Source: a virus
Taxonomy: Duplodnaviria > Heunggongvirae > Uroviricota > Caudoviricetes
DNA length: 35,094 nt
Reading direction: 5' to 3' (one strand)
Virus record (IMG/VR): IMGVR_UViG_2541047854_000004
In this document: piece by piece, positions 1 to 35,094 of the stretch
How the letters are laid out: each line of letters starts with the position of its first letter
How positions within the stretch are numbered: position 1 is the stretch's first letter
Notes under the pieces: model-generated
What the model was told of the DNA's origin: nothing
Database searches by the model: none
Seen by the model: only the letters and a program-made list of their open reading frames with translations
Translations under genes and position numbers: made by a program

Positions 1-1314
1 TTAACTTACTGATTTTAATAAGCCTCTGGTGTCACTTTGGTGACTATGGGGCATCATTGGGACATAATCTGTCAGCTTCTGATTCAGCATTGCGATCTGT
101 TCTGCATTGCTGTCAGTCATCCATGCTCCGTATACATTGAATACCATCTGGGCACTTGCATGGCCCATCTGGCTGGCAATGAAGCTTGGGTTTGCTCCGG
201 CAGATAATGACCAGCACGCATAAGTGTGTCGTGACTGGTATGCCTTTCGATGCCTGATCCCTGCACGCTTAATGGCTGTTTCCCATGAGTCACCTACAGA
301 ATCGACTTTGTAGACAAAACCTACCTGTTCGCTTTTTCTAACCACTTGAGGGTTAAACACGAAAGTACATTCATGGTTCACTGAACGTCCATATTCACGT
401 AGTTGCACCTTGATGTTGTACTGCTTACCCAGTCTTGTCATTTCAGCCTGATTTTTCAGGACACTGATAGCGGGCTGGATAAGGTGCACAACCCTGTTTG
501 TGCTTGCTTCAGTTTTCGGTAGAGTGAACTCACCAAGTTTCGTATAATTGCGCCTGATGGTAATTGTTCCTGCCTTCAGATCGATATCTTCCCAGGCCAG
601 GGAGACCAGTTCACCGTGACGCATTCCTGTGTACACAGCCAATGACCACAGGTTTTTCGTCTGCTGATGTCGGCAAGCATCTATCAGGCGAATAAATTCG
701 TCACGAGTTAGCGGATCTGGCTCTGCCCTGGCTCTTTTAAGAGGCTTAATTCCCTGGAAGGGATTTGCTTCTAAGTAACCGTGATCTGCAGCAAACTGAA
801 ACATTCCAGCGATTGTCGTCATGTAATAATTTACAGTAACGACGCTCCGTCCTTTTGCTGCTGCTTTGTTTTTCGTTGAATTCTGATACCCGGTAAGCAA
901 ATCTTTCCTGATATACAGCAATTCCTCTTTGGTTACCGATGACACCAGTCTACTGCCTCCAATTTTCGGAACCATCGTTCTTGCAACGGATTCATAGCGA
1001 TTGAATGCATTTGCAGAGATTTCCATTCGTTTCAGATCCAGCCACTTTTCTTCAAGTTCCTTCACCGTAATTTCTTTTTTACTTACCCCAAAAGCCTGAA
1101 GGTTGGGGGAGTCAGGGAACTGTGCAGCATAATCAAAGCTTCCTGTGCGGATGGCAAAACATACTGATGTCCGCAGTTCCCCGGCGATCTTCCTGTTCTT
1201 GGCAGTGTCAGGGACACCAAGATTTTCCCTGACACGTTTACCTTTAAAATTAAACCAGATGCGTAATGTGCCGCCGTGGTTTTCGACGCCTGTTGGATAT
1301 TTGACTTTATCCAT
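1..1314 (-). CDS. int: Phage integrase, tyrosine recombinase family
   Basis: 437-aa ORF at the prophage end; C-terminal catalytic region ...LAVYTGMRHGELVSLAWEDIDL...RHTYACWSLSAGANPSFIASQMGHASAQMVFNVYGAWM typical of tyrosine recombinases (R..H..R..Y pattern). Stop at window position 1-3, so attL is expected just outside the window. Confidence 0.9.
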   Translation of the reverse strand: MDKVKYPTGVENHGGTLRIWFNFKGKRVRENLGVPDTAKNRKIAGELRTSVCFAIRTGSFDYAAQFPDSPNLQAFGVSKKEITVKELEEKWLDLKRMEISANAFNRYESVARTMVPKIGGSRLVSSVTKEELLYIRKDLLTGYQNSTKNKAAAKGRSVVTVNYYMTTIAGMFQFAADHGYLEANPFQGIKPLKRARAEPDPLTRDEFIRLIDACRHQQTKNLWSLAVYTGMRHGELVSLAWEDIDLKAGTITIRRNYTKLGEFTLPKTEASTNRVVHLIQPAISVLKNQAEMTRLGKQYNIKVQLREYGRSVNHECTFVFNPQVVRKSEQVGFVYKVDSVGDSWETAIKRAGIRHRKAYQSRHTYACWSLSAGANPSFIASQMGHASAQMVFNVYGAWMTDSNAEQIAMLNQKLTDYVPMMPHSHQSDTRGLLKSVS

Positions 1315-1369
1315 CGATACCTCCAGACGCCCAAGAGCGATACGAGCTTACATATTTCATGATATTAAA

Positions 1370-1606
1370 TCACCTAGGTTGTTTGTTTTTCATTGAGGCG
1401 ACCCAGGCATCTATTGCTTTTCTGTTATACATACATTCACTGGAAGGCTTTGGATTACCGTCTGGTGATACGTGAATATACTCTCTTCCAACCATCCAGC
1501 ATTCTTTCCGGGCCCGAAGAATTGTGCCTGGTTTGAGCCCGGTAATTGCGATAAGAACGCTTTCACAAACCCATTCATTGGGAGCCAGTTGAATCACATT
1601 GCCCAT
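1370..1606 (-). CDS. xis: Excisionase-like DNA-binding protein
   Basis: 78-aa ORF immediately upstream of int on the same strand; GAGG Shine-Dalgarno 7 nt before the ATG; size and position typical of lambdoid Xis. Family call by position, not by recognised motif. Confidence 0.6.
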   Translation of the reverse strand: MGNVIQLAPNEWVCESVLIAITGLKPGTILRARKECWMVGREYIHVSPDGNPKPSSECMYNRKAIDAWVASMKNKQPR

Positions 1607-1614
1607 GTATTACC

Positions 1615-1761
1615 TCACACAACACTCAGCCCACGGCAGTGGCAACACACTTCAAACATTCGCTTCACAACTTCACGACAGTAGAAGCCGTCAACATCTC
1701 GCGTCAGGTCATAGCGATTGCCGTAACGCTGGTGGACCCATCGTTCAAATGCTTTATTCAT
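1615..1761 (-). CDS. Small Cys-rich hypothetical protein (48 aa, MNKAFERWVHQRYGNRYDLTRDVDGFYCREVVKRMFEVCCHCRGLSVV)
   Basis: Not in the supplied ORF track (under 60 aa). AAGGAAG Shine-Dalgarno 9 nt upstream; fills the gap between flanking genes; stop overlaps the xis RBS. C-terminal CxxxxxxxxxxCCHC could bind zinc. Confidence 0.4.
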   Translation of the reverse strand: MNKAFERWVHQRYGNRYDLTRDVDGFYCREVVKRMFEVCCHCRGLSVV

Positions 1762-1764
1762 TCT

Positions 1765-2043
1765 TTACTTCCTTTTTATGGCTCGTAATTTTTTCAGGTG
1801 CTTTTCCTGCTCAGTGTCCGCGAGAATTTTGCGGTACTCCTGGTGGTCAATATGTTCGAACAGGCAGTTTAACTCACCAATGCGTACCCGCCCGGATCGT
1901 CCGTCCATCCGTCGAAAGAACACTGAGTGCTCAGTGATGCGAGTAATCACCACGGGGTATCCAGCTCTGTCCGTGTATATCTGACCGCGTTGAATCAAAG
2001 CGAACATGTGGTTATCCCCATCGACAAATCGAGAACACAACAA
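1765..2043 (-). CDS. Small phage protein, paralogous to the 8933-9124 product (DUF4222-like; family name from memory)
   Basis: 92-aa ORF; motif ...DRAGYPVVITRI...GRVRIGELNCLFEHI... aligns with ...[12 protein letters not shown]...[20 protein letters not shown]... of the 8933 ORF. True start may be the internal Met (MFALIQ). Confidence 0.55.
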   Translation of the reverse strand: MLCSRFVDGDNHMFALIQRGQIYTDRAGYPVVITRITEHSVFFRRMDGRSGRVRIGELNCLFEHIDHQEYRKILADTEQEKHLKKLRAIKRK

Positions 2044-2091
2044 ACGCTGCTGCGAATACCACCCCCAGAGTTACGATTGCATCAGGCCAGC

Positions 2092-2604
2092 TCATTGATT
2101 CACCTCCTGCCTGTCGTCCGGCATTCGCTCACTACAGCTTATCCAACCATCCGGAGTTACCGGAGAGCTGGTTGACGCTTCCGGGATTTTCCGAAAATTA
2201 TTGGTTGACGAATCTTTATTTTCCCGAAAGTTTCCGGACTGAAGCATGGCTTCGCGGCAATCGTTCCAGCCTGTAGCGTATGCAGCCGCTTTGCTGCTGC
2301 CTTCAACTGGCGCATCCTGCCAATACATTTCTTCCGGCACTATCGGCGCTGGAGGGGCGGCAAATAGATATCCGCCAAAGTCAGGAAGCTCTCTAATGGC
2401 CTGTACGAATTTTTGTTTGCCTACGTCAACTCCTAATGGGTAATGAGCTATAATCTTTGCCACCGGCTCTGCTGCCAGTGATGCCAGCGCAATCCGTGCC
2501 AGCTCTTCCGCTTCTTCTGCTGGAAGCACAACGTTGCTACCCGGTCCGTATGTTTCGCGCCACTGCTTGATTGTCAGCAGTCGCTCTTTGGTTATAGTGG
2601 TCAT
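2092..2604 (-). CDS. Hypothetical early protein, possibly DUF551-like (Trp-rich C-terminus GWISCSERMPDD)
   Basis: 170-aa ORF in tight same-strand packing with neighbours; domain call tentative. Confidence 0.5.
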   Translation of the reverse strand: MTTITKERLLTIKQWRETYGPGSNVVLPAEEAEELARIALASLAAEPVAKIIAHYPLGVDVGKQKFVQAIRELPDFGGYLFAAPPAPIVPEEMYWQDAPVEGSSKAAAYATGWNDCREAMLQSGNFRENKDSSTNNFRKIPEASTSSPVTPDGWISCSERMPDDRQEVNQ

Positions 2605-2614
2605 GTGTTACTCC

Positions 2615-2878
2615 TTAACCCGCAGTGCTTTCAACTGATGAGGGGAACAAAATCTTTTCATCAAACCCTGCATTCATATCATGGACAGCAACACACCAAT
2701 CCATCGACGAACGATTATCAAGAGCCTCCATGATTTCATCCATGCGGCGTAGGTCATACAGGTAAATGGTTTTATCGCCAATGGTGTAAAAACCAATTTT
2801 TTTTGGTGATGGACAGCGATCAAGAACGTCCTGTAATTCATTCAACCATGCCCGTTCTTTTTTTGTTAAAGTGGCCAT
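2615..2878 (-). CDS. Hypothetical early protein
   Basis: 87-aa ORF, same strand, about 10-bp spacing from neighbours. Confidence 0.5.
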   Translation of the reverse strand: MATLTKKERAWLNELQDVLDRCPSPKKIGFYTIGDKTIYLYDLRRMDEIMEALDNRSSMDWCVAVHDMNAGFDEKILFPSSVESTAG

Positions 2879-2879
2879 A

Positions 2880-3479
2880 TCACTCTCCTTTGATACGAAT
2901 GTCAGCGACGCGTAATGCGTGTTCTAGGTCAATCAGGTAAAGCCAACTGCCATTTTCTTTAGGTATCATGACTTGTCGCTCATCTGCATTTATCGGGTGT
3001 CCATATCGAAGGTCGTAGCGAGTCGGTAATTGAACTTCCCGCGCTTCCAGTTCAGCAATACGCTTGCACCCATCAGAGATAACTCCCTCGTAATACTCGC
3101 GCTGCTCGTTGAGTTTTGATTTTGTCTCCTCAAGCTCAACGCGCAGCTTCCCTACCGTTAGCGCAATATCCTCGTTCTCCTGGTCGCGGCGTTTGATGTA
3201 TTGCTGGTTTCTTTCCTGTTCATCCAGCAGTGCCAGCACGGTAGCCGGGTTAGCCTCTGCTATGAATTCAGCGTTTGCATAAGCCTGAGCATCTGTTTCA
3301 ACCAGGCAGTTAACGTGACATTCTGCAATTACGCCACCGGGTTCTCCTTTCCATTTTTGACAAACAAAAACTCCTGTTAAATTGCCGTGTTGGTTAACAG
3401 ATGTATGCCCTACGATGTAGCTTCCTTTAGTTGCTTTCTCTGCCTTTTCACGCAGTACCTGATAGTTAATGTTGCTCAC
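2880..3479 (-). CDS. Ea22-like family protein
   Basis: 199-aa ORF with a central coiled-coil-like charged region (LNEQREYYEGVISDGCKRIAELEAREVQ) typical of Ea22-like early proteins in lambdoid prophages; call from memory of the family. Confidence 0.55.
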   Translation of the reverse strand: MSNINYQVLREKAEKATKGSYIVGHTSVNQHGNLTGVFVCQKWKGEPGGVIAECHVNCLVETDAQAYANAEFIAEANPATVLALLDEQERNQQYIKRRDQENEDIALTVGKLRVELEETKSKLNEQREYYEGVISDGCKRIAELEAREVQLPTRYDLRYGHPINADERQVMIPKENGSWLYLIDLEHALRVADIRIKGE

Positions 3480-3715
3480 TGGTTGCCTCCTTTACGGATC
3501 TGCGCTGCGATGCACGAAAAAAAAGACTTTCGCGTATGACTGTTAAGAGCTGGCGCGAACGCCGCGTTAAGAACGGCGGCATCACAGCCGTCATCGATAT
3601 AGAGCGCAATTTTTTTCTCCAGGCGTGCTTTGGCTTCCTGCAACTGCATATCCCGGCACGCACGCGGGATATACTCAGCAATTTGAGCGATAGATTTTTC
3701 GTTCTGTTTAAACAT
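3476..3715 (-). CDS. Hypothetical early protein
   Basis: 79-aa ORF; its stop overlaps the start of the downstream gene (translational coupling). Preferred over the Arg-rich alternative frame 3466-3828. Confidence 0.5.
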   Translation of the reverse strand: MFKQNEKSIAQIAEYIPRACRDMQLQEAKARLEKKIALYIDDGCDAAVLNAAFAPALNSHTRKSFFSCIAAQIRKGGNQ

Positions 3716-3911
3716 GCTTCACCTCGATAGGCTTGATGGTATCGATCAGCAGTCGGCGGCGAGTATTTTCTGCAAAGTGGCGGCGTCCGGTTTCTTTGTG
3801 GTAAAACTCGTTTTTTCCGACGACCCACATCCGCTTTGTCTGGTGCAGTTTTTTTACCTGCGGACCGTCTCGGGTGATAACAATTCCTGTATGAGTTTTT
3901 ATCACGCTCAT
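3708..3911 (-). CDS. Hypothetical early protein
   Basis: 67-aa ORF; start overlaps the stop of the upstream gene and stop overlaps the next start. Confidence 0.45.
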   Translation of the reverse strand: MSVIKTHTGIVITRDGPQVKKLHQTKRMWVVGKNEFYHKETGRRHFAENTRRRLLIDTIKPIEVKHV

Positions 3912-4270
3912 TTTTTATTCTTCGGTGCTTTCGGCATTACTGCCCAGTGAGTGATATTGACGTTTTCAAGGTCCCCGACCTGAAATGTCCACAGCCATTC
4001 TCCGGTTTCTTTTTGTCCCCAGGTGTACCAGAGAGAACGCCAGCCAATTAGCCAGCCTTCTCCGTTAGCATCAAATAACAGAACACTTTCATTTGCTGGC
4101 GGCAGTTCAGCTGACACTGGTATTATTTTGTTTTCCAGTGCCGCACATTTAGCTTCAAGCGCATCGAATTTACGTACCAGGTACTCAGCATTTGTTTCAT
4201 TCACTTTCAGATCTCGTGGTACACATTTCCCGCGAAGAAACCCTTCCATTTCGAAAACATTCATGCGCAT
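3908..4270 (-). CDS. Hypothetical early protein, possibly DUF551-like
   Basis: 120-aa ORF; Trp-rich C-terminal half (GWLIGWRSLWYTWGQKETGEWLW...THWAVMPKAP). Domain call tentative. Confidence 0.5.
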   Translation of the reverse strand: MRMNVFEMEGFLRGKCVPRDLKVNETNAEYLVRKFDALEAKCAALENKIIPVSAELPPANESVLLFDANGEGWLIGWRSLWYTWGQKETGEWLWTFQVGDLENVNITHWAVMPKAPKNKK

Positions 4271-4797
4271 TTGCGTAACTCCGATAACTCGTTAAAACGT
4301 TCCATAAACATCCCGTAGGCATGGCCTGGCGACAGTGGAATCACTTTGAACATCTCTGTTGCCGGGATACCTTCCAGTACAGGCCAGAAAGAGCTATCAT
4401 CAAGCCCGAGATCGCGGCGTTCGGTTGCCAGCATGATGAGATCGGCATATTTCACGGGCGTGCTCATAACCGGGGGTAACCCGTATTTCTCACGGATTAC
4501 GGCGTCTATTTTTTCTTCCATCCGTTTATAGTCAGGAAGAAGGCGTTTCAGTGGAGCGGGAATATCCTGGCAATACGCTTCTGTTGCATCATGCATTAAC
4601 GCTTCAAAAGCAAATTCCTGCGGCACCAGCTGGCTGCAAAGCACCGCATGTTGGGCGACACTGTAGAAGTGAGAAAGATGATCGGCAAAGCGGCAGATAT
4701 TTGAAAGGGAAACCGCGATATCGTTAATCACGATGTCGTCTTTATTTATCCTGTCATAATAAAAATGCTTCCCGGAAAAAGTTTTAATAAATGACAT
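4261..4797 (-). CDS. HD-domain phosphohydrolase
   Basis: His ... His-Asp metal-binding signature (VAQHAVL ... ALMHDATEAY). Start placed at the internal ATG (MSFIKTF) preceded by GGAGAACAAA; the ORF-track start at 4866 is probably an upstream extension. Confidence 0.7.
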   Translation of the reverse strand: MSFIKTFSGKHFYYDRINKDDIVINDIAVSLSNICRFADHLSHFYSVAQHAVLCSQLVPQEFAFEALMHDATEAYCQDIPAPLKRLLPDYKRMEEKIDAVIREKYGLPPVMSTPVKYADLIMLATERRDLGLDDSSFWPVLEGIPATEMFKVIPLSPGHAYGMFMERFNELSELRKCA

Positions 4798-4839
4798 TTT
4801 GTTCTCCACGTTATATGCGCTGCACCGCTCTGAATTTTG

Positions 4840-4883
4840 ATTGCAGCAATCCAGCCCATTTGACATGGGATGATTGCTGCAAT
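4840..4883. repeat. Perfect 12-bp inverted repeat (ATTGCAGCAATC ... GATTGCTGCAAT) with 20-nt loop containing a nested CCCAT/ATGGG pair
   Basis: Read directly; lies between the RdgC-like stop (4888) and the HD gene start (4797); followed by a T7 run on the plus strand. Confidence 0.6.
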
Positions 4884-4887
4884 TTTT

Positions 4888-5805
4888 TTAAGTTGTTGGA
4901 TTTTGGCTTTTATCTTCTTTGTAAGAAAGAAGGTCACACATCAAATTAACTACCTTGCTGAATTGGAAAAGGTCAGCGCCAGTCTGATGACGCCACTGGA
5001 ATGCTTTATCATCTTCATCATTAAATGTCTGAGATTGAGTATTGATGCGCGAAAAATGGAAATTTTCGGTAAGAATGAAGGTCACACCGCAACCGGATAA
5101 CTCCATTTTATCAGCAGTGAAACTACTACTAAGGCTATCGGCCAGTTCGCTTTGAATTGACTCATGCTCAGCTGAGTAGCGAATAATTTCCTTTTGATCT
5201 GCGTAGCGTGATAGCTGAATATAATTTCCGACAGTGAATCCTTCAAATGCATTGGCTGCACCATTGATGTAGTTATTCAGGCGTGTAGTCAGTCCATTCT
5301 TGATATCACTGATGTTGATTGTTTCTGTTTTCACTGAACCGACAACCTTAATCAGCATTGCGCATACCATACCGGCTATTATTTTATTGGTTGTGTTGAT
5401 TACCAATAATTTCTCATCAGTGCTGTACAATGCAAGAATCAGCGTAGACTTAACAAATGCCTGTTTGCATAGATCTACTCGTACGTTATCAATAATGGCC
5501 AGTCGTTCGGCACGCTTTAATTTATTCCCGGACATATTTTCGATTGTTTGGATTCGAGAATTAGCTTCTTTCATGACGACATGTCGGGGAATTATTTTCT
5601 GATCATGACGGATTACCATTGCGTACCCACCAGATATCGGAGTTACCAGTTCACCAGTGACAGGATTCTCTACAAAAGAGGACCGTGAAAATTCTGTTTC
5701 CCCGATTTCAGAATAAGGGAGTTCGAGAAGATGACCTTCAATAGCCTGTATACTAGGTAATGTTGCTCGGTACACAATTGCGTTACGAAATTTTGGTAAT
5801 TTCAT
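4888..5805 (-). CDS. RdgC-like recombination-associated protein
   Basis: About 305 aa from the ATG with GAGG RBS (MKLPKFRNAIVYRATLPS...), matching the size and N-terminal FKN.MVYR-type motif of RdgC as I recall it. ORF-track start at 5955 is an unsupported extension. Gene is AT-rich. Confidence 0.65.
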   Translation of the reverse strand: MKLPKFRNAIVYRATLPSIQAIEGHLLELPYSEIGETEFSRSSFVENPVTGELVTPISGGYAMVIRHDQKIIPRHVVMKEANSRIQTIENMSGNKLKRAERLAIIDNVRVDLCKQAFVKSTLILALYSTDEKLLVINTTNKIIAGMVCAMLIKVVGSVKTETINISDIKNGLTTRLNNYINGAANAFEGFTVGNYIQLSRYADQKEIIRYSAEHESIQSELADSLSSSFTADKMELSGCGVTFILTENFHFSRINTQSQTFNDEDDKAFQWRHQTGADLFQFSKVVNLMCDLLSYKEDKSQNPTT

Positions 5806-6262
5806 TCTATTTTCCTCTGCACAATGTATTAGTTTCTCCACAAAACAGAGAAGAACACCTGCGGTGGCAGCCGCCCGGATGGATTGGGTTATGAGCCCGT
5901 CGTCCGGTGATGCTCTTCTCTGTTTTGTAAAAAGAGCGGTACCAGCCGGAAGCAAGTGTACAAACTGGTACCGCCAAAGCAGTGGCTGTTGTGGTGACCG
6001 GTGCTGATCTCCGGCTTGCGGTTATTTCAGACTCTCACGGGCGTTTAATTGCCCCGCCGAACAGCTCTTTTCCGCAATAGCTGCAATGTCTTTCGCGCAT
6101 CAGCCTGCGCATTCACCACAACGCTAAGGATTCTCTCTGGTTGAAAATACTTAGCTGTTATGTGCCTGCTTTTAGCCACATCAGGCGAGGTGGACCTGGT
6201 TATTCCCCAACAACAAGGATTTGGTTATTATGTAACCCTCCCCAACAACGATAAGGATTTAT

Positions 6263-6352
6263 ATGGATCTATGTGTAGATAAGTATGAGGAGAGGCATGT
6301 GCCGTTAAGACAAAAGCCTCCAGTTCCTCCAAAACCACCCAAGGAAAACTGA
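6263..6352 (+). CDS. Micro-ORF 1, 29 aa, MDLCVDKYEERHVPLRQKPPVPPKPPKEN
   Basis: AAGGA 5 nt upstream of the ATG; stop 7 nt before the ATG of the membrane-protein gene; C-terminal Pro/Lys tract shared with micro-ORFs 2 and 3. Confidence 0.4.
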   Translation: MDLCVDKYEERHVPLRQKPPVPPKPPKEN

Positions 6353-6359
6353 GACTAAT

Positions 6360-6854
6360 ATGACCAGAGACGATTATAAATTTTATGTTCACTACTCTTA
6401 TGTATTGGAGAAGATGAATTACACGTTGTTAACTCGCATTGATAAATTAATAACGTTGATGTTAATCGTTCTCGGTTTTTCAGTTTTCGCCCCGTACAGT
6501 AATTTATTTATTTTCGGTTTGTTTGTTGCCGTACTTTCGGTTCTTCAGTTGGTCTATCAGTTTGGCCAAGAGGCTGGAATGTCTAAAGAGCAAGCGAGGC
6601 ATTACAAAAGACTGCTGATTGAGTCTGATACCCTTCCTGAAGATCAGTTGCAAGCTAGGTATTTAAAAATCCAAGATACTGATAGTAATCCATGGAAATC
6701 ACTTGAACGAGCGGCTTTCATTCGGGCCTGTATTTTTGCTGGTGTTCCAACTAAGTACGATTTAACAACCAAAGAAAAATTTATAGCTTGGTGTGCGGGA
6801 GATCTACCTCTAGAGAATGAACTAACGGATATTAATGATGACCAACAAGCATAA
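6360..6854 (+). CDS. Two-TM membrane protein, 164 aa; candidate superinfection-exclusion or abortive-infection effector
   Basis: Two adjacent hydrophobic helices (LITLMLIVLGFSVFA and LFIFGLFVAVLSVLQLV) then a charged ~100-aa domain; AT-rich codon usage unlike flanking phage genes; position equivalent to sieB/rex-type morons. Function is inference. Confidence 0.6.
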   Translation: MTRDDYKFYVHYSYVLEKMNYTLLTRIDKLITLMLIVLGFSVFAPYSNLFIFGLFVAVLSVLQLVYQFGQEAGMSKEQARHYKRLLIESDTLPEDQLQARYLKIQDTDSNPWKSLERAAFIRACIFAGVPTKYDLTTKEKFIAWCAGDLPLENELTDINDDQQA

Positions 6855-6909
6855 TCCAGTTCACGGACATGTACCTCCGAAGCCGAAACCACCGAAACCG
6901 AAGAAATGA
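6835..6909 (+). CDS. Micro-ORF 2, 24 aa, MMTNKHNPVHGHVPPKPKPPKPKK
   Basis: Starts inside the 3' end of the membrane gene in another frame; weak RBS; C-terminal tract paralogous to micro-ORF 1. Confidence 0.3.
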   Translation: MMTNKHNPVHGHVPPKPKPPKPKK

Positions 6910-6928
6910 GACATAATAGGATTGGATA

Positions 6929-6997
6929 ATGAGTCGACCAATAGAGCCTTTTCATATTCCACCTCGTCCCAGGCCACCAGATCCAGGCCCAAAGTGA
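6929..6997 (+). CDS. Micro-ORF 3, 22 aa, MSRPIEPFHIPPRPRPPDPGPK
   Basis: AGGA 7 nt upstream of the ATG; Pro/Arg-rich tract; followed by an intrinsic terminator. Confidence 0.4.
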   Translation: MSRPIEPFHIPPRPRPPDPGPK

Positions 6998-7020
6998 GGG
7001 TTACTGATTTTTAAAGAGCG

Positions 7021-7044
7021 AAGCGTCCGGTAGGGCGCTTTTTT
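7021..7044 (+). terminator. Rho-independent terminator closing the plus-strand island
   Basis: Stem AAGCGTCC / GGGCGCTT (one G-U pair), tetraloop GGTA, then T6. Confidence 0.5.
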
Positions 7045-7159
7045 GGTACTAACGAATCATCCTGGACTTCATATGCCCCAGGCGGCTACTTCGTGGGCGT
7101 CCTGCCTGTTCGTTATCTTTGATATAAAATCTAACTTAACTTAGTTTTAATGGCAAGAG

Positions 7160-7191
7160 AAAACACCAAACTTTTCTTAGTTCGGTGTTTT
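7160..7191 (-). terminator. Putative terminator downstream of the repressor gene (minus strand)
   Basis: AT-rich 12-bp stem AAAACACCAAAC / GTTCGGTGTTTT (one mismatch), U-rich 3' arm on the minus-strand transcript, about 20 nt after the cI stop. Confidence 0.35.
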
Positions 7192-7210
7192 GGTTAGAGA
7201 AAAGGGGGGG

Positions 7211-7837
7211 CTAGAGTTCGTATTGAACTCCTTTGACTACACCAATGATGAGGCAATTACCATTGATCGGGATGTTGGGGTACCGGGGATTTAATGGCAC
7301 TAAAAACTTTTGAGGGCCATCGATAACTAATTTTTTTACTGTGGCTTCGTTTGTTCCATCAAGTCTAGCGATGACTATTTTTCCATGCCGGGGTTCTGCA
7401 TCAGGATCTACAATCACTGTTGCGCCTTCTGGTATTGTTGGGAGGCCGTTAGGGTTAGTCATGGAGTCGCCTTTAACCTCCAATGCAAATGAGTTATCAC
7501 CAATCTTTAATGATGTATCTACCCACTTGTCTACTTCACTAAACACTTCTGCTGTCCTGCACTCAGTAAACTGCCCAGCCTGAACCCACGAGATTACAGG
7601 AACTCTGCGCATGTTTGTGACGAGTTTGCCTTCAAACTCCGCACCATAAAGAATGTAATCTATTGACGTATTGAAGAACTTCGCTAATTTTGAAAGTGCT
7701 TCCCCACCAGGGACATTGATGTCTTTCTCCCAGTACCCCACAGCAACGTCACTTACTCCACAAAATTTACCCAATTCTTTCTGGGACGTTCTGGTAACTC
7801 TTCTCAGAGCTTTTATACGCTGACCAACCGTTTCCAT
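7211..7837 (-). CDS. cI: CI-like prophage repressor (N-terminal HTH, C-terminal S24 LexA-type autopeptidase)
   Basis: N-terminal HTH (QKELGKFCGVSDVAVGYWE); C-terminal domain with the Ser nucleophile in GDSM and a downstream Lys (KGDSMTNPNG ... VKKLV); divergent from cro. Confidence 0.9.
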   Translation of the reverse strand: METVGQRIKALRRVTRTSQKELGKFCGVSDVAVGYWEKDINVPGGEALSKLAKFFNTSIDYILYGAEFEGKLVTNMRRVPVISWVQAGQFTECRTAEVFSEVDKWVDTSLKIGDNSFALEVKGDSMTNPNGLPTIPEGATVIVDPDAEPRHGKIVIARLDGTNEATVKKLVIDGPQKFLVPLNPRYPNIPINGNCLIIGVVKGVQYEL

Positions 7838-7934
7838 AGGAGCACCATTTCTTTAATTACTAAGTAATCTTAGTTTTTATTGACCTAAGATAGATTGATA
7901 ATTAACATCTAATAAAACTTAGTTTGGAGGGCAT
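7838..7934. promoter_or_regulatory. Immunity switch region (oR-like) between cI and cro
   Basis: Perfect 13-bp palindrome ATTACTAAGTAAT (7856-7868); two CTTAGTTT copies (7869-7876, 7918-7925); candidate rightward promoter -35 TTGACC (7880-7885), 17-bp spacer, -10 TAACAT (7903-7908); GGAGG RBS before the cro ATG. Confidence 0.5.
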
Positions 7935-8135
7935 ATGACGACTGACGATATCGAAAGCTACTTCGGCAGCATTGAGAAAGTTGCTGCTTTTTTCGGCATA
8001 ACAACTGAAGCCGTTTATCAGTGGCGAAACCGTCCTGGCCAGTTAATTCCAAAAGGACGTGCAGCAGAGGCTGCATATAGAACTTGCGGACGGTTGCCAT
8101 TTAAACCTGAGCTTTATGAAAAATCTAATGGATAA
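7935..8135 (+). CDS. cro: Cro-like small HTH regulator
   Basis: 66-aa ORF divergent from cI; HTH-like segment VAAFFGITTEAVYQWRN; GGAGG RBS. Confidence 0.75.
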   Translation: MTTDDIESYFGSIEKVAAFFGITTEAVYQWRNRPGQLIPKGRAAEAAYRTCGRLPFKPELYEKSNG

Positions 8136-8757
8136 ATCGATTTACAGAAACCACAGATATGAGGGCTTAAACGTGGGTAAAGAACCTGAATGGAAAGTTG
8201 ATAAGCAACCAGCATGGCTGGTGGCAGCAATACGAAGAACGATTGCTGATTTACCTCATGGCTATGAGGAAGCAGCAGAAATTCTTGGTTTGTATAAATC
8301 TGATGATATCACCCCAGCAAAAGATCAATTGCATAACAGACTGCGTAGCGGTGGGGATCAAATTTTTCCACTTGAGTGGGCCATGGTTTTACAGGATGCC
8401 AGTGGTACCAGGCATGTAACGGATGCAATAGCCCGTCGTAGTAATGGGGTGTTTGTGCCGCTGGTGGTCATTGATGACATTGACAATGGTGACATTAATC
8501 AGCGGCTGATGGAGTCAATAGAATGGATTGGCAAGCATTCCCAGTACTTACGCAAGGCAACTGCTGATGGAGTTATTGACCAGGCTGAGCGTGAGCAAAT
8601 CGAAGAGAACAGCTACCAAGTAATGGCGAAGTGGCAGGAGCATTTAACACTGTTATTTCGTGTTTTTTGTGCGCCGGAAAAGAGTAACGCCCGCGAGTGT
8701 GCAGCTCCGGGCGTCGTGGCGTCGATTGCTTCTGGTTGTGGAGAAACTAACGCATGA
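8116..8757 (+). CDS. CII-like / YdaT-like phage regulatory protein
   Basis: About 213 aa directly after cro (switch-region synteny). Start ambiguous between the ATGs at 8116 and 8128; the ORF-track start at 8059 overlaps cro. Family call from memory, moderate. Confidence 0.55.
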
Positions 8758-9092
8758 ACAGTTTAACAACACACTACCGTCGCTCGCAACTGATTGCGCT
8801 TCCTGTACCGGGTGGAAAAGCGAAGGTGGAGTATTGCTATGCAGTGAATGTACCAGGTGACAGGGAAATTGTAACCCACAGCTTTGCAGAGTGGGCTGTG
8901 GGTGATTTCAACCGGCAGAAGGAGACAGTCCTTTGCGACAAGTTAACCGCTGGTTCAAAGATCACCACGGAGTGCCCGTCAGAGTCATTCGTTGGGAGCC
9001 GGAAACACAACGGGTTATCTACCTCCGTGAAGGCTATGAACATGAATGCTTCAGCCCACTTGAGCATTTCAGGCAAAAGTTCAGGGAGATAA
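8754..9092 (+). CDS. Uncertain ORF; N-terminal ~60 codons protein-like, remainder probably not coding
   Basis: ATG overlaps the upstream stop (ATGA), but the second half reads as low-quality sequence and overlaps the better-supported 8933-9124 frame. Confidence 0.3.
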
Positions 9093-9124
9093 GGGACGAT
9101 CATGAGCAAACCAGTAATGATTGA
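8933..9124 (+). CDS. Small phage protein, paralogue of the 1765-2043 product (DUF4222-like)
   Basis: TTG start with AAGGAGA RBS 7 nt upstream; product ...[35 protein letters not shown]... shares a motif with the 1765-2043 protein; stop overlaps the next ATG. Confidence 0.55.
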
Positions 9125-9959
9125 TTCTGATAATTCTGGGCGTTATATTGTTCTGGCAGCGGCAAAATCCGTTGCCGGGATTGGCGTCCTGAAATTGATT
9201 ACTGAGCATAACCGCGCTCATGCGGTTTTTTCGTGTCATGAGCATTGCTACGCCCAAATTATGGTGGGGCGTACAGGGCCGACTTCGGTCGGGCCGGGTT
9301 CGGTAGTCTCCGGTAACGCCAACCCTGTACGTCTCACCACCTCTGTGATTGGCGTCCCATGTGGTGAGTTTTCTAAAAAACTGACTACCGGGGCTGTCAC
9401 TATGACTACTCTCCCAACCCTCTCTCAACCTGAAATTGCCATCGTTGATGGTCAGGCTGTTACATCTTCTTTGGCTGTTGCTGACTTCTTCTCTAAACGT
9501 CATGACGATGTTCTGAAAAAGATTCGCATTTTGGATTGTTCTCCAGAGTTTTGTGCCCGCAATTTTGCGGAGACATCAATTTTGGTACGCCAGCCCAACG
9601 GCGGTACTCGCAAACTACCTTGCTATCAAATAACCCGCGATGGCTTTGCGTTTCTTGCTATGGGTTTCACGGGTAAACGTGCTGCCCAGTTCAAAGAGGC
9701 ATACATCAATGCCTTTAACCAGATGGAACAGGCGCTGATCGGAAAGGTTGATACTTCATGTGTCGCGCACAATGCCCACGTTGTTTACCTCTACATGGCT
9801 GAAATTCACCGCGTTTGGTTAGAACAACTTTATCCGATGCTGGTTTCAGTTCAGTCTCCGCTGGCTTCATCGCTCTACGACTACATCAACGATGGTGTAT
9901 TCGTTGCCGGGCTGGTGGACTCGGAACTGAACGAAAAGCATAAGGAGGTGCGTAAGTGA
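9102..9959 (+). CDS. Rha / ORF6N-type phage regulatory protein (antirepressor-like)
   Basis: C-terminal ~185 aa carry the Rha-like motif (IVDGQAVTSSLAVADFFSKRHDDVLKKIRIL...YQITRDGFAFLAMGF). The first ~100 codons (9102-9401) are of doubtful coding quality; an alternative start is the ATG at 9402. Confidence 0.5.
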   Translation: MSKPVMIDSDNSGRYIVLAAAKSVAGIGVLKLITEHNRAHAVFSCHEHCYAQIMVGRTGPTSVGPGSVVSGNANPVRLTTSVIGVPCGEFSKKLTTGAVTMTTLPTLSQPEIAIVDGQAVTSSLAVADFFSKRHDDVLKKIRILDCSPEFCARNFAETSILVRQPNGGTRKLPCYQITRDGFAFLAMGFTGKRAAQFKEAYINAFNQMEQALIGKVDTSCVAHNAHVVYLYMAEIHRVWLEQLYPMLVSVQSPLASSLYDYINDGVFVAGLVDSELNEKHKEVRK

Positions 9960-10897
9960 GCACCAAATTAACCGGCTATGTATGGGATGGTTGCGCAGCG
10001 TCAGGCATGAAATTATCCAGTGTGGCAATTATGGCCCGTCTGGCTGATTTCAGTAATGACGAGGGTGTGTGCTGGCCATCAATTGAAACCATTGCCCGCC
10101 AGATTGGCGCGGGGATGAGTACCGTCAGAACGGCTATCGCACGGCTGGAAGCAGAAGGCTGGTTAACGCGTAAGGCGCGTCGCCAGGGTAACCGCAATGC
10201 GTCGAATGTTTATCAGCTTAACGTTGCGAAGCTTCAGGCTGCGGCATTTTCTCAACTGTCAGATTCTGACCCGTCAAAATCTGACGCATCAAAATCTGAC
10301 CCGTCAAAATTTGATGCGTCGAAATCTGGCAAAAAAGCGTGTTTTCACCCGTCAGAATCTGGCGGGGATCCGTCAGTAAAATCAAAACATGATCCGTCAG
10401 ATAAAAAACCTTCTCGTCCGGACGCTTTGCAACCGGACACGCAGACGGCTGAACAGGATTTTTTAACTCGCCATCCTGATGCGGTTGTATTCAGCCCTAA
10501 AAAGCGCCAGTGGGGAACGCAGGATGATTTGACCTGCGCACAGTGGCTCTGGAAAAAAATCATCGCCCTGTACGAGCAGGCCGCCGAATGTGACGGCGAG
10601 GTGGTTCGTCCCAAAGAACCGAACTGGACAGCATGGGCAAACGAAATTCGCCTGATGTGTGTGCAGGATGGTCGTACTCACAAACAAATCTGCGAGATGT
10701 ACAGCCGCGTCAGCCGTGATCCGTTCTGGTGCCGTAACGTGCTCAGCCCGTCGAAGTTGCGGGAAAAATGGGATGAGCTTTCCCTGCGCTTATCGCCGTC
10801 CGTCAGCACGCACACAGAAAAACGTGAAGACCCGTACTTCAAAGCCAGTTACGACAACGTGGACTACAGCCAGATCCCGGAAGGATTCAGGGGGTGA
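9956..10897 (+). CDS. Replication initiator (N-terminal winged-HTH; internal origin iterons)
   Basis: GTG start with AAGGAGGTG RBS; N-terminal HTH (PSIETIARQIGAGMSTVRTAIARLEAEGWL); iteron array inside the linker-coding region, as in lambda O. Confidence 0.7.
   Translation: MSTKLTGYVWDGCAASGMKLSSVAIMARLADFSNDEGVCWPSIETIARQIGAGMSTVRTAIARLEAEGWLTRKARRQGNRNASNVYQLNVAKLQAAAFSQLSDSDPSKSDASKSDPSKFDASKSGKKACFHPSESGGDPSVKSKHDPSDKKPSRPDALQPDTQTAEQDFLTRHPDAVVFSPKKRQWGTQDDLTCAQWLWKKIIALYEQAAECDGEVVRPKEPNWTAWANEIRLMCVQDGRTHKQICEMYSRVSRDPFWCRNVLSPSKLREKWDELSLRLSPSVSTHTEKREDPYFKASYDNVDYSQIPEGFRG
10265..10400. repeat. Iteron array, putative phage origin of replication
   Basis: 15-bp units TCTGACCCGTCAAAA / TCTGACGCATCAAAA / TCTGACCCGTCAAAA / TTTGATGCGTCGAAA (10265-10324); further CCGTCAG cores at 10349, 10370 and 10394; then an A-rich stretch. 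Encodes the SDPSK/SDASK peptide repeats. Confidence 0.6.
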
Positions 10898-11388
10898 TCA
10901 TGAGTCTTTTGAATGAAGTTCAGAAATTCATTGAAGCCCATCCGGGCTGTACTTCCGGAGACATTGCGGATGCTTTTGCAGGTTACTCACGGCAGCGCGT
11001 ACTGCAGTCAGCAAGCAAGTTACGTCAGAGTGGGCGTGTGGCTCACCGTTGTGAAGGGAAAACACGCAGACATTTCCCACACCAGGCTGAGATATCGCAG
11101 GAGGAGAAACTGCAACCTGTTCTTGAAACCATACCTGTGAGCAATTTCTATGTCGGCACTAACGACCCCTGGGTGATTTTGTGCCTGACCCGTCATGCTG
11201 AAGAACTGGAGTCCAGGGGCTTATACCGTCGTGCTGCAACGGTGTGGATGGCGGCATTCCGTGAAAGCCACTCCCAGCCAGAACGAAACAATTTTCTGGC
11301 GCGTCGTGAGCAGTGCTTACAGAAAAGCAGCAAGCGCGCAGCATCGGGTGAAGAGTGGTATCTGTCAGGGAATTACGTGGGGGCTTAA
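10894..11388 (+). CDS. PerC/ANR-like transcriptional regulator with N-terminal winged-helix extension
   Basis: C-terminal motif LESRGLYRRAATVWMAAFRESHSQPERNNFLARREQCL resembles the PerC/Pch family signature (from memory). Start is GTG 10894 (overlapping the upstream stop) or ATG 10900. Confidence 0.5.
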   Translation: MIMSLLNEVQKFIEAHPGCTSGDIADAFAGYSRQRVLQSASKLRQSGRVAHRCEGKTRRHFPHQAEISQEEKLQPVLETIPVSNFYVGTNDPWVILCLTRHAEELESRGLYRRAATVWMAAFRESHSQPERNNFLARREQCLQKSSKRAASGEEWYLSGNYVGA

Positions 11389-12041
11389 TGAGTAATAAAT
11401 ATTGTCAGGCACTGGTGGAACTGCGGAACAAACCAGCCCATGAACTGAAGGAAGTGGGCGATCAGTGGCGCACGCCGGACAACATTTTCTGGGGAATTAA
11501 CACTCTGTTTGGCCCGTTTGTTCTGGATCTGTTTACTGACGGTGATAACGCCAAATGTGCTGCGTATTACACGGCGGAAGACAACGCGCTGGCGCATGAC
11601 TGGTCAGAACGTCTTGCGGAGCTTAAAGGTGCTGCCTTTGGTAATCCCCCATACAGCCGCGCCAGTCAGCATGAGGGGCAATACATCACCGGCATGCGTT
11701 ACATCATGAAACATGCCAGTGCCATGCGTGATAAGGGCGGGCGCTATGTTTTCCTGATCAAAGCTGCCACCAGCGAAGTGTGGTGGCCGGAAGATGCGGA
11801 CCATATTGCTTTTATTCGCGGGCGTATTGGTTTTGAACTGCCTGCCTGGTTTATCCCGAAAGACGAAAAGCAGGTGCCAACAGGTGCTTTCTTCGCTGGT
11901 GCTATTGCTGTTTTCGACAAGACCTGGAAGGGAGCGGCAATCAGCTACATCGGGCGCGATGAACTTGAGGCATGTGGTGAGGCATTTCTGGCGCAGGTTC
12001 GCCAGCAGGCGGAAAAACTGGTCAGGGAGATGGTGGCATGA
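11388..12041 (+). CDS. Phage N6-adenine DNA methyltransferase (Dam-like, orphan)
   Basis: Motif WRTPDNIFW near the N-terminus and the catalytic NPPY-type motif (GNPPYSR); ATG overlaps the upstream stop. ORF-track start at 11355 is an extension. Confidence 0.8.
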   Translation: MSNKYCQALVELRNKPAHELKEVGDQWRTPDNIFWGINTLFGPFVLDLFTDGDNAKCAAYYTAEDNALAHDWSERLAELKGAAFGNPPYSRASQHEGQYITGMRYIMKHASAMRDKGGRYVFLIKAATSEVWWPEDADHIAFIRGRIGFELPAWFIPKDEKQVPTGAFFAGAIAVFDKTWKGAAISYIGRDELEACGEAFLAQVRQQAEKLVREMVA

Positions 12042-12427
12042 AGCTAATACTGCCTTTTCCGCCCAGCGTGAACACCTACTGGCGACACCCCAACAAAGGG
12101 GCATTTGCTGGTAAGAGCCTGATAAGCGCGGCGGGGCGAAAATTCCAGAGTGCGGCGTGCACAGCAATAGTTGAGCAGTTACGTCGTCTGCCGAAACCAA
12201 CGTCGGCACCTGCTTCAGTGGAGATCGTGTTGTTTCCTCCGGATAACCGGATCCGCGATCTGGACAACTATAACAAGGCGCTGTTTGACGCCCTGACCCA
12301 CGCGGGTGTGTGGGAAGACGACAGCCAGGTGAAAAGAATGCTGGTGGAGTGGGGACCAGTTATCCCGGAAGGGAAGGTCGAGATCACTATCAGTAAGTAC
12401 GAGAAAACGGCGGGTGCAGCCGCCTGA
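12038..12427 (+). CDS. rusA: RusA-family Holliday junction resolvase
   Basis: Hallmark N-terminus MKLILPFPPSVNTYW and acidic motif RIRDLDNYNKALFDAL; ATGA overlap with the upstream gene. Confidence 0.9.
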   Translation: MKLILPFPPSVNTYWRHPNKGAFAGKSLISAAGRKFQSAACTAIVEQLRRLPKPTSAPASVEIVLFPPDNRIRDLDNYNKALFDALTHAGVWEDDSQVKRMLVEWGPVIPEGKVEITISKYEKTAGAAA

Positions 12428-12446
12428 TTAAGAGGAGAAACGAAGT

Positions 12447-13256
12447 ATGAATAATCTGATGGTCATTGATGGTATTGAAGTTCGTCGTGATGCTTATGGG
12501 CGTTACAGCCTGAACGATCTGCATCGCGCAGCAGTAGCATCTGGTGCAAATGCCAGAACCAAGGAGCCAGGAAAGTTTCTTTCCAGCCAACAAACTGTTG
12601 AGCTTGTTCATGAATTGACCAACACCCAGAATTTGGGGGTTGACCCGGTGAGTGTGATTCATGGGGGAAATGAACGGGGAACGTATGTCTGCAAGGAACT
12701 GGTGTATGCCTATGCAATGTGGATCAGTCCATCATTCCATCTGAAGGTGATCCGTACTTTTGACATGGTAACCAGCGCACCGGATAAATTATCCGGACAG
12801 GCTGCTGACAAGATGCAGGCTGGTGTGATTCTGCTGGACTTTATGCGCCGGGAATTAAACCTGTCTAACTCTTCAGTGCTTGGTGCCTGTCAGAAACTCC
12901 AGGAGGCTGTTGGCTTACCGAATCTGGCACCGCGCTATGCCATTGATGCTCCTGCCGATGCACCCGATGGCTCAAGTCGCCCCACGCTGTCGCTAAGTGC
13001 ACTGCTGAAACAGTATGGTATCCGCCTGACGGCTAATCAGGCATATCACCAGATGGTGAAGCTGGGGATCGTCGAGCAGCGCGAACGATACAGCCGTACC
13101 GCGATTAACAACATCAAAAAATTCTGGTCGCTGACGGCGAAAGGCTGCATGTTCGGCAAGAACATCACCAGTCCTGCAAATCCGCGCGAGACGCAGCCGC
13201 ACTTCTTCGAATCCCGATTCCCTGAGCTGTTAAAGCTGCTCGATACCGTTCATTGA
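12447..13256 (+). CDS. KilA-N domain protein
   Basis: N-terminal motif NNLMVIDGIEVRRDAYGRYSLNDLHRAA...GTYVCKELVYAYAMWISPSFHLKVIR typical of KilA-N; GGAG RBS. Confidence 0.8.
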   Translation: MNNLMVIDGIEVRRDAYGRYSLNDLHRAAVASGANARTKEPGKFLSSQQTVELVHELTNTQNLGVDPVSVIHGGNERGTYVCKELVYAYAMWISPSFHLKVIRTFDMVTSAPDKLSGQAADKMQAGVILLDFMRRELNLSNSSVLGACQKLQEAVGLPNLAPRYAIDAPADAPDGSSRPTLSLSALLKQYGIRLTANQAYHQMVKLGIVEQRERYSRTAINNIKKFWSLTAKGCMFGKNITSPANPRETQPHFFESRFPELLKLLDTVH

Positions 13257-13257
13257 G

Positions 13258-14253
13258 GTGACCGTGAGAGCACTACTGACCCCTGAAATTGCCCCGCGTA
13301 TGGGGATCGTATTGTTCAGACCAGGTTCAGAGCTGATGCCCCTGTTTATGCAGGGGCGTGTCCTGCTGGAGCCTGAGCCGGAACGTTATTCATCTTTCGC
13401 CAGTGGTGCCGTTCCGGCGGCATCACAACCGCTGGCGGATGATCCTGCCGTTCGGGCCGTGTTCCGCAATGAGGCAGTGATCCGTCGTGCTGGTGGCGTG
13501 GAATGTCTTGAAAGCTGGTTACTTCGTGAAAAAGGCTGCCAGTGGCCTCATTCCGACTGGCACAGCGAGAACATGACCACAATGCGACACGCTCCGGGTG
13601 CAATCCGTCTGTGCTGGCACTGCGATAATCAGCTGCGCGATCAGTTCACGGAACGGCTGGAATCAATGGCAACGGATAACTGTGCCCGCTGGGTGTTGTC
13701 TGTTGTGCGTCGGGATCTCGGTTTTGATGACAGTCACGTTGTGACAATGCCGGAACTGTGCTGGTGGCTGATTCGTAATGATCTGGCGGATGCCTTACCG
13801 GAAAGTGCAGCCCGTAAGGCACTGAGATTACCGAAGCCTGTTGTGCCGACTGTTACCCGGGAAAGTGACCTTGTGCCTTCGGTTCCTGCCACCAGCATCA
13901 TCCGGGATAAGGCGAAAAAGGTGCTGGCGCTGAAAGTGGATCCGGAGTCGCCGGAGTCTTTTATGTTACGCCCAAAACGTCGCCGCTGGGTTAATGAAAA
14001 GTACACGCGCTGGGTTAAGACACAGCCGTGTGCATGTTGTGGAAAGCCCGCTGATGATCCCCACCACCTGATAGGTCACGGTCAGGGTGGAATGGGAACA
14101 AAAGCGCATGACCTTTTTGTGTTGCCTTTGTGCAGAAAGCATCACGACGAGCTGCATGCGGATACCGTGGCATTTGAAGAGAAGTATGGTTCCCAACTGG
14201 AGCTGATATTTCGTTTTATCGATCGCGCGCTGGCGATTGGTGTGCTGTCCTGA
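13258..14253 (+). CDS. DUF968-like protein with C-terminal Cys/His cluster (putative nuclease)
   Basis: C-terminus CACCGKPADDPHHLIGHGQGGMGTKAHDLFVLPLCRKHHDELH; probable start is the GTG at 13264 (GAGG 6 nt upstream). Family name from memory. Confidence 0.65.
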   Translation: MTVRALLTPEIAPRMGIVLFRPGSELMPLFMQGRVLLEPEPERYSSFASGAVPAASQPLADDPAVRAVFRNEAVIRRAGGVECLESWLLREKGCQWPHSDWHSENMTTMRHAPGAIRLCWHCDNQLRDQFTERLESMATDNCARWVLSVVRRDLGFDDSHVVTMPELCWWLIRNDLADALPESAARKALRLPKPVVPTVTRESDLVPSVPATSIIRDKAKKVLALKVDPESPESFMLRPKRRRWVNEKYTRWVKTQPCACCGKPADDPHHLIGHGQGGMGTKAHDLFVLPLCRKHHDELHADTVAFEEKYGSQLELIFRFIDRALAIGVLS

Positions 14254-14270
14254 TTTTGTGGAGAAAGTTG

Positions 14271-14651
14271 ATGCGTGATATTCAGATGGTTCTTGAACGC
14301 TGGGGGGCATGGGCGGCAAGTGGTAACACCGGGGTGGACTATTCTCCGATCGCTGCCGGATTCAAAGGACTTTTACCATCTGCCACTAAACCACGTCCGG
14401 CCTGCTGCGATGATGACGGACTTATCATTGAAAACTGTCTTGCTCGTCTGAAGCAGAAAAAACCTGAGGAGTATTCGCTTCTCATTGCTCATTATTTGTT
14501 GCGAATATCAAAAAGACAGATAGCCAGGACGAGAAAGAAAAGCGAAAAAGCAATACGAATTGAGATGCAGATAGCCGAAGGGTTTATTGACGGATGTTTG
14601 TCTGTGCTGGGGGTAAGACTGGAGATGGACGACTGGCTGCTAAAAAAGTAA
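14271..14651 (+). CDS. Q: Late-gene antiterminator Q (phage-82/Qin-type)
   Basis: N-terminus MRDIQMVLERWGAWAA... matches the Phage_antitermQ family as I recall it; GGAG RBS 7 nt upstream; followed by a short leader and intrinsic terminator. Confidence 0.7.
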   Translation: MRDIQMVLERWGAWAASGNTGVDYSPIAAGFKGLLPSATKPRPACCDDDGLIIENCLARLKQKKPEEYSLLIAHYLLRISKRQIARTRKKSEKAIRIEMQIAEGFIDGCLSVLGVRLEMDDWLLKK

Positions 14652-14720
14652 AAAATGATTAGTGCGGTCCGCAAAAAGTATGTCAGTATGTTAAGAGTGG
14701 TTACTTCGCCACACAACTTA

Positions 14721-14744
14721 AACCCGCCACTGAGCGGGTTTTTT
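14721..14744 (+). terminator. Rho-independent terminator after Q (tR'-like)
   Basis: Stem AACCCGC / GCGGGTT, loop CACTGA, then T6; about 70 nt after the Q stop, leaving room for a late promoter. Confidence 0.65.
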
Positions 14745-14868
14745 GTACCTGTAAACTTGGTGCAGTACAGTAAACACGCTGGTGGTCGTGAATACTGGCT
14801 TTTTATCTTGCTGGCTTTTTAGACAAGAGTTATTGGTATGTCACGTTAACCGGAAAGGGTAAAAAGAC

Positions 14869-15138
14869 ATGCTGAAACAGCAGGATATGACAGAAACCGC
14901 CAGAGTTGTGTTTGATGAATTAAGCGTTACCGAACCGGCGACAGTCGGGGAGATTGCGCAGAATACTTACCTTTCACGCGAACGCTGCCAGTTAATACTG
15001 ACCCAGCTTGTTATGGCGGGTCTGGCAGACTATCAGTGCGGTTGTTACAGACGCCTTCAGTCCTTAAGGCTTTTTATTTGTGGTGAATGGGCGGCTGGTG
15101 GGGGGGCGACACCTGTCAGTCCTTTGCTTATGTGTTGA
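14869..15138 (+). CDS. Small hypothetical protein, possible winged-HTH
   Basis: 89-aa ORF with AAGGG RBS; N-terminal half protein-like (TVGEIAQNTYLSRERCQLILTQLVMAGL), C-terminal third low quality; AT-rich. Confidence 0.35.
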   Translation: MLKQQDMTETARVVFDELSVTEPATVGEIAQNTYLSRERCQLILTQLVMAGLADYQCGCYRRLQSLRLFICGEWAAGGGATPVSPLLMC

Positions 15139-15165
15139 TGATAATTTACCTTTTAGGGCTATAAT
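15135..15165 (+). promoter_or_regulatory. Candidate sigma-70 promoter for the AraC-family gene
   Basis: -35 TTGATG (15135-15140), 19-bp spacer (longer than optimal), perfect -10 TATAAT (15160-15165), about 35 nt before the ATG at 15201. Confidence 0.35.
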
Positions 15166-15200
15166 TGAGCTAACCAATTGCTAATGAAAGTAAAATTATA

Positions 15201-15914
15201 ATGGCTGTTGTCTGTTCAGTTATCATGGTTTGCTCCCCAATTAATATTTTTCTTGAAAAGGATACGTTGTCACTTAAGCCAGGCTCAGTTGTTCTGGCCA
15301 CCAAATGCATCAGGGAGCTTTTCCTTATGCATTATGGCAAAGTTAAAATTGTCGATATAAGCGAATCCGTCGTAAGTCAATATCTGGAAAGTCAGCATAA
15401 GCTGACGAGGACTCGTCTGACTGACATTCCGCTTTACCTGTTGCTGGAACCCAACAATCCTGCGTTGGCTGCGGCTTTAATTACCAGCCAGGGATTTTCC
15501 GGAGAGGCCACGGATATGTTTCTTATGATGGCCTGCCTGTCTCTGTTTGAAACAGATGAACGGATGTCATTGTTTTTAAGTGGATGTTTATCCAGCATAA
15601 GTGCCAAAGTCAGGGCGATAATTCAGACAGATATATCAGCAAGCTGGACGCTTGGTGCGATTGCTCTACAGTTGCATATGAGTGAGAGTTTGTTAAAGAC
15701 AAAACTGAAAAATGAAGGGGGCATGTTCAGTCGCTTGTTGCTGGAAGAGCGGATGCGTGTTGCTGTAAATATGTTATGTTCCCGGCATGGATATGGACAG
15801 GCTATAGCAGAAAAATGCGGTTATTCAAGCAGGTCCTACTTTATTTCTGTATTTCACCGCTATTATGGCTTCCCGCCAGACAGATATGTATCCAGGCAAG
15901 GGCTTGATTATTGA
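15201..15914 (+). CDS. AraC/XylS-family transcriptional regulator (AppY-like moron)
   Basis: C-terminal dual-HTH signature (WTLGAIALQLHMSESLLKTKLK...GYGQAIAEKCGYSSRSYFISVFHRYYGFPPDRY); N-terminus MAVVCSVIMVC resembles prophage-encoded AppY as I recall it; AT-rich. Confidence 0.8.
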   Translation: MAVVCSVIMVCSPINIFLEKDTLSLKPGSVVLATKCIRELFLMHYGKVKIVDISESVVSQYLESQHKLTRTRLTDIPLYLLLEPNNPALAAALITSQGFSGEATDMFLMMACLSLFETDERMSLFLSGCLSSISAKVRAIIQTDISASWTLGAIALQLHMSESLLKTKLKNEGGMFSRLLLEERMRVAVNMLCSRHGYGQAIAEKCGYSSRSYFISVFHRYYGFPPDRYVSRQGLDY

Positions 15915-15942
15915 TTTTCATCTGATTATTATTTTTTGGCTC

Positions 15943-16018
15943 GGCCCTTTAGCTCAGTGGTGAGAGCGAGCGACTCATAATCGCCAGGTCGCTGGTTCAA
16001 ATCCAGCAAGGGCCACCA
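15943..16018 (+). tRNA. tRNA with CAU anticodon (Met, or Ile if lysidine-modified)
   Basis: 7-bp acceptor stem GGCCCTT/AAGGGCC, D-arm AGCTCAGTGG, anticodon loop CTCATAA, T-loop GGTTCAAATCC, encoded CCA. Position matches the ileZ-argN-argO trio of Stx-type lambdoid phages (from memory). Confidence 0.85.
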
Positions 16019-16025
16019 TCACATA

Positions 16026-16099
16026 CCGCCATTAGCTCATCAGGAAAGAGCGCCAGCCTTCGAAGCTGGTTGCGCGGAGTTCGGGTCCCCGAAGGCGGT
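16026..16099 (+). tRNA. tRNA-Arg(UCG)-like, possibly degenerate
   Basis: Anticodon loop CTTCGAA, but the acceptor stem has an A-A mismatch, the T-loop is TTCGGGT (non-canonical position 58) and no CCA is encoded. Confidence 0.55.
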
Positions 16100-16115
16100 T
16101 CATTATCTGTATCCT

Positions 16116-16192
16116 GCGTTGTTAGCTCAGCCGGACAGAGCAATTGCCTTCTAAGCAATCGGTCACTGGTTCGAATCCAGTACAACGCGCCA
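16116..16192 (+). tRNA. tRNA-Arg(UCU)
   Basis: Acceptor stem GCGTTGT/ACAACGC, anticodon loop CTTCTAA, T-loop GGTTCGAATCC, discriminator G and encoded CCA. Confidence 0.85.
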
Positions 16193-16207
16193 GACTTATT
16201 TTTCCCA

Positions 16208-16232
16208 GCTCGCTTTTGCGGGCCTTTTTTTT
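16208..16232 (+). terminator. Intrinsic terminator after the tRNA cluster
   Basis: Stem GCTCGC/GCGGGC (one G-U pair), TTTT loop, then T8. Confidence 0.5.
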
Positions 16233-16432
16233 AAATGTCTCACAATTCAGACGGTTGACAGTTGTCTGTTTTGCGGGGAGTTTGTTAAAAGAAACTGGCA
16301 TGGTGAATCCCCCTGTGCGGAGGGGCAATCAGCGAGTAGGTATATGGGATAATCGCGGATTCAGGTGCTGGTACTGAATTCACCGGGAGGCACCCGGCAC
16401 CATGCAGTTGACTGAAACCATGTATACTCTCA

Positions 16433-16462
16433 GGCCCCACGCACATGTGTTGGGGCCTTTTT
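16433..16462 (+). terminator. Intrinsic terminator upstream of the lysis cassette
   Basis: Stem GGCCCCA/TGGGGCC, 11-nt loop, then T5; a second hairpin preceded by A8 (16470-16496) follows immediately. Confidence 0.55.
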
Positions 16463-16633
16463 ACATGCAAAAAAAAGCCCGCATATGGATACGGGCGGCA
16501 AGGAACAAAAAACGTGAAGTGATCTATTCAGCCAGTGGATAATACCCTGACGTTACCATATTGCGCAATCGCGCATTCTTTCTTTTTCGCTCCCCTTATA
16601 ACTACGCCATCCGTTCGCTGCGGAGGTGAGGCT

Positions 16634-16849
16634 ATGAAATCCATGGATAAAATTTCAACGGGCATTGCCTACGGCACCTCCGCAGGCAGTGCTGGCTACT
16701 GGTTTTTACAGTGGCTTGATCAGGTCAGTCCGTCACAGTGGGCTGCGATTGGTGTACTGGGGAGTCTGGTTCTGGGCTTCCTGACATATCTGACTAACCT
16801 GTATTTCAAAATCAGAGAGGACCGTCGTAAGGCTGCACGGGGAGAGTAA
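16634..16849 (+). CDS. S: Phage-21-type pinholin (S21) with dual start
   Basis: [71 protein letters not shown] matches S21 as I recall it; two in-frame starts (16634 and 16643); GGAGGTGA RBS. ORF-track start at 16535 is an extension. Confidence 0.85.
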
Positions 16850-16853
16850 TTCA

Positions 16854-17204
16854 ATGACTCAAAACTATGAACTGATTGTGAAAGGGATCCGCAATTTTGA
16901 GAATAAAGTTACGGTAACTTTAGCGTTACGGGACAAAAAACGCTTTGACGGTGAAATTTTTGACCTGGACATCTCGCTGGACCGTGTTGAAGGTGCCGCG
17001 CTGGAGTTTTATGAGGAAGCAGCCAGAAGGAGCATCAGACAGGTCTTCCTGGATGTTGCTGCCGGGTTATGTGAAGGGGATGAGCAGTCGCCGGAAAAGC
17101 GCCCCGTAATTTTAGAGGCGCAGAATGTGTGGATAACCTACAAAGGAAAGCTACCGGGAAGAATTACTGGTTCTCTGAAGACTCCTCCGGAATCACAACC
17201 TTAA
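16854..17204 (+). CDS. Hypothetical protein inside the lysis cassette (DUF1327/YdfR-like by position)
   Basis: 116-aa ORF with GGGGAGAG RBS between holin and endolysin, as in the Qin prophage; family call by synteny only. Confidence 0.45.
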   Translation: MTQNYELIVKGIRNFENKVTVTLALRDKKRFDGEIFDLDISLDRVEGAALEFYEEAARRSIRQVFLDVAAGLCEGDEQSPEKRPVILEAQNVWITYKGKLPGRITGSLKTPPESQP

Positions 17205-17267
17205 GTCACTGACCGGAACAGATAAACCTGTCCGTGGGCAGAAACCGATAAATCCTGATAAATATCC

Positions 17268-17801
17268 ATGAACGCAAAAATCAGATACGGCCTGTCGGCT
17301 GCCGTTCTGGCACTGATTGCCGTCGGTGCGCCCGCGCCTGATATTCTCGACCAGTTTCTGGATGAAAAAGAAGGTAACCACACAACGGCATACCGCGATG
17401 GTTCCGGCATCTGGACCATCTGTCGGGGTGCCACGATGGTGGATGGAAAACCCGTTTTTCCCGGTATGAAACTGTCGAAGGAAAAATGCGACCAGGTCAA
17501 CGCCATTGAGCGTGATAAGGCGCTGGCATGGGTGGAGCGCAATATTAAAGTACCACTGACCGAACCACAAAAAGCGGGTATCGCGTCATTTTGTCCCTAT
17601 AACATTGGCCCCGGTAAGTGTTTTCCATCGACGTTTTATAAGCGGCTGAATGCTGGTGATCGTAAGGGCGCATGCGAGGCGATTCGCTGGTGGATAAAAG
17701 ATGGTGGGCGCGATTGCCGCATACGTTCAAATAACTGCTATGGACAGGTTATTCGTCGTGACCAAGAAAGCGCATTAGCCTGTTGGGGAATAGATCAGTG
17801 A
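17268..17801 (+). CDS. R: SAR endolysin (T4-lysozyme-like, R21-type)
   Basis: N-terminal signal-anchor-release segment [17 protein letters not shown] followed by the lysozyme catalytic region ([22 protein letters not shown]). Confidence 0.9.
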
Positions 17802-18262
17802 GCAGAGTCGCCGCGATTATTTATGCTCTGGTTATCTGCATCATCGTCTGCCTGTCGTGGGCGGTCAATCATTACCGTGATAACGCCATCGCCTACAAAG
17901 AACAGCGTGATAAAAAAGTCAGTGAGCTGAAGCTGGCGATCGCCACCATCGCTGACATGCAGCAGCGTCAGCGTGATGTTGCTGCGCTCGATGCAAAGTA
18001 CTCGAGAGAATTAGCCAATGCGAAAGCTGAAAATGAAACTCTGCGCGCTGATGTTGCCGCTGGTCGTCGTCGGTTGCACATCAAAGCAGTCTGTCAGTCA
18101 GTGCGTGAAGCCACCACCGCCTCCGGCGTGGATAATGCAACCAGCCCCCGACTGGAAGACACCGCTGAACGGGATTATTTCACCCTCAGAGAGCGGCTGA
18201 TGACGATGCAGATGCAACTGGAAGGGGCACAGGAGTATATCCGCACTCAGTGCATTAAGTAG
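17798..18262 (+). CDS. Rz: Rz i-spanin
   Basis: GTG start overlapping the endolysin stop (GTGA); product [28 protein letters not shown]... closely matches lambda Rz; N-terminal TM plus coiled coil. Confidence 0.85.
18018..18200 (+). CDS. Rz1: Rz1 o-spanin (lipoprotein), embedded in Rz in the +1 frame
   Basis: Lipobox LVVVGC and Pro-rich mature region ([30 protein letters not shown]), near-identical to lambda Rz1 from memory. Confidence 0.8.
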
Positions 18263-18304
18263 CCTTTTTATCGTGGTAAACATTTCGCAGGGTATGAGGT
18301 ATTT

Positions 18305-18655
18305 ATGCCATCACTAATCCCACGTGCCTGCCGTAAGCGTGGATGTGCAGGAACAACCACAGACAGTTCTGGTTACTGCGATAAACATCGTGGCGAAGGA
18401 TGGGTACAGCATCAACGCGGACTGAGCCGCCACCAGCGTGGCTATGGCTCGAAATGGGATGCCATACGTGCGCGCATACTGAAGCGTGATAATCATCTGT
18501 GTCAGAACTGCCTGCGCAATGGGAGAGCCGTTGAAGCCAGAACTGTGGACCACATCATTCCGAAAGCTCATGGTGGCACGGATGCAGACAGTAACCTGCA
18601 GAGTCTGTGCTGGCCCTGTCATAAAGCAAAAACAGCGCGCGAACGCATCAATTGA
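18305..18655 (+). CDS. HNH endonuclease (packaging-associated)
   Basis: Cys pairs and HNH core (CQNCLRNGRAVEARTVDHIIPKAHGGTDADSNLQSLCWPCHKAKT); directly upstream of the terminase small subunit. Confidence 0.85.
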   Translation: MPSLIPRACRKRGCAGTTTDSSGYCDKHRGEGWVQHQRGLSRHQRGYGSKWDAIRARILKRDNHLCQNCLRNGRAVEARTVDHIIPKAHGGTDADSNLQSLCWPCHKAKTARERIN

Positions 18656-18802
18656 TAACAGTTCCCATCTGTAGGGGAGGGGCGGGTCAAATCTCTGCAA
18701 CCCTGGCTGCTCAGTACCGCCGCCTGACCTTTCCTCGCATCGCCGCAGGTTCGAAAACTTTTTTTTGGAATGTGATTAAATGATTGATAGGTAAAACCGA
18801 TT

Positions 18803-19285
18803 ATGTCTGGACCCCCGAAAACCCCGCCACGCCTGCATTTGATACGAGGCAACCCCTCAAAGCGGCCAGTTAAAGACCTCAAAAAAACCGCTAAAAAGGA
18901 TGAAAAAGGTCTCCCTAAAATTCCGCAACATTTAGGGGCGCAGGGGAAGTACTGGTTCAGGCGAATGGCGGAAGAGCTGAATGCGGAAGGGATCATTTCT
19001 CAGCTTGATGCGCGTGCGCTTGAGCTACTGGTGGAAGCCTATACCGAATACCGGCATCACTGCGAAACACTCGATGTTGAGGGGTACACCTACCGCTCGG
19101 AAACGCAGAACGGTGATGTGCTGATTAAGGCACACCCGGCTGCTGCGATGAAAGCGGATGCCTGGAAGCGGATCCGGGCGATGCTTGCAGAATTTGGTAT
19201 GTCACCGGCAAGCCGGGCAAAAGTAAATACCGCCGGACCGGATAATGTTGATCCGCTGGCAGAGCTTTTAAAAGCGAGAGACTGA
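18803..19285 (+). CDS. Terminase small subunit (P27-family-like)
   Basis: 160-aa ORF with basic N-terminus, immediately upstream of and overlapping (TGATG) the large terminase. Confidence 0.8.
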   Translation: MSGPPKTPPRLHLIRGNPSKRPVKDLKKTAKKDEKGLPKIPQHLGAQGKYWFRRMAEELNAEGIISQLDARALELLVEAYTEYRHHCETLDVEGYTYRSETQNGDVLIKAHPAAAMKADAWKRIRAMLAEFGMSPASRAKVNTAGPDNVDPLAELLKARD

Positions 19286-21042
19286 TGGCAAAAGTGGCTG
19301 ACGGGATCCGCTACGCCGAACGTGTTGTTGCAGGAGAAATTGTTGCTGGCGAATTTGTCCGCCTGGCCTGCCAGCGTTTTCTTGATGATCTGAAGTACGG
19401 CGAAAAGCGGGGGATTTATTTCAGTGAACCCCGTGCGCAGCACATCCTGAATTTCTACAAATTTGTGCCTCATGTAAAAGGGGCACTGGCAGGCCAGCCC
19501 ATTGAGTTGATGGACTGGCATGTATTTATCCTCATTAATATTTTTGGTTTTGTCATTCCGCTGGTCAATGAAGAAACCGGGGAAGTTGTCATGCGCAGCG
19601 ATGGCAGCGGACGTCCGGTGATGGTGCGCCGGTTCCGGACGGCGTACAACGAAGTCGCCCGTAAAAACGCAAAATCAACACTGTCATCGGGTATCGGCCT
19701 GTATATGACGGGGGCAGATAGTGAAGGCGGAGCTGAGGTGTATTCAGCCGCAACCACGCGTGACCAGGCCAGAATCGTGTTTGAAGACGCCAAAAATATG
19801 GTCAGAAAAGCCCGGTCGACACTCGGGCGGTTGTTTGATTTCAACAAGCTGGCGATTTACCAGGAGCAGAGCGCATCAAAATTTGAACCGCTTTCCTCGG
19901 ATGCAAACAACCTGGACGGTCTGAACATCCACTGCGCCATTATTGATGAGCTGCATGCACATAAAACCCGCGACGTGTGGGACGTTCTGGAAACGGCAAC
20001 CGGTGCCCGTCTGCAGTCCCTGTTATTTGGTATCACCACGGCTGGCTTTAACAAGGAAGGGATTTGTTACGAGCAGCGTGATTACGCCATCAAGGTATTG
20101 CGAGGCTATAACAGCGACGTGGAGGGCGCTGTAAAAGACGACTCTTACTTTGCGATCATTTACACGCTTGATGAGGGAGATGATCCGTTTGATGAAACGG
20201 TCTGGCAGAAAGCGAATCCTGGCCTGGGCATCTGTAAACGCTGGGATGATCTGCGTCGTCTGGCGAAAAAAGCGAAGGAGCAGGTCTCTGCGCGGGTGAA
20301 TTTTTTTACCAAACACATGAATGTGTGGGTCACTGCCGAATCTGCCTGGATGGATATGATTAAGTGGGAGAAGTGCGAATACATTGCTCCACAACATGAG
20401 CTGAAAACATATCCCATGTGGGTCGGCGTAGACCTTGCTCATAAGATTGATATCTGTGCGGCGGCAAAACTCTGGCGAACCGATAACGGACATGTTCATG
20501 CTGATTTTAAATTCTGGCTTCCGGAAGGACGGCTGGAGCGATGCTCGCGGCAGCAGGCAGAACTTTACCGGAAGTGGGCGGAGATGGATAAGCTCATCCT
20601 GACGGATGGTGATGTTATCGATCATGCTCAGATAAAAAGTGACTTACTGGAATGGATTGGCGGTGAAAACCTCAGGGAACTGGGATTTGACCCGTGGAGC
20701 GCAATGCAGTTCAGCCTGGCACTGGCTGAAGAAGGGATACCGCTGGTGGAGGTTCCGCAGACGGTCCGCAATCTGTCAGAGGCCATGAAGGAAACGGAAT
20801 CACTGGTTTATGCCGGGCGTTTCCATCACAGCAATCATCCGGTCATGAACTGGATGATGTCTAACGTTACTGTAAAACCGGACAAAAACGACAACATCTT
20901 CCCGAATAAATCCACGCCGGAAGCCAAAATCGACGGCCCTGTTGCGCTTTTTACAGCCATGAGCCGCTTTCTGGTAAATGGCGGGGGCGTGAATGACTTT
21001 CTGTCCACGCTTGATCCTGATGAGGACCTGTTAATTCTGTGA
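19285..21042 (+). CDS. Terminase large subunit
   Basis: 585-aa ORF with ATPase-type N-terminal half and nuclease-type C-terminal half; position between small terminase and portal. Confidence 0.9.
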   Translation: MAKVADGIRYAERVVAGEIVAGEFVRLACQRFLDDLKYGEKRGIYFSEPRAQHILNFYKFVPHVKGALAGQPIELMDWHVFILINIFGFVIPLVNEETGEVVMRSDGSGRPVMVRRFRTAYNEVARKNAKSTLSSGIGLYMTGADSEGGAEVYSAATTRDQARIVFEDAKNMVRKARSTLGRLFDFNKLAIYQEQSASKFEPLSSDANNLDGLNIHCAIIDELHAHKTRDVWDVLETATGARLQSLLFGITTAGFNKEGICYEQRDYAIKVLRGYNSDVEGAVKDDSYFAIIYTLDEGDDPFDETVWQKANPGLGICKRWDDLRRLAKKAKEQVSARVNFFTKHMNVWVTAESAWMDMIKWEKCEYIAPQHELKTYPMWVGVDLAHKIDICAAAKLWRTDNGHVHADFKFWLPEGRLERCSRQQAELYRKWAEMDKLILTDGDVIDHAQIKSDLLEWIGGENLRELGFDPWSAMQFSLALAEEGIPLVEVPQTVRNLSEAMKETESLVYAGRFHHSNHPVMNWMMSNVTVKPDKNDNIFPNKSTPEAKIDGPVALFTAMSRFLVNGGGVNDFLSTLDPDEDLLIL

Positions 21043-21059
21043 AACAGCTTATTACTGAT

Positions 21060-21200
21060 ATGACCGGGCTGATCGGTTTCGGTCTGCTCACTGCTGGCGT
21101 TTATCTGTATGCAGGTCTGCCAGCGTCTCTGATGCTGTCTGGCTGTTTGTTGCTGCTTTATGCACTGGTGGTGTCCATGAGGAGAAAACATGCTTCTTGA
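21060..21200 (+). CDS. Small hydrophobic protein (46 aa from ATG; 53 aa if GTG 21039)
   Basis: MTGLIGFGLLTAGVYLYAGLPASLMLSGCLLLLYALVVSMRRKHAS fills the terminase-portal gap; stop overlaps the portal start. Not in the ORF track. Confidence 0.35.
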   Translation: MTGLIGFGLLTAGVYLYAGLPASLMLSGCLLLLYALVVSMRRKHAS

Positions 21201-22416
21201 TGCTCTGTTTCGCAGTGAGCCTCTGGAAAATCCCTCGGTTCCGGTAACCGGAGAGGCCGCTGAGACGGATAATATTTTTGCCCGGGATGTGTATGTCAGT
21301 CCGGAAACGTCCATGAGGCTGGCTGCTGTCTATGCCTGTATTTATGTTATTTCATCCAGTGTGGCTCAGATGCCCCTGCATGTGATGCGAAAAACGAATG
21401 AGCATGTTCAGCCGGCACGCGATCACCCGTTGTTCTGGCTCGTTCATGATGAACCGAATGCCTGGCAGACCAGCTATAAGTGGCGGGAACTGAAGCAGCG
21501 TCATGTGCTGGGGTGGGGCAATGGTTATACGTGGGTGAAACGTAATCGTCGTGGCGAGGTTACCAGTCTTGAATGCTGTATGCCATGGGAAACCACGTTA
21601 CTTAACACCGGAGGGCGTCATACCTACGGTGTGTATAACGAAGAGGGTGCATTTGCGGTAAGTCCGGACGACATGATCCATATCAGGGCGCTGGGAAACA
21701 ATCAGAAAATGGGACTGAGTCCGATCATGCAGCATGCTGAAACCATTGGTATGGGAATGAGTGGTCAGCAGTATACCAGTGCTTTTTTTAACGGTAATGC
21801 CCGTCCTGCCGGGATTATTTCTGTGAAAAATGAACTGAACGAACAGAGTTGGAGCAGGCTCAAGAATATGTGGCAGCGGGCGGTGACAGCGCTTCGCAGC
21901 CAGGAAAATAAAACCATGTTGCTGCCTGCGCAACTGGATTACCGCGCTCTGACAGTTTCTCCGGTGGATGCTCAGATCATTGATATGACCAAGCTGAACC
22001 GGTCGATGATTGCCGGGATTTTTAATGTCCCGGCGCACATGATTAATGACCTGGAAAAAGCCACATTTTCGAATATTACGCAGCAGGCGATTCAGTTTGT
22101 TCGCTACACGATGATGCCCTGGGTTGCGAACTGGGAGCAGGAGCTTAACCGTCGCCTGTTTACCCGTACAGAACGGGCTGCCGGGTATTACGTTCGCTTC
22201 AACCTCACGGGGTTGCTCCGTGGGACCCCACAGGAGCGTGCGCAGTTCTATCACTTTGCCATTACAGATGGCTGGATGAGCCGGAATGAAGCCAGGGCAT
22301 TTGAGGATATGAACCCGGTTGACGGTCTGGATGAAATGCTGGTCAGCGTAAATGCAGCAAATCCGTTGAATAACTTTAAAGATACGAAAGGCAAAGAGGA
22401 AAAGAACGATGAATGA
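21190..22416 (+). CDS. Portal protein (HK97 family)
   Basis: 408-aa ORF with GAGGAG RBS, between terminase and prohead protease. Confidence 0.9.
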   Translation: MLLDALFRSEPLENPSVPVTGEAAETDNIFARDVYVSPETSMRLAAVYACIYVISSSVAQMPLHVMRKTNEHVQPARDHPLFWLVHDEPNAWQTSYKWRELKQRHVLGWGNGYTWVKRNRRGEVTSLECCMPWETTLLNTGGRHTYGVYNEEGAFAVSPDDMIHIRALGNNQKMGLSPIMQHAETIGMGMSGQQYTSAFFNGNARPAGIISVKNELNEQSWSRLKNMWQRAVTALRSQENKTMLLPAQLDYRALTVSPVDAQIIDMTKLNRSMIAGIFNVPAHMINDLEKATFSNITQQAIQFVRYTMMPWVANWEQELNRRLFTRTERAAGYYVRFNLTGLLRGTPQERAQFYHFAITDGWMSRNEARAFEDMNPVDGLDEMLVSVNAANPLNNFKDTKGKEEKNDE

Positions 22417-23008
22417 CCGTGAAACGCGCTGTTACAGCGGGGAGGTGCGGGCGGAACAATATGATAATGCCCCGACCCACATTCTGGGCTATGGCTCGGT
22501 ATTTAACAGTCGTTCAGAACCTCTGTGGGGATTTCGTGAAATCATCAAGCCGGGGGCTTTTGATGATGTACTGAATGATGATGTACGTGGCTTGTTTAAT
22601 CATGATCCTAATTTCATTCTCGGACGAAGTTCTGCCGGCACGTTGTCATTGTCGGTGGATGAACGCGGTTTACGTTATGACATTGTTGCACCGGATACTC
22701 CGACTATTTGTGACCTGGTGCTGTCTCCAATGTTGCGTGGTGACATTAATCAGTCCTCGTTCGCGTTTCGTGTCGCCCGTGACGGAGAGAGCTGGTATGA
22801 AGACGACGAGGGGATTGTTATCCGGGAAATCACGCGCATTTCTCGTCTGTATGACGTCAGCCCGGTGACATATCCGGCCTATCAGGACGCAGACTCTGGT
22901 GTCCGCTCAATGAAAGCCTGGCAGGAAGCGCGGGCGAGTGGTGCGCTGAAGAAAGCTGTTAACGAACGAATGGCGCGTGAGCGTCTTTTGACCCTTCTTA
23001 ATGCATAA
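22409..23008 (+). CDS. Prohead protease (HK97 family)
   Basis: 199-aa ORF overlapping the portal stop; between portal and major capsid. Confidence 0.85.
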   Translation: MNDRETRCYSGEVRAEQYDNAPTHILGYGSVFNSRSEPLWGFREIIKPGAFDDVLNDDVRGLFNHDPNFILGRSSAGTLSLSVDERGLRYDIVAPDTPTICDLVLSPMLRGDINQSSFAFRVARDGESWYEDDEGIVIREITRISRLYDVSPVTYPAYQDADSGVRSMKAWQEARASGALKKAVNERMARERLLTLLNA

Positions 23009-23022
23009 GGATACTACTGACG

Positions 23023-24240
23023 ATGAAACTTCATGAGATGAAGCAAAAACGAAACACCATTGCAAAGGATATGCGTGCACTGCATGAAAAAATTGGTGAT
23101 AACGCATGGACTGATGAGCAACGGGCAGAGTGGAACAGGGCGAAAGCTGAGCTGGATGCGCTGGATGAGCAAATCGCCCGTGAAGAAGAGTTGCGCCGTC
23201 AGGATCAGGCATATGTGGATGAGTCCGGGCCGGAAGAGCGCCAGAATAATGAGGCGGAGAACGGGAAAAAGGCGGTGGAAGAGAAGCGCGCTGCGGCATT
23301 TAACCGTTTTCTGCGTGCCGGATTTGCAGAACTGAATGCTGAAGAGCGTAATCTGATGCGTGAACTGCGGGCTCAGAGTGTAACAACGGATTCTCAGGGC
23401 GGATATACGGTGCCCACGCAGATGCGTAACAAAATCATTGACACCATGAAGGCTTATGGCGGGATTGCCAGTGTGGCGCAACTTCTGACCACATCAACCG
23501 GGCAGGATATCACCTGGTCAACGTCTGATGGCACGACTGAAGAGGGCGAACTGCTGGCGGAAAATACAGCCGCAACGGAACAGGATGTGACGTTCGGGAC
23601 CGCTATTCTGGGGGCTAAAAAGCTGTCATCAAAAATAATTCGTGTGTCCAATGAGCTGCTCCAGGACAGTGGGGTGGATATTGAATCTTATCTGGCAAAC
23701 CGTATTGCCCAGCGTATTGGTCGTGGAGAGGCAAAATATCTGGTTCAGGGGACCGGAACGGGATCACCGTTACAGCCAAAAGGGCTGGCAGCGTCGGTGA
23801 CGGGAACCATCCAGACTGCAGCCTCTGCCGCTTTCACCTGGAAAGAAATGAATGCCCTGAAACATGCCATTGATCCGGCATATCGTGGTGGGCCGAAATA
23901 CCGCTGGGCATTCAATGATGCCACATTGCAGACTATTGAAGAGATGGAGGATGGACAGAAACGCCCGTTATGGCTGCCGGATATTGCAGGCGGTACGCCG
24001 GCTACTGTGCTGGGGATCCCTTATGTTATTGATCAGGCTATTGACGGGATTGGTACCGGAAAAAAATTCATTTTCCTGGGGGATTTCAACCGCTTTATCA
24101 TTCGCCGCGTTACTTATATGGAACTGAAACGTCTGGTTGAGCGTTATGCTGAGTTTGATCAGGTGGCATTTCTGGCTTTCCATCGTTTTGACTGTGTGCT
24201 GGAAGATGTGGCAGCCATCAAGGCGCTCACTGGCAAATAA
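23023..24240 (+). CDS. Major capsid protein (HK97 fold)
   Basis: 405-aa ORF with coiled-coil scaffold-like N-terminal delta domain (EQRAEWNRAKAELDALDEQIAREEELRRQDQ), followed by a strong terminator. Confidence 0.9.
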   Translation: MKLHEMKQKRNTIAKDMRALHEKIGDNAWTDEQRAEWNRAKAELDALDEQIAREEELRRQDQAYVDESGPEERQNNEAENGKKAVEEKRAAAFNRFLRAGFAELNAEERNLMRELRAQSVTTDSQGGYTVPTQMRNKIIDTMKAYGGIASVAQLLTTSTGQDITWSTSDGTTEEGELLAENTAATEQDVTFGTAILGAKKLSSKIIRVSNELLQDSGVDIESYLANRIAQRIGRGEAKYLVQGTGTGSPLQPKGLAASVTGTIQTAASAAFTWKEMNALKHAIDPAYRGGPKYRWAFNDATLQTIEEMEDGQKRPLWLPDIAGGTPATVLGIPYVIDQAIDGIGTGKKFIFLGDFNRFIIRRVTYMELKRLVERYAEFDQVAFLAFHRFDCVLEDVAAIKALTGK

Positions 24241-24261
24241 CCACTCGTTGTTCAGTTACAG

Positions 24262-24283
24262 ACCGCGCCGACGCGGTTTTTTT
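24262..24283 (+). terminator. Intrinsic terminator/attenuator after the major capsid gene
   Basis: Stem ACCGCG/CGCGGT, tetraloop CCGA, then T7; a second GC hairpin at 24287-24306. Confidence 0.6.
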
Positions 24284-24316
24284 ATGCCCGCACAGTGTTG
24301 CGGGCAGGAGTTTCTG

Positions 24317-24634
24317 ATGGCAGCAATAGTGGAAAAACTCAGGGCGCAGTGCCGTATTGATACAGATGATGCAACTGATGATGAGTTACTGATGCTGTAT
24401 TTCCGGGCTGCCTGCCGCAAGGCAGAAAATTTTATCAACCGTAAGCTTTATGAGGAGACGGTGCCGGAAGGTGATCCTGAAGGGGTGCTTATAGCTGATG
24501 ATGTTTTGCTGGCGCTCATGTTGCTGGTCGGGCACTGGTACGAAAACCGGGAAAATTCCTCAGATGTCAGCAAGGCACCAGTCCCGTTTGGTTTTTCTTC
24601 TCTTCTGGAGCCTTATCGTTTTATTCCTTTGTAG
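24317..24634 (+). CDS. Head-tail connector (gp6-like)
   Basis: 106 aa from the ATG with GGAG RBS; ORF-track start at 24137 overlaps the capsid gene and is rejected. Confidence 0.7.
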   Translation: MAAIVEKLRAQCRIDTDDATDDELLMLYFRAACRKAENFINRKLYEETVPEGDPEGVLIADDVLLALMLLVGHWYENRENSSDVSKAPVPFGFSSLLEPYRFIPL

Positions 24635-24642
24635 GAGGAGAC

Positions 24643-24981
24643 ATGCAGGCGGGCAGATTACGTGATCGCGTAATTATTCTGAATGTCACCACCGCCCGCT
24701 CTCCGTCAGGGCATCCGGTGGAGACGGTGACGGAGGGAGCTACCGTATGGGCAGAAGTTAAGGGTATCAGCGGGAGGGAGATAATCTCAGGCGGAGCAGA
24801 AACCGCTCAGGCTACGGTCAGAGTCTGGATGAGATTCCGGCGCGATGTGACAGCGACTTCACGTCTGAAAGTGCTGACCGGTGCATTCAAAGGCGCGATT
24901 CTGGGTATAGAAGGTCCACCAATACCGGATGCACGCGCTACCCGGCTTGAAATGCTCTGCAGCCTGAAGGGAAATGTGTGA
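24643..24981 (+). CDS. Head-tail adaptor / head closure protein
   Basis: 112-aa ORF with GGAGGAG RBS; conserved position in HK97-type modules. Confidence 0.65.
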   Translation: MQAGRLRDRVIILNVTTARSPSGHPVETVTEGATVWAEVKGISGREIISGGAETAQATVRVWMRFRRDVTATSRLKVLTGAFKGAILGIEGPPIPDARATRLEMLCSLKGNV

Positions 24982-25427
24982 TGGATTTCAGTCTTGATTT
25001 TTCCGGCCTGGCGGATATTGCACGGGATTTGGAGGCGCTCAGCAGGGCAGAAAACAATAAGGTTCTGCGCGATGCCACCCGTGCCGGTGCTGAAGTTATG
25101 CGGGATGCAGTTGTTGAACGTGCGCCGGAGCGAACCGGGAAACTGAAGAAAAATGTGGTTGTTCTCACTCAGCGTTCAAAGCGTCGGGGGGAAATTATCT
25201 CGGGTGTCCACATTCGCGGACGGAACCTGCGAACCGGAAACAGTGATAACAGCATGAAAGCCAGCGATCCCCGAAATGCATTTTACTGGCGCTTTGTGGA
25301 GCTGGGAACGATAAACATGCCCGCGCATCCATTCATTCGTCCGGCTTTCGATACGACAGAGGAGCTGGCGGCGCAGGTTGCCATACAGCGAATGAATCAG
25401 GCTATTGATGAGGTCTTAAGTAAATGA
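24978..25427 (+). CDS. HK97 gp10-like tail-component protein
   Basis: 149-aa ORF; start GTG 24978 or ATG 24981, overlapping the upstream stop. Confidence 0.65.
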   Translation: MMDFSLDFSGLADIARDLEALSRAENNKVLRDATRAGAEVMRDAVVERAPERTGKLKKNVVVLTQRSKRRGEIISGVHIRGRNLRTGNSDNSMKASDPRNAFYWRFVELGTINMPAHPFIRPAFDTTEELAAQVAIQRMNQAIDEVLSK

Positions 25428-25768
25428 GGGAGGGCACACTGTATTCCCTGTTGTCTCAGCTGGCCGGAGGACAGGTTTATCCTTATGTGGTCCCGCTGAC
25501 GGAGGGAAAGCCTGCGGTATCTCCGCCGTGGCTGGTGTTTTCTGTGGTGTCTGACACGGCATCTGATGTGCTTGATGGGCAGGCTGAATCCAGAATTACC
25601 GTGCAGATCGATGTCTGGGCGACAGTACCTGATGACGCAGATAATATTCGTGAGCAGGCGCTTGATGCGGTAAGAAAACTGGCACCCTCCGTTATTTCTA
25701 AAACGCAGGGGTATGATCCTGACTCCCGTCTGAGCAGAGCCACGCTTGAATTTCAGGTAATAGCCTGA
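25424..25768 (+). CDS. Tail completion / terminator protein (DUF3168-like)
   Basis: 114-aa ORF with ATGA overlap; position before the major tail protein. Confidence 0.6.
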   Translation: MREGTLYSLLSQLAGGQVYPYVVPLTEGKPAVSPPWLVFSVVSDTASDVLDGQAESRITVQIDVWATVPDDADNIREQALDAVRKLAPSVISKTQGYDPDSRLSRATLEFQVIA

Positions 25769-25788
25769 GGTCGTTAATGATTTACCCA

Positions 25789-25810
25789 CCCGCCGCTGGC
25801 GGGTTTTTTT
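25789..25810 (+). terminator. Intergenic hairpin with T-run before the major tail gene
   Basis: Stem CCCGCC/GGCGGG, then T7; RBS and ATG of the next gene follow within 20 nt. Confidence 0.5.
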
Positions 25811-25827
25811 ATTTTCAGGAGACGAGT

Positions 25828-26532
25828 ATGTCCTCTAATTTTGAGCGTTCGCAACTGACGAAAATTATGATTTCGTCTGCACCGGTAACAGCAGAAACCC
25901 TGGATTCTGCCAGCTATCTTGGCCTGAGCTGTACAATCAAAGAGGTGCAGTTTACCGCAGGACAAAAGCAGGATATTGATGTCACCACGCTGTGTTCTGT
26001 TGAGCAGGAAAATATTAACGGCCTTGGGGCTGCTTCAGAGATTTCCATGTCAGGCAACTTTTATCTGAATGCTGCCCAGAACGCGTTGCGCAGTGCCTAT
26101 GACAATGACACCACGTATGGCTTTAAAGTTATTTTTCCGTCAGGCAACGGATTTACCTTTATGGCAGAGGTGCGTCAGCATACCTGGTCTGCAGGAACCA
26201 ATGGTGTTGTGGCTGCAACGTTTTCCCTGCGTCTGAAAGGTAAACCTGTGCTGACGACAGAGCCGCTGAAAGTGAAGGCCAATTTAAAAAGCACGCTGCG
26301 GGTTGCTTCCGGAGCGAAACTTGAAATGGCGGTTGAGGCTGCGGGTGGTATGCCGCCTTATTCTTATGTCTGGAAGAAAGGTGGTTCTCCTGTTTCCGGA
26401 CAGACGGCGGCAACGTTCAGTAAGGCATCGGCAGTATCCGGTGATGCGGGTGCATATACCTGCGAGATTTCTGATTCAGCAAGCCCGGTTAACAAAGTGA
26501 CCTCTACTTCCTGCACTGTAACCGTCAGTTAA
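25828..26532 (+). CDS. V: Major tail protein (lambda V-like, with C-terminal Ig-like domain)
   Basis: 234 aa from the ATG with GGAG RBS; C-terminal region (...PYSYVWKKGGSPVSGQTAATFSKASAVSGDAGAYTCEISDSASPVNK...) resembles a Big_2-type Ig domain. Confidence 0.8.
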   Translation: MSSNFERSQLTKIMISSAPVTAETLDSASYLGLSCTIKEVQFTAGQKQDIDVTTLCSVEQENINGLGAASEISMSGNFYLNAAQNALRSAYDNDTTYGFKVIFPSGNGFTFMAEVRQHTWSAGTNGVVAATFSLRLKGKPVLTTEPLKVKANLKSTLRVASGAKLEMAVEAAGGMPPYSYVWKKGGSPVSGQTAATFSKASAVSGDAGAYTCEISDSASPVNKVTSTSCTVTVS

Positions 26533-26918
26533 TGAGGATGGATGTGATGACTAAAAATATCCGTAATCTGGCACTGGCAACGATGTCGGGGTTTCGCCAT
26601 AAAACCGTTGATGTGCCTGAATGGGAGGGAGCAACGGTTGTGTTACGGGAACCTTCTGCAGAAGCCTGGTTGCGCTGGCAGGAGATCGTTAAAGCAAAAG
26701 ATGATGAGACACCGTTATCCGTTGCGGAGCGCGCCCGCCGAAATCTGGAGGCAGATGTTGAACTGTTCATTGATGTTCTGTGTGATACCGGACTGCAACC
26801 CGTATTTTCAGAGGATGATCGTGAACAGGTGATTGCCGTGTATGGCCCGGTGCATGCGCGGCTTCTTCGGCAGTCTCTGGAACTGATCAGTGATGCCGGC
26901 GAGGTTAAAAAAAAGTAG
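26532..26918 (+). CDS. G: Tail assembly chaperone G
   Basis: Position between V and the tape measure; ends at the slippery site; start is ATG 26532 or 26547 (GAGGA RBS). Confidence 0.75.
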   Translation: MRMDVMTKNIRNLALATMSGFRHKTVDVPEWEGATVVLREPSAEAWLRWQEIVKAKDDETPLSVAERARRNLEADVELFIDVLCDTGLQPVFSEDDREQVIAVYGPVHARLLRQSLELISDAGEVKKK

Positions 26919-27220
26919 CGCTTCCGGGGATGCGTTTTCTGATGATGCTGGCGCTCAGGATGGGGCGCACATTGTCAGAGTTACGCCGGGAAATGTCCGC
27001 ATCAGAAATCATGATGTGGGCAGAATTTGACAGGTTCAGCCCGCTGGGTGACGAGCGGGCTGATATCCGGGCTGCCCAGATTGTTTCAGCTGTTTACGGT
27101 GCGCAGGGGGTCAAAGTGCCACTGAATGATGCGCTTCTTCAGTGGGAGCAGGAGCAGACAGAAGGCGTCTCAGATCCATTTGCCGGACTGGAAAACGCGC
27201 TTTTAATAGTGTCTCAGTGA
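26915..27220 (+). CDS. T: T portion of the G-T frameshift product
   Basis: -1 frame open from 26909; slippery heptamer A AAA AAG at 26909-26915 precedes the G stop (26916-26918). Standalone ATG at 26930 lacks an RBS. Confidence 0.65.
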   Translation, partial: VALPGMRFLMMLALRMGRTLSELRREMSASEIMMWAEFDRFSPLGDERADIRAAQIVSAVYGAQGVKVPLNDALLQWEQEQTEGVSDPFAGLENALLIVSQ

Positions 27221-27228
27221 GTCAACAT

Positions 27229-27250
27229 AACCGCTTCGGCGGTTTTTTTT
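27229..27250 (+). terminator. Intergenic hairpin (UUCG tetraloop) with T-run before the tape measure gene
   Basis: Stem AACCGC/GCGGTT, loop TTCG, then T8. Confidence 0.5.
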
Positions 27251-27260
27251 CGTCCGGAGA

Positions 27261-30200
27261 ATGAGTGTGGCGACATTACGTGAACTGATTATTAAAATCT
27301 CGGCAAATTCCCGGTCATTCCAGTCAGAGATCTCCCGGGCTTCGCGTATGGGGCAGGATTACTACCGTACCATGCAGAACGGAGGCCGACAGTCCGCTGC
27401 TGCATCCCGTGAAATGCGGCGTGCACTGGCAGAAGTGACGGATCAGATAAATACAGCTAAATCTTCGGCACTGAACATGGCGGGGGCATTTGCCGGGGCT
27501 TTTGCTACCGGTCATCTTATTTCTCTCGCCGATGAGTGGAATTCAGTAAATGCCCGTCTGAAGCAGGCCTCACAGTCCAGTGATGATTTTCAGTCATCAC
27601 AGCGTGAATTAATGGCGATCAGCCAGAGAACGGGGACGGCTTTTTCTGATAACGCCAGCCTTTTTGCCCGCTCTGCAGCTTCCATGCGGGAGTATGGTTA
27701 CAGTTCTGAGGAGGTACTGAAAGTCACCGAGGCGATCTCCACGGGCCTGAAATTATCCGGTGCCAGTACAGCAGAAGCCAGTTCGGTGATCACGCAGTTC
27801 AGTCAGGCTCTGGCGCAGGGAGTGCTGCGCGGTGAAGAGTTTAACTCGGTGAATGAGAACGGCGATCGTGTTATTCGTGCTCTGGCTGCGGGAATGGGAG
27901 TTGCCCGTAAGGATCTGAAGGCCATGGCGGATAACGGAAAGTTGACCGCCGATAAGGTTGTTCCTGCACTGATTAGTCAGCTTGGGGCATTACGTGATGA
28001 ATATGCGGCAATGCCTGATACGGTTTCATCCTCTGCAACCAAAGTTGAAAACGCCTTTATGGCCTGGGTTGGTGGTGCGAACGAGGCAAGCGGAGTGACG
28101 AAGACGCTCTCCGGTGTGCTGAATGGTATTGCAGGCAATATTGACACCGTGGCAACCGCTGCCGGTGCTCTGGTTGCCGTCGGGGTAGCCCGATATTTTG
28201 GCAATATGGCGTCGTCTGCTGGATCTGCAACTGCCGGATTAATTACTGCAGCCAGAAACGAAGTGGCTCTTGCTGAAGTGCAACTTCGGGGGACACAGAT
28301 AGCAACCGCCAGGGCGCGTGCGGCGGTTTATCGTGCGCAACAGGCGGTTGTTGCTGCTCGCGGTACCGAAAGGCAGGCCGCAGCAGAAGCGAAGCTGACA
28401 GCTGCCCAGGTGTCACTTACCCGTAATATTGCGGCCAGAACAGCGGCACAGACAACGCTGAATAATGTTACGTCAGTGGGGAGTCGTTTATTAAGTGGCG
28501 CGCTGGGGCTGGTTGGTGGTGTGCCGGGACTCGTCATGCTGGGGGCTGCGGCCTGGTACACGATGTATCAGAATCAGGAGCAGGCCAGAGAATCTGCACG
28601 CCAGTATGCCGCAACAATCGACGAAATTCGCCAGAAAACGTCGGCAATGTCGCTTCCTGAAGCGTCAGATAATGAGGAAAAGACGCGACAGGCACTGAAG
28701 GAGCAAAACAGGTTAATTGACGAGCAGAAAAGTAAGATTAAATCCTTACAGGAAAAAATTGCTGGCTATCAGTATGTGCTGGCAAACCCGGGCTGGACAA
28801 CCGATAACGGTTTTATGATTAACCACATGACGTCGGTAAAAACTGTCACAGAAGGGCTTGCAGAAGCAACAAATCAACTGGCAGTTGAACAGTCTCGCCT
28901 CACTCAAATGCAGGGCAAAGCGCAATCCATTCAGGATGTGCTTGCCGGGCTGGAGGAGCGACGGGTGGCGTTGATCCGTCAACAGGCCGCGGAACAAAAC
29001 AAAGCGTATCAGTCCCTGTTGATCATGAATGGGCAGCATACCGAGTTTAATCGCCTTCTCGGGCTCGGTAATGAATTACTTCAGCAGCGACAGGGGCTGG
29101 TGAATGTACCGTTACGGCTACCACAGGCAACCCTGGATGATAAACAGCAGACCGCACTGAATAACAGCGAGCGCGAACTGGCTCTGTCCCGCCTGAAGGG
29201 GGAAGCTCGTGAGCGTGCCCGCCTGGGTTATGCTGCGGATGATCTCGGCTTTGTGGGAGAGGCGTATCAGACAGCAAGACTGAATTATATAAATAACTCA
29301 CTGGATGCATGGCGAAATAACCAGGCAAATAAACCCAAAGCGCATAAAAAGACCGAAGCGGAAAAAACAGAGGATATTTATAAACGGCTGATTAAACAGC
29401 AAAAAGAACAGATAGCACTGGCAGGGCAGAATACTGAACTGGCTAAGATGAAATATCAGGTCAGTCAGGGCGAATTATCAACCCTGTCAGAAGCGCAGAA
29501 AAAAACGCTTTTGCAGAATGCAGCACTTATCGACCAGAAAAAGATTCGTGAGCAGCTTGCTGCGTATGAGAGCAGTCTGGCGGACAGTAATGCCAGTGTC
29601 AGAGCATCAAATGAGGCTCAGTTACTGGGATATGGTGAAGGCTCACGGATGCGTGAACGACTTCAGGAAATGTGGAGCATCCGGCAGGAGTTTGAGCAGA
29701 AAAATAACGAGCTACTGAGACAGTATCAGGCCGGAGAAATTGAAGAAGCCCTGTGGAAACAGGAGAAAGAGCTGAATAAAAAATATCTGGAAGAGCGTCT
29801 CAGCGATCAGCAGGATTATTATGCAAAGGCTGATGCTTTACGCAGTAACTGGAATGCCGGGCTCAAAGAGGGGCTGACGAACTGGGCAGACAGTGCCACC
29901 GATTATGCTTCGCAGGCGGCAGATGCTGTCGTTTCCACGATGGACGGGCTGGTATCAAATATTTCCGATGCACTGGCCGGGAATGTTGTGGACTGGAGGA
30001 ACTGGGGGAGTTCAGTTCTCCGGGAAGTTTCAAAAATTCTGATGAATGCAGCCATTGTTAACGGACTGAAATCACTCTCCGGTGCCGGAGGGTGGCTTGG
30101 TACGGTCGGCGGATGGATTTCGGGGGCAGTGGCAAACGCAAAAGGTGGTGTTTACACATCGGCAAATCTGAGTGCGTACAGCAACAGCATTGTGGACACG

Positions 30201-30494
30201 CCCACGTACTTTGCGTTTGCAAAAGGGGCCGGGCTGATGGGGGAAGCCGGACCTGAAGCCATTATGCCCCTGACCCGGGCGGCGGATGGCTCGCTGGGCG
30301 TACGCGCGGTGGGCAGTATGAACGGCAGTGCCGGTCTGGTGTATTCCCCGGTCTACCACATCGCCATTCAGAATGACGGGGCTAACGGACAGATAGGGCC
30401 GGAGGCGGCAGGCAGTCTTGTGCAGCTGATTGACCAGCGGGTGCAGGCGGTGATGCTGTCCATGCGACGTGACGGAGGAATGCTGAGTGGCTGA
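27261..30494 (+). CDS. H: Tail tape measure protein (lambda H-like)
   Basis: 1077-aa ORF, largely alpha-helical/coiled-coil composition, between G/T and M. Confidence 0.9.
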   Translation: MSVATLRELIIKISANSRSFQSEISRASRMGQDYYRTMQNGGRQSAAASREMRRALAEVTDQINTAKSSALNMAGAFAGAFATGHLISLADEWNSVNARLKQASQSSDDFQSSQRELMAISQRTGTAFSDNASLFARSAASMREYGYSSEEVLKVTEAISTGLKLSGASTAEASSVITQFSQALAQGVLRGEEFNSVNENGDRVIRALAAGMGVARKDLKAMADNGKLTADKVVPALISQLGALRDEYAAMPDTVSSSATKVENAFMAWVGGANEASGVTKTLSGVLNGIAGNIDTVATAAGALVAVGVARYFGNMASSAGSATAGLITAARNEVALAEVQLRGTQIATARARAAVYRAQQAVVAARGTERQAAAEAKLTAAQVSLTRNIAARTAAQTTLNNVTSVGSRLLSGALGLVGGVPGLVMLGAAAWYTMYQNQEQARESARQYAATIDEIRQKTSAMSLPEASDNEEKTRQALKEQNRLIDEQKSKIKSLQEKIAGYQYVLANPGWTTDNGFMINHMTSVKTVTEGLAEATNQLAVEQSRLTQMQGKAQSIQDVLAGLEERRVALIRQQAAEQNKAYQSLLIMNGQHTEFNRLLGLGNELLQQRQGLVNVPLRLPQATLDDKQQTALNNSERELALSRLKGEARERARLGYAADDLGFVGEAYQTARLNYINNSLDAWRNNQANKPKAHKKTEAEKTEDIYKRLIKQQKEQIALAGQNTELAKMKYQVSQGELSTLSEAQKKTLLQNAALIDQKKIREQLAAYESSLADSNASVRASNEAQLLGYGEGSRMRERLQEMWSIRQEFEQKNNELLRQYQAGEIEEALWKQEKELNKKYLEERLSDQQDYYAKADALRSNWNAGLKEGLTNWADSATDYASQAADAVVSTMDGLVSNISDALAGNVVDWRNWGSSVLREVSKILMNAAIVNGLKSLSGAGGWLGTVGGWISGAVANAKGGVYTSANLSAYSNSIVDTPTYFAFAKGAGLMGEAGPEAIMPLTRAADGSLGVRAVGSMNGSAGLVYSPVYHIAIQNDGANGQIGPEAAGSLVQLIDQRVQAVMLSMRRDGGMLSG

Positions 30495-30828
30495 GATAAA
30501 AACGCTGCATCTGGTCCCGCGTGAAGGGATGCAGGTGAGTGAGAAACCGTCGGTGGTGAGGGTTCGGTTTGGTGACGGTTATGAACAGCGCCGCCCCACA
30601 GGACTGAATCCTCAACTGAAGACGTTTCAGGCGGTGTTCCGGGTGACGGATGAGTCAACCCGGCGCTGGCTGGATGAATTTTTATCCTGGCATGGTGGTT
30701 ACCGTGCCTTTTTGTGGCGACCGCCGAAACATAACCGGACGGTGAGGGTGGTGTGTCGGGAGTGGAGCGTCACGGATAACGCCCGGTACAGTGATTTCAG
30801 CTGTACGATTGAGCAGGTGGTGAACTGA
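30487..30828 (+). CDS. M: Minor tail protein M
   Basis: GTG start overlapping the H stop; motif VVRVRFGDGYEQRRPTGLN and C-terminal EQVVN match lambda M from memory. Confidence 0.85.
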   Translation: MAEIKTLHLVPREGMQVSEKPSVVRVRFGDGYEQRRPTGLNPQLKTFQAVFRVTDESTRRWLDEFLSWHGGYRAFLWRPPKHNRTVRVVCREWSVTDNARYSDFSCTIEQVVN

Positions 30829-31526
30829 TGCAGGATATCCGACAGGAAACACTGAATGAATGCACCCGTGCGGAGCAGTCTGCCAGCGTGGTGCTCTGGG
30901 AAATCGATCTGACAGAGGTTGGTGGAGAACGTTATTTTTTCTGTAATGAGCAGAACGAAAAAGGTGAGCCGGTCACCTGGCAGGGGCGACAGTATCAGGC
31001 ATATCCCATTCAGGGGAGTGGTTTCGAACTGAATGGCAAAGGCACCAGTACGCGCCCCACGCTGACGGTTTCTAACCTGTACGGCATGGTCACCGGGATG
31101 GCGGAAGATCTGCAGAGTCTGGTCGGCGGAACGGTGGTCCGGCGTAAGGTTTACGCCCGTTTTCTGGATGCGGTGAACTTCGTCAACGGAAACAGTGACG
31201 CCGATCCGGAGCAGGAGGTGATCAGCCGCTGGCGCATCGAGCAGTGCAGCGAACTGAGCGCGGTGAGTGCCTCTTTTGTACTGTCCACGCCGACGGAAAC
31301 GGATGGTGCTGTTTTTCCGGGACGTACCATGCTGGCCAACACCTGCACCTGGACCTATCGCGGTGATGAGTGCGGTTATCACGGTCCGGCGGTCGCGGAT
31401 GAATATGACCAGCCGACGTCCGATATCACGAAGGATAAATGCAGCAAATGCCTGAGTGGTTGTAAGTTTCGCAATAATGTCGGCAACTTTGGCGGCTTCC
31501 TTTCTATTAACAAACTTTCGCAGTAA
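30828..31526 (+). CDS. L: Minor tail protein L
   Basis: 232 aa; TGATG overlap with M; Cys cluster near the C-terminus (CTWTYRGDECGY...CSKCLSGCKF) as in lambda L. Confidence 0.85.
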   Translation: MQDIRQETLNECTRAEQSASVVLWEIDLTEVGGERYFFCNEQNEKGEPVTWQGRQYQAYPIQGSGFELNGKGTSTRPTLTVSNLYGMVTGMAEDLQSLVGGTVVRRKVYARFLDAVNFVNGNSDADPEQEVISRWRIEQCSELSAVSASFVLSTPTETDGAVFPGRTMLANTCTWTYRGDECGYHGPAVADEYDQPTSDITKDKCSKCLSGCKFRNNVGNFGGFLSINKLSQ

Positions 31527-31530
31527 TCCC

Positions 31531-32274
31531 ATGACAGAGACAGAATCAGCGATTCTGGCGCACGCCCGGCGATGTGCGCCAGCGGAGTCGTGCGGCTTCG
31601 TAGTGAGAACGCCGGAGGGGGAAAGATATTTTCCCTGCGTGAATATCTCCGGTGAGCCGGAGGCGTATTTCCGTATGTCGCCGGAAGACTGGCTGCAGGC
31701 AGAAATGCAGGGTGAGATTGTGGCGCTGGTCCACAGCCACCCCGGTGGTCTGCCCTGGCTGAGTGAGGCCGACCGGCGGCTGCAGGTGCAGAGTGATTTG
31801 CCGTGGTGGCTGGTCTGCCGGGGGACGATTCATAAGTTCCGCTGTGTGCCGCATCTCACCGGGCGGCGCTTTGAGCACGGGGTGACGGACTGTTACACGC
31901 TGTTCCGGGATGCTTATCATCTGGCGGGGATTGAGATGCCGGATTTTCATCGCGAGGATGACTGGTGGCGTCACGGTCAGAATCTCTATCTGGATAATCT
32001 GGAGGCCACAGGGCTGTATCAGGTGCCGTTGTCATCAGCACAACCGGGCGATGTGCTGCTGTGCTGTTTTGGTTCATCGGTGCCGAATCATGCCGCCATT
32101 TACTGTGGTGATGGCGAGCTGCTGCACCATATTCCTGAACAACTGAGCAAACGAGAGAGGTATACCGACAAATGGCAGCGACGCACACACTCCCTCTGGC
32201 GTCACCGGGCATGGCACGCATCTGCCTTTACGGGGATTTGCAACGATTTGGCCGCCGCATCGACCTTCGTGTGA
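31531..32274 (+). CDS. K: Tail assembly protein K (JAB/MPN plus NlpC/P60-type domains)
   Basis: MTETESAILAHARRCAPAESCGFVV...HSHPGG... near-identical to lambda K as recalled; ORF-track start at 31456 overlaps L. Confidence 0.85.
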   Translation: MTETESAILAHARRCAPAESCGFVVRTPEGERYFPCVNISGEPEAYFRMSPEDWLQAEMQGEIVALVHSHPGGLPWLSEADRRLQVQSDLPWWLVCRGTIHKFRCVPHLTGRRFEHGVTDCYTLFRDAYHLAGIEMPDFHREDDWWRHGQNLYLDNLEATGLYQVPLSSAQPGDVLLCCFGSSVPNHAAIYCGDGELLHHIPEQLSKRERYTDKWQRRTHSLWRHRAWHASAFTGICNDLAAASTFV

Positions 32275-32843
32275 AAACGGGGGCCGAAGCCATCCGGGCG
32301 CTGGCCACACAGCTCCCGGCGTTTCGTCAGAAACTGAGCGACGGCTGGTATCAGGTGCGTATTGCCGGGCAGGATGTCAGCACGTCCGGATTAACGGCGC
32401 AGTTACATGAGGCTCTGCCTGACGGCGCTGTGATTCATATTGTTCCCAGAGTCGCCGGGGCCAAGTCAGGTGGTGTATTCCAGATTGTCCTGGGAGCAGC
32501 CGCCATTGCCGGATCATTCTTTACTGCCGGAGCCACCCTTGCAGCATGGGGGGCAGCCATTGGGGCCGGTGGTATGACCGGCATCCTGTTTTCTCTCGGT
32601 GCCAGTATGGTGCTCGGTGGTGTGGCGCAGATGCTGGCACCGAAAGCCAGAACTCCCCGTACACAGACAACGGATAACGGTAAGCAGAACACCTATTTCT
32701 CCTCACTGGATAACATGGTTGCCCAGGGCAATGTTATGCCTGTTTTGTATGGTGAAATGCGCGTGGGGTCACGTGTGGTATCTCAGGAGATCAGCACGGC
32801 AGATGAAGGGGACGGTGGTCAGGTTGTGGTGATTGGTCGATGA
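32172..32843 (+). CDS. I: Tail assembly protein I
   Basis: 223 aa overlapping the 3' end of K as in lambda; Gly/Ala-rich hydrophobic middle segment; near-identical to lambda I as recalled. Confidence 0.85.
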   Translation: MAATHTLPLASPGMARICLYGDLQRFGRRIDLRVKTGAEAIRALATQLPAFRQKLSDGWYQVRIAGQDVSTSGLTAQLHEALPDGAVIHIVPRVAGAKSGGVFQIVLGAAAIAGSFFTAGATLAAWGAAIGAGGMTGILFSLGASMVLGGVAQMLAPKARTPRTQTTDNGKQNTYFSSLDNMVAQGNVMPVLYGEMRVGSRVVSQEISTADEGDGGQVVVIGR

Positions 32844-32861
32844 TGCAAAATATTTTATGTG

Positions 32862-32882
32862 AAACCGCCTGCAGGCGGTTTT
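32862..32882 (+). terminator. Intergenic hairpin before the J-like gene
   Basis: 8-bp stem AAACCGCC/GGCGGTTT, loop TGCA, short T-run; weak as a terminator. Confidence 0.35.
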
Positions 32883-32903
32883 GTCGTTTATGGAGCATGA
32901 CGA

Positions 32904-34754
32904 ATGGGTAAAGGCAGCAGTAAGGGGCATACCCCGCGCGAAGCGAAGGACAACCTGAAATCTACGCAGTTGCTGAGTGTGATTGATGCCATCAGTGAAG
33001 GGCCGATTGAAGGTCCGGTGGATGGATTAAAAAGCGTGCTGCTGAACAGTACGCCGGTGCTGGACACTGAGGGGAATACCAACATCTCCGGTGTCACGGT
33101 GGTGTTCCGGGCAGGTGAGCAGGAGCAGACTCCGCCGGAGGGATTTGAATCCTCCGGCTCCGAGACGGTGCTGGGTACGGAAGTGAAATATGACACGCCG
33201 ATCACCCGGGCCATCACGTCGGCAAACATTGACCGACTGCGTTTTACCTTCGGCGTGCAGGCACTGGTGGAAACCACCTCAAAGGGGGACAGGAATCCGT
33301 CGGAAGTCCGCCTGCTGGTTCAGATACAACGTAACGGTGGCTGGGTGACGGAAAAAGACATCACCATTAAAGGCAAAACCACCTCACAGTATCTGGCCTC
33401 GGTGGTGGTGGGTAACCTGCCGCCGCGCCCGTTTAATATCCGGATGCGCAGGATGACGCCGGACAGCACCACAGACCAGCTGCAGAACAAAACGCTCTGG
33501 TCGTCATACACCGAAATCATCGATGTGAAACAGTGCTACCCGAACACGGCACTGGTCGGCGTGCAGGTGGACTCGGAGCAGTTCGGCAGCCAGCAGGTGA
33601 GCCGTAATTATCATCTTCGCGGGCGCATTCTGCAGGTGCCGTCGAACTATAACCCGCAGACGCGGCAATACAGCGGTATCTGGGACGGAACGTTTAAGCC
33701 AGCATACAGCAACAACATGGCATGGTGTCTGTGGGATATGCTGACCCACCCGCGCTACGGCATGGGGAAACGTCTTGGTGCGGCGGATGTGGATAAATGG
33801 GCGCTGTATGTCATCGGCCAGTATTGCGACCAGTCGGTGCCGGACGGTTTTGGCGGTACGGAGCCGCGCATCACCTGTAATGCGTACCTGACCACACAGC
33901 GTAAGGCGTGGGATGTGCTCAGTGATTTCTGCTCGGCGATGCGCTGTATGCCGGTATGGAACGGGCAGACGCTGACGTTCGTGCAGGACCGACCATCAGA
34001 TAAGGTGTGGACCTATAACCGCAGTAATGTGGTGATGCCGGATGATGGCGCGCCGTTCCGCTACAGCTTCAGCGCCCTGAAGGACCGTCATAATGCCGTT
34101 GAGGTGAACTGGATTGATCCGGATAACGGCTGGGAGACGGCGACAGAGCTTGTGGAGGACACGCGGGCCATTGCCCGTTACGGTCGTAACGTCACGAAGA
34201 TGGATGCTTTTGGCTGTACCAGCCGGGGGCAGGCACACCGCGCCGGGCTGTGGCTGATTAAAACAGAACTGCTGGAAACGCAGACCGTGGACTTCAGCGT
34301 GGGCGCAGAAGGGCTTCGCCATGTACCGGGGGATGTCATTGAAATCTGCGATGATGACTATGCGGGTATCAGCATCGGCGGGCGCGTGCTGGCGGTGAAC
34401 AGCCAGACCCGGACGCTGACGCTCGACCGTGAAATCACGCTGCCATCCTCCGGTACCACGCTGATAAGCCTGGTTGACGGAAGTGGTAATCCGGTCAGGG
34501 TTTATGACGATCAGCCGTTTAACCGGCAGATTGTTATTCCGGCGGTGGCTTTCAGCGGTGCCAGACATGAGCGGGAGAACAGCGATACTTATTCGTCATG
34601 CCGCCTGATAGTGAAGAAAAACGGTGCTGAAATTTATAACCGTACCGCGATGGATAATACGCTGGTTTACAGTGGTGTTATTGATATGCCTGCTGGCGTG
34701 TCTGCTGATCTGGATGTTGATCCGTTAAATATAAAAAGTAAAAAGCCGCAGTAA
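32904..34754 (+). CDS. J: Central tail fibre / host-specificity protein J homologue, shortened (616 aa)
   Basis: N-terminal ~535 aa closely match lambda J as recalled (MGKGSSKGHTPREAKDNLKSTQLLSVIDAISEGPIEGPVDGLK...); short divergent C-terminus; GGAG RBS. Confidence 0.8.
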   Translation: MGKGSSKGHTPREAKDNLKSTQLLSVIDAISEGPIEGPVDGLKSVLLNSTPVLDTEGNTNISGVTVVFRAGEQEQTPPEGFESSGSETVLGTEVKYDTPITRAITSANIDRLRFTFGVQALVETTSKGDRNPSEVRLLVQIQRNGGWVTEKDITIKGKTTSQYLASVVVGNLPPRPFNIRMRRMTPDSTTDQLQNKTLWSSYTEIIDVKQCYPNTALVGVQVDSEQFGSQQVSRNYHLRGRILQVPSNYNPQTRQYSGIWDGTFKPAYSNNMAWCLWDMLTHPRYGMGKRLGAADVDKWALYVIGQYCDQSVPDGFGGTEPRITCNAYLTTQRKAWDVLSDFCSAMRCMPVWNGQTLTFVQDRPSDKVWTYNRSNVVMPDDGAPFRYSFSALKDRHNAVEVNWIDPDNGWETATELVEDTRAIARYGRNVTKMDAFGCTSRGQAHRAGLWLIKTELLETQTVDFSVGAEGLRHVPGDVIEICDDDYAGISIGGRVLAVNSQTRTLTLDREITLPSSGTTLISLVDGSGNPVRVYDDQPFNRQIVIPAVAFSGARHERENSDTYSSCRLIVKKNGAEIYNRTAMDNTLVYSGVIDMPAGVSADLDVDPLNIKSKKPQ

Positions 34755-34845
34755 CTTGTCATGACAGGATACTGCGGTTGGCTGGTTAACTTTCGATAGT
34801 GCGAGTATTGAATGATTTCCAGCCGTTACCGATTTTACGTGTTTA

Positions 34846-35094
34846 TTAGTGAACAAACCACTCGTCAGCAGACTCCCAAGTATCTTTCAGAGTCTCCTGA
34901 ACAAATGTTTTTGCAGAATCCTTATCTGCTGTGCGTGTAACAGAAAGCCCATCATTGCTGGTGGCTTTTACGATCACTTCTACATCGTCATAACGCTTAC
35001 TGATGCGCCGAGTTAATTCTTCCTTTAACGCATCCACAGCACCGGTTGGCATTTTAGTCATTTTTTCTTTGGCTATGCAGATCTCAATACGCAT
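34846..35094 (-). CDS. dinI: DinI-like protein
   Basis: [31 protein letters not shown]...[16 protein letters not shown] matches DinI (MRIEVTIAK...WESADDWFV) from memory; convergent with J. Confidence 0.8.

Follow-up and report, generated by a model that had tools for sequence, protein, structure and literature searches.

Layout of the operon and its surroundings

The stretch of DNA analyzed here (the window, 35,094 nucleotides) belongs to an E. coli prophage and carries a small plus-strand operon composed of a gene for a protein with two transmembrane helices (2TM) and proline-rich micro-ORFs. The upstream micro-ORF, uORF1 (6263-6352, plus strand), encodes a 29-aa peptide, MDLCVDKYEERHVPLRQKPPVPPKPPKEN, the family's universal leader, and its TGA is followed after 7 nt by the ATG of the 2TM gene. 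The latter (6360-6854, plus strand) encodes a 164-aa inner-membrane protein listed in RefSeq as WP_001513551.1 ("hypothetical protein") and assigned to phrog_6315. Two downstream micro-ORFs follow: dORF2 (6835-6909, plus strand), which is read in the +1 frame, overlaps the 2TM stop by 20 nt and encodes a basic 24-aa peptide, MMTNKHNPVHGHVPPKPKPPKPKK, and dORF3 (6929-6997, plus strand), which encodes a 22-aa peptide of the "PIEPFH" subfamily, MSRPIEPFHIPPRPRPPDPGPK. The positions of the four ORFs agreed exactly with those in the original prediction, which had been made by a model from the letters of the sequence, as did the 7-nt interval between the uORF1 stop and the 2TM start. The good ribosome-binding sites that it had assigned to the first and third micro-ORFs were also found, as a Shine–Dalgarno (SD) sequence AAGGA 5 nt before uORF1 and AGGA (6918-6921) 7 nt before dORF3; dORF2 is preceded by merely GGA. 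RefSeq annotates the 164-aa gene alone, without the micro-ORFs, and a 103-aa ORF on the opposite strand overlaps 6644-6955.

The operon ends in an intrinsic terminator (7020-7046, plus strand), again as predicted, with a 9-bp stem of -14.2 kcal/mol followed by U6 on the plus strand, compared with -7.6 kcal/mol and a poor U tract on the minus strand. Because a G·U pair of the plus strand turns into a C·A mismatch on the minus strand, this terminator is effectively unidirectional. The region had also been described as a visibly AT-rich island; its GC content (0.39-0.41 across 6150-6900) is indeed lower than that of 5850-6150 (0.54) but about equal to that of rdgC (0.40) and the repressor gene (0.42-0.46).

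A conserved leader/promoter region (6164-6262, plus strand) lies upstream of uORF1. In this region, GCCTG (6164-6168)...CAGGC (6182-6186) overlaps CCAC (6176-6179)...GTGG (6190-6193), and two direct repeats of TCCCCAACAAC (6204-6214 and 6239-6249; repeats D5, D6 and D12) are each followed by AAGGATT, the second repeat supplying the SD of uORF1 (AAGGA, 6253-6257). A third copy of the repeat is present at 6110-6132, and the repeat also occurs in a Providencia phage and in locus L074. The leader region was near-invariant in an alignment of 18 loci whose proteins are only ~60% identical. RNAalifold yielded a 5-bp stem with one covarying pair, too little for an RNA element, and an Rfam scan of 5000-9000 at E<=1 returned nothing. 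A sigma-70 scan detected no consensus promoter for the operon, the best candidate being the non-consensus TTCCCC-N17-TATTAT (6203-6231).

On the far side of the terminator, OL operator(s) and a pL-like promoter (TTGCCA-17-TAGATT) were located at 7125-7156 on the minus strand, firing leftward and antisense through the whole operon. This segment shares CTAAnnnnnnTTAG with two sites between cI and cro (7854-7884 and 7903-7933; repeat family D1), and the promoter is probably pL. It is followed by a terminator hairpin that lies after the repressor gene (7160-7191, minus strand; inverted repeat I4, with 13-nt arms that are 92% complementary) and by the cI/LexA-like repressor gene itself (7211-7837), which has Peptidase_S24 and HTH_3 domains. 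Since OL/pL is located at 7125-7156, the operon does not occupy the slot of rexAB-type genes, to which it had been assigned. Lambda RexAB and P22/lambda SieB resemble it in being membrane-protein cargo of a lambdoid immunity region that is plausibly expressed in lysogens. However, they share no sequence or profile similarity with the operon products, and the operon, instead of sharing a transcript with cI, lies downstream of pL in antisense orientation to the early-left transcript. Neither Rex nor SieB is known to have micropeptide partners.

In 57 of 76 distinct loci, the nearest long ORF on either side ran in the opposite direction. The neighbors of the 2TM loci are opposite-strand phage early or immunity genes, the micro-ORFs being the only co-oriented partners. 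The slot itself is variable and holds other genes in SfV, SfII, mEp460 and Kati, supporting the view that the operon behaves as a cargo cassette. Its antisense position between pL/OL and the early-left genes, together with the one-way terminator, suggests that the operon is expressed in lysogens and silenced on induction.

Conservation of the micro-ORFs and their coupling to the 2TM gene

A PPxPxPP-type tail shared by three independent frames had been considered unlikely to arise by chance. The six frames of the window contain three PP.P.PP motifs, two of them at the operon, where 0.05 was expected; this ~60-fold excess was not equaled in any of 300 second-order Markov simulations. H[VILMA]PP.P.PP occurred twice in the window against an expectation of 0.0, and stretches with at least 6 Pro per 12 residues numbered 7 against 0.9 expected, three of the seven lying at the operon. 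The shared tails thus exceed chance, as claimed, but the notion of three independent frames understated the relationship, as the peptides form one paralogous family with a universal upstream member.

The original prediction had offered conservation of the micro-ORF frames in homologous loci as its own test, and the frames proved decisively conserved. Of 59 intact homologous loci, 58 had a His/Pro-rich upstream micro-ORF that stopped 7-24 nt ahead of the 2TM start codon (3-24 nt across the family), whereas only 5 of 1475 control ORFs had a comparable upstream micro-ORF. One to three downstream micro-ORFs were found in 62 of 63 lambdoid-type loci, and across loci all micro-ORFs had an ATG start and an SD. 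With pS at 0.64-0.79 throughout, pN/pS was 0.26-0.33 for the downstream micro-ORFs (0.28 for dORF3, from 13 distinct orthologs) and 0.29 for the 2TM gene; the upstream micro-ORF gave 0.49 at a pS of 0.79. Entropy summed over 31 distinct core sequences amounted to 14.2 bits at third codon positions and to 3.3 and 2.6 bits at positions 1 and 2, a pattern that excludes antisense coding. The minus-strand frames gave only three matches, all unrelated. Together, these patterns of conservation show that the micropeptides are protein-coding and under purifying selection, and that the operon is a genuine conserved four-cistron cargo of temperate phages.

The pairing of the 2TM gene with peptides is conserved in temperate phages of many bacteria, and the module is present in 47 of 5426 E. 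coli genomes; lysogens include E. coli SCU-482 and AR_0013. The leader peptide was kept in all homologs checked at 25-37% identity, in Fels-2 (P2-like), Yersinia, Providencia and Pseudomonas-like prophages; the Fels-2 copy of Salmonella LT2 encodes the leader MSDSDNFHVLPRPAPAPKPEPGQDKK. The annotations of Fels-2 and a Yersinia phage are wrong at this locus, placing genes on the opposite strand. Distant 2TM homologs have the leader micro-ORF only, without downstream copies. In the lambdoid Enterobacterales clade, the 2TM gene is followed by basic paralogous micropeptides, one to three in number, and by a one-way terminator. dORF2 is conserved in the 96-100% clade, and other clades carry related HxPPK-type peptides at the same position. 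Natural fusions also occur: the Pectobacterium protein P0013 runs on in frame from the 2TM sequence into a C-terminal dORF3-type motif and ends in ...KMAKPPVDGHIPPRPRPPAPPKAQN, in some loci the 2TM stop codon is the sole separator between the 2TM gene and an in-frame peptide, and two-peptide fusion ORFs exist as well. A peptide-profile search of a 5.8-billion protein set retrieved only two-peptide ORFs, from the same locus type, because this database contains no ORFs under 30 aa; a scan of genome contigs for the operon found three loci only. At the DNA level, 35 of 82 H[VI]PPxPRPP matches in IMG/VR shared their strand with a 2TM gene and lay 500-650 nt past its start, and the remaining 47 were random-frame matches, mostly in high-GC contigs, that agree with the chance estimate. 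By this distribution, the peptide motif is shown to occur only together with the 2TM family.

The peptides share the core H-x-PP-x-P-R-PP, with RPP[D/G/N] in the alleles of the window's clade, and conserved N-terminal motifs (PIEPFH, IIPNH and GPRPDS). The downstream peptides are 21-31 aa long and net basic, and almost always have K or R 2-6 residues past the proline tract; the upstream peptide is acidic or neutral and far more divergent. Some variants have 19-32 additional C-terminal residues or are fused.

The coupling of uORF1 to the 2TM gene, suspected from the window alone, turned out to be a family-wide arrangement that includes overlap of the leader stop with the SD of the 2TM gene: in 19 of 36 distinct sequences, the stop lies within the SD as TGAGGT. 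This arrangement shows, at the level of gene organization, that the leader micropeptide is translationally coupled to the 2TM gene. We found no SD-sequestering hairpin at the leader/2TM junction (-1.2 kcal/mol), which makes classical stall-induced unmasking unlikely. A programmed frameshift appending a peptide to the 2TM protein was also considered and rejected, since the frame of the first downstream ORF varies (0, +1 and +2) and most downstream ORFs have their own ATG and SD past the stop.

The proline tracts may bear on ribosome transit. EF-P-dependent stalling is promoted by R or H before PPP and by D, N, G or W after PP (PMC4176338). By these rules, the R-PP-[D/G/N/A/Q] and H-x-PP motifs of the downstream peptides are stall-promoting contexts, and many upstream peptides contain PPP or PPPP (for example, EPPPKP, TPPPPA and IPPPPPKP), suggesting that translation of the peptide tracts is EF-P dependent. 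Polyproline/EF-P leaders such as the CadC PPP motif likewise combine a short upstream ORF, PP/PPP in stall-promoting contexts and a placement suited to ribosome-transit control; mgtP, TnaC and SecM are other arrest or regulatory leaders. Unlike these, the present operon has no attenuator or SD-masking hairpin, and members of the same peptide family are also encoded after the regulated gene and at times fused to its product. The literature contained no description of an EF-P-type leader for phage cargo genes, and searches by motif, accession, PHROG number and SLATT/EF-P themes retrieved no description of the 2TM–peptide system; the pairing thus appears to be unreported.

The 2TM protein and its relation to SLATT and defense families

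Two adjacent hydrophobic helices followed by a charged domain of ~100 aa had been read from the sequence of the 164-aa protein. Hydropathy analysis agreed with this, placing the helices at ~30-48 and 47-67 with a short APYSN loop between them and positively charged flanks (RIDK and KEQARHYKR); the charged C-domain comprises 96 residues. An AF2 model contained a hairpin of two 40-residue helices (3-42 and 49-88). From N to C terminus, the predicted architecture runs from an amphipathic helix through the 2TM hairpin to a helical C-domain in the cytoplasm; F8, Y12 and W112 belong to a conserved surface. Among 1.84 billion representatives, the family accounts for 220 clusters at 50% identity; the matches listed are small single-domain proteins, typically of ~150-180 aa.

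Searches of Pfam and NCBIfam gave no match for any of the four operon products (none at E<=1 for the 2TM protein), in keeping with the expectation that the latter would not fall into a well-characterized housekeeping family. PADLOC-DB likewise gave 0 matches for all four products, and in PHROGs the 2TM protein matched only families 6315 and 23697, both of unknown function; no match to RexA/RexB, SieB, an Abi protein or another described defense family emerged from these two databases. A sequence-profile search of the PDB with the 2TM protein found nothing below E 0.16, and a Foldseek search of the PDB with the model gave only generic helical hairpins (best E 0.9). Judged by these searches, the 2TM protein is an orphan, and its family is uncharacterized.

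A comparison with SLATT had been suggested, and here a weak resemblance was found, confined to the level of the fold. SLATT proteins, which have been described as predicted pore-forming toxins, are effectors of DRT10. In a Foldseek search of BFVD, 7 of the top 13 hits were SLATT-annotated with best probabilities of 0.84-0.92, but these hits are statistically weak (E 0.18-1.2, TM 0.45-0.50). By hydropathy and the AF2 model, the 2TM protein has the organization of a SLATT protein, that is, a small module with a cytoplasmic helix followed by two adjacent TM helices. Like the SLATT effectors of CBASS-like systems, DRT3 and DRT10, it is small, has an N-terminal helix and a 2TM hairpin, resides on mobile elements or prophages and has a closely coupled partner gene. 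Profiles, however, did not support the relationship. The 2TM protein matches no SLATT model in Pfam or NCBIfam, the SLATT Pfam domain was present in 0 of 122 profile matches, and among 105 divergent family members searched with SLATT HMMs only two matched SLATT_4 and two SLATT_fungal, at E 0.04-0.08, below the cutoffs. UniRef names label two family proteins (P0023 and P0048) "SLATT," and neither has a SLATT profile match at E<=10. Unlike those of SLATT effectors, the 2TM loci are also without a nucleotide-generating enzyme, reverse transcriptase or SLOG/SMODS, and the partners are proline-rich peptides of 20-35 aa.

Possible roles of the operon and its peptides

Position, orientation and the weak fold hint lead us to propose tentatively, and with somewhat less than even confidence, that the operon serves the prophage in exclusion or abortive infection, with a SLATT-like membrane-perturbing effector governed or partnered by coupled polyproline peptides. 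According to this proposal, the operon would have a promoter of its own, active as long as cI keeps pL repressed, and convergent, antisense transcription from pL would silence it upon prophage induction. The 2TM protein would be the SLATT-like membrane-perturbing effector, shielding the lysogen from superinfecting phage through abortive infection or exclusion. On their way through the leader, ribosomes would have to pass EF-P-dependent PP/PPP motifs before terminating at the stop inside the 2TM SD, so that effector synthesis would be set by ribosome transit. Once released, the peptides would partner or inhibit the 2TM protein from its cytoplasmic face, a role suggested by the natural C-terminal fusion; in an AF2 model of that fusion, the Pro-rich tail was undocked and of low confidence (pLDDT 47-61). 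The conserved N-terminal peptide motifs are not explained by stalling alone. If the proposal holds, the operon represents an unrecognized prophage-immunity architecture, in which a membrane effector has obligate, unannotated polyproline peptide partners of 20-35 residues. The operon also reveals an entire family of conserved micro-genes under selection that current annotation misses. It would further illustrate a design principle whereby cargo placed antisense to an early operon is expressed only during prophage dormancy.

A possible, though rather doubtful, alternative is that the micro-ORFs are purely cis-acting translational devices, the leader serving coupling or EF-P/proline sensing and the 3' ORFs retaining ribosomes along the end of the mRNA. 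In that case, the 2TM protein would be a lysogenic-conversion factor without toxicity, perhaps one that excludes superinfecting phage by blocking injection, like T4 Imm and HK97 gp15, or would be unrelated to phage defense. The universal stop/SD overlap and 3-24 nt spacing, the PP/PPP motifs in reported stall-promoting contexts and the missing defense-family match are all consistent with such devices, as are the leader-only distant homologs, which imply that the downstream copies are dispensable for core function. Conservation nevertheless extends well past the proline tract, with downstream subfamilies kept at pN/pS ~0.27, no regulatory hairpin is present, and the in-frame 2TM fusion and two-peptide fusions suggest that the products matter. 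Almost no weight can be given to the idea that the tracts are non-coding, whether a product of chance or composition, a DNA/RNA repeat or the shadow of an opposite-strand gene. The very small size of the ORFs, their lack of annotation in RefSeq, the 103-aa antisense ORF (6644-6955) and the opposite-strand genes called in Fels-2 and a Yersinia phage might seem to favor it. A chance, compositional or antisense-gene origin is refuted, however, by the motif excess over simulations, the conserved ATG and SD, variation falling mostly at third codon positions and a pN/pS equal to that of the 2TM gene; moreover, the amino-acid motif is kept while codons differ, and the minus-strand frames are not conserved. 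A lysis function, with a holin-like 2TM protein and Rz1-like proline-rich partners, is likewise highly improbable. Class II holins have two TM helices, Rz1 is described as proline-rich, and a faint match to phrog_1026 ("Rz-like spanin," E 0.42) was seen. The operon, however, lies in the immunity/early region rather than in a lysis cassette (in the window and in lambdoid and P2-like relatives), is oriented opposite to lytic transcription and encodes peptides with neither a signal peptide nor a lipobox Cys, and a spanin/holin identity was therefore rejected.

[quoted passage not shown] The pharmacophore of Type I PrAMPs (oncocin, pyrrhocoricin and Bac7) is an aromatic-aliphatic-P-R-P-R-P-P segment, as in oncocin, with a Y-L-P-R-P core that binds the tunnel in reverse. 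The phage core H-[VI]-P-P-[KR]-P-R-P-P resembles it in having an aromatic residue or His, an aliphatic residue and Pro before (R/K)-P-R-P-P, and it contains the string PRPRPP, which is common to oncocin and Api137 and, across 8 million papers, essentially confined to work on them. The oncocin-like resemblance noted from the window thus stands for Y-L-P-RPRPP against H-V-P-P-RPRPP, but only as a lead, as the phage peptides contain an additional Pro and replace Tyr with His, and their universal upstream member is acidic or neutral and much more divergent. Type II PrAMPs such as apidaecin trap release factor on post-release ribosomes and cause readthrough of stop codons. Their pharmacophore is the C-terminal octapeptide PRPPHPRL with its penultimate Arg and C-terminal Leu (PMC11549390). 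With these PrAMPs, the phage peptides have in common that they are short, unstructured peptides with PRPPxP near the C terminus, and their length fits the exit tunnel in nascent-chain orientation. In the downstream peptides, a basic end 2-6 residues past the tract would place the core in the upper tunnel at termination, and conservation of the whole peptide, including PIEPFH/IIPNH, fits a specific binding surface. The likeness to apidaecin that had been claimed fails, however, at its defining feature, the C-terminal Arg-Leu warhead that contacts RF and tRNA (PMC11549390): the phage peptides end in PRPPDPGPK, PRPPQPGK or PRPPAPKG, and their last two residues are PK (11), KK (8), GK (7) or PR (4) and never RL, so that G-K or P-K takes the place of the warhead. 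The 19-32 extra C-terminal residues or fusion in some variants are also contrary to a strict termination geometry, and a lysogen that made a translation inhibitor constitutively would have to be protected from it in some unexplained way. PrAMPs, moreover, are secreted by an animal host as pre-pro-polyproteins, whereas the phage peptides are made inside the bacterium and have no signal peptide or export leader.

With the same low probability, the micropeptides would be the first prokaryote- or phage-encoded counterparts of PrAMPs, tying the state of translation (EF-P, release factors and phage shut-off) to a SLATT-like effector and thereby forming a novel type of abortive-infection or competition system that senses the ribosome. 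In a variant of this reading, the peptides would leave the cell through the 2TM protein and be taken up again via SbmA, serving as a microcin-like weapon that the phage carries. The operon offers a tractable natural case in which polyproline or PrAMP-like sequences made inside a bacterium meet the ribosome and EF-P, and its copies in Salmonella LT2 Fels-2 and E. coli clinical isolates are experimentally accessible.

The micro-ORFs are coding and selected

The operon lies on the plus strand and comprises a leader micro-ORF (uORF1, 6263–6352, 29 aa), the gene of a 164-aa membrane protein with two TM helices (2TM, 6360–6854), and two downstream micro-ORFs (dORF2, 6835–6909, 24 aa; dORF3, 6929–6997, 22 aa). 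The original prediction had placed all four ORFs correctly, as it had the 7-nt gap between the uORF1 stop and the 2TM ATG. The good ribosome-binding sites claimed for uORF1 (AAGGA at 5 nt) and dORF3 (AGGA at 7 nt) were found, dORF2, which overlaps the 2TM stop, having GGA only, while the supposed AT-rich island proved marginal. That the shared proline motif exceeds chance was borne out, as translating the window in all six frames gives PP.P.PP three times, twice within the operon, against an expectation of 0.05, a count reached in 0 of 300 simulations.

We scanned in six frames the flanks of 71 homologous loci of the 2TM gene, four distant phage records, and five remote relatives. Of the 59 distinct loci whose 5′ flank is intact, 58 have a Pro-rich micro-ORF on the gene strand that ends no more than about 25 nt from the 2TM ATG; the one exception (L068) holds a truncated leader remnant, MLRDDYEQR followed by a stop. 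As a control, we looked at 1475 other ORFs (100 aa or longer) from these loci; just 5 (0.34%) are preceded by a Pro-rich micro-ORF of this kind. Downstream micro-ORFs numbered one in 25 loci, two in 33, three in 4, and none in 1, and the minus-strand frames of the flanks gave only three matches, all unrelated. Nearly all micro-ORFs start with ATG, preceded by an SD at 3–13 nt. The core H-[VIMLA]-P-P-x-P-[RK]-P-P is common to all peptide subfamilies, namely the upstream one ([DY][YF]EE[KR]H[MLV]P..[KQ][RK]P[PE].PPKP, then an acidic tail) and the downstream ones (MS[KR]PIEPFH[VI]PP[RKH]PRPP.PGK; MSKP.PIIPNH[VA]PP[KF]PRPPAP..; ..GPRPDS[HQ][VI]PP[KR]PRP.PRP[KR]; and ..DRH.H[VL]P.[KQ]PRPP.PP.K).

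With synonymous divergence nearly saturated (pS 0.64–0.79), three downstream subfamilies had pooled Nei–Gojobori pN/pS values of 0.28, 0.26, and 0.33; the value was 0.29 for the 2TM gene and 0.49 for the upstream set, which is more divergent. Among 31 distinct core sequences, nucleotide entropy summed to 14.2 bits at third codon positions versus 3.3 at first and 2.6 at second positions, a test that is partly circular because these sequences were chosen by motif. Even so, coding on the opposite strand would be unable to yield this pattern and was ruled out as the source of the core. Together, these results demonstrate that the micro-ORFs are real genes, coding and selected.

The membrane protein and its peptide partners

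As originally described, the 2TM protein has two adjacent hydrophobic helices and a charged C-domain (96 residues). The positively charged flanks of the helices and the short APYSN loop imply an N-in/C-in topology, and the AlphaFold2 model (pLDDT 75, pTM 0.63) pairs two helices of 40 residues each in a hairpin, with four short helices besides. The protein is an orphan: its PHROG family, phrog_6315, is of unknown function, and it has no match in Pfam, NCBIfam, or PADLOC, and gave no informative match in PDB sequence and fold searches. When 1.84 billion representatives were searched exhaustively with a profile, the family came to only 220 clusters and, among the matches listed, the relatives are small single-domain proteins, typically of about 150–180 aa. 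Two relatives bear UniRef names with the label SLATT, a family of two-TM effector domains described as predicted pore-forming toxins and as effectors of DRT10. SLATT HMMs matched only 2 of 105 family members (E 0.04–0.08) and found nothing in the two UniRef-named proteins; the domain was carried by 0 of 122 profile matches. In a BFVD fold search, 7 of the best 13 matches were SLATT-annotated giant-virus proteins, with E values from 0.18 upward and TM scores of 0.45–0.50. Because the label was not reproduced by HMMs and the fold matches are weak, we call the 2TM protein SLATT-like but keep it out of that family: its predicted topology, and possibly its fold, resembles that of SLATT proteins.

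The leader peptide is kept 3–24 nt upstream of the 2TM start in homologs at only 25–37% identity, including those of Fels-2 (MSDSDNFHVLPRPAPAPKPEPGQDKK), Yersinia phage vB_YenM_42.18 (...DFHILHKPAPPEEKKTDDEE), Providencia PSTNGR2lys (...IVPNHLNPKPIRPTPPPPSTPSDGGKK), phage EKP1 (...TPTPPPPTNTSNRGKPKQ), a Pseudomonas-like prophage (...ARKPPQTPTPPPPAEKK), a P2-like prophage (MGNPDHFKRHRPRDPEPPEDEE), and three further relatives. The flanks of these distant loci held no clear downstream peptide copies, which makes the leader–2TM pair the ancestral unit and the basic downstream peptides an expansion in the lambdoid Enterobacterales clade. The pairing is exclusive. Of 82 instances of the back-translated core H[VI]PPxPRPP in IMG/VR, 35 lay on the same strand 500–650 nt downstream of a 2TM gene start; the other 47, about the chance expectation, were random-frame matches without family features, mostly in high-GC contigs.

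In a Pectobacterium homolog (P0013, 4 contigs), a peptide is fused in frame onto the 2TM C-terminus (...KMAKPPVDGHIPPRPRPPAPPKAQN). Two peptides are merged into one ORF at several loci, and at some loci the 2TM stop codon is all that separates the gene from a peptide in its frame. Programmed frameshifting from 2TM into the peptide was ruled out since the frame relation differs between loci. A second kind of natural C-terminal extension, unlike the Pectobacterium fusion, occurs in a 90% identical Enterobacter cloacae homolog (P0002, 186 aa), in which the 2TM stop TAA has become GAA and frame 0 reads through the dORF2 region, giving ...QQAESGSRTCSSEAETTETKELSGK. In Fels-2 (L075, NC_010463 30256–30982), the ‘hypothetical’ STM2733.1 and part of STM2735 are annotated opposite to the 2TM gene and leader, as is vBYenM4218_008 in the Yersinia phage (L076, 2950–3615); these are probably mis-annotations.

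Translational coupling and possible peptide action

The leader stop reads TGAGGT in 19 of 36 distinct leaders, a coupling geometry that places it inside the SD of the 2TM gene. In the conserved core, Arg or His precedes Pro-Pro; in the clade of the window, Asp, Gly, or Asn follows it (alleles RPPD, RPPG, and RPPN in near-identical loci), and many leaders contain PPP or PPPP. All these contexts are reported to promote EF-P–dependent stalling, Asp, Gly, and Asn after Pro-Pro strongly so (PMC4176338), suggesting that ribosomes may stall on the peptides. Since RNA folding revealed no SD-masking hairpin at the leader–2TM junction, we favor a throttled termination–reinitiation coupling from leader to 2TM over stall-induced unmasking. 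The peptide products may also act at the cytoplasmic face of the 2TM protein, an idea backed by the conservation of entire peptides, by the separate basic subfamilies, and by the fusion; in an AlphaFold2 model of the natural fusion, the Pro-rich tail had a pLDDT of 47–61.

The proposed likeness to proline-rich antimicrobial peptides (PrAMPs) appears only partly apt. The string PRPRPP is otherwise found in the literature essentially only in Api137/oncocin. Apidaecin likeness did not stand, as the peptides have only PRPPxP in common with the Type II pharmacophore PRPPHPRL and lack its essential Arg-Leu terminus. No account of this system turned up in some 8 million papers, which were searched by concept and motif as well as by accession and PHROG id. 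A conservative reading would be a prophage-borne membrane-effector cargo, set apart by obligate, translationally coupled polyproline micropeptides. The more adventurous one, that the micropeptides are phage-encoded PrAMP-like ribosome ligands, we consider improbable.

Among loci with 2TM proteins 96–100% identical, the dORF3 codon after RPP (6980–6982) varies between Asp, Gly, and Asn by single-nucleotide changes (L007, L008, and L019), with an Arg-to-His allele beside it in L015; this variation may reflect diversifying selection on stall strength.

Prophage setting and transcription

The window is a lambdoid prophage of E. coli, 5800–7300 being 100% identical to chromosomes of SCU-482 and other strains. 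Around the operon lie rdgC (4888–5805, minus; Pfam RdgC), a LexA/cI-type repressor gene (7211–7837, minus; Peptidase_S24 and HTH_3), and, by Pfam/RefSeq annotation, cro (7935–8135, plus) and a cII-like gene; its sole RefSeq gene encodes the 164-aa ‘hypothetical protein’ WP_001513551.1. The flanks (5830–6130 and about 7040–7114) are common to SfV, SfII, SfIV, mEp460, Kati, and Stx2c phages, which carry other cargo or none between them. The 1.5-kb query was partly matched in 2924 of 5426 complete E. coli genomes, the operon proper in 47, always chromosomal and in single copy. The operon is thus cargo, a cassette occupying a slot whose content varies. Salmonella very commonly carries a branch of the 2TM family with proteins of 158 aa (P0234 and relatives, about 27% identity); a single 90% cluster of this branch comprises 1564 sequences, which makes the family far more widespread in Salmonella than in E. 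coli.

A 31-nt repeat family joins 7125–7155 with operator-like sites at 7854–7884 and 7903–7933, both between cI and cro, the three sharing the core CTAAnnnnnnTTAG. We take the latter pair (7854–7933) as OR and the minus-strand site at 7125–7156, with a promoter-like TTGCCA-17-TAGATT (7156–7128), as OL/pL; the cI gene has a hairpin of its own behind it (7160–7191). Early-left transcription would then start just right of the operon and run antisense through all of it before rdgC. It would meet the operon terminator (7020–7046) in its weak orientation: the predicted plus-strand terminator was confirmed (9-bp stem, −14.2 kcal/mol, then U6), and its minus-strand reading is much weaker (−7.6 kcal/mol, poor U tract). 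Such an inversion is general: in 57 of 76 distinct loci the nearest long ORF on either side is encoded on the other strand, including P2-like prophages with the 2TM gene between cII and replication genes. We infer that the operon is expressed during prophage repression and shut down by convergent transcription on the lytic switch, as expected of a gene that protects the lysogen and spares the phage's own development.

No promoter for the operon emerged from a sigma-70 scan. Conservation in the 100 nt before uORF1 far exceeds that of the coding region; this stretch contains two copies of a TCCCCAACAAC...AAGGATT unit, which the Providencia phage and L074 have as well. The direct repeat YCMCCAACAAC(N0-3)AAGGATT occurs in 2–3 copies upstream of the leader ORF (window 6110–6262; L077, about 1790–1870; L074, about 2310–2375) and is conserved even at about 32–37% protein identity. 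ACAAGGAU resembles the CsrA-binding consensus. In one distant prophage (L168), the 2TM gene has as its direct neighbor a phage gene for a CsrA homolog (59 aa, PF02599). A start-stop ORF, ATGTAA (6230–6235), lies 8 nt downstream of the first leader-repeat AAGGA (6215–6219) in the candidate promoter/5′ region.

An exceptionally stable two-part RNA structure lies at 5836–5980 on the minus strand, in the early-left transcript (MFE −70.5 kcal/mol, z = −7.8; none of 200 shuffles equally stable). A 13-bp hairpin (GCGGUACCAG.../...CUGGUACCGC) followed by UCUUUUU comes first, and after it a branched-tip stem about 23 bp long (arms 5840–5864 and 5904–5928). The structure has no Rfam match and is 95–100% conserved in 49 phage records (mEp460, Stx2/Stx2c phages, SfV, SfII, and cdtI), where it is unannotated or overlaid by a ‘hypothetical protein’, and more distantly in ST64B. 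Since these phages show no N gene between pL and rdgC, it could represent a tL terminator with a put-like antitermination RNA.

Follow-up and report, generated by a model that had tools for sequence, protein, structure and literature searches.

The tandem repeats inside the replication initiator gene described here very probably form a replication origin in which the 13-bp units are the binding sites of the initiator, judging from sequence comparisons. The window, by which is meant the whole 35,094-nucleotide stretch of DNA that was analysed, is an Escherichia coli lambdoid prophage, and the best explanation as a whole, which is considered probable, is that of the origin of a lambdoid prophage of the SfII/SfIV/SfV and CPS-53 yfdO type, situated inside the linker-coding part of its own initiator gene. 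A lambda-type origin inside an O-like gene, with an exchanged DNA-binding domain (HTH_36), short iterons phased at 15 bp, a GATC-bearing A-rich element and no P gene, is supported by the anatomy of the gene, its homologies, the covariation of the repeats with the DNA-binding domain and the gene content of the prophage, and from these we infer initiator binding, unwinding and the route of helicase loading. Apart from the missing P gene and the DnaT-like tail of the initiator, the arrangement is ordinary for lambda-like phages. This type of system is already known, and the particular origin appears to be undescribed in the searchable literature, where no prior description was found for an SfV/SfII/SfIV-type origin, yfdO, PF13730 with iterons, or the repeat sequences; the 2002 SfV genome paper might mention repeats.

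The replication module is very common: of 5426 complete E. coli genomes, 1576 contain the initiator gene at ≥80% coverage, many chromosomes having it with 100% identity, and it also occurs in SfII and SfIV, two serotype-converting Shigella phages. To the counterparts in these two and in several Escherichia phages its identity is 97-98%. SfII and SfIV were isolated as phages (PMC3851460), even though the prophage with this module has no helicase or loader gene. Records of SfII/SfIV/SfV-type phages label the gene ‘replication protein O’ or ‘primosomal protein’. In a prophage whose copy of the initiator gene is 100% identical, PGAP annotates, in order, integrase, excisionase, early-left genes, LexA-family repressor, Cro, YmfL, DUF4222, Rha and the initiator (as an HTH protein), followed by a PerC-family protein, a Dam-type methylase, RusA, KilA-N, DUF968, Q, tRNAs and lysis genes, after which come the head and tail genes of HK97 type. 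A LexA-family repressor gene (7211-7837, minus strand) and a cro-like gene (7935-8135) flank a candidate promoter, from which rightward transcription would cross the initiator gene, as in lambda:

7880-7908, plus strand, candidate pR-type early promoter, TTGACC-17-TAACAT, with 9 of 12 consensus matches (a weak, pattern-only assignment).

The initiator gene and the parts of its protein are as follows:

9956-10897, plus strand, replication initiator gene, O-like, 313 aa, enclosing the array; matches PHROG 391 ‘replication initiation O-like’ over its full length (1.3e-134).
9956-10255, plus strand, N-terminal winged-helix domain (aa 1-100), the presumed reader of the iterons; Pfam HTH_36 at residues 23-70 (4e-11).
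10448-10795, plus strand, C-terminal domain (approximately aa 165-280), homologous to the C-terminal domain of lambda O.
10868-10894, plus strand, C-terminal tail SQIPEGFRG (aa 305-313), a DnaT-like short motif with 8 of 9 residues identical to the end of DnaT.

In the AF2 model, residues 1-100 form a confident winged helix and residues from about 165 to 280 a confident helical domain, the tail is disordered, and residues 102-164, which are encoded by the iterons and the GATC-bearing element, are disordered with pLDDT below 50; the iteron repeats themselves encode approximately residues 102-136. The initial annotation had called the gene a replication initiator, which is borne out by the PHROG 391 match (at 1e-134) together with the HTH_36 winged helix at residues 23-70, and had placed the repeats in its linker-coding part, which agrees with the position of the disordered residues between the two confident domains. 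The best Foldseek matches of the N-domain were MarR/ArsR-type winged helices, several of them DNA-bound; winged-helix matches also dominated the search with the full-length model, and a PDB sequence search gave MarR-type matches to the N-domain only. The C-domain is 36% identical to that of lambda O over 149 aa (BLASTP, E 3e-25) and also matches phi80 gp15 (BLASTP, E 4e-25). No N-terminal similarity to lambda O was found by BLASTP, the window protein having HTH_36 only and lambda O having PF04492 (Phage_rep_O), and Pfam gave no Rep_3 family match for the initiator. Membership of the phi80 gp15 family, suspected from a homologue named ‘Replication protein 15’, was rejected, as the C-domain alone is held in common.

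A 15-bp tandem array was located by Tandem Repeats Finder at 10265-10328, with 4.3 copies, 81% matches and the consensus TCTGACCCGTCAAAA, and an alternative 30-bp super-unit scored better (88% matches); the units were also found to be mutual inverted repeats in a repeat search. The conserved unit is a 13-bp imperfect palindrome, GTCAAAATCTGAC, of the form GTCA-N5-TGAC, of which six copies lie in 10258-10363:

10258-10270, plus strand, iteron 1, GTCAGATTCTGAC, with 2 mismatches on the plus strand and 1 on the minus strand; forms an inverted-repeat pair.
10273-10285, plus strand, iteron 2, GTCAAAATCTGAC, the consensus, with 0 mismatches.
10288-10300, plus strand, iteron 3, ATCAAAATCTGAC, with 1 mismatch.
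10303-10315, plus strand, iteron 4, GTCAAAATTTGAT, with 2 mismatches.
10318-10330, plus strand, iteron 5, GTCGAAATCTGGC, with 2 mismatches.
10351-10363, plus strand, iteron 6, GTCAGAATCTGGC, with 2 mismatches; includes the first of three CCGTCAG cores.

Iterons 1 to 5 are spaced at 15 bp and iteron 6 is displaced 33 bp from iteron 5; iteron 6 is 100% conserved in phiNP and is also found in Pantoea and Providencia relatives. At two or fewer mismatches the 13-mer starts at 10258, 10273, 10288, 10303, 10318 and 10351, making six sites within 106 bp, and a single further site occurs in the whole 35-kb window; at three or fewer mismatches to GTCAAAATCTGAC there are 29 matches against 10.6 expected, a number reached in 0 of 100 shuffles. 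A lambda-type origin calls for at least four tandem dyad-symmetric repeats inside the initiator ORF, and six 13-bp palindromes are present here. Four 15-bp units at 10265-10324 had been described initially; the array is real and non-random, but it starts one unit earlier, at 10258. Three additional CCGTCAG cores had also been reported and were located at 10349-10355, 10370-10376 and 10394-10400, but the last two belong to a separate element consisting of two copies of GATCCGTCAG. The A-rich tract that was noted with them corresponds to the run GATAAAAAAC at 10400-10409, and the reported peptide repeats arise from the array being in frame in the ORF 9956-10897, which gives SDPSK/SDASK/SDPSK/FDASK.

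The 13-mer GTCA-N5-TGAC was taken as the unit because it fits the conservation pattern, the two bases between successive 13-mers being the variable part when units are compared across relatives. The unit TGAC-NN-GTCA was tried and rejected: its central two bases are the variable ones, its half-sites would be too close together for a winged-helix dimer, and its 17 matches against 14 expected in the window amount to no overall enrichment. A search for DnaA boxes near the array found none between 8745 and 12718, and an Rfam search of 9956-10897 gave no match.

Adjoining the iterons is an element of different composition:

10367-10410, plus strand, GATC-bearing A-rich element, GATCCGTCAG-N14-GATCCGTCAG-ATAAAAAACC, with two Dam sites 24 bp apart and approximately 64% A+T.

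There are two exact copies of GATCCGTCAG, at 10367 and 10391, and the GC minimum of the initiator gene (0.375) falls at 10380-10419. The top strand of 10367-10410 is A-rich, and its A+T content of approximately 64% is much weaker than that of the lambda A/T-rich tract. The arrangement GATCCGTCAG-N(10-14)-GATCC(G/A)TCAG plus A-rich sequence recurs in every HTH_36 clade, also where the iterons are quite unlike, and a third GATC is often present in these relatives; mEp460-type initiators have three copies of ACAGAGAATACA in place of the GATC element. A Dam-family methylase is encoded by the phage itself, two genes downstream of the initiator. GATC sites occur in or near the unwinding region of both P1 oriR and oriC. 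Because the element does not covary with the recognition helix, it is read as an unwinding and entry region with Dam sites and not as an iteron, and 10367-10410 is therefore put forward as a candidate DNA-unwinding and helicase-entry region.

Related initiators differ in the domains that they have in common with the window protein. That of phiNP has the same N-domain and the same iterons joined to a different C-domain, Phg_2220_C, and over 10258-10404 its array has near 100% identity, compared with 83.5% for the whole gene match. That of mEp460 has the same C-domain from approximately residue 150 onward with a different N-domain, and at the corresponding position it carries an array of 5.4 copies with a period of 23 bp and units of the GGTCAAAATGAC type. 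A survey was made of 80 genome loci encoding the C-domain, with Tandem Repeats Finder run on each initiator gene; in nearly all of them the linker contained a tandem array, whose unit varies with the type of N-domain. The array periods were 12, 15, 21, 22, 23 and 24 bp, with 15-bp units TCAAAATCTGA, TCAAnnnTTGA and TTCAGATTCTGAA, longer units GGTCAAAATGAC (23 bp), CCGCAGAATCGCGG (22 bp), GGTGAAnnAATTCACC (21-24 bp) and CCGAAAACGGGAAAA (21 bp), and a shortest unit, CCGCGCATAAC, of 12 bp. Differing recognition helices among the HTH_36 clades go with differing 15-bp palindromic units (TCAAAATCTGA, TCAAAATCTGTC, TTCAGATTCTGAA and TCAAnnnTTGA). For lambda-O-type N-domains the scan returned the 21-bp CCGAAAACGGGAAAA, the sequence that GenBank annotates as gp15 binding sites in phi80, and the procedure therefore recovers known iterons, serving as a positive control. 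Co-inheritance of the repeats with the N-domain type, as expected of a lambda-type origin, was found in the phiNP and mEp460 swaps and in the 80-locus survey alike.

The nucleotide identity of the window gene was also compared with seven diverged relatives. It was 73-91% in the iteron block, a range inflated somewhat by repeats aligning easily with each other, 73-93% in the GATC/A-rich block, which is not repetitive in the iteron sense, 64-78% in the N-domain, and 56-69% in the C-domain (six relatives sharing that C-domain). The DNA of the linker is thus more conserved than that of the folded domains, though it encodes a disordered segment.

No P, DnaC or DnaB homologue was found by tblastn in the whole window, and the PGAP-annotated prophage with the 100% identical initiator gene contains no P, DnaC or DnaB homologue, in agreement with the earlier remark that no such loader follows the initiator. 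The initiator tail, SQIPEGFRG, has 8 of 9 residues in common with SQIPPGFRG, the C-terminal end of E. coli DnaT, and among 13 DnaT orthologues (71-87% identity) the pattern S.PD..IP.GFRG never varies, though the segment around it is otherwise variable. Among relatives of the initiator, Trp-containing tails (WNxxEAWExxL, TDWI..., GWRGML) were followed by a downstream P-family gene (Pfam PF06992) at 36 of 36 loci, these loci being related and the count not one of independent events. At 20 loci with GFR-type tails, 17 had no partner, two had a DnaC-like AAA+ gene (Pfam IstB) directly downstream, and one had a weak distant P match. Seven more loci in the set combine other tails with a P gene, and about a dozen have a long C-terminal extension without one; in this locus set, a GFR-type tail and a P gene are mutually exclusive. 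The phiNP initiator carries a GFR-type tail also, on its Phg_2220_C-type C-domain. From the other direction, 80 viral contigs were chosen for a DnaC-like gene, and in all 78 with a usable upstream ORF, related loci that again are not independent events, this ORF ends in RD.N..S.PD..[IV]P.GF[RK]G. The tail-bearing ORFs before phage DnaC-like genes belong to several different initiator families.

These patterns suggest that the tail is a portable motif that accompanies DnaC, of host or phage, and substitutes for P. Since it excludes P and often precedes a phage DnaC-like gene, direct use of the host DnaB-DnaC is suggested. That the tail recruits DnaC/DnaB is given slightly less than an even chance. 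A wider proposal, more tentative still, is that ...S.PD..IP.GFRG is a portable short linear motif recruiting the DnaC/DnaB loading machinery, common to host DnaT and at least five architecturally different phage initiators, whose carriers have no P-type loader and would load host DnaB via host DnaC, or via phage DnaC where one is encoded. How DnaT recruits DnaB/DnaC is stated to be unknown in a 2026 structural paper (PMC13377028). If the proposal is true, the phage modules are a pointer to the contact through which DnaB-DnaC passes from DnaT to DNA, and the dnaT-dnaC operon is perhaps descended from a phage ‘initiator plus DnaC’ cassette.

The repeats could instead be a low-complexity SDxSK peptide linker that changes by slippage, the DNA itself being functionless. 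Such a linker would fit a period of 15 bp, which is five codons and a multiple of three in this clade, the predicted disorder of the encoded segment, and a copy number that steps by 5 aa among homologues, the family including proteins of 303, 313, 318 and 323 aa. It is nevertheless highly improbable. Sister arrays at the corresponding linker position have periods of 21, 22 and 23 bp and no peptide repeat, and because periods that are not multiples of three (for example 22 and 23 bp) permit none, selection acts on the DNA. The units are moreover palindromic and covary with the DNA-binding domain, synonymous positions are preserved (the Ser codon is TCT or TCA throughout, and the AAATC core never changes), and the linker DNA is conserved above the folded domains. 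A function in the DNA could also be that of an operator or titration site, with the initiator sites serving chiefly to autoregulate, to control copy number or to exclude related phages, and with replication really starting elsewhere. This is unlikely, although the adjoining A-rich tract is only moderately A+T-rich, and one published account describes regulatory and exclusion effects of cloned iterons of plasmids and lambda (PMC3349717). The repeat search and the 13-mer scan revealed no other repeat cluster or candidate origin around the replication module, the equivalent architecture in lambda and phi80 is an origin (PMC7466680), and a regulatory role would add to origin function, not exclude it.

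It would likewise be surprising if the origin were correctly placed but the helicase were loaded by the protein encoded downstream, acting as an analogue of P, with the tail not being a loading signal. This gene (10894-11388) was initially described as PerC-like, which its PerC-family match upholds; it encodes 164 aa with a winged helix and a PerC domain, and it is translationally coupled to the initiator, occupying exactly the place of P and overlapping the initiator stop codon by the same 4 nt. Many GFRG-tailed initiators are followed by small winged-helix proteins (PerC-like, DUF977, DUF1627). Its protein, however, resembles neither P nor DnaC nor any other loader, the PerC family carries the annotation of transcriptional activator, and phiNP, L021 and L023 have a methyltransferase gene directly after the GFR-tailed initiator and no such small protein. 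The PerC-like protein is unlikely to be an obligatory loader because it is absent from several GFR-tailed modules.

If the array is the origin, with the 13-mers as initiator sites, rightward early transcription after induction would produce the 313-aa initiator, and dimers of its N-terminal winged helix would bind the six 13-bp imperfect palindromes at 10258-10363. The 15-bp phasing would place alternate sites 30 bp, or approximately three turns, apart on one face of the helix, and the resulting nucleoprotein complex could destabilise the adjoining A-rich, GATC-bearing segment at 10367-10410. The lambda-O-like C-domain and the SQIPEGFRG tail would then bring the host DnaB-DnaC, either directly or via PriA-type primosome components. 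The proposed loading involves no phage P protein because the phage encodes no loader or helicase.

The defined iterons and the probable unwinding element provide a testable minimal-replicon fragment, and the iterons allow prediction of replication-type incompatibility among co-resident prophages. The winged-helix/iteron pairs with changed specificity form a natural series. The correlation involving the DnaT-like tail is the part that may merit experiments, as a handle on the recruitment of DnaB-DnaC by DnaT.

Among known systems, the closest layout is that of ori-lambda and the origins of phi80 (gene 15), 933W and P27, which likewise lie mid-gene, in the linker between the DNA-binding N-domain and the C-domain; for lambda and Stx phages the layout described is one of iterons with an AT-rich tract midway along gene O (PMC7466680). 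In GenBank, the entries for lambda and phi80 each mark four binding sites of O or gp15 within the initiator gene, at the equivalent place, and these, with the homologous C-domain, support the likeness to ori-lambda in gene O proposed in the initial annotation. As in other lambda-type origins, tandem dyad-symmetric repeats, here the presumed initiator sites, have an A-rich stretch next to them toward the C-terminal side, and the position of the initiator gene, in the rightward early operon beyond the immunity region, is that seen in lambda. The window differs from lambda in the N-domain, which is HTH_36 and not Phage_rep_O (PF04492), in having six 13-bp sites at 15-bp phasing where lambda has four 18-bp sites at approximately 20-24 bp, in the weaker A-rich tract with its two conserved GATC motifs, and in the absence of a P gene downstream. 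Unlike its P-partnered relatives, every one of which has a Trp-containing tail, the window protein has a DnaT-like tail.

Iteron plasmid origins, with winged-helix Rep proteins such as RepA, pi and TrfA, resemble the window in combining a winged-helix initiator with direct repeats beside an A/T-rich unwinding element, though binding and unwinding are predictions in the present case. The iterons of plasmids are found outside the rep gene, have usual lengths of 17-22 bp and a phasing of approximately two helical turns, and are accompanied by DnaA boxes. In contrast to Rep_3-type plasmid origins, the repeats of the window are intragenic and phased at 15 bp, with no nearby DnaA box and no Rep_3 match to the initiator; the 15-bp phasing also differs from the spacing of approximately 20-24 bp in lambda, phi80 and plasmid iterons. 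In Cellvibrionales and Oceanospirillales, DopC is described as an O-like protein that combines HTH_36 at the N-terminus with the DnaT motif at the C-terminus; its gene is chromosomal and domesticated, has the P-like DopE as partner, and was reported to be without iteron-like sequences (PMC5509034). The window protein, unlike DopC, is phage-borne, has iterons and has no P partner. With E. coli DnaT (primosomal protein i) it has in common the extreme C-terminal motif ...IPxGFRG, and the phage initiators with the longer tail RD.N..S.PD..IP.GFRG resemble the dnaT-dnaC operon in preceding a DnaC-like gene.

The PLSDB 'plasmid' records NZ_CP081716.1 (comparison locus L087), CP085522.1, NZ_CP081704.1 and NZ_CP081794.1 are circular and 37-44 kb in size. 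NZ_CP081716.1, the one record inspected, is given no replicon type and shares its early region with the window prophage. It appears to be the genome of a phage of this type, circular and assembled as an extrachromosomal element. Upstream of the initiator gene, matches to the isrK Hfq-binding RNA and to the C4 antisense RNA (P1/P7 immI type) exceeded the Rfam gathering score, and both lie within the 5' part of the Ash/Rha-family ORF (9102-9959). The real start of Rha may be further downstream than annotated, and an antisense-RNA-controlled, antirepressor-type module may be located directly upstream of the initiator. The stretch between the Q antiterminator gene and the lysis cassette contains three tRNA genes, together with a match to the STnc100 sRNA.

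RNA features of the window
9156-9232, isrK match (Rfam)
9257-9344, C4 RNA match (Rfam)
15943-16189, tRNA genes
16269-16468, STnc100 match

DnaA-box-like 9-mers (TTATCCACA, up to one mismatch) were approximately two-fold enriched across the whole window (17 vs 7.8 expected; 0 of 100 shuffled windows contained 17 or more), and the whole-window scan placed none near the iteron array. The sequence formed where two iterons meet, TGACCCGTCA, has an exact copy within the PerC-like gene (window 11186-11195). This copy is probably due to chance, because no full 13-mer is present there.

Initiators of the mEp460 type have a different N-domain (MSLLF...PLVIN type), for which there was no Pfam match, and 23-bp iterons of the GGTCAAAATGAC type. 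They carry a second array, ACAGAGAATACA, repeated three to five times at the position occupied by the GATC element in the HTH_36 clades, and were found in phage mEp460 (L001; arrays at 3837-3962 and 3976-4013), L022, L026-L031 and L041. A third class of initiators, from Providencia, Proteus, Morganella, Edwardsiella, Sodalis and Acerihabitans, has a C-terminal extension of 40-50 residues ending in ...WQQAAEQAAREV or ...IWKQATEMSQEVQ, and no P (lambda-type helicase loader) or DnaC gene downstream of the initiator at the third-class loci (L012, L016, L017, L019, L029, L039-L041, L044, L045, L054, L056, L060, L065, L068, L072).

Initiator genes encoding the DnaT-like GFRG tail are often followed, at the P position, by a gene for a small PerC-like, DUF977 or DUF1627 protein that has a winged helix at its N-terminus. 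This gene overlaps the initiator stop codon by 4 nt.

DnaT-like tail, host dnaT and small winged-helix genes at the P position
Window 10868-10894, DnaT C-terminal motif at the initiator end
L083 2979-3518, dnaT (host comparison gene)
Window 10894-11388, P-position gene
L022 4309-4716, P-position gene
L037 3960-4622, P-position gene

Among relatives, the DnaT-like tail and an adjacent P gene did not co-occur. In the set of viral contigs L088-L167, the ORF directly 5' of the phage DnaC-like gene was usable in 78 cases and ended in the DnaT-like tail in all 78, and these tail-bearing ORFs belong to several unrelated initiator families. The phage order, a tailed ORF followed by a DnaC-like gene, mirrors the host dnaT-dnaC operon.

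Follow-up and report, generated by a model that had tools for sequence, protein, structure and literature searches.

A psrB-type AraC/XylS regulator gene as exchangeable late-region cargo of a P27-like prophage, with a candidate promoter of its own

The gene at positions 15201-15914 of the window, by which we mean the whole 35,094-nucleotide stretch of DNA that was analysed, is very probably an allele of psrB, a prophage regulator of the AraC/XylS family and the GadW/YdeO/AppY/PatE subfamily, which would be expressed in the lysogen from its own promoter and would activate acid-fitness promoters of the host. The regulator belongs to a known, experimentally characterised gene family and occupies the typical location, and our additions are modest, namely the exact boundaries of the cassette that carries the gene and a -10 element conserved in position across the Psr/PatE clade. 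Gene identity and purifying selection are, like these two additions, direct results of the analysis. With the conserved -10 element, the expression of these regulators from repressed prophages becomes open to direct experiment, and a correct psrB label would aid the prediction of acid tolerance in non-O157 strains, the value of the assignment being otherwise mostly one of annotation.

The window holds an apparently complete lambdoid, P27-like prophage adjoining yecE. Besides replication and lysis genes it has genes for an integrase, for Cro and a LexA-type repressor, for Q and for a regulator of the PerC family; its terminase is of the P27 type, its head of the HK97 type and its tail of the lambda type. 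In the region of interest the window shares 99.9% identity with E. coli SY033, which was isolated from human faeces. No T3SS effector gene was found within the window, whose end is the tail-fibre region, the place taken by the effector loci in Sp9 and Sp11. The features around the regulator gene, and the PerC-family gene of the same prophage, are located as follows.

10894-11388, annotated PerC-family regulator
14256-14651, plus strand, Q antiterminator gene at the start of the late-operon leader
14720-14744, plus strand, intrinsic terminator with an 8-bp stem (AAACCCGC/GCGGGUUU) followed by a U-tract (-20.1 kcal/mol, z = -3.0)
14869-15138, plus strand, backbone ORF of 89 aa for a small winged-helix ("TrmB family") protein like L23 of P27; the usual form has 65 aa (14869-15063)
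15053-15080, plus strand, hairpin terminator where the 65-aa ORF ends, weakened in the window, from the terminator scan
15135-15165, plus strand, candidate promoter with a -10 hexamer TATAAT at 15160-15165 and a predicted start at about 15172
15138-15938, plus strand, exchangeable cargo cassette (the moron proper), made of a 63-bp leader, the psrB-type gene and a 24-bp tail
15201-15914, plus strand, psrB-type AraC/XylS regulator gene, 237 aa, assigned from Pfam and allele identity (exact protein WP_000301785.1)
15943-16192, plus strand, tRNA cluster ileZ-argN-argO, i.e. tRNA-Ile2(CAT), tRNA-Arg(TCG) and tRNA-Arg(TCT), from ARAGORN and the Rfam tRNA model
16208-16232, plus strand, terminator-like site downstream of argO, the first to follow the psr gene (GCTCGCTTTTGCGGGC followed by T8)

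The gene order is therefore Q, a tR'-type terminator, the 65-aa winged-HTH ORF, the cargo with promoter and psrB, ileZ-argN-argO and the lysis genes, and the regulator lies between Q with its terminator and the tRNAs, where an earlier note made from the sequence had placed it. The Q gene matched PF06530 (Phage_antitermQ, E = 1.6e-52) and phrog_79 and is labelled "antiterminator Q family protein" in RefSeq; the hairpin at 14720-14744 is likely to be the tR'-type terminator downstream of it. The pR' promoter was not located, as the terminator and promoter scan returned no promoter-like site between Q and this terminator. Rfam detected no known RNA in 14652-15200; a minus-strand match to STnc130 (14712-14834) scored 28 bits against a threshold of 55 (E = 0.12) and was taken as a chance hit.

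The 237-aa ORF was as the earlier note had described it, and the product scored above the Pfam gathering cut-offs for both HTH_AraC (50.3 bits vs 26.6) and HTH_18 (39.8 vs 33.6). [quoted passage not shown] Sequence matches in the PDB were GadX, Rns, CsvR and ToxT. The AlphaFold model had a mean pLDDT of 71, and its C-terminal domain (pLDDT 73-95) superposed on the DNA-binding domain of GadX (3MKL) with a TM score of 0.85 and an rmsd of 2.0 A. The N-terminal domain, where a regulatory or dimerisation domain of the Rns/ToxT/GadX type would lie, was modelled with a confidence (pLDDT 37-75) too low for judging a ligand pocket; full-length Foldseek comparison with Rns, CsvR and ToxT gave TM scores of only about 0.38 with this low-confidence N-terminal model. 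The sequence alignment with YdeO, GadW and AppY begins at residue 1, and the window protein shares with all three an N-terminal M-x-V-x-C-S-V motif, whose conservation favours the ATG at 15201 as the start codon; the 195-aa form of older annotations appears the less likely product. RefSeq labels the regulator a "helix-turn-helix domain-containing protein" and PHROGs places it in a family of "unknown function".

Comparison with seven alleles returned dN/dS values of 0.21-0.41 at divergences up to dS 1.35, and the regulator gene is therefore under purifying selection. The recognition helices of the HTH motifs were invariant across the Psr family, with the exception of position 211. The exact protein occurs on at least 1000 contigs, and among 5426 complete E. 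coli genomes, 725 (about 13%) covered a 1.3-kb query (14650-15950) over at least 80% of its length.

The window protein was 98.7% identical (234 of 237 residues) to EDL933_RS10010, the equivalent of Sakai ECs_2191 in Sp11; the differing positions are A103V, H196Y and I202V, none of which falls in an invariant column. Against Sakai ECs_1087 (Sp4), read in its long frame, identity was 90.7% over all 237 residues. ECs_2191 and ECs_1087 were also 90.7% identical to each other, so that the two O157 paralogues stand 9.3% apart, and the reviews give PsrB (Z2104, OI-57) as 90% identical to PsrA (Z1789, OI-50) (PMC10877973, PMC8565820). A primer pair specific for Z2104 has been published with a reported amplicon of 158 bp (PMC4763077). 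These primers matched the window and ECs_2191 without mismatch, giving a 158-bp amplicon, and had one mismatch to ECs_1087. EDL933_RS10010 lies at 1,905,274-1,905,987 of re-sequenced EDL933, about 13 kb off the old Z2104 coordinate, in a prophage standing in tandem after another, and these tandem prophages presumably correspond to the composite OI-57. On the strength of the 98.7% identity, the primers, the proximity in coordinates and the paralogue distance, the window gene was therefore assigned as a psrB allele; psrB itself would correspond to ECs_2191, judging from the primers, the 90% distance between the paralogues and the genomic position.

No AraC gene was present at the OI-50/CP-933N position of re-sequenced EDL933 or in Sakai Sp6. 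Since mapping of Z1789 by position gave no such gene, psrA was equated with ecs1087 following the statement of the Tree laboratory in a 2026 paper (PMC13502914). The Sakai prophages Sp9 and Sp10 were found to lack psr; Sp3, Sp5, Sp8, Sp12, Sp14, Sp15 and Sp17 lay outside the search and may hold further copies. All related psr loci examined are phage late regions and the window itself is a prophage, in agreement with the exclusively prophage location of Psr regulators. Psr genes are also characterised by an association with T3SS effector loci and with Pch (PerC-family) regulators; of these, the window shows the annotated PerC-family gene.

The limits of the cargo were defined by comparison with phiP27, whose homology covers 14689-15137, breaks off and restarts at 15939, so that the cargo consists of 15138-15938 only. 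P27, Sakai Sp4 and the Stx2k phage all share the module 14689-15137, which includes the 14720-14744 terminator, and the module also occurs in phages without the AraC gene. The small ORF belongs to this shared stretch and is therefore backbone: it gave tblastn matches in 57 phage records, including phiP27 (L23), SfV (orf47) and many Stx2 phages, and matched phrog_331 (E = 8e-39), the Pfam TrmB match being weak and below the cut-off (E = 0.0055). The earlier note had taken the small ORF and the regulator gene as one inserted unit; the ORF exists, with 89 codons, but the P27 comparison rules out the common insertion. Alignment with 65-aa versions showed that a stop-loss change of TGA to TTA has lengthened it from 65 to 89 aa, and the loss of the stop codon accounts for the pseudogene flag in RefSeq. 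The same base change weakened the hairpin at the end of the ORF. In the window this hairpin has 5 bp and -6.2 kcal/mol, no better than shuffled sequences, while the TGA-containing version at locus L006 has 7 bp and -11.7 kcal/mol (z = -2.35).

The same slot is filled differently in related phages, and the description as a regulatory moron downstream of Q was thus borne out. A DNA methyltransferase replaces the psr cassette in P27 and Sakai Sp9, and some divergent loci carry a methylase and an AraC gene together. As expected of a moron, the gene is missing from the same leader in P27, Sakai Sp9 and Sp10, and the composition of the cassette differs from that of the window (41.6% vs 50.4% GC). 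The gene has 43.9% GC and the leader at 15138-15200 has 25%, and "AT-rich", the term applied earlier, is accurate only in a moderate sense. A terminator of its own, a further hallmark of morons, was lacking, there being no terminator-like site between the stop codon at 15914 and ileZ at 15943.

The tRNA gene ileZ starts 28 nt past the stop codon of the regulator, and the psr-tRNA arrangement is repeated in Sakai Sp4, the Stx2k phage and the loci L006 and L007. Downstream of alleles with at least 77% identity, ileZ-argN-argO (ileZ-argO in Sp11) begins within 26-28 nt, and behind more divergent alleles tRNAs do not occur consistently. A Q gene lies just upstream of each allele examined in the identity range of 98% to 39%, and these Q genes belong to three families (PF06530, DUF1133 and PF03589).

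The candidate promoter lies just upstream of the gene, and its -10 hexamer is located inside the cassette, 41 nt before the ATG. Two -35 hexamers are available, TTGATG at 15135-15140 with a 19-bp spacer, which is the pair the earlier note had pointed out, and ATGATA at 15138-15143 with a 16-bp spacer, preferred by the scan tool. The elements are there as proposed, but in this sequence alone they do not rise above chance: TATAAT occurs 8 times in the window against 10.3 expected, so that a lone hexamer is at chance level, and 3 promoter-like sites were observed in 14200-16600 against 3.5 expected. The case for a promoter belonging to the gene came from comparison of ten alleles, taken from the window, from Sp4 and from the Stx2k phage, together with six at protein identities of 77, 64, 63, 59, 56 and 39% and probable PatE. 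In all ten, TATAAT or TATACT starts 39-42 nt before the ATG. Four lineages with the hexamer show only random-level identity to the window upstream of the gene (25-33%, ungapped). Shuffled sequences placed the hexamer within such a 4-nt interval in 4-7% of cases per sequence, corresponding to a joint chance of about 7e-6 for these four lineages; the value of about 1e-9 obtained by treating seven lineages as independent overstates the independence of the closer ones. The -35 element is weak and not conserved across alleles, probable PatE and the 39% allele having TTGGCA (18-bp spacing) and TTGGTA (17-bp spacing), respectively. A real promoter is supported by the fact that the -10 position is kept even where the upstream DNA is unrelated, which suggests that the candidate may be functional and travel with the gene. 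Its position in the cassette, beyond two terminators, would fit expression independent of the late operon. In having C at -13 the window hexamer presumably resembles the -10 elements preferred by sigma-S, and so does the TATACT found in many alleles. Expression of patE has been described as higher in stationary phase, with RpoS named as an activator (PMC10877973).

The main alternative is that psr is a late gene only, devoid of a functional promoter of its own and transcribed like stx by Q-antiterminated read-through from pR', in the service of the phage. The gene is in fact co-oriented with and downstream of Q in every allele, takes up the part of the leader in which P27 and the Stx2k phage carry stx, and is not separated from the tRNAs by a terminator of its own, and the weak -35 and the chance frequency of promoter-like sites in the region point the same way. 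Against this, the -10 element keeps its position even where the rest of the upstream DNA is unrelated between alleles, and the two upstream terminators make a separate promoter sensible. Moreover, phenotypes of psrA deletion and changes in psrA mRNA have been published in uninduced EHEC (PMC10877973, PMC13502914, PMC8565820), and an intact psr ORF has been kept in Sakai Sp4 and Sp11 despite pseudogenised or IS-disrupted genes there. Exclusive late expression is therefore improbable, and read-through may well occur on top of transcription from the gene's own promoter.

From the conserved -10 element and the published phenotypes of uninduced EHEC we infer that the promoter is active and that psrB is expressed in the lysogen. 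Transcription would begin at the predicted start, about 15172, yielding a leader of about 29 nt, and transcription from upstream would be blocked by the two terminators that precede the psrB promoter. The protein would bind AT-rich sites via its two HTH motifs and activate the promoters of gadE and hdeA in the acid-fitness island of the host. The outcome would be stronger glutamate-dependent acid resistance and, where the host carries a LEE, less type III secretion, through GadE/YhiF. Upon induction, the gene order suggests, psrB and the tRNAs would also be reached by read-through of Q-modified RNA polymerase. The host targets are proposed for the window protein by analogy with published work on PsrA and PsrB, as covered in reviews: binding of PsrB to the hdeA and gadE promoters has been described, as has better acid survival through PsrB, and deletion of psrA raises type III secretion in uninduced cells (PMC10877973, PMC8565820).

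This direct binding, together with the GadE/YhiF-dependent effects described in the same reviews (PMC10877973, PMC8565820), also bears on the possibility that the main targets of the regulator are phage functions, for instance the neighbouring tRNAs, the lysis genes or immunity, and not host acid resistance. That it stands where the late region begins and may be co-transcribed with ileZ-argN-argO would suit such a role; nevertheless, related phages do without the gene and its nearest chromosomal relatives, GadW, YdeO and GadX, are regulators of acid resistance, which makes control of the phage highly improbable as its main function. That psr is silent, decaying cargo without current function is hardly credible, as the stop codon lost by the adjacent small ORF and the frequent silencing of AT-rich foreign DNA by H-NS are outweighed by an intact ORF, purifying selection and the wide occurrence of the exact protein.

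A bolder form of the preferred reading, expression of psrB from its own promoter in the lysogen, can be offered tentatively. The regulator gene is rich in rare codons (5 ATA and 6 AGR), and a lysogen-expressed psrB-ileZ-argN-argO unit might couple such a regulator to the tRNAs by which its rare codons are read, with the -10 element acting as a sigma-S-type stationary-phase signal shared across the Psr/PatE clade and with the protein serving, in a possibly LEE-negative commensal host, purely as a booster of acid resistance. We regard this combination as doubtful.

Among known systems, the earlier note had named the AppY, PatE and Psr types. Psr proved correct; "AppY-like" is loose and right at the level of the subfamily only. 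In the comparisons it had proposed, GadX showed 41% identity in the DNA-binding domain only, probable PatE 37% and AppY 28.6%, while PsrB was the closest protein. GadW (35%), YdeO (31%) and AppY align with the window protein from residue 1 and share its subfamily and architecture; pairwise identities of 28.6-35% to GadW, YdeO and AppY, together with scores below the NCBIfam equivalog cut-offs, rule out a class assignment as an AppY, YdeO or GadX orthologue, and for AppY the 28.6% identity is decisive. The best NCBIfam model, YdeO, reached 108.5 bits against a cut-off of 348, and GadX 87 against 500, both missing by a wide margin; no AppY model was among the NCBIfam families listed. In DLP12 the gene for AppY is found at the far end, whereas the window gene follows Q.

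Probable PatE (Z0321, OI-8; probably Sakai ECs_0287, Sp1) is a prophage-borne, full-length homologue that aligns from residue 1 and has TATACT at -39; it sits at the end of a degraded prophage, in contrast to the position of the window gene after Q. PatE has been published as an activator of gadE and hdeA (PMC10877973). Gene 36 of phiSTEC1575-Stx2k (91.6% identity) occupies the same slot and is followed by the same three tRNAs. After these tRNAs phiSTEC1575-Stx2k carries stx2k, whereas the window has no toxin genes after the regulator and tRNAs; the corresponding region of the window has a STnc100-type sRNA match.

PsrA (Z1789; ECs_1087, Sp4) has the same length as the window protein and its gene likewise lies directly 5' of ileZ-argN-argO, the flanking DNA of Sp4 being 91.6% identical to the window over 14689-16574. 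The two proteins differ by 22 substitutions, including Q157R, T167I, G174H and R211W in the DNA-binding domain. PsrB (Z2104, EDL933 OI-57; Sakai Sp11) comes closest. Its prophage differs from that of the window, which is P27-like, apparently intact, located beside yecE and represented in a human faecal isolate, and the window has argN between ileZ and argO where Sp11 has ileZ-argO only. Both prophages nevertheless carry a PerC-family regulator and share the order Q, 65-aa ORF, psr and ileZ, and the leader of O157:H7 psrB is identical to that of the window, including the TATAAT at -41.

The module at 14689-15137, which contains a tR'-type terminator and a 65-aa ORF, is kept downstream of Q genes from three or more unrelated families, as seen when the window was compared with the loci L004, L002, L005, L006 and L008. 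The 65-aa ORF always starts about 217-226 bp past Q where no extra gene lies between the two. Only about 37 nt between Q and the module (14652-14688) are Q-specific, and a Q-binding/pR' element would have to sit there. At 15053-15070 (+), just upstream of the candidate psr promoter, a single TGA to TTA change removes the stop codon of this conserved ORF and weakens a terminator hairpin. The change could increase read-through into psrB, the gene of the AraC/XylS regulator, in the lineage of the window.

The psrB coding region (15201-15911, +) contains many rare codons, with ATA used for 5 of its 15 isoleucines and AGA/AGG for 6 of its 13 arginines. By their anticodons, the tRNAs located directly 3' of the gene should decode ATA and AGA. 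Further features noted along the window are as follows:

9156-9232, + strand, isrK match (Rfam, 68.6 bits)
9257-9344, + strand, C4 antisense RNA match (Rfam, 82.3 bits)
10894-11388, + strand, 164-aa ORF, PerC-family transcriptional regulator (RefSeq annotation)
15904-15932, + strand, TTGATT-17-TATTAT, promoter-like site that overlaps the stop codon of psr (promoter scan)
16269-16468, + strand, full-length STnc100 sRNA match (Rfam, 140 bits against a gathering score of 47)

The promoter-like site falls within the exchangeable psrB cassette, 11 nt upstream of ileZ, and could serve as a tRNA promoter.

The isrK and C4 matches reproduce the c4-ant immunity arrangement of the P1/P7 type. The ORF 9102-9959, which carries the annotation "Rha family phage regulatory protein", overlaps with both matches in its 5' part, so the start of this CDS may be mis-called. 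As for the PerC-family regulator, homologues of PerC in EHEC include the Pch regulators, which have been reported together with Psr on prophages (PMC10877973).

The PsrB paralogue psrA (Z1789) is placed by the literature in OI-50, CP-933N. No AraC gene was found at this position in re-sequenced EDL933 (NZ_CP008957.1, 1625000-1674999) or in Sakai Sp6, and a TerB-like pseudogene follows Q in its place. It may be that near-identical prophages were confounded with one another here in the 2001 assembly.

The STnc100 match follows argO and precedes the holin gene; related phages have stx or the nanS-p esterase in this region. In EDL933, the sRNA EvrS has been reported between z1789 (psrA) and the esterase gene z1793 (PMC11774850), and the STnc100 match of the window is possibly its equivalent.

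Follow-up and report, generated by a model that had tools for sequence, protein, structure and literature searches.

The tRNA trio between Q and the lysis genes

We observed exactly three tRNA genes in the window, the whole 35,094-nt stretch of phage DNA that was analysed. ARAGORN placed them at 15943-16018 (anticodon cat), 16025-16101 (tcg) and 16116-16192 (tct). All three exceeded the gathering score of 29 bits for Rfam RF00005, with 72.5 bits (15943-16015, E 3.4e-14) and 70.1 bits (16116-16189, E 1.7e-13) for the outer genes and 43.4 bits (16026-16099, E 3.5e-06 over the whole window) for the middle one. The order CAU, UCG, UCU is homologous to that of the annotated ileZ, argN and argO genes of the Stx2a phage WGPS6 (AP012539), and this segment of WGPS6 shares 94.2% identity over 292 nt with window 15939-16230. 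PGAP labels the genes of a 100% identical chromosomal copy as tRNA-Ile, tRNA-Arg and tRNA-Arg. At 100% identity the window matches a prophage of E. coli SY033 whose integration site adjoins yecE, and stx is absent from this prophage. Judged by sequence homology, the trio is the well-known ileZ-argN-argO operon of lambdoid phages and Stx-type phages of E. coli, here in a stx-negative prophage. The features of the locus are as follows.

14271-14651, + strand: late antiterminator Q, the upstream boundary (Pfam PF06530 Phage_antitermQ, 177 bits; PGAP "antiterminator Q family protein")
Between Q and the AraC-family gene: truncated ORF
15201-15914, + strand: AraC-family HTH regulator, a moron between Q and the tRNAs (Pfam HTH_AraC 50.3 bits, HTH_18 39.8 bits)
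15904-15932, + strand: sigma-70 promoter-like site TTGATT-17 nt-TATTAT, ending 10 nt 5' of ileZ (consensus scan)
15943-16018, + strand: ileZ, tRNA with anticodon CAU, CCA encoded (Rfam 72.5 bits; PGAP tRNA-Ile)
16026-16102, + strand: argN, tRNA-Arg(UCG), including TCA (Rfam 43.4 bits; ARAGORN cloverleaf)
16116-16192, + strand: argO, tRNA-Arg(UCU), CCA encoded (Rfam 70.1 bits, zero non-standard pairs)
16208-16232, + strand: intrinsic terminator-like hairpin at the end of the tRNA unit, GCTCGC-TTTT-GCGGGC with CT8 after it (scan)
16231-16235: junction matching the stx2AB insertion point of Stx2a phages, the "empty site" (blastn)
16269-16468, + strand: STnc100 sRNA, full-length over model positions 1-206 (Rfam RF02076, 140.2 bits; gathering score 47)
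16634-16849, + strand: class II (P21-type) holin, which opens the lysis cassette and marks the downstream boundary (Pfam PF04971, 122 bits)

The original prediction had put the three tRNAs between Q and the lysis genes, in the slot of the ileZ-argN-argO cluster of Stx-type phages. ARAGORN and Rfam, the positions of Q and the holin, and the identity to the annotated WGPS6 cluster all agree with it, though the tRNAs do not lie immediately 3' of Q because the AraC-family gene intervenes. The holin is followed by YdfR, lysozyme and Rz (PGAP: lysis protein), and then by terminase and HK97-type head and tail genes. Elsewhere in the prophage, the early region carries isrK (9156-9232, + strand, 68.6 bits in Rfam) beside a C4 antisense RNA (9257-9344, + strand, 82.3 bits), as well as a PGAP-annotated gene for a PerC-family transcriptional regulator (10894-11388, + strand).

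Both ends of the putative transcription unit recur in related phages. A TTGnnn-17-TATTAT motif was found at a constant distance from ileZ in all 14 of the commonest upstream haplotypes (133 of 149 related loci), despite divergent upstream sequence, and at least 105 of 147 related loci have the terminator hairpin with its T-run 3' of argO. From these elements we infer that the trio forms an autonomous tRNA operon, which Q-modified late transcription also reads through. Given its own promoter-like site and the Q-antiterminated late path, the operon could already be expressed in the lysogen, and more strongly once the prophage is induced.

As had been noted, no toxin-like ORF lies 3' of the tRNAs. 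The description of 16193-16633 as non-coding, however, did not survive, since this stretch holds both the terminator and the STnc100 gene. STnc100, a prophage-borne sRNA that is already known and often lies close to Stx-phage sRNAs (bioRxiv 10.64898/2026.05.13.724894), was present in the trio locus of 21 of the 25 related loci scanned; it also occurs in the Stx2a phage L002, just 3' of stx2B. Alignment to L002 by blastn matched window 15939-16230 with L002 3001-3292 and window 16236-16326 with L002 4629-4718, and the 1.3 kb between these segments in L002 carries stx2A and stx2B. Because homology resumes at 16236 with the sequence that follows stx2B, stx2AB is, relative to the prophage, an insert of 1.3 kb that separates the tRNA terminator from STnc100. 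The window thus supplies a clean empty site for the stx2 cassette at this position.

A terminator-like hairpin on the minus strand (16469-16517), GCCCGTATCCATATGCGGGC with T8 after it, directly adjoins STnc100 at its 3' end. The equivalent position of six related loci (L023, L030, L059, L060, L078 and L082) is occupied by the anti-sRNAs AgvB or AsxR, on the strand opposite STnc100. Neither AgvB nor AsxR was found beside STnc100 in the window, and 16469-16517 gave no Rfam family match. The element could be an undescribed variant or merely a bidirectional terminator.

The outer tRNA genes and codon demand

We compared the outer genes with their relatives in E. coli K-12. ileZ is identical to ileX at 68 of 76 positions, its 6-67 pair is compensated, and it keeps C4-G69 and C5-G68, which are the features by which TilS discriminates tRNA-Ile2. 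These features point to an ileX-type tRNA-Ile2 that would read AUA after lysidine modification, presumably by host TilS. argO is identical to argU at 56 of 77 positions, with the same anticodon loop and fully compensated stems, and would be a reader of AGA and AGG. Compared with the WGPS6 copies, ileZ is identical and argO differs by one base. ileZ carries a non-standard 27-43 pair, yet it is the most conserved of the three genes. Both ileZ and argO are structurally clean and under strong conservation. A reverse case occurs in phage vB_EcoS-611R1 (L153, 296-364), in which argN is intact and ileZ is degenerate, with a 4-nt deletion beside the anticodon and the annotation tRNA-Pseudo-TAT.

Next, codon use in the PGAP gene models of the prophage was compared with that in 44 host genes of the same strain (occurrences per 1000 codons).

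ATA: prophage 6.7, host 3.9
AGA: prophage 5.7, host 1.3
AGG: prophage 5.3, host 1.1
CGA: prophage 5.7, host 3.5
CGG: prophage 11.2, host 4.6

ATA, AGA and AGG were enriched 1.7, 4.3 and 5 times in the prophage, in line with the original statement that the UCU and CAU tRNAs read codons that are rare in E. coli. That statement omitted the UCG tRNA, although CGA and CGG are likewise rare in E. coli; in the late genes CGG reached 13.5 per 1000, against 4.6 in the host. Since all five codons are enriched in the prophage, all three anticodons address phage-enriched codons. To our knowledge, E. coli K-12 has neither a cognate U34 tRNA for CGA/CGG nor a UCG-anticodon counterpart of argN. Combined CGA and CGG use in the genes flanking argN did not differ between loci with an intact, lesioned or dead argN, in what is a weak test on partial contigs. 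The AraC-family gene at 15201-15914 is extremely rich in rare codons, with ATA and AGG each at 21 per 1000, and is a possible beneficiary of the adjoining tRNAs. It is also found in O104:H4 prophages and in an Stx2k phage.

Lesions and diversity of the middle gene

The middle gene had been described as having an acceptor-stem A-A mismatch, the T-loop TTCGGGT and no encoded CCA. Each of these is real, and a further mismatch in the T stem had been overlooked. The cmscan alignment flags two non-standard pairs in argN, an acceptor-stem A6·A67 and a T-stem A52·C62. The T-loop reads UUCGGGU against a consensus of UUCgAaU and has G58 where A58 is expected; A58 is near-universal, and G58 abolishes the T54-A58 pair. 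The discriminator T16099 is followed by TCA at 16100-16102, whereas both outer genes encode CCA. We know of no E. coli chromosomal tRNA gene that lacks an encoded 3' CCA. Where the CCA is missing, the host CCA-adding enzyme can attach it, as happens with some tRNAs of phage T4. Compared with a canonical tRNA, argN thus lacks the full set of seven acceptor pairs, the five-pair T arm with an A58 loop and the encoded CCA. It retains the anticodon loop CTTCGAA (7 nt, U33, purine at 37), A20 and C35, and its D-loop is ATCAGGAAA. The anticodon arm and the D arm, with the ArgRS identity elements A20 and C35/G36, are undamaged.

Folding predictions placed the cloverleaf of the window allele 7.0 kcal/mol above the MFE structure, compared to 1.5-3.7 kcal/mol for intact alleles, and showed a competing hairpin, UUCGG/CCGAA, that is created by G58 and A67. 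In all alleles the base before C1 (A16025) is able to pair with the discriminator U73 (T16099). ARAGORN accordingly draws an 8-bp acceptor stem, and this potential pair is the reason that both ARAGORN and PGAP start argN at 16025.

To place these lesions in a population, we assembled 149 more copies of the trio, taken from viral contigs and phage records, giving 150 with the window. Exact 14-nt words in ileZ and argO served as anchors for this sample, and clonal prophages are among its members, so the diversity ratios derived from it are only approximate. No lesion was present in 41 copies, one in 24, two or three in 37 and four or more in 23, the class of the window; the remaining 25 differ in length through a deletion or a replaced arm. 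Intact alleles (L004, L008 and PhiR49_2) have full pairing, the T-loop TTCGAGT or TTCAAGT and an encoded CCA, and scored 56.0-58.4 bits. Single-lesion alleles (A67 alone, G58 alone, or A67 with TCA) scored 53-54 bits, the window allele and its CCA-bearing sister 43.4 bits, and the Stx2a-phage argN 43.0 bits. Dead alleles, with a broken acceptor stem, a degenerate T-loop, or a deleted or replaced anticodon arm, fell below 29 bits. With about 48 of the 150 copies, the lineage with T-arm lesions was the most frequent one sampled. The CC of the CCA after U73 was kept in 142 of 150 copies, with TCA in 8 and a different change in 1.

Among 80 unique haplotypes, nucleotide diversity was 0.015 in ileZ, 0.055 in argO, 0.124 in argN and about 0.17 in the two spacers. 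Pair-breaking changes affected 6 of 21 stem pairs among 31 distinct full-length argN alleles. The same 31 alleles showed no two-sided pair change and no covariation above shuffles; as the family is too young to give this test power, it neither supports nor excludes structure. The anticodon loop CUUCGAA was invariant in all full-length alleles, and the first 16 nt, from the 5' acceptor strand to the start of the D-loop, were nearly so. Alleles that have lost the anticodon arm still keep the acceptor and T-arm sequences and their position between ileZ and argO, and alleles of the L064 type have the first two acceptor pairs broken. In PhiR49_2, the sequenced phage closest to the window (98.7% identity across the region), argN is intact; of the 10 positions at which the two differ over 298 nt, 7 lie within argN (binomial P = 0.004).

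We also noted that the middle slot is annotated inconsistently, as Arg, Lys or Pro, whatever its state. In PPompW-type prophages (L126 1887-2021 and 12 similar loci; LC567818 and others), its D stem is shortened and its loop reads CCTTTAA; tRNA-Lys is the label in public records and from ARAGORN, yet it scores below 29 bits in Rfam. The TL-2011c phage has been reported to carry a Met-Pro-Arg trio, with "Pro" in the middle slot (PMC7366253).

The explanation that we consider probable, with a good deal of confidence, is a known operon in a stx-negative prophage whose argN is dispensable and is here a hypomorphic or dead allele that stays linked to ileZ and argO. In this mechanism, ileZ would supply AUA decoding, argO would supply AGA/AGG decoding and argN would read CGA/CGG. 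argN would be under weak or no purifying selection, evolving nearly as fast as the spacers and often being deleted or rearranged, and a damaged copy would be carried along through its linkage to two strongly selected neighbours. The window argN itself is most likely a dispensable tRNA-Arg(UCG) in a hypomorphic or dead form, and we judge a strong impairment of its decoding to be likely. The suspicion that the middle copy is degenerate is strengthened by its intact sisters at 56-58 bits against 43.4, by its near-neutral diversity and by its frequent destruction in related phages. The term pseudo-tRNA, however, is only probable, because the gene passes the covariance threshold and has no PGAP pseudogene flag.

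These last two points belong equally to the reading that argN is still a working tRNA-Arg(UCG) whose lesions are tolerated, and which, after trimming of its precursor, receives its CCA from the host enzyme, is charged by ArgRS and helps CGA/CGG decoding. The gene exceeds the Rfam gathering score by 14 bits, ARAGORN types it as tRNA-Arg, PGAP (through tRNAscan-SE) accepts it, and the invariant anticodon loop with A20, C35 and G36 would suit such a role, as would the use of CGA/CGG, which is twice as frequent in the prophage as in the host (and for CGG in the late genes 13.5 against 4.6 per 1000). The T-arm lesions are common to a lineage that persists in about 48 of 150 copies and could be tolerated, and a single mismatch is no proof of lost function, given the 27-43 pair of the highly conserved ileZ. 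CCA addition by the host is possible, and the "classical" Stx2a argN scores no better than the window allele. We nevertheless regard a working argN as rather unlikely. Four lesions have gathered in one allele while its nearest relatives have intact ones, G58 costs the T54-A58 pair, the cloverleaf is a predicted 7 kcal/mol less stable than the competing fold, the diversity is spacer-like with no compensatory change and frequent deletion, and codon use in neighbouring genes is indifferent to the state of argN.

A non-canonical role for the middle tRNA had also been proposed, and we found no positive evidence for one. Retention of argN for a non-decoding role, be it as an RNase P/RNase E processing mark for ileZ and argO, as a source of regulatory fragments or as a decoy for tRNA-Arg nucleases, might account for the arm-deleted alleles that keep their acceptor and T-arm sequences and position, for the nearly invariant first 16 nt and for the conserved A(-1)/U73 complementarity. 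We consider it very improbable: no covariation was seen, the L064 type breaks the first two acceptor pairs, and Stx2e phages carry only Met and Arg tRNAs (PMC7366253), so that the outer two genes seem able to do without the middle one. The variation also spares the anticodon loop, contrary to what nuclease evasion would lead one to expect, and that idea was rejected on this ground. There is a slim chance for the broader idea that the slot is retained for a non-decoding job or that its anticodon arm is repeatedly exchanged (UCG; UUU-like in PPompW; "Pro" in TL-2011c), in which case G58 and A67 would be selected because they favour the UUCGG/CCGAA hairpin. That the middle gene is a chance cloverleaf-like match, neither gene nor remnant, is hardly credible: it has the lowest score of the three, but its E value of 3.5e-06 for the whole window and its homology to canonical alleles and to the annotated argN refute this.

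If the decay of argN is real, supplementation of CGA/CGG decoding would be of little value to these phages, while that of AUA and AGA/AGG is strongly maintained. The module is already known, the prophage is ordinary and the window presents nothing new in kind. The added value lies in the population view of 150 copies, in which the middle gene ranges from canonical to destroyed between nearly invariant neighbours, and this matters for annotation.

Spread of the cluster and comparison with known systems

The cluster is widespread in E. coli. A 1.1-kb query (window 15600-16700) matched 4121 of 5426 complete E. coli genomes, and ileZ alone matched 7527 places in 3057 of the complete genomes. Identical copies of ileZ were found in 2776 complete E. 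coli genome records and of argO in 1336, and the identical argN allele with its spacers occurred in 28, O104:H4 strains among them. The megablast counts for argN require a 28-nt exact word and are lower bounds, which we did not take as evidence of argN absence. In a scan of 185,579 species genomes (one per bacterial species) with the same anchors, the single match was a Collinsella MAG (L125, UQIB01000015.1, "uncultured Collinsella sp."), on a contig with the trio that is probably a mis-binned E. coli prophage contig and hence contamination. With this probable contaminant as the only match, the cluster is, at the stringency used, essentially limited to phages of E. coli.

Stx phages are known to carry tRNA genes between Q and stx that vary with the Stx subtype: Stx2a, Stx2c and Stx2d phages have a Met-Arg-Arg set, and Stx2e phages only two genes, Met and Arg (PMC7366253). 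An ileX-like gene near stx2 goes back to Schmidt et al. 1997, as cited in PMC3636060. In the literature collection that we searched, no paper dealt with how argN is expressed or what it does.

The closest described counterpart is WGPS6, an Stx2a phage of the 933W type, which is like the window in the three genes, their order and anticodons, the downstream terminator and the place 3' of Q. The points of difference are its 1.3-kb stx2AB insert, where the window has no stx, and the AraC-family gene that stands between Q and the tRNAs in the window. Having stx directly 3' of the trio is usual for this cluster but does not define it. The argN genes of the window and of WGPS6 differ at about 11 positions: CCA and A58 are both present in the Stx2a gene and missing from the window, whereas the Stx2a gene has a mismatch of its own, A51·C63, and three G·U pairs. 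PhiR49_2 (PV340570) and the L004 and L008 types, none of them Stx phages, have flanks with 98.7% identity to the window and share its promoter, terminator, STnc100 and lysis genes, but their argN is fully paired, encodes its CCA and scores 56-58 bits, compared with 43.4 in the window. On the host side, ileZ and argO resemble the E. coli chromosomal genes ileX and argU and are phage-borne paralogues of them. Finally, phages SfI, Sf6, ST64T and P21 share the tRNA slot 3' of Q and the same proposed codon-supplement role, and they fill this slot with other tRNA species, Asn GUU and Thr UGU (PMC3636060).

Follow-up and report, generated by a model that had tools for sequence, protein, structure and literature searches.

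A probable deletion-derived remnant of the lambda-type tail tip gene J in a prophage of Escherichia coli KOEGE 40

The DNA analyzed here (the window, 35,094 nucleotides) contains an open reading frame (ORF) at 32904..34754 on the plus strand, beginning with ATG and encoding 616 amino acids (aa), that was delineated from the ORF list, exact-sequence look-ups and Pfam. Very probably, this ORF is a deletion-derived remnant of the tail tip gene J, in effect a pseudogene produced by ordinary prophage decay, and the prophage that carries it is tail defective. The exact-sequence look-up identified the product as GenBank EQV48190.1, annotated as "hypothetical protein G884_01964" of E. coli KOEGE 40 (102a), from scaffold KE701266.1 of assembly GCA_000459675.1. 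The original prediction had put the ORF at about half the length of lambda J, and this holds, given the 1132 aa of the lambda protein (PMC11101478). The product consists of residues 1 to 531 of an intact parent J, followed by residues 1051 to 1117 of the same protein and by 18 unrelated residues.

The parent allele was found in the closest relative identified by a megablast search of 5,426 complete E. coli genomes, namely, a prophage adjacent to prfC in E. coli MS8345 that matches the query with 99.9% identity. There, an intact J gene of 3480 nucleotides (1159 aa, WP_001513561.1) is followed by an Ail/Lom gene, a tail-fiber gene of 686 aa, two small genes of 92 and 95 aa, and a DinI-like gene. 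When the window was compared with this locus (L001) by BLAST and then base by base, three collinear blocks were resolved. The first runs up to window position 34498 (L001 up to 7595) and ends with J nucleotides 1 to 1595 (window 32904..34498, plus strand; L001 6001-7595). The second is an island of 203 bp (window 34494..34696, plus strand; L001 9148-9350) that corresponds to J nucleotides 3148 to 3350. The third starts at window position 34694 (L001 from 12810) with the 3'-terminal 35 bp of the 95-aa gene and continues through the intergenic region into dinI. The DNA that lies between these breakpoints in MS8345 is exactly the DNA that the window is without. The first 1595 nucleotides of J show no difference from the MS8345 gene, and the island shows one, at 34622, which is synonymous; because the 1,798 nucleotides of retained J DNA thus differ from the parent by a single synonymous base, the deletion damage is recent.

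Both junctions could be placed by the exact limits of the matches. Junction 1, which is also evident from a three-way display of the sequences, is a 5-bp microhomology, GTCAG, at 34494..34498, in accord with the predicted switch in sequence around nucleotide 34500. The deletion at this point removed 1557 bp, or 519 codons, in frame, with the loss of parent J residues 532 to 1050. Junction 2 is a 3-bp microhomology, TGG, at 34694..34696, within an imperfect TGCC..TGG match. Here, 3462 bp were deleted, including J residues 1118 to 1159, lom, the 686-aa tail-fiber gene, the 92-aa gene and most of the 95-aa gene, so that the two deletions together amount to 5,019 bp. The second deletion accounts both for the missing lom and side-fiber genes and for the foreign C terminus of the product. 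The 18 foreign codons and their stop codon (34698..34754, plus strand) encode residues 599 to 616, VSADLDVDPLNIKSKKPQ, which are not derived from J; comparison of frames with the MS8345 gene at L001 12557-12844 shows that the J frame passes in the wrong register through the terminal 35 bp of the 95-aa gene and on into the intergenic palindrome. Since the parent locus accounts for every retained base, replacement by a foreign receptor-binding module was rejected. Of the two explanations first offered for the short ORF, internal deletion and replacement of the receptor-binding region, only deletion survives, and in a modified form: there are two deletions, and the loss extends past the receptor-binding region into the hub domain HDIV.

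Downstream of the ORF, the ORF list and the locus comparison contain no lom, stf or tfa-like gene before a convergent DinI-family gene (34846..35094, minus strand; 82 aa), as had been noted from the sequence at the outset; the identical gene in the KOEGE 40 locus (L002) matches PF06183 (DinI). A 32-nucleotide near-perfect palindrome at 34746-34777, CCGCAGTAACTTGTCATGACAGGATACTGCGG, overlaps the new stop codon and was inherited from the parent, in which it occupies the intergenic DNA separating the 95-aa gene from dinI. This palindrome may be a bidirectional terminator; a promoter and terminator scan of 34400-35094 gave nothing above the shuffled expectation and did not call it.

The short identities at the junctions fit slipped-strand or other microhomology-mediated illegitimate recombination. 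For a random joint, the probability of a microhomology of at least 5 bp is ∼0.005 and that of at least 3 bp is ∼0.05. A search for repeats and insertion sequences (ISs) detected neither an IS nor a long repeat at either joint, only short chance repeats and the inherited palindrome, and deletion mediated by ISs or by long repeats was accordingly rejected. We propose that two microhomology-mediated deletions cut J and the genes downstream of it, either as separate events or as one two-step template switch. That a single complex template-switching event during replication made both junctions is possible, but two successive deletions may be likelier. Microhomology at both junctions would suit a single event, as would the short distance between them (an island of just 198 to 203 bp) and the near absence of divergence in both the island and the 5' part of the gene. 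The hypothetical products of either deletion alone, of 640 and 1135 aa, are likewise absent from a collection of 15 billion proteins searched for exact sequences, where near-identical forms would be missed, and from the complete genomes. These missing intermediates are weak evidence, however, given that the final allele itself is private to one lineage, and two independent deletions in a nonessential prophage region would be unremarkable.

The truncated allele is rare. In the megablast search, 2,064 records covered at least 80% of the query and none covered all of it; in the best 30 of these 2,064 records, the query is split into two pieces, that is, two J segments ∼1.5 kb apart that together span ∼3.3 kb. 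A 381-bp query across both junctions detected neither junction in any of the 5,426 complete E. coli genomes, with no record covered to at least 80%. The one two-piece match of this query, in E. coli FY26 (73%, 90.9% identity), was set aside, as it arises from successive J pseudogene fragments at the record start that have no relation to the junctions. In FY26 (NZ_CP101741.1 4821210-4828846; L005 1-7366), three tandem J pseudogene fragments, each annotated as "missing N-terminus," lie at the very end of the circular record and could represent either a tandem partial duplication or a problem in the assembly or circularization of that record. An exact scan for a 39-mer across junction 1 gave no matches in species-representative genomes or in IMG/VR, both of which hold few E. 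coli strains, and it probably says little beyond the junction not being widespread. In the collection of 15 billion proteins, the exact 1159-aa parent protein was found on 204 contigs, compared with one NCBI contig plus read assemblies for the 616-aa form. By these sequence matches, the truncated allele is confined to a single strain or lineage, with E. coli KOEGE 40 and the matching read assemblies as its sole carriers. The possibility that 616 aa is the normal architecture of a J subfamily finds no support, since the query is split in the best 30 of the 2,064 records and neither junction was found in the complete genomes; a "short J subfamily" was therefore rejected. Compared with the 1159-aa allele, to which it is otherwise identical, the ORF has undergone genuine internal deletion.

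An assembly artifact was also considered, in which short reads from several J-carrying prophages collapsed and the true genome carries full-length J, lom and stf. With a median of 4 places per E. coli genome matching the query, J is a multicopy repeat, and the sequence comes from a draft scaffold of the 2013 era; both facts make such a collapse conceivable. The joints, however, share just 5 bp and 3 bp, whereas k-mer and overlap assemblers would need a repeat at least as long as their word length, so that spanning reads would have been required for an assembler to join the two sides. Long repeats are absent from the joints, and the window contains no N. Furthermore, an independent Logan assembly of SRR958503 yielded a contig that is 100% identical across both junctions, and the same contig is common to 11 samples. 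The window is 100% identical to KE701266.1 over 22904-35094 and to the SRR958503 Logan contig over 22904-34832. Assembly collapse is thus an unlikely source of the junctions, and the collapse of several prophages into one, as set out above, is highly improbable.

The extent of the damage can be read from the structure of lambda J. Over residues 1 to 836, the parent is near-identical to lambda J (PDB 8iyk and others), so that the solved structure is directly usable. The match of the N-terminal ∼535 residues to lambda J that had been noted in the original prediction is close indeed: ORF residues 1 to 531 are ∼98.7% identical to lambda J, with ∼7 differences in a manual count made on the identical MS8345 allele aligned to chain J of PDB 8iyk. 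This part (J nucleotides 1 to 1595) comprises the HDII-insertion, FNIII-A, HDII and HDIII domains, and HDIV to the middle of its inserted beta-sandwich, according to the MS8345 comparison and the published domain limits (PMC10721106). In lambda J, residues 483 to 569 form a beta-sandwich that is inserted in HDIV between strands beta24 (477-482) and beta25 (570-578) (PMC10721106). The first deletion opens midway through this sandwich, at residue 532, and for that reason the HDIV sandwich fold is cut and beta25 is lost. Along with beta25, this deletion takes the linker, FNIII-1, FNIII-2, the alpha-helical shaft, the central straight fiber and the beginning of the receptor-binding domain; the second takes the last 42 residues of the receptor-binding domain, so that both ends of that domain are cut. 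The C-terminal stretch, which had been likened to the last part of lambda J, is of another kind. ORF residues 532 to 598, encoded by the island, correspond to parent J residues 1051 to 1117 and to lambda J residues 1023 to 1089 (∼44% identity by manual count) and are an internal piece of the Ig-like receptor-binding domain, as indicated by the locus match, alignment to lambda J and to A8 gpJ chains, and Pfam, whereas residues 599 to 616 are not J at all.

The Pfam profiles agree with this map. Eight families are recognized in the parent, and three are left in the ORF: FNIII-A_GpJ (86-207) and Phage-tail_3 (330-497), both above the cut-offs, and a partial Ig_GpJ_C (530-599) that covers profile positions 24 to 93 of 135. 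Ig_J and Ig_J_second (parent residues 610-714 and 716-818) and Phage_Tail_Tip (872-1000) are absent from the ORF. As a side observation, parent residues 867 to 1159 (L001 8599-9477) are nearer to the PDB chains of "A8 gpJ 713" (9wca, E = 3e-183) than to those of lambda gpJ713 (8xcj, E = 5e-164). Given this affinity, the undamaged ancestor may not have had exactly the receptor specificity of lambda.

Compared with lambda gpJ (PDB 8IYK/8IYL/8K35/8XCG/8XCI), the ORF shares residues 1 to 531, its position after the H-M-L-K-I homologues and the start region; it lacks equivalents of lambda residues 532 to 1022 and 1090 to 1132 and adds the 18 unrelated C-terminal residues. Six features of the gpJ family could be assessed. 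The N-terminal hub domains (HDII-insertion, FNIII-A, HDII and HDIII) are present, and the gene comes last in the tail module, behind homologues of the tape measure, M, L, K and I. Conversely, a complete HDIV with inserted sandwich and beta25 is lacking, as the sequence departs from J after residue 531, and so are the two FNIII/Ig domains after the hub, the helical shaft with the central straight fiber, and a complete C-terminal Ig-like receptor-binding domain. With four of the six features missing, the ORF does not qualify as a complete gpJ-family protein; its J-derived part is homologous throughout. Compared with the MS8345 allele, the likeness lies in the retained J DNA and in a tail module of 99.7% identity, and the difference lies in the complete J, lom, fiber gene and two small genes that are present there.

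The element itself is bounded by an integrase gene (1-1314, minus strand) and by dinI. The 437-aa integrase is very widespread, being listed in 11,746 index blocks, and in other genomes it adjoins yecE (DUF72), yecN, cmoA and cmoB (L006 7341-10266). Beyond dinI, KOEGE 40 carries an isochorismatase-family gene and then aspS, nudB, yebC and ruvC (L002 12545-15193). These neighbors, namely, those of the integrase elsewhere and those beyond dinI in KOEGE 40, identify the element as a prophage integrated at yecE/yecD in the KOEGE 40 chromosome. The carrier of the tail module in MS8345 occupies a different site, next to prfC, and has a different integrase. In both KOEGE 40 and MS8345, dinI is the final prophage gene, and the dinI region is 99.5% identical in nucleotide sequence to the region of the MS8345 DinI-like gene. 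The prophage is lambdoid with head genes of the HK97 type, and upstream of the ORF, the Pfam annotation (L002/L003) gives the order TMP, Phage_min_tail, Phage_tail_L, JAB/NlpC and Lambda_tail_I. From 18305 (an HNH endonuclease gene that precedes those for terminase) to 34498, the window is collinear with MS8345, free of gaps and 99.7% identical; no second lesion of the structural module was seen in this comparison, which runs from 18305 to junction 1. The 5,019 bp deleted explain why the interval between int and dinI measures ∼35 kb here and ∼40 kb in MS8345. The early and regulatory half (window 1-18300 versus L004) is mosaic by comparison with MS8345, with blocks of 95 to 99% identity broken by unrelated DNA. 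Three phage-borne tRNA genes lie at 15943-16192 (plus strand), with the Q-like antiterminator region on one side and the lysis genes on the other; their anticodons are CAT, TCG and TCT, and the one with CAT is a tRNA-Ile in the MS8345 annotation.

In the lambda tip, the FNIII domains are wrapped around the lower hub and are connected to one another by the helical shaft (PMC11101478). The signal of receptor binding passes from the receptor-binding domain to the fiber and shaft, and from there to the FNIII and hub domains, opening the tail tube (PMC11101478). None of the parts of this relay (the complete receptor-binding domain, the fiber, the shaft, FNIII-1 and FNIII-2) is left in the ORF. The deletions removed everything from the distal half of HDIV through the central straight fiber, both ends of the receptor-binding domain, lom, the side-fiber gene and the two small genes. 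Because the start, the ribosome-binding site and the operon are untouched, the 616-aa protein would still be translated upon induction of the late genes. It would be unable to complete the HDIV fold, to form a closed trimeric tip with a central fiber or to attach to a receptor. Assembly of the lambda tail begins with J and cannot proceed without it (Katsura's pathway), and for that reason, the prophage alone should yield tail-less or noninfectious particles and no infectious ones. An infectious tail is almost certainly beyond the ability of this E. coli prophage. The open frame and ∼480 residues of intact hub domains make some partial assembly activity possible, and a further prophage of the cell, if it carried an intact J, might supply the function through complementation or recombination. 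A defective tail tip and an altered host range had originally been put forward side by side; the former is favored, and the latter is not supported.

An altered host range would require a functional short J, that is, a naturally compact tail tip protein with a new or reduced receptor-binding end. The first deletion is in frame, the reading frame stays open and some of the receptor-binding domain is retained, and some siphophages such as T5 divide the hub, fiber and receptor-binding functions among separate proteins (PMC10721106). All three breakpoints, however, fall inside folded domains (the HDIV sandwich at residue 532, and Ig_GpJ_C profile positions 24 and 93), a pattern that would be expected of random damage, unlike the construction of a functional modular variant. 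In addition, the final 18 residues are out-of-frame read-through, no separate fiber or receptor-binding gene lies downstream, the form was found in no other genome of the collections searched, and with zero divergence since the event, there is no sign of maintenance. The T5 hub protein pb3 likewise ends before the fiber and receptor-binding modules (PMC10721106), but it has complete HDIV and FNIII domains and separate partners, pb4 and pb5, whereas in the ORF, HDIV is cut, FNIII-1 and FNIII-2 are missing, and there are no partner genes. A functional short J is, on this evidence, barely credible. An equally faint prospect is accidental dominant-negative interference, in which the truncated J would poison the tail tips of related phages by coassembly with full-length J; the idea stems from the retained intact hub domains, which contact I, L and the neighboring J and are near-identical among many lambdoid phages, and if it were true, the truncated J would hit coresident or superinfecting lambdoid phages upon late transcription.

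Decay of a deleted, tail-defective prophage, the preferred reading, has precedents. Defective and cryptic lambdoid prophages of E. coli have lost tail-fiber function while most of the prophage is retained, and the KOEGE 40 element resembles them, as it resembles laboratory lambda, in having lost tail-fiber function by mutation with most of the phage kept. In laboratory lambda, the lesion is a frameshift in stf (PMC11101478, PMC10721106). Unlike that frameshift, the lesion in KOEGE 40 strikes the essential central tip protein J, beyond the dispensable side fibers; elsewhere, the 35-kb prophage looks collinear with its intact relatives. Sequence has been lost relative to a near-identical intact relative, and both losses, of 1557 and 3462 bp, map to direct junctions against MS8345, which is the mark of deletional decay.

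Both the gene of which the ORF is a damaged copy and the type of element that carries it are very well known; the ORF is no new kind of tail protein, and it opens no new biological question. Its value is chiefly practical. To gene callers, the ORF looks like an open J-like gene; a prophage classifier could therefore call the 35-kb element intact, and a predictor of host range could read from the ORF a receptor-binding domain that is absent. "Disrupted J in a tail-defective prophage" would be a better label than "hypothetical protein." Beyond annotation, the locus is a clean example, resolved to the base, of decay through microhomology in the region where lambdoid genomes are most prone to recombination.
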